14,985 nucleotides of DNA from Candidatus Dadabacteria bacterium (GCA_040289575.1 PSLL01000001.1:166477-181461); one strand, 5' to 3'. Positions 1 through 14,985 are shown, counted from the first letter of the stretch. Numbers and translations are program-made. Notes: generated by a model not told the origin, from the letters alone.

Positions 1-2
1 AT

Positions 3-512
3 CTGCGCGTTATGAATAACCCTAATCTTACAGAGGCGATTTGTGCGGATTTTTATAAGAATGAGTTTGAGGATAATTATTTTGATATTATTTTCGCCAA
101 TAATGTAGCAGAGCATATAGAGAACCCAGAGGTGTTTTTATCTGAGGTAAAGAGAATCCTTAAGCCCTCGGGGTATTTCTTCTTTAAGACCCCGAACCGA
201 TGGCACTATGTGCCTATGGTTGCGAGGGTAACCCCTTACTGGTTCCATGTGCTTTATTGTTGGCTACGAGGCAGGGCGACCGAAGATACCTTTCCTACAT
301 ATTACCGAATGAATTCTTACAGTACTGTTAGGAAGCTAAGTGAGCTTTTAAACTTTGATTTTGAAATCAGGATGTTTGAGGCACGTCCCGAGTACTTGAT
401 TTTCGATCCAATAACCTTCCTGATAGGGGTGGGCTATGAGAGACTGGTAAATAGATTTAAATTCCTTAATAGGTTTAGAGTCGTGATGATGGTGAAAGTA
501 AGGTTTAGGTAA
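3..512 (+). CDS. Class I SAM-dependent methyltransferase (Methyltransf_11-like), 5'-truncated by the window edge
   Basis: Frame is open upstream of ATG 12 to the window edge (CTG CGC GTT ATG). Contains FDIIFANNVAEHIENP and EVKRILKPSGYFFFKTPN, the typical post-motif-I methyltransferase segments. The glycine-rich motif I is absent, consistent with truncation. Confidence 0.85.
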   Translation: MRVMNNPNLTEAICADFYKNEFEDNYFDIIFANNVAEHIENPEVFLSEVKRILKPSGYFFFKTPNRWHYVPMVARVTPYWFHVLYCWLRGRATEDTFPTYYRMNSYSTVRKLSELLNFDFEIRMFEARPEYLIFDPITFLIGVGYERLVNRFKFLNRFRVVMMVKVRFR

Positions 513-518
513 AAATAC

Positions 519-1649
519 ATGGATAAGAATTTTAAGAAAAAAGGCGTACTTATACTTATAGACACACTGGAGTCGGCGGGGGCTGAAAATGTTGCAGTAA
601 ATATCGCTACTCAACTGAAGGACTCTGATGAGTTCAGACCAGTAGTTTGTTCTACTAGATGGGGTGGAGTTTTAGAGGAGGTATTAAGAGGTAATAATAT
701 AAGATATATACTACTCAAGCGGAGACGATCATACGAGGCTTATAGGTTTTTCTCTTTAAGGAAAATCATCGGTGAGGAAAACATACAGATAATTCATGCT
801 CATAAATTGGGGTCAAATCTCTGGGGTGCCCTATTTGGGAGACTTTATAATATCCCTGTAATTGCCCATTGTCATGCTCAAACCTATAGCTGGAGTAGTT
901 TATTGGCCGACAAAATAATTGAGAAACTATCTTATACAATAGTAAGTATTTCGGAGTATGAAAGACGCAGGTTGATAAAAGAAGAAAGGATTTCGCCTTC
1001 TAATATAGTAACAATCTATAATGGGATTGAATCTTATAATTATAAGACCAAACCTAATTTAGATATAAAAAGACAACTGGGTATAAGGATGGACTCACCG
1101 GTTGTAGGTATTATTGCTGTGTTTAGACCACAGAAGAATCATGAGTTATTTCTACAGGCTGCTCAAGAGGTTCTAAAACGGAATAAAAACATCTGTTTTC
1201 TCCTAGTAGGTGATGGACCCACAAGGAAGAGGGTAGAGGAGCTGGCAGCGAAATTGGGAATCGCAAAGAGTTGTGTCTTTACAGGCTCTAGAAAGGACAT
1301 TCCCGATATCCTTTCGATAATTGATATTGGCGTGCTTTCTTCGCATTGGGAGGGATTACCTTTGGCTGTGCTTGAGTATATGGCATCATCTAAACCTATT
1401 GTTGCCACAGGGGTAGGGGGGGTTCCGGAGGCGATTCAAGACGGAATAAACGGTTTTTTGGTTCCGGCTGGTGATTTCAAGATGATGGCACAGAGGATTA
1501 ATCTCTTAATTGACAATAGGGAGTTGGCTCTAGAAATGGGAAGAAAAGGGCTCTTAATCTTGAGAAGAGATTTTACGTTGGATTCTATGATGAGGAAAAT
1601 CGAGGACTTGTATACCTATGTTCTTAGATTTAAAGAATCTCCCCATTGA
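519..1649 (+). CDS. Glycosyltransferase family 4 (GT-B fold)
   Basis: 376 aa. N-terminal DTLESAGAE, IIHAH, TIYNGI, FRPQKNH, LVGDGP and the GT4 E-x7-E motif SSHWEGLPLAVLEYMA, followed by PIVATGVGGVPEAIQDGINGFLV. Confidence 0.93.
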   Translation: MDKNFKKKGVLILIDTLESAGAENVAVNIATQLKDSDEFRPVVCSTRWGGVLEEVLRGNNIRYILLKRRRSYEAYRFFSLRKIIGEENIQIIHAHKLGSNLWGALFGRLYNIPVIAHCHAQTYSWSSLLADKIIEKLSYTIVSISEYERRRLIKEERISPSNIVTIYNGIESYNYKTKPNLDIKRQLGIRMDSPVVGIIAVFRPQKNHELFLQAAQEVLKRNKNICFLLVGDGPTRKRVEELAAKLGIAKSCVFTGSRKDIPDILSIIDIGVLSSHWEGLPLAVLEYMASSKPIVATGVGGVPEAIQDGINGFLVPAGDFKMMAQRINLLIDNRELALEMGRKGLLILRRDFTLDSMMRKIEDLYTYVLRFKESPH

Positions 1650-1655
1650 AGTGGG

Positions 1656-1695
1656 ATGTACTTTCTAATCGATTCATTAATTCTAGAGAGTACAT
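1656..1695 (+). other. Intergenic stem-loop (12-bp stem with one G.U pair)
   Basis: ATGTACTTTCTA (1656-1667) pairs with TAGAGAGTACAT (1684-1695) around a 16-nt loop. It is immediately followed by the SD-like AAGGGGG of the next gene. Confidence 0.55.
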
Positions 1696-1713
1696 AAGGG
1701 GGATAGAAACTAA

Positions 1714-2805
1714 GTGGTGCTTTTGATTGGTGCTTACCCCCCTCCTTATGGGGGTAACTCAATTCATATTCAGAGACTCCATCAGTTATGCAAGGTTAAG
1801 GGTATGGATTGTGTTGTACTAAATCCTTATAGAAGTCCCTCTAATCTTGATGAGGAAGGTGTATTTAAATTTAGAGGTAACGCTGTATTTAGGATATTAA
1901 ATCTGATAATTAGCCTTAGGAGATTCAGCATGGTCCGATACCGAATAGTACACATTCATGTTACAGCACTAGAGAAATTCCGATACGTGGGAATACCAAT
2001 CCTTCTTGTTTGCCGTAGCTTCAAAAAGGTCTTGACGATTCATGGAGGAGACTTTATCGAAGTATATGGAAAAAGTAATTTCTTAAGAAGAAGACTGATC
2101 CGATACCTGGTTAGTAAATTTGACAAGATTATAACGGTTAATAATAAACAGAAGGAACTCCTCATCGCTAAGTTTGGAATCGCGCCTCAGAAGATAATAA
2201 TGATTCCTGCATTTCTACCTCCTTTGCCTGATGGAAATTTTACACTCTCTGAGAATACTGATCTAATTGTTGAAGTCACAAAATTAAAGTCTAAATTTGA
2301 CAAGCTGGGTCTGGTAGCGGGCTATATTCTTCCAATTTATGGGTTTCACGATGTATTAGATGCCCTTATTTCAGTCAGGAAACTGGGAGTAAAGTTAGGT
2401 TTAATCTTCGTATTTTATACGGAATCGGACAGAAAATACGAATCTCAACTAATCGAGAGGGTAAATGAAATCCCTGGTGTTTTGATCTTAAGGGATATAA
2501 AACCCGAGGCTTTTATTGAGGTGCTAAGGTATTGTGATGTATTCATTAGACCCACTTATCTAGATGGGGATTCTATTGCCCTTCGAGAGGCTATATATTT
2601 AGGAAAGCAGGTCATAGCCAGTGATTGTGTTGAGCGTCCGGATGGGTGTGTTTTATTCAAATTAGGAGACCCAGATGATTTGGCGAGGAAATTAGTTGAT
2701 GTAGCGCGTGATAAGAATTTGGGAATAGTCTCGAATGTAATGGTAGAGAATGGCGAAAGAATTTTAAATGTTTATAAAGAGCTTTCTGGAGAGTCTTGGA
2801 AGTGA
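1714..2805 (+). CDS. Glycosyltransferase family 4 (GT-B fold)
   Basis: 363 aa, GTG start preceded by an in-frame TAA and SD-like AAGGGGGA. Motifs GAYPPPYGGNSIH, IVHIH, TIHGG and FIRPTYLDGDSIALREA (D-x7-E variant of the GT4 motif). Confidence 0.9.
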   Translation: MVLLIGAYPPPYGGNSIHIQRLHQLCKVKGMDCVVLNPYRSPSNLDEEGVFKFRGNAVFRILNLIISLRRFSMVRYRIVHIHVTALEKFRYVGIPILLVCRSFKKVLTIHGGDFIEVYGKSNFLRRRLIRYLVSKFDKIITVNNKQKELLIAKFGIAPQKIIMIPAFLPPLPDGNFTLSENTDLIVEVTKLKSKFDKLGLVAGYILPIYGFHDVLDALISVRKLGVKLGLIFVFYTESDRKYESQLIERVNEIPGVLILRDIKPEAFIEVLRYCDVFIRPTYLDGDSIALREAIYLGKQVIASDCVERPDGCVLFKLGDPDDLARKLVDVARDKNLGIVSNVMVENGERILNVYKELSGESWK

Positions 2806-4978
2806 AACAAGTTATACAGAACTTAAAAGACGGTAAATTAGAGGTAGAAGAAATTCCTATTCCCGCCCTCCGTTCCGGTGGTGTGCTGGTTAAGAACGTG
2901 TGTTCTTTGGTAAGTGCTGGAACGGAGCGAATGCTGACCGAAATCGCAAAAAAAAGCCTTATAGGCAAGGCAAAGGAAAGGCCGGATTTAGTAAGACAGG
3001 TTATAGATAAGGTCAGAACCGATGGGTTAGTTACAACTATTCAAAAGGTTTTAAACCGCCTTGATGCTCCTATACCTCTTGGCTACAGCTCTTCAGGAGT
3101 AGTTGTAGCGGTTGGAGATGAGGTGAGAGAAAAATTTAAAATAGGAGACAGAGTAGCATGTGGGGGGAGTGGATATGCGAATCATGCAGACTATGTTTTT
3201 ATTCCCAAGAATCTTTGTGTTAAGATTCCTGAGGGGGTTGACTTCGAGAGCGCGGCATTTACGACCTTAGGTGCTATAGCCCTTCAAGGAGTAAGACAGG
3301 CTGATATAAGAATTGGAGAGATAGTAGCTGTTATAGGTCTGGGCTTAATTGGTCAGCTTACAGTTCAGATATTAAAAGCATCTGGATGTAGGGTTATAGG
3401 ATTCGATATAAATCCTGAAAGGGAAAATCTCGCCACTGAACTCGGAGTGGATATCATGAGATTTTCAATTTTAAGAAACAGACTGAGCTATTCTCTAGAG
3501 GAACTGGTGTAGATGCAGTGATAATAACAGCCTCGACTAAGAGCAGTGGGCCTGTAAGGCTTGCAGGAGAGGTAGCACGTGTGAGGGGCAGAGTCGTAAT
3601 AGTTGGAGATGTTAGAATAGATATTCCGAGAAAACTCTATTACGAGAAAGAACTCGATATTAGACTTTCTATGTCTTATGGCCCGGGTAGATATGATCCA
3701 TCGTATGAAGAAAAGGGAATTGATTACCCACTTCCCTATGTGCGCTGGACTGAAAAGAGGAATATGGAGGCTTTTTTAGACCTTATTAAAGAGAGAAATT
3801 TGGATGTTAAGCCTCTGATAACACATCGTTTTTCTATAGAGGACGCAAAAAGAGCCTATGAGCTCATTTCCGGAGAGAAAAAAGAACCCTACCTTGCAAT
3901 TTTATTGAATTATAATAATGATAATGAATCACAATCAGTGGATGTGGAAAAGATTTTCCTAAAGAAAGGTATCAATTCTTCTACTTCTGTTTCTGACCCA
4001 AAATGTATAGGATTTATTGGAGCCGGAGACTTTGCAAAGGGCGTTTTACTGCCGACTCTGAAGAATATTGGTGATCTGAGATTAAAGGGGATAGCGACGG
4101 CTACTGGCATGACGTCAAGGCACGCTGGAGAGAGGTTTGGATTTGAATACTGTACATCCGACTATAAAGAGATTATCAATGACCCAGAGATTGGTTGTGT
4201 GTTTATTGTCACTCGACATGACCTACATGCCAAGATTGCATCCGAGGCTTTAGAAAGCGGAAAGCATGTGTTCTTAGAAAAACCTCTTGCCCTTGGTGAA
4301 GAGGAACTTAGAGAATTGATTAAATCTAAGGAAAGGTCTCAGGGAAGCCTTATGGTTGGTTTTAATCGCCGATTTTCTTCTTTTTCTAAAGAAGCAAAGG
4401 CATTATTTGCGAAGAGGGTAAACCCGCTTATTGTAAACTACCGTGTTAATGCCGGTTTTATACCTAAGACTCACTGGAGCCAAGATATAAGAGAAGGGGG
4501 GGGGAGAATTATAGGTGAGATATGTCATTTTGTAGACCTTATACAATTTTTGATTGGAAGTCCGCCTGTAAGGGTATATGCCGAGGGTATATCACCTAGA
4601 ACCGATGACGTCTTAATATCGGATAACTTAGTTGTATGTATTAAGTTCGAAGATGGGTCAGTAGGCAACGTTACATACTCTGCCTTGGGAAGTAAAAGGA
4701 TTTCTAAGGAAAGAATAGAAATCTTTGGTGATAATTCAGTTCTTGTTATTGATGACTTTCGAGGTTCAGAGTGGGTGGGGAACAATAAGATAAAAAAGAA
4801 AAGAAAGTGGCTTGGACAGGATAAGGGACATAAAGCGGAAGTTAGAGCCTTTATTCAGGCCTTGCTTGAGAAGCAGCCATTGCCAATAGATTTTGGTGAA
4901 GCCATTATTACTACACTTACAACCTTTAAGATAGTCGAATCTCTTTATAAGGGTATGCCAGTCAATATATGTCCTTAA
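2802..4978 (+). pseudogene. Bi-domain oxidoreductase (N-terminal MDR/Zn-ADH-like + C-terminal Gfo/Idh/MocA), interrupted by a -1 frameshift at about 3452-3490 (real lesion or sequence error)
   Basis: Likely start is GTG 2802 (GTGA overlap with the upstream stop, GGAGAG SD), giving MKQVIQN. The first ORF has GYSSSGVV, GDRVACGG and GLGLIGQ. The frame of ORF 3518 is open from 3440 and reads EIFNFKKQTELFSRGTGVDAVIITAST, continuing the MDR domain. The C-terminal domain has GFIGAGDFAKGVLLP, EKPL, GFNRRF and GGGRIIGE. Joined length is about 725 aa. Confidence 0.85.
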
Positions 4979-5000
4979 ATTAAAATAAATCAAAGTTATG

Positions 5001-5014
5001 GTGATAAGTATCAC
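5001..5014. promoter_or_regulatory. Palindromic putative operator GTGATA-AG-TATCAC (CRP/FNR-like GTGA-N6-TCAC core)
   Basis: Perfect 6-2-6 inverted repeat in a 56-bp AT-rich intergenic gap, ending 6 nt before the AGGAG SD (5021-5025) of the amidotransferase. Confidence 0.4.
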
Positions 5015-5034
5015 TAATTTAGGAGCGCAATTAA

Positions 5035-6978
5035 ATGTGCGGTATTGCCGGCGTTGTAAATTGGGGCAATAGCGAGGTGCTTGATCGTATGACAGACATT
5101 CAGGCTCACCGGGGCCCGGATGATGCAGGTTTGTGGGAACATCTCTTTCCCGATGGTACATATGTAGGTCTAGGCTCGCGGCGACTCGCTATTCTTGATC
5201 TCTCTTCTAGTGGGCATATGCCAATGACAAACGAAGATGGGACTATCTGGATCACTTATAACGGTGAGATTTATAACTTTTCCGAACTCCGTCAAGAGCT
5301 TGTGGCTAAAGGACACACCTTTCGTTCTAATACTGATACAGAAGTTATCGTTCATCTTTACGAAGAGGAGGGAACAGAGTGCGTCAGACGTCTAAACGGC
5401 ATGTTCGCCTTCGCAATTTGCGATCTCCGTTCCTCAACGTTATTTCTTGCCCGGGATCACTTCGGTATCAAGCCTTTATATTACGCGCATCGGGGTCGCC
5501 GCTTTGCCTTTGCTTCTGAGGTCAAGGGATTACTTGAGTTGCCAGAAATTCGGGCTGAATTAGACCTGGAGGCTCTGCATCAATACATGACATTCCTTTG
5601 GGTTCCAGATCCACAGACGATGTTTCGAGATATATATAAATTGCCGGCCGGTCACTACGCCGTTTTCAAGGATGGTAATCTGCGCCTTGTCCAATACTGG
5701 AATCTGACTTTCCCACCGGACAGCGCCGATTACACATACACTGAGGCTGAACTCGTAGAGGAAATTCGAGAGCGAATCTCCTGCTCCATTCGAGCCCAGA
5801 TGATAAGCGATGTCCCTCTTGGTGCCTTCCTCAGCGCTGGCTTAGATTCCAGCAGTATCGTGGCTATTATGGCTCAGGCTGCCAGTGAACCGGTTCGAAC
5901 ATACACTATTGCCTTTCCGTCGAATTATCGAATCGGTGAGACAACACTGGACGACTCTGGTGTAGCTTCTCGAACAGCTCGGCAATTCGGCTGCGATCAT
6001 CACGAAATCGTCGTTGAACCAAAGGTAGCTGAGTTGATTCCAAAGTTGGTATGGCATATGGACGAACCTACAGCCGATCCAGCAATTATTACTGCCTACC
6101 TGGTCTGTCAGGAGGCCCGTCGAACAGTGACAGTTCTTCTATCAGGTGTTGGTGGTGACGAACTATTTGCTGGCTATCGTAAGTACTACGCCTACTACTG
6201 GGCTCAGGTCTATAAGCGACTTCCGGGACCGCTACGTCAGTTTTTCATTGAACCTGTTGTCTTAGGTCTTCCTTCACTGCGGGGAACGTCCTTTAAAGGT
6301 ATGGTGCGTCTAGCTAAAAAGATGGTTCGCAGCGCGTCTCTGTTGCCTCAGGATGCTTTTCTTATGAACTGTACTTATCTTGATGAAACCCAGAAAACTC
6401 GCCTTTACTCATCGGATTTGAGAACAAGACTAAATGGAAAAGACCCTTGGCAGAAGCATAGAGCCTATTTCGACCATGTAAATCACGCCGACTTCCTCAA
6501 TCAGATGCTCTATTTAGATATCAAAACCTTTATGGTTAGTCTAAGCCTAACCTATAATGACAAGATGAGTATGGCTTCATCTGTTGAGGTAAGGGTACCT
6601 TTCTTGAACCGGGAATTGGCGGAATTTGTTGCCTGGAATGTACCGCCGCATTTGAAATTAAATGGCTTTCTGCGTCCGACGACTAAATACATCTTTCGCA
6701 AAGCGATGCAGGGCATCTTACCAGATGAGGTCTTGCGCCAGCCTAAGGCTGGGTTTGGGGCACCGGTTGACCACTGGCTGGCCTATGATCTAAGGGAGAT
6801 GGTAGACGATTTGCTTTCGGAAGACCGGATTCAAAGGCGTGGCTATTTTCAACCCGGTGCTGTACGCCAAATGATTGAAGAACACCGTAGCGGCCGCCAG
6901 GACTGGTCTATGCAAATCTGGCAACTGCTTACTCTAGAAATCTGGTTAGAGACATTCATAGCTGTAGGGAACTCTTGA
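5035..6978 (+). CDS. asnB: Asparagine synthase (glutamine-hydrolysing) family Ntn amidotransferase; in this context probably a polysaccharide uronamide-forming amidotransferase
   Basis: 647 aa. N-terminal nucleophile MCGIAG, HRGPDD, YNGEIYN, ARDHFGIKPLYY, PP-loop FLSAGLDSS, SGVGGDELFAGY and SVEVRVPFL. AGGAG SD at 5021. Confidence 0.95.
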   Translation: MCGIAGVVNWGNSEVLDRMTDIQAHRGPDDAGLWEHLFPDGTYVGLGSRRLAILDLSSSGHMPMTNEDGTIWITYNGEIYNFSELRQELVAKGHTFRSNTDTEVIVHLYEEEGTECVRRLNGMFAFAICDLRSSTLFLARDHFGIKPLYYAHRGRRFAFASEVKGLLELPEIRAELDLEALHQYMTFLWVPDPQTMFRDIYKLPAGHYAVFKDGNLRLVQYWNLTFPPDSADYTYTEAELVEEIRERISCSIRAQMISDVPLGAFLSAGLDSSSIVAIMAQAASEPVRTYTIAFPSNYRIGETTLDDSGVASRTARQFGCDHHEIVVEPKVAELIPKLVWHMDEPTADPAIITAYLVCQEARRTVTVLLSGVGGDELFAGYRKYYAYYWAQVYKRLPGPLRQFFIEPVVLGLPSLRGTSFKGMVRLAKKMVRSASLLPQDAFLMNCTYLDETQKTRLYSSDLRTRLNGKDPWQKHRAYFDHVNHADFLNQMLYLDIKTFMVSLSLTYNDKMSMASSVEVRVPFLNRELAEFVAWNVPPHLKLNGFLRPTTKYIFRKAMQGILPDEVLRQPKAGFGAPVDHWLAYDLREMVDDLLSEDRIQRRGYFQPGAVRQMIEEHRSGRQDWSMQIWQLLTLEIWLETFIAVGNS

Positions 6979-8435
6979 GAAAACGAAGATTTATTCTCGT
7001 AATAGTCATAGCAGTCTTGGTCAGAGCGGGATTTATGTTGTGGTCTTGGTCTGGTCATTACTATGCAATTCCGAATGCAACATTGGTTGCGTCATACCTT
7101 AAGGATGGTTATTCAATCGCTGCTGGATATGGTTACACTACGGCTGATGTAGATACACCTGCTGAGAGATACTTAGACCATTTGTATGAACGCGTCAATT
7201 CAGAAAATATTCGCTTGACTCCCGAGATGGCGGGCTCTTTACCGGCGGAAGGTGCTCGCCCACAAATGTTGCATCCACCAGGAATGGCAGTTTTAGTTGC
7301 GGGTATTAACCGTTTTCTTGGTATACGTGCTGATGAACCGCTTCAATTTATAGGTATTTTATTTGATTCAATTGCAGCGGTTCTTGTTTACTGGGTTGTT
7401 GGTAATTTCTTGGGCGAAAAGGTCGGTTTTGTCGTAGGCTTAGTCTATGCTCTATTTTTTCCACTCGCATGGGCGTCTGTTTCCAAGACACCTGAAGGAC
7501 TGCTTAGTTTATTTATCGTAGCGAGCCTAGTGTCCATAATGCAAGCTAGTCGTTCTCAAAACCCATGGTTATGGTATGTGACATGTGGTCTTATTATAGG
7601 AATTGGAAGCTATATGCGCCCGGATTATATATTTATGCCCTTATTTATGGTTCTTGGTCTATGGGCATATACACGTCATCTTATCCATTCAATAAAAGCA
7701 ATGATCCTAGCTCAATTTGTAGTTTTACTAGTACTTCTTCCCTGGGCATATCGTAATCACACGTTATGCGGTCGGTGGATATTTACCTCAACTAGTGTGG
7801 GAGGTACACTGATTAGTGGACTCGGTGAGTTCAGTAACGCCTGGGGAATTGGTGGTCTAGATGAGGATCGGGCTAGAGAAGCTGCCGCTCAAGGGCTAGC
7901 GACACCTTGGGATTCTGATGCCGATTTGTATTTCAGGGGTATGTTCTGGCAACGTGTCCGACAGAATCCTCGTGCCTATATATTGACTGTAATTAAGCGT
8001 CTACCTTTGGCTTTGGCAACGCCTTATGGATTTGGATATTCTAATCCCTATAGAGTACGCAGTTTCACTCAAATTATGCAGCAATCTGGAGAGGATAGGT
8101 ATCAAATCATCAAAACTCATCCGTTGTATGTTCTTATGGCGTACTGGGATTACATGGCCATGAGTGGCTTTACCCTGTGCTGTGTAGTCTGTGTTGTAGT
8201 TTTCTCTATCAAGGAACGATACCGATGGGGTCTTGTATTGTTGTTGGTTTGTCCACATCTTTACTCAATTATGTCTCATCTCCTAACACATCTGGAGCCT
8301 AGGTTCCTCTTACCGAGCGTGTTCTGTTGGCTAATTGGATTTGGCTATGTTTTAGTTCGGGGCTGGCGCAATCTCAACTTGATAGACATTAATCAATTTC
8401 CCAAAGTAAGTTTCAATTCGAAGATGTATATTTGA
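6975..8435 (+). CDS. Polytopic membrane protein, GT-C-fold (ArnT/PMT_2, GT39/83-like) glycosyltransferase
   Basis: 486 aa, TTG start overlapping the asnB stop (TTGA) with AGGGA SD. Many hydrophobic segments plus HPPG, TPEGL, YMRP, LPWAYRN and C-terminal EPRFLLP, the pattern seen in ArnT/PMT-like proteins. Confidence 0.65.
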   Translation: MRKRRFILVIVIAVLVRAGFMLWSWSGHYYAIPNATLVASYLKDGYSIAAGYGYTTADVDTPAERYLDHLYERVNSENIRLTPEMAGSLPAEGARPQMLHPPGMAVLVAGINRFLGIRADEPLQFIGILFDSIAAVLVYWVVGNFLGEKVGFVVGLVYALFFPLAWASVSKTPEGLLSLFIVASLVSIMQASRSQNPWLWYVTCGLIIGIGSYMRPDYIFMPLFMVLGLWAYTRHLIHSIKAMILAQFVVLLVLLPWAYRNHTLCGRWIFTSTSVGGTLISGLGEFSNAWGIGGLDEDRAREAAAQGLATPWDSDADLYFRGMFWQRVRQNPRAYILTVIKRLPLALATPYGFGYSNPYRVRSFTQIMQQSGEDRYQIIKTHPLYVLMAYWDYMAMSGFTLCCVVCVVVFSIKERYRWGLVLLLVCPHLYSIMSHLLTHLEPRFLLPSVFCWLIGFGYVLVRGWRNLNLIDINQFPKVSFNSKMYI

Positions 8436-8606
8436 AAGTTAATGAATATAAGCCTAAAGTTTTATTCATCTTCTGATTTACAAACTATTGTTAACAAAGA
8501 TTCTAACCAAAGTCCGATTGATTATTAACAATAAAAACACAGATTATTTATTAAATATAAATCTTCACTAATTACTATTTTAAGAGGATTAGTAGAGATA
8601 CAAGTA

Positions 8607-10439
8607 ATGTTTAGGTTATCTCTTTATTTACATACATTGAGATTTACAAGAAAAAGCCAGATTCTATACTACATACGCTTTTTATTCCTATATAGGCTTT
8701 ATAGAGTATTTGGAGGCTATATAGAGTGGCTACTTAAAGGTCTTGTTCCGCCTGATATACGAGTTAGGAGTAATCTATTTCTCTCTCTAAAAAAAACCTT
8801 GCTTTTAGAGAGTGAAAACTCGGAAGAGATTTGCAAGTCTGCGGAAAATATAAGTAGAAGACAGTTTCTATTTTTGAATATTGAGAGAAATTACGGACAG
8901 GAGGTAGCTTGGGATGACAAAGAAATGAGTAAGCTCTGGAGATATAAACTCCATTATTTTGATTATGGGATGTATTTTGCTCAAGCCTATTTTTATACAG
9001 GTTATGAAAAATATTATTTAAGTTTTAAAGATATCATTGAGGAATGGATAAAGGCTAATCCTTTCGGACAAGGAGATGGTTGGGAACCTTACCCTTTATC
9101 ATTGAGGGTGGTGAACTGGATAAAAAACTATATATTCTTCAAAGACTTAATAAAAGCGGATTCAGAATTTCAGAGTCTATTTCTGAAAGAACTCTATCTA
9201 CAAACCCTCTTTCTTGAAAAGAATCTTGAGTTTCACCTCTATGGAAACCACCTTATAAAAAATATAAAAGCCTTAATATTTTCAGGAATATTCTTTGAAA
9301 ATAAGTATGCTGATAGGTGGAGAAAGAGGGGTATAAGAATGCTTCAAGAAGAGCTCAAAGAACAGATTCTTTCAGATGGGGGGCATTTTGAGAGAAGCCC
9401 CATGTATCATAAGATAGTTCTTCAAGACCTTCTGGAGATTTATGCATTCCTGAATGATTATGATGGAGATCAAGATCTCAGTTGGTTAGGGGAAAGAATC
9501 CATTCTATGTATCTCTTCTTGGAAGGGATTCTACATCTGGATGGAGAAATACCTCTTTTTAATGATTCTACTTTAGATGAGGCACTAAAAGCTGGGGTTT
9601 TGTCTCGTATTTATAATGCCCTCTTTCACCAAACGGTGACCATAAGGGAAGATGGATTAAATATTAAGGGATTTAAGGAAAGCGGTTATTTCGTTATTCA
9701 GGATAACAAAGGCTCTAAAGCTATCATAGACTGTGGACGAATTGGCCCGGACTATATCCCAGGGCATGCGCATTGTGATACATTGAGTTATGAGTTATCT
9801 CTTAATGGAAAGAGGTTCATTGTTGATACGGGGGTTTACGAATATACGATTGGAGAAAAAAGACATTACTGTAGAAGCACACGGGCTCATAATACCGTAG
9901 TGGTTGACGCACAAGACCAATCCAAGATTTGGGCGAGTTTTCGAGTAGCCCAAAGGGCATATCCAATATATGGAAAAGTAGAAAAGATAGACGGCTTTTG
10001 TTACTTTGAAGGGGCCCATGATGGCTATAGGAGGATTGGTGTTACTCATCGGAGAAAGACTTGGTTCGAACAGTCTAGAAGCTGGATAGTATTGGATGAA
10101 CTTGAAGGAAAGGGTATACACAATCTAGAGAGCTTTATCCATTTTCATCCGTCGGTTAAGGCAAGATTAGAGGGAAAAGAGGTAAATATCGGATTCGAAT
10201 CTGAGGAATTTAGATTGGTACCAATTGGAGAATCCAGGATTGATGTAATAAAAACCCCTTATTTCCCGGAGTTTGGCAGACACAAAGAGAGATTTTCCAT
10301 CAGGCTTTTAGCTGAAAGGGCTAATCTTCCTTATAGATTCGGATACGCTATATTCCCGGATATTAAAGGAAAGGTCTATTTAGAGAGAGCAAAGATAATA
10401 GTCGAAGTCGATAGTGATAAAAGGGTCGTTTTGCAATGA
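8607..10439 (+). CDS. Heparinase II/III-family protein
   Basis: 610 aa. WEPYPLSLRVVNW, LEFHLYGNHLIKN, EQILSDGGHFERSPMYH, GHAHCDTLSYELSL, DTGVYEY and RSTRAHNTV are characteristic of heparinase II/III-like proteins in polysaccharide clusters. Confidence 0.9.
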   Translation: MFRLSLYLHTLRFTRKSQILYYIRFLFLYRLYRVFGGYIEWLLKGLVPPDIRVRSNLFLSLKKTLLLESENSEEICKSAENISRRQFLFLNIERNYGQEVAWDDKEMSKLWRYKLHYFDYGMYFAQAYFYTGYEKYYLSFKDIIEEWIKANPFGQGDGWEPYPLSLRVVNWIKNYIFFKDLIKADSEFQSLFLKELYLQTLFLEKNLEFHLYGNHLIKNIKALIFSGIFFENKYADRWRKRGIRMLQEELKEQILSDGGHFERSPMYHKIVLQDLLEIYAFLNDYDGDQDLSWLGERIHSMYLFLEGILHLDGEIPLFNDSTLDEALKAGVLSRIYNALFHQTVTIREDGLNIKGFKESGYFVIQDNKGSKAIIDCGRIGPDYIPGHAHCDTLSYELSLNGKRFIVDTGVYEYTIGEKRHYCRSTRAHNTVVVDAQDQSKIWASFRVAQRAYPIYGKVEKIDGFCYFEGAHDGYRRIGVTHRRKTWFEQSRSWIVLDELEGKGIHNLESFIHFHPSVKARLEGKEVNIGFESEEFRLVPIGESRIDVIKTPYFPEFGRHKERFSIRLLAERANLPYRFGYAIFPDIKGKVYLERAKIIVEVDSDKRVVLQ

Positions 10440-11680
10440 AGGTACTTTACGTATCCCAATACTTCCCACCTGAGATGGGGGCCCCTTCTGCGAGAGTCCA
10501 TGAGCTTTCAAAGTACTGGGTAAGACTTGGACACGAAGTAACGGTTCTTACGGGTTTTCCAAACCATCCTACTGGAGAAGTCCCAACAGAGTACAAAAAA
10601 AAGATGAAAAAATTAGTGATTTCTGAGGAAGTCGATGGGATAAAAGTTATAAGAACATGGCTTTATCCGATTCCCAATAGAAAAGCTTATGAAAGAATTC
10701 TAAATTATGGTTCCTTTTTTATCTCGGCTGCTATAGCGGGTTCTTTTATAAAAAAGCCTGATGTAATTATAGCCACTTCTCCCCCACTTCTTGTTGGACT
10801 GTCTGGCTATTGGGTAAGCCTTATAAAAGGAGTTCCCTTTGTTTTTGAAGTAAGGGATCTCTGGCCAGAAAGTGTAGCAGCAACAGAGATGTTAAAAAGG
10901 GATTCTATATCAATCCGATTACTGGACAATATAGCTTCATTCCTTTATAGAAAGTGTAATAAGATAGCAGTTGTTACCGAAGCGATTAGAGATAATCTGA
11001 TTCGCAATAGAGGTATCCAATCTCATAAAATTATGGTTGTTGAAAATGGTGTTGAAACGAATTTATTCAGCCCCTATTTCCATAGAAATGTAATAAAAGG
11101 GCAACTTGGTCTAGAGAGAAAGTTTATTGTCTCTTACATAGGTACAATTGGTGTTTCTCATGCCCTAGAGGTTGTTCTTGAGGTTGCCAAGGTATTAAAG
11201 AATAAAATAGAGAATCTCATTTTTCTCATTGTTGGAGAGGGTGCCGAAAAAGAGAGATTAATTAGAATAAAAGAAGAACAAAAACTAAGTAATGTTGTAT
11301 TTTTTGATAAACAGCCCAAAGAGAGAGTGCCACTTTTCATAAATGCCTCGGATGTTTGCCTCGTGTTGCTTAAGAAAACGGAGATTTTTAAAACAGTTCT
11401 CCCATCCAAAATGCTCGAATTTATGTCCTGTGGCAGGCCTATTATACTCGGAGTTGATGGGCAAGCAAAAAAGATTCTAGAAGAGGCAAATTGTGGGATA
11501 TACGTTGAGCCCGAGAACATTGAGGCTTTATCTAGGTTAATTTGTAGGTTTTATGAGAATTCTCTTTTGAGAAAGGAGCTAGGAGATAATGGAAGAGATT
11601 ACATACTCAAACGGTTTTCTAGGGAGAAAAAGGCCTCCGAATATCTCAATCTACTGGAGGATTTAGTACAAAATGGATAA
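10436..11680 (+). CDS. Glycosyltransferase family 4, WbuB-like
   Basis: 414 aa, ATGA overlap with the upstream gene. SQYFPPEMGAPSAR, VLTGFPNHPTG, IIATSPPL, EVRDLWPES and PSKMLEFMSCGRPII match the WbuB-like GT4 subgroup. Confidence 0.9.
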   Translation: MKVLYVSQYFPPEMGAPSARVHELSKYWVRLGHEVTVLTGFPNHPTGEVPTEYKKKMKKLVISEEVDGIKVIRTWLYPIPNRKAYERILNYGSFFISAAIAGSFIKKPDVIIATSPPLLVGLSGYWVSLIKGVPFVFEVRDLWPESVAATEMLKRDSISIRLLDNIASFLYRKCNKIAVVTEAIRDNLIRNRGIQSHKIMVVENGVETNLFSPYFHRNVIKGQLGLERKFIVSYIGTIGVSHALEVVLEVAKVLKNKIENLIFLIVGEGAEKERLIRIKEEQKLSNVVFFDKQPKERVPLFINASDVCLVLLKKTEIFKTVLPSKMLEFMSCGRPIILGVDGQAKKILEEANCGIYVEPENIEALSRLICRFYENSLLRKELGDNGRDYILKRFSREKKASEYLNLLEDLVQNG

Positions 11681-13703
11681 ATTGAAAGTCCTAACAGTTG
11701 TTGGTGCTCGCCCTAACTTTATGAAGGCGGCTCCAATAGTTAGTGAGATGAAAAAGCGCTCGAATTTAGAACCATTACTCCTTCATACAGGGCAGCACTA
11801 TGATGATGAAATGTCTAAAGTATTCTTTTCCGATCTTAAGCTCCCTAAACCAGATGCTTATCTTGGTGTAGGTGGAGGGAGTCATGCAGAGCAGATTGCA
11901 AAAACTATGATAGGGGTTGAAAGTTTTCTCAAACAGGTGCAACCCCACTTAGTGGTATTGGTGGGGGATGTCAACTCAACTCTGGCATGTGCTATAGTGG
12001 CTTCTAAAATGCATATCCCTATAGCCCATGTGGAAGCAGGGTTGCGAAGCTTTGATAGAACTATGCCCGAAGAGATAAATCGAATCGCAACAGATGCGCT
12101 TTCGGATCTGCTTTTTATAACAGAAAAAAGTGCCTATAAGAACTTAAAAAGGGAAGGAATACCAAATGAAAAGATATTCTTCGTAGGTAACGTCATGATA
12201 GATACCCTCTATGCCTTTGTCGAAGAGGCAAGAAAAAGGCCTACATTAGATGAGCTAGGCTTAACGAGGAAAGAATACGCAGTTCTTACCCTCCATCGCC
12301 CAAGCAATGTAGATATAAAAGAGAATTTATATCAAATAATAAATGCTATAGAAGAGATCCAAAAAAGGATTAAGATCGTCTTTCCTGTTCACCCTAGGAC
12401 ATTATTTAGACTCAAGGAATTTGGATTGGAGGAAAGGGGAAAGAGGCTGGGAAATCTACTACTAACTGAACCTTTGGGTTACCTGGATTTTATTAACTTA
12501 ATATCTAATTCTAAATTGATTCTTACAGACTCCGGCGGTGTTCAGGAGGAGGCTACAGTTTTGCAAATACCATGTCTCACTTTAAGAGAAAATACTGAGA
12601 GACCGATTACGACAACAAAGGGTACTAATATAATAGTGGGAACAGACCATGAAAAAATTATTACCGAGGGTATAAGAGCCTTAAATGGAAAGGTCAAAAA
12701 TGGCAGAGTACCTAAACTATGGGATGGTGAGGCATCGAAGAGAATAGTTGAGGTATTAGAAAGATGGAGCGCCATGAATAAATATATAAGAATAAAACCA
12801 TTAAGCATGAGGGTTCCGGTGTCAAAAGAGCCATCATACAAACGCATATTTGACATTCTTTTATCAACTCTGGGGCTTATCGTCTCACTGCCGGTCTGGG
12901 TGATTTGCACTATTGCTATTTGGTTGGAGGATAGGGGACCGATCTTTTTCAAAGATACTAGGGTCGGAAAGGGTGGAAGGCTATTTACTGCCTTTAAGTT
13001 CCGATCTATGCGTCCGGACGCCGAAAAAGAGATTATGTCTCTTCAGGCAAAAGAGGATGATCCGCGTATAACGAAGGTAGGTAGAGTCCTGCGTGCAACG
13101 GCTTTAGATGAACTTCCTCAGTTGCTGAATATAATAAAAGGGGATATGAGTTTTGTCGGACCGAGGGCTTTAAAGCCTATAGAAATCGAATTGGACTCTA
13201 AATACGAATACGGAAGAATAGAAGAAGTTCCTAATTATTCACTTCGTACATCCATCCGTCCCGGACTAACAGGAATTGCCCAGATCTATGCCCCTAGAGA
13301 TATAAATAGAAGAAACAAGTTTCGCTATGACGCTATATATGTCAAGAACATGGGCTTCTTGCTGGATATAAAACTGATTCTTCTGTCATTTTGGATTACA
13401 TTTGCAGGAAGGTGGGAAATTAGAGGAGATAAGCTCAGTCCTGTATTGGCAAAGAAACAGACCAAAAAAATAAATTTAGAGAAAGAGAAACCCATAGTGG
13501 AGAAGAAGCTCATTGGCCAAATCCTTTTAGAGGCACGTATTATAAACGAGGAGCAATTAAAGGAAGCTCTGGAATATCAGAAAATAAGTGGGGGCAAAAT
13601 TGGGGAAAATTTGATCAAGAAGAGTTACATTTCTGAGTCGGTACTAAAACGCTTTTTAGAGAAGCAATTGGTAATAAACGGAGGACAGTATCAATCTCTG
13701 TAG
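11673..13703 (+). CDS. wecB: Fusion protein: non-hydrolysing UDP-N-acetylhexosamine 2-epimerase (WecB/WbpI family) + monotopic phosphoglycosyl transferase (Bac_transf) + MshEN-like domain
   Basis: 676 aa, single uninterrupted ORF. aa 1-365 epimerase (VGARPNFMK, HTGQHYD, GDVNST, HVEAGLRS, MPEEINR, TDSGGVQEE, RENTERP, WDGEASKRI). aa ~390-580 PGT (KRIFD, KFRSM, DDPRIT, LDELPQL, GDMSFVGPR, RPGLTG). aa 613-665 tandem 24-5-24 MshEN-type motif. The symbol refers to the N-terminal domain only. Confidence 0.9.
   Translation: MDKLKVLTVVGARPNFMKAAPIVSEMKKRSNLEPLLLHTGQHYDDEMSKVFFSDLKLPKPDAYLGVGGGSHAEQIAKTMIGVESFLKQVQPHLVVLVGDVNSTLACAIVASKMHIPIAHVEAGLRSFDRTMPEEINRIATDALSDLLFITEKSAYKNLKREGIPNEKIFFVGNVMIDTLYAFVEEARKRPTLDELGLTRKEYAVLTLHRPSNVDIKENLYQIINAIEEIQKRIKIVFPVHPRTLFRLKEFGLEERGKRLGNLLLTEPLGYLDFINLISNSKLILTDSGGVQEEATVLQIPCLTLRENTERPITTTKGTNIIVGTDHEKIITEGIRALNGKVKNGRVPKLWDGEASKRIVEVLERWSAMNKYIRIKPLSMRVPVSKEPSYKRIFDILLSTLGLIVSLPVWVICTIAIWLEDRGPIFFKDTRVGKGGRLFTAFKFRSMRPDAEKEIMSLQAKEDDPRITKVGRVLRATALDELPQLLNIIKGDMSFVGPRALKPIEIELDSKYEYGRIEEVPNYSLRTSIRPGLTGIAQIYAPRDINRRNKFRYDAIYVKNMGFLLDIKLILLSFWITFAGRWEIRGDKLSPVLAKKQTKKINLEKEKPIVEKKLIGQILLEARIINEEQLKEALEYQKISGGKIGENLIKKSYISESVLKRFLEKQLVINGGQYQSL
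13509..13667 (+). other. MshEN-like tandem c-di-GMP-binding motif coding region
   Basis: LIGQILLEARIINEEQLKEALEYQ-KISGG-KIGENLIKKSYISESVLKRFLEKQ: two 24-aa copies of RLGxxLLxxGLIxxxxLxxxLxxQ separated by exactly 5 aa. Confidence 0.82.
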
Positions 13704-13778
13704 GGGCTTCGGTTGTTTAGAGGTTTTTTAAAGCTTGTGCTCGAAAGATAAGAGGTAATTTAACAACATGTATATAAT

Positions 13779-13810
13779 ACCAACATAGAGGTAGCTACCT
13801 CTATGTTGGT
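13779..13810. terminator. 32-bp perfect palindrome; probable bidirectional terminator or 3'-end hairpin between convergent genes
   Basis: ACCAACATAGAGGTAGCTACCTCTATGTTGGT equals its own reverse complement. It lies between stops at 13703 (+) and 13845 (-). Flanks are AT-rich but lack a clean poly-U tract. Confidence 0.6.
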
Positions 13811-13844
13811 TCAATTATTAATTACCTCCAGTTTGCCTGCTGTC

Positions 13845-14984
13845 TTAGGGGAATTCATAAGCCCCTATATCGCAAATCCCCTCTTGTGGTCTGGGCTGAT
13901 TGTCAAGGTCAAAAGTAGAGCACTGGTTATTATTTCCCCTATTTCTGGCAGGAGATCCGCTCTGGATGTGGTAATCACCGCCGTATAGGTTTACAAAAAG
14001 TGGATTGGCGAGTATTCCATTGGTGTCCCAGCCGGTCAAAGACTTATACTGGGCATTAAAATCGCTCTGATAATTCCCATTATAGATCCACGGGGTTTTG
14101 CTGGAAACGTACCATAGATTATTGTTAAGTATACTGGCGGCAGCTGATGTGCCATCTCGAACAATTATAGTATAGACAGGGATTGTGCGGTTATACCAAG
14201 GTACATTATATGAAGATTGCGCGGCATAGAAGATGTTGTTATACACCTGGTTCTGAGGATTAGTAGCTGTTGCATATTGAATTTGCAGTAGTGAGGCATA
14301 TTCACCATATGGGCTTGGAGCCGTGGGTGTAGGGATGCCAGTAAGTACTACGGTGTTATTTCTATATCTGTTACCGAGATAGGCCTTGGAGATTTCCCAA
14401 CCCCCGTACTGGTTATTAACGAGTAGGTTATTCTCAATTAGCGTATTGCTCTCAACCTGTGTGCAACTATTCCCACCCCAGATATGCATGCCAAATCCGT
14501 GATGGTCGTGAATATAGTTACGCCTTACTGTTACACTCTTCATTGTACAGCTTGAATCGCTTGTGTCGCCTCCCAGGTACATTCCATGACAGAACTTGTG
14601 ATAGACAGGACACCCCTTTGGTATAAGGCCGTTGCTATCTATTTCGTTGTCCACTATGTAAATGTCACTGCCGTATGCAAAACTGATACCATCGGCTAGG
14701 TTATGGTGTATATGGTTATTCCTTATAGTAATATTATTGCTGTATAGACCCCTTATACCCCACCAGCCGCATCCCCTTATCTCAAATCCATCAATTATCC
14801 ACCAATTGCTATAGAAAAGTGCGATACCATTTTGATTTATGGCAGGGGTAGGGTTTGCGCTCTGCCAACCACCGTTGGTGCAATCTATAATTGGGGTGTG
14901 ACCCGGATAGGCTATTAGTGTAATCGGACTTTGCTGAGTTCCACTCTTCCAGCCGAGGTTTGCAACTGGATTGTTTGAGAGGTT
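13845..14984 (-). CDS. Right-handed parallel beta-helix (pectin-lyase-like) protein with C-terminal choice-of-anchor-Q-like tail, 5'-truncated
   Basis: The frame has no stop from 14654 to the window edge, adding 110 codons (..WKSGTQQSPITLIAYPGHTPIID..WWIIDGFEIRG..NNITIRNNHIHHN..). Asn-ladder repeats include VRRNYIHD, IENNLLVNN, YRNNTVV and VYNNIFY. The C-terminus reads ANPLFVN..DYHIQSGSPARNRG..DLDNQPRPQ..CDIGAYEF. At least 379 aa. Confidence 0.85.
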   Translation of the reverse strand, partial: NLSNNPVANLGWKSGTQQSPITLIAYPGHTPIIDCTNGGWQSANPTPAINQNGIALFYSNWWIIDGFEIRGCGWWGIRGLYSNNITIRNNHIHHNLADGISFAYGSDIYIVDNEIDSNGLIPKGCPVYHKFCHGMYLGGDTSDSSCTMKSVTVRRNYIHDHHGFGMHIWGGNSCTQVESNTLIENNLLVNNQYGGWEISKAYLGNRYRNNTVVLTGIPTPTAPSPYGEYASLLQIQYATATNPQNQVYNNIFYAAQSSYNVPWYNRTIPVYTIIVRDGTSAAASILNNNLWYVSSKTPWIYNGNYQSDFNAQYKSLTGWDTNGILANPLFVNLYGGDYHIQSGSPARNRGNNNQCSTFDLDNQPRPQEGICDIGAYEFP

Positions 14985-14985
14985 A

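Follow-up and report, generated by a model that had tools for sequence, protein, structure and literature searches.

A WecB-type epimerase, a monotopic phosphoglycosyl transferase and an MshEN_N domain in one reading frame of Candidatus Dadabacteria: a candidate c-di-GMP-responsive priming enzyme

Genomic locus

The window analysed here is a 14,985-nt stretch of a Candidatus Dadabacteria genome (GCA_040289575.1, PSLL01000001.1:166477-181461). It carries a co-directional set of polysaccharide genes that ends in a three-domain fusion ORF, with the following features.

3..10439, + strand: rest of the co-directional polysaccharide cluster, encoding a methyltransferase, two GT4 glycosyltransferases, an ADH-like piece plus a GFO/IDH/MocA oxidoreductase, an AsnB-like amidotransferase, a PMT_2-like membrane protein and a heparinase II/III-like protein
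10436..11680, + strand: gene for a WcaI-like GT4 glycosyltransferase; its 3' end shares 8 nt with the beginning of the fusion ORF
11673..13703, + strand: three-domain ORF, WecB + small monotopic phosphoglycosyl transferase (monoPGT) + MshEN_N (frame listing, translation, Pfam, NCBIfam)
13779..13810, no strand: 14-bp perfect hairpin between convergent genes, without a T-run (fold -22.2 kcal/mol, z -5.6)

The WcaI-like gene and the fusion ORF lie in the same operon and are probably coupled. Further upstream on the same contig are genes for an MOP flippase (NF007773, 291 bits versus 273), Wzy_C, a nucleotide-sugar dehydrogenase and GT2 glycosyltransferases, and a pair of OPX and Wzc-like genes is located on a different contig, C112. 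The fusion gene closes a Wzx/Wzy-type polysaccharide cluster, as the flippase, Wzy_C and GT4 genes by which such a locus is recognised are all present. The hairpin that follows it is a possible bidirectional terminator and was not called by the terminator scan. A profile search of the genome (95% completeness) returned seven GGDEF matches, six matches to NF053729 and none to PilZ.

Integrity of the fusion gene

The ORF is a single frame of 676 aa on the + strand (11673-13703) with an ATG start and one stop at its end. The sequence-only reading had described one unbroken 676-aa ORF with three domains and an intact catalytic dyad (LDELPQ), and translation, Pfam and NCBIfam all agree with that description. 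Its parts are listed below.

11682..12761, + strand: WecB-type non-hydrolysing UDP-GlcNAc 2-epimerase domain, aa 4-363 (TIGR00236, Pfam)
12762..12836, + strand: linker joining the epimerase to the PGT, aa 364-388 (free of stops and frameshifts in homologues P0002 and P0003)
12837..12932, + strand: predicted PGT helix-break-helix at aa 389-420, read as a re-entrant membrane helix that breaks at a conserved Pro (AF2, alignment)
12840..13403, + strand: PGT catalytic domain of the Bac_transf, PglC-like type, aa 390-577 (Pfam, 197 bits; Foldseek)
13107..13112, + strand: Asp479-Glu480 catalytic dyad in ALDELPQ (translation, PGT alignment)
13437..13484, + strand: predicted PGT-MshEN_N linker helix of lower confidence, aa 589-604 (AF2, helix 210-225 of P0122, block pLDDT 64-71)
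13509..13580, + strand: MshEN motif I, aa 613-636, LIGQILLEARIINEEQLKEALEYQ, beginning with Leu and carrying Arg for the turn Gly (VcMshE 5htl alignment, family table, consensus in PMC11731258)
13596..13667, + strand: MshEN motif II, aa 642-665, KIGENLIKKSYISESVLKRFLEKQ, preceded by the 5-residue spacer KISGG and with Ser for the turn Gly (VcMshE alignment, family table)

Chance is excluded as a source of the domain assignments by the E-values of the profile matches of the three domains (1.9e-109, 2.2e-58 and 6.5e-17). A fusion of this kind might nonetheless be a mis-assembly or the product of a lost stop codon and so correspond to no single protein. The genome assembly consists of 126 contigs, and one further assembly (X3) lacks 1 nt of an A6 run (12361-12366) in the epimerase part, both of which leave some room for such an error. 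Against this, two diverged full-length homologues from other data sets, P0002 (94% identity) and P0003 (83%), are each 676 aa long with the same junctions, and the linker sequences at both junctions vary among homologues while the frame is kept. Metagenome contigs from an independent sample (X4) are identical to the ORF at both junctions and span 12613-12859 without change. A 9.6-kb contig from another study with a different habitat label (X5) covers the entire ORF at ~93% identity, its sole indel in the ORF being an in-frame 3-nt deletion at 12805. Among the substitutions listed, 27 of the 32 within the ORF fall at third codon positions. The gene is real and its fusion did not arise in assembly; stops between the domains, a possibility raised earlier, were looked for in the independent assemblies, which carry no frameshift there. 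The artefact explanation is therefore largely refuted already and is left hardly credible.

Phosphoglycosyl transferase domain

The second domain is a small PglC-like monotopic PGT and, by homology, a predicted sugar-1-phosphate transferase. It shares the Bac_transf fold, the Asp-Glu dyad and the N-terminal helix-break-helix with PglC-type small monotopic PGTs. In an alignment of 55 PGT sequences the columns of the dyad, whose role in PGTs has been described (PMC10186338), are at least 90% conserved, as are P28, K11, R12 and D15 of the helix-break-helix, and the K, F, R, G and P columns of the KFR, GPR and PGLTG blocks are invariant. An AF2 model of the PGT with MshEN_N (pLDDT 90.9) places helices at residues 10-25 and 27-41 of P0122 with pLDDT of 96-98, and this helix-break-helix is predicted to be re-entrant, as in PglC. 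In Foldseek searches the PGT part matches PglC (8g1n, E 2.9e-13) and WbaP (8t53, 6e-10). The predicted placement of MshEN_N relative to the PGT is uncertain, the linker having a pLDDT of 64-71.

MshEN_N domain and the PGT+MshEN_N family

The third domain is only the 53-residue N-terminal four-helix subdomain, MshEN_N, without MshEN_C. The NCBIfam profile NF053729 ('c-di-GMP_motif, MshE-related') matches aa 614-665 over positions 2-53 of 53 with 61.1 bits, where 38 is the cut-off, and when the genome was searched in six frames the same domain scored 67 bits. The whole-domain Pfam profile PF05157 has no match in the ORF at E <= 1; it does match other proteins of the same genome. An MshEN domain had been proposed at aa 613-665: these coordinates fit the HMM envelope, and matches to a profile, to PDB sequences and to structures were found there, but the domain has to be narrowed to MshEN_N, as the whole-domain profile is unmatched. 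MshEN_C gives one ligand contact in MshE and PilF.

The domain comprises two 24-residue motifs, L613-Q636 and K642-Q665, which align without gaps to VcMshE 7-63 and keep G11, L25, L29, Q32, G40, L54, L58 and Q61 (VcMshE numbering). The first three positions (L/I/G in motif I, K/I/G in motif II) agree with the ligand-contact consensus (PMC5013675, PMC11731258), as does the retained LxxxLxxQ tail. Position 10 is Gly in neither motif, being Arg622 (G18 of VcMshE) and Ser651 (G47). In PMC11731258 the extended MshEN consensus is given as (R/K/L)LG..., which the Leu at position 1 of motif I fits, and nanomolar affinity is seen with a hydrophobic residue at that position in PilF GSPII-B.

Searched against PDB sequences, aa 601-676 match PilF (3.5e-11) and VcMshE (6.7e-8), and with a family profile these values become 1.4e-24 and 3.3e-16. 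The AF2 model of the C-terminal 76 aa (pLDDT 87.6) has helices at 14-20, 26-39, 43-49 and 55-68 that form a four-helix bundle with pLDDT of 92-98. Chain B of c-di-GMP-bound VcMshE (5htl_B) superposes on this model with an rmsd of 0.6 A over 56 columns (TMq 0.72), a resemblance to be read with the qualification that AF2 may echo the fold learned from 5HTL. All top 13 Foldseek matches of the model are MshE or PilF GSPII domains, with E-values above 0.001 (best, 0.011).

The combination of PGT and MshEN_N constitutes an unannotated family, which is the main new point of this analysis. The family includes 38 two-domain clusters at 90% identity, the majority with two tandem MshEN_N copies, and members occur in 14 of the 120 genomes of the phylum that were examined. 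The epimerase-bearing form is limited to three clusters and is a rare, recent derivative of the two-domain family. In six relatives the PGT+MshEN_N genes adjoin genes for Wzy_C, GT4/GT2, an aminotransferase or a PCP kinase. Across 69 domain copies of 41 proteins, no variation occurs at G11, L25, Q32, G40 or Q61, and all 69 have K or R at position 38; comparison of the family shows its MshEN_N contact residues to be under selection. The three-domain architecture had been put forward as a unit without a characterised precedent. The literature search indeed found no characterisation of it, and no direct link of MshEN or c-di-GMP to a PGT; the novel unit is instead the two-domain PGT+MshEN_N protein, to which the epimerase was a late addition. 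Likewise, no second-messenger receptor was found in print as a PGT fusion partner, with the proviso that the survey of O'Toole et al. (2021, PNAS) might list one.

Ligand binding

Binding of c-di-GMP by the three-domain protein is rather probable on the evidence of its motifs. On its own, VcMshE MshEN_N suffices for c-di-GMP binding at 0.35 uM (PMC5013675). Binding is less sure here than in the family at large because both turn glycines are lost in the three-domain proteins alone: in the window protein, P0002 and P0003 respectively, G18 is replaced by R, R and C, and G47 by S, R and R. Gly18 is present in 28 of 28 copy-1 domains of the two-copy relatives, and G47 is Gly in 61 of the 69 domain copies. 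According to PMC5013675, the relaxed MshEN motif accepts [GAS] at position 10, so that Ser is allowed and Arg is not, and Gly-to-Leu/Ile changes at the turn positions of VcMshE lower binding considerably.

These substitutions favour a degenerate sensor, that is, a bundle of MshEN_N descent that would bind no nucleotide in the three-domain lineage and would either act as a structural or protein-contact module or be in the course of loss. Non-binders exist among homologues, namely XpsE (PMC5013675) and PilF GSPII-A, which is close to consensus and was not rescued by restoration of the motif (PMC12002112). However, the direct-contact residues (the Leu/Ile cluster, both Gln, G11, G40 and K/R38) are retained across 17% divergence in P0001-P0003, the NF053729 score is far above its cut-off, and the modelled four-helix bundle is preserved close to ligand-bound MshE. 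Position 18 also varies elsewhere in the family, being N, E, K or D in second copies and in relatives with a single copy, which suggests that the site is perhaps tolerant. Degeneration of the sensor is consequently rated as unlikely, though a serious alternative. Such a module could, for instance, dock onto a cyclase or a further component of the Wzx/Wzy system.

A different cyclic dinucleotide, such as 3'3'-cGAMP, could also be bound in place of c-di-GMP, and cGAMP is bound weakly by VcMshEN (PMC5013675). The motif residues correspond to those in c-di-GMP binders and the genome has GGDEF genes, both of which argue against this substitution of ligand and make it very improbable.

Epimerase domain and donor sugar

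The first domain is a WecB-type UDP-GlcNAc 2-epimerase, the substrate being predicted from homology. The wecB equivalog profile TIGR00236 reaches 352.8 bits, its cut-off being 210, over profile positions 1-363 of 366, and Epimerase_2 (Pfam) matches aa 25-363 with 366 bits. The nearest stand-alone homologues have 57-65% identity. One near homologue is labelled by its source as a UDP-2,3-diacetamido-2,3-dideoxy-glucuronate 2-epimerase.

The fused epimerase had been suggested to supply the donor of the PGT. Such substrate channelling would mean that the sugar-1-phosphate placed on the lipid carrier, with which the glycan begins, is of ManNAc type. It gains plausibility from the physical joining of the two enzymes in one chain and from the frequency of PGT fusions with enzymes of the same pathway, a GT4 being fused in 7 of the 16 nearest PGT homologues scanned; bifunctional monoPGTs are moreover a recognised class (PMC10942596). 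The partners in the scanned homologues are, on the other hand, mostly next-step transferases rather than donor makers, and the PGT+MshEN_N genes of relatives have no WecB fused or adjoining. A characterised monoPGT with UDP-ManNAc as its donor is not known to us, which also counts against channelling. The best matches of the dehydrogenase of the cluster are UDP-ManNAc dehydrogenases (288.7 and 269.3 bits, both below cut-off). Because this dehydrogenase and the AsnB-like amidotransferase occur in the cluster and suggest a later sugar of ManNAcA type, the epimerase product may serve that sugar. Channelling is thus doubtful and is not favoured over this alternative, in which the WecB domain would feed a later glycosyltransferase step via a ManNAc dehydrogenase.

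Proposed mechanism and comparison with known systems

The sequence-only reading is supported in part: each of the computational checks by which it could have been refuted was carried out, and it withstood all of them. The best overall explanation, to which we give about even credence, is a real trifunctional inner-membrane protein whose PGT priming would be switched by c-di-GMP through MshEN_N; its ligand binding, allosteric coupling, sign of regulation and donor sugar are what we infer. In this mechanism the PglC-like core would move sugar-1-phosphate from a UDP-sugar onto polyprenyl phosphate, the first membrane-committed step, and its helix-break-helix anchor would leave both ends of the chain cytoplasmic. 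A short helix is predicted to join the MshEN_N bundle, a module of MshE, PilF and NfrB, to the PGT C-terminus. c-di-GMP from the GGDEF cyclases of the organism would bind the bundle, and the bound bundle might then reshape the C-terminal segment of the PGT, which in PglC packs by the UDP-sugar site; the C-terminus of PglC lies close to the NDP-sugar site and is structurally important (PMC10186338). In this way c-di-GMP would switch lipid-carrier priming, and the analogy with NfrB and BcsA makes activation the likeliest direction. The WecB domain at the N-terminus would make a 2-epimerised UDP-N-acetyl-hexosamine at the membrane, either for the PGT itself or for a later ManNAc(A)-type sugar.

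Among known proteins, E. coli NfrB (GT2+MshEN) is a comparable membrane polysaccharide enzyme with a C-terminal MshEN-type domain and a functional tie to WecB. The sequence-only reading had named its dependence on c-di-GMP and WecB, and PMC8669469 bears this out: NfrB requires c-di-GMP binding and the WecB product UDP-ManNAc. Unlike NfrB, a processive, synthase-dependent GT2, the fusion contains a PGT that would prime a lipid carrier in a Wzx/Wzy-type cluster, and the WecB of E. coli is a separate protein whereas that of the window is fused. Identity as an NfrB-type protein was rejected, as NF008411 reaches 18.3 bits where its cut-off demands 1170, covers aa 611-667 (the MshEN part) only, and the GT2 domain is absent from the ORF.

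The MshEN_N domain resembles those of V. cholerae MshE and T. thermophilus PilF GSPII-B/C (5HTL, 8PDK) in its 24-residue motif pair, 5-residue spacer and four-helix bundle, with an rmsd of 0.6-1.1 A and 33-41% identity, and Leu or Lys at motif position 1 is shared with PilF GSPII-B (PMC11731258). The MshE and PilF domains are N-terminal on secretion or pilus ATPases and accompanied by MshEN_C, whereas here MshEN_N stands alone at the PGT C-terminus with non-Gly residues at both turns.

Control at the initiating PGT of Wzx/Wzy-type systems is known from M. xanthus EpsW~P-EpsZ and from S. aureus CapB-CapM Tyr phosphorylation (PMC12802240). There, control comes from a separate response regulator or from a kinase, whereas the fusion has a putative ligand-binding domain inside the PGT chain. 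The fusion may further be likened to BcsA-PilZ, Alg44, PelD and PgaCD in the proposed second-messenger control of exopolysaccharide at the first polymer-committing enzyme. The latter systems had been described as synthase-type, in accord with PMC12802240; they are synthase-dependent and use other receptor folds, and the present genome has no PilZ match. Bi-PGTs with extra N- or C-terminal enzyme domains are a recognised class (PMC10942596). Their partners verified in the literature are enzymes, whereas the fusion adds a receptor-type domain.

With GGDEF genes in the genome and no PilZ match, this lineage would rely mainly on MshEN_N modules for c-di-GMP reception. Taken jointly, the PGT+MshEN_N proteins would be the first to receive c-di-GMP directly at the priming step of Wzx/Wzy systems, with MshEN_N carried by the priming enzyme as well as by a Wzc-like co-polymerase kinase, a reading that we put forward tentatively. 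If it is true, c-di-GMP could gate lipid-carrier commitment and chain export together, and the window protein would also couple precursor epimerisation to the gated step. The fusion suggests, without proof, that c-di-GMP switches polysaccharide synthesis at its first step. As a lead only (cluster score 0.83, under the 0.9 trust level), ESM Atlas clusters contain cyanobacterial Alg14 + Bac_transf + STAS proteins of ~712 aa, which have other flanking domains and follow the same logic of a sugar-pathway domain, a PGT and a small regulatory domain.

Domain composition of the fusion ORF

The fusion ORF begins with an ATG and proceeds through 676 codons in one frame, with the sole stop at its end, as established by ORF listing and translation. 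Its features are as follows.

11673-13703, (+): fusion ORF, 676 aa; wecB equivalog model TIGR00236 (NCBIfam, 352.8 bits against a cut-off of 210)
aa 25-363: Epimerase_2 (Pfam, 366 bits)
aa 390-577: Bac_transf (Pfam, 197 bits)
aa 614-665: NF053729, ‘cyclic di-GMP-binding domain, MshE-related’, a 53-position model (NCBIfam, 61.1 bits against a cut-off of 38)

The phosphoglycosyl transferase (PGT) Asp-Glu pair (ALDELPQ, aa 479-480) is intact, as are the remaining conserved PGT blocks. The sequence-only reading of this DNA had described a single 676-aa frame with three domains and an intact dyad, a description found correct by the ORF analysis, Pfam, NCBIfam and the PGT alignment; the three-domain observation is confirmed. 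Judged by its sequence, the protein is a member of both the monotopic PGT (monoPGT) and WecB families. The C-terminal part, which had been read as MshEN, matches the NCBIfam model above cut-off, and the Pfam MshEN model PF05157 gives no match in the ORF. Because PF05157 spans the whole N-terminal domain of secretion ATPases, this pattern indicates that the protein carries the MshEN_N four-helix subdomain only. The isolated MshEN_N of Vibrio cholerae MshE is reported to bind c-di-GMP at 0.35 uM (PMC5013675), so the absence of MshEN_C is not disqualifying.

Integrity of the fusion

Public assemblies were compared with the window over positions 11400-13900, using contigs rather than raw reads. 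Short contigs from an independent sample (X4) are identical to the window over both domain junctions. In another assembly (X5), from a different study and with a different habitat label, one 9.6-kb contig spans the whole compared stretch with 176 substitutions; among those listed, 27 of the 32 within the ORF fall at third codon positions, and 133 more lie beyond the listing. The X5 ORF has a single indel, a 3-nt deletion at 12805 that lies in the epimerase-PGT linker and keeps the frame. Two three-domain homologues, P0002 (94% identical) and P0003 (83%), are likewise 676 aa long with all three parts present, and their junction linkers have diverged in sequence while keeping the frame. The continuity of the frame between domains, on which the sequence-only reading depended, is therefore upheld at the level of contigs and homologues. 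A possible source sample (X3, depth 18) carries a 1-nt deletion in the A6 run at 12361-12366, in the epimerase part, that would cause a frameshift from codon 230 on; it is absent from three other assemblies and may be either an assembly error or a real slippage or frameshift variant. An assembly artefact is a very unlikely source of the fusion.

The C-terminal MshEN_N domain

A PDB search with the C-terminal 76 residues retrieves PilF (3.5e-11) and V. cholerae MshE (6.7e-8), and a profile built from 11 family members strengthens these matches to 1.4e-24 and 3.3e-16, respectively. The alignment to MshE is ungapped and contains two 24-residue motifs separated by a 5-residue spacer. In MshE numbering, the window domain keeps G11, L25, L29, Q32, G40, L54, L58 and Q61, and it replaces R38 with Lys, L10 and L39 with Ile, and R9 with Leu. 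The last change is seemingly damaging, yet by sequence it fits an extended consensus: work on PilF GSPII-B widens the motif start to (R/K/L)LG and ties a hydrophobic first residue to nanomolar affinity, and GSPII-C is described as binding with Pro as the first motif residue (PMC11731258). The true deviations are at the turn glycines, with Arg in place of G18 and Ser in place of G47. In MshE, replacing these glycines by Leu or Ile is reported to lower binding considerably (PMC5013675), and PilF GSPII-A is cited as a case in which near-consensus domains may be non-binders (PMC12002112). In PilF, binding is lost when the Gln residues that correspond to Gln636 and Gln665 of the window protein are replaced by Glu.

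AlphaFold2, supplied with the family alignment, models the C-terminal part as a four-helix bundle (pLDDT 87.6). The 13 best Foldseek matches to this model are all MshE or PilF GSPII domains, with E-values, for a model this small, of at least 0.011, and the MshE structure with c-di-GMP (5htl_B) superimposes at an rmsd of 0.6 A over 56 columns. The predicted fold thus agrees with the structural match expected by the sequence-only reading. By profile, motif layout and fold, the domain is a member of the MshEN_N family that lacks the turn-glycine feature.

A family of PGT-MshEN_N proteins

The main addition to the first reading is a family in which MshEN_N is joined to a PGT. In the 41 nearest genomes, the epimerase of relatives is a separate gene (54-59% identity), and two-domain PGT-MshEN_N genes are present in six. 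Of 120 genomes of the phylum, 14 carry a PGT-MshEN_N gene, a count confirmed with a local profile: two have one MshEN_N copy, 11 have two tandem copies and the window’s own genome has the three-domain form. Two families account for the 14 carriers, one with 5 among its 15 genomes (counting the window’s own) and the other with 9 among 33. With this query, the two other genomes of the window’s genus showed no fusion.

A profile search of a 5.8-billion-protein collection listed the best 120 proteins, and the local MshEN_N profile was then run on 123 proteins, comprising 117 of those listed and six found earlier. MshEN_N is present in 41 of the 123, as 38 two-domain and three three-domain proteins. 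Two MshEN_N copies occur in 28 of the two-domain proteins and one copy in 10, some of which are cut by contig ends. Source names, where given, do not go beyond ‘sugar transferase’ or a general label as a glycosyltransferase; by NCBI organism, two members are labelled as a Thermodesulfobacteriota MAG and a Deltaproteobacteria MAG. An initial length-matched search returned two full-length relatives among the best 120 of 8000 scored. The 150 best representatives of the PGT part include two with a clear MshEN_N and none with an epimerase. The closest plain PGT relatives are often fused to GT4, VanZ, Wzy_C or a second PGT, as judged from a scan of 16 of the best 150. A search of genome contigs with P0122, the PGT-MshEN_N part of the window protein, matched generic PGTs only, mostly from Firmicutes and over residues ~1-233, never the MshEN part, and returned no close relatives.

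Motif conservation in 69 MshEN_N domain copies (MshE numbering)
G11, L25, Q32, G40, Q61: invariant
Position 38: Lys or Arg in 69/69
Position 9: Leu in 63/69
G18: Gly in 28/28 first copies, variable elsewhere; R/R/C in the three-domain clade
G47: Gly in 61/69; S/R/R in the three-domain clade

In a quick tree, the three-domain proteins form one clade (SH-aLRT 97) that the single-copy forms adjoin (support 85), a placement that fits the joining of an epimerase gene to a pre-existing PGT-MshEN_N gene. Gene neighbours in the relatives include Wzy_C, GT4, GT2, aminotransferase, carbamoyltransferase and PCP-kinase genes.

Other architectures were also observed. A further PGT architecture of 452 aa, represented by a gene in a different genome (L113:167-1525, +) and by protein P0174, has two weak MshEN-like half-motifs at its N-terminus (aa 18-45 and 63-88) and a PGT domain at aa 253-444; in P0174, the one of the two searched with Pfam, VanZ lies mid-protein (aa 115-216). 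The ESM Atlas contains cyanobacterial Alg14 + Bac_transf + STAS proteins of ~712 aa in two clusters of 62 and 54 members, a parallel layout of enzyme, PGT and small regulatory domain (score 0.83) that serves as a lead only. No Epimerase_2 + Bac_transf cluster is among the Atlas matches listed, where leads are below or near the trust level.

Gene surroundings

The window genes upstream of the fusion ORF are all co-directional with it and encode the following:

methyltransferase
two GT4 glycosyltransferases
ADH-like piece and GFO/IDH/MocA oxidoreductase
AsnB-like amidotransferase
PMT_2-like membrane protein
heparinase II/III-like protein

A WcaI-like GT4 gene directly precedes the fusion ORF, and its end overlaps the fusion start by 8 nt. 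Further upstream on the same contig are a MOP flippase (NF007773, 291 bits against 273), a Wzy_C protein, GT2 genes and a nucleotide-sugar dehydrogenase that matches UDP-ManNAc dehydrogenases best, with scores below their cut-offs. The locus is of the Wzx/Wzy type and ends with the fusion gene. Downstream features are as follows.

13779-13810: perfect 14-bp hairpin between convergent genes, 3' of the fusion gene (-22 kcal/mol, z -5.6, no T-run)
13845-14984, (-): right-handed beta-helix protein with a ‘choice-of-anchor Q’ domain

A terminator scan of 13600-13900 called nothing, despite the strong hairpin. Logan contigs from three runs end precisely at this hairpin. The beta-helix protein may be a secreted protein that binds or cleaves glycans and is related to the cluster. 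Within the window, the ADH_N/ADH_zinc_N piece (2796-3512, 238 aa) is followed 5 nt on by a 486-aa ORF (3518-4978) in which the GFO/IDH/MocA domain begins only at aa 164; the pair looks like one two-domain dehydrogenase that a stop or frameshift has divided, or like the product of a mis-called start.

Proposed mechanism

The AlphaFold2 model of aa 380-676 (pLDDT 90.9, pTM 0.74) consists, in order, of a helix-break-helix, the catalytic domain, a less confident linker helix and the bundle. The catalytic domain is PglC-like (8g1n, E 2.9e-13; WbaP, 6e-10), and the modelled N-terminal helix-break-helix with its conserved Pro resembles PglC’s re-entrant helix. This arrangement would put both termini in the cytoplasm, the proper side of the membrane for the epimerase and the sensor. 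The last 19 residues of PglC are described as folding back next to the NDP-sugar site and as mattering for activity (PMC10186338), so a ligand-binding bundle on the end of the PGT would be well placed to alter that site.

The mechanism suggested is that c-di-GMP binding by the bundle allosterically gates priming by the PGT. The sign of control would probably be activation, by analogy with NfrB, for which c-di-GMP activation is reported (PMC8669469). The likeness consists of an MshEN domain on a polysaccharide enzyme and a link to WecB, both read from sequence in the window protein, which might by this analogy work as NfrB does. A GT2 domain is missing from the protein, and its NfrB score of 18 bits falls short of the cut-off of 1170, which places it outside the NfrB family. 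A predicted complex of the PGT (aa 380-591) and MshEN_N (aa 609-676) with c-di-GMP, run without controls, scored 0.00 and speaks neither for nor against this mechanism. The interpretation of the sequence-only reading, a c-di-GMP-gated priming PGT with a fused epimerase, is partly supported.

The epimerase may channel the PGT’s own donor. It is at least as likely that it supplies UDP-ManNAc that is then oxidised and amidated to give a later sugar, since the cluster includes dehydrogenase and amidotransferase genes.

Novelty and significance

Literature searches combining MshEN with ‘sugar transferase’ or PGT names found no paper that joins MshEN to a PGT, and those combining ‘phosphoglycosyl transferase’ with c-di-GMP found no receptor on a PGT reported by title or abstract. 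Searches for MshEN with glycosyltransferase found no description of the fusion; the supplementary architecture tables of PMC5013675 and the 2021 monoPGT network paper, both outside the search, may list it. The architecture, for which the sequence-only reading named no characterised example, thus has none in the literature searched, and may have been listed earlier.

How Wzx/Wzy-dependent polysaccharide pathways are controlled post-translationally is poorly understood. For control at the PGT step, a 2025 study lists only CapM Tyr phosphorylation and the EpsW-EpsZ interaction, and it notes that synthase-dependent systems are known to be under c-di-GMP control (PMC12802240). If confirmed, a c-di-GMP receptor built into a PGT would bring second-messenger control to the point at which the scarce lipid carrier is committed. 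Ready test objects for in vitro binding and UMP-release assays exist in the family’s single-copy, double-copy and epimerase-fused forms, and the natural Gly-to-Arg/Ser variants are a test of MshEN motif tolerance.

c-di-GMP-related modules in the genome

The window’s own genome (3.06 Mb, 126 contigs, 95% complete) has seven GGDEF matches, six NF053729 matches and one short EAL fragment; PilZ has no match in this 95% complete assembly. Other MshEN-type carriers are a PilB-like ATPase (contig C40), a 200-aa stand-alone MshEN protein (C90) and a DUF4388 + DnaJ + TPR protein (C82). In this genome, c-di-GMP may be sensed mainly through MshEN-type modules.

On contig C112, an OPX gene (Poly_export + SLBB, L104:3971-4987) precedes a gene for a 1065-aa Wzc-like protein (L104:5008-8205, +) with Wzz, GNVR and a tyrosine-autokinase ATPase and a C-terminal DUF4388 region. 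Its MshEN_N-like match is weak (NF053729, 38.6 bits, barely above cut-off; family profile, 25.9 bits, aa 834-892), and a c-di-GMP-type module may thus be present in a second Wzx/Wzy-type export component as well. The EpsG tyrosine-kinase model TIGR03029 aligns weakly, over its positions 5-57, to the window MshEN_N.
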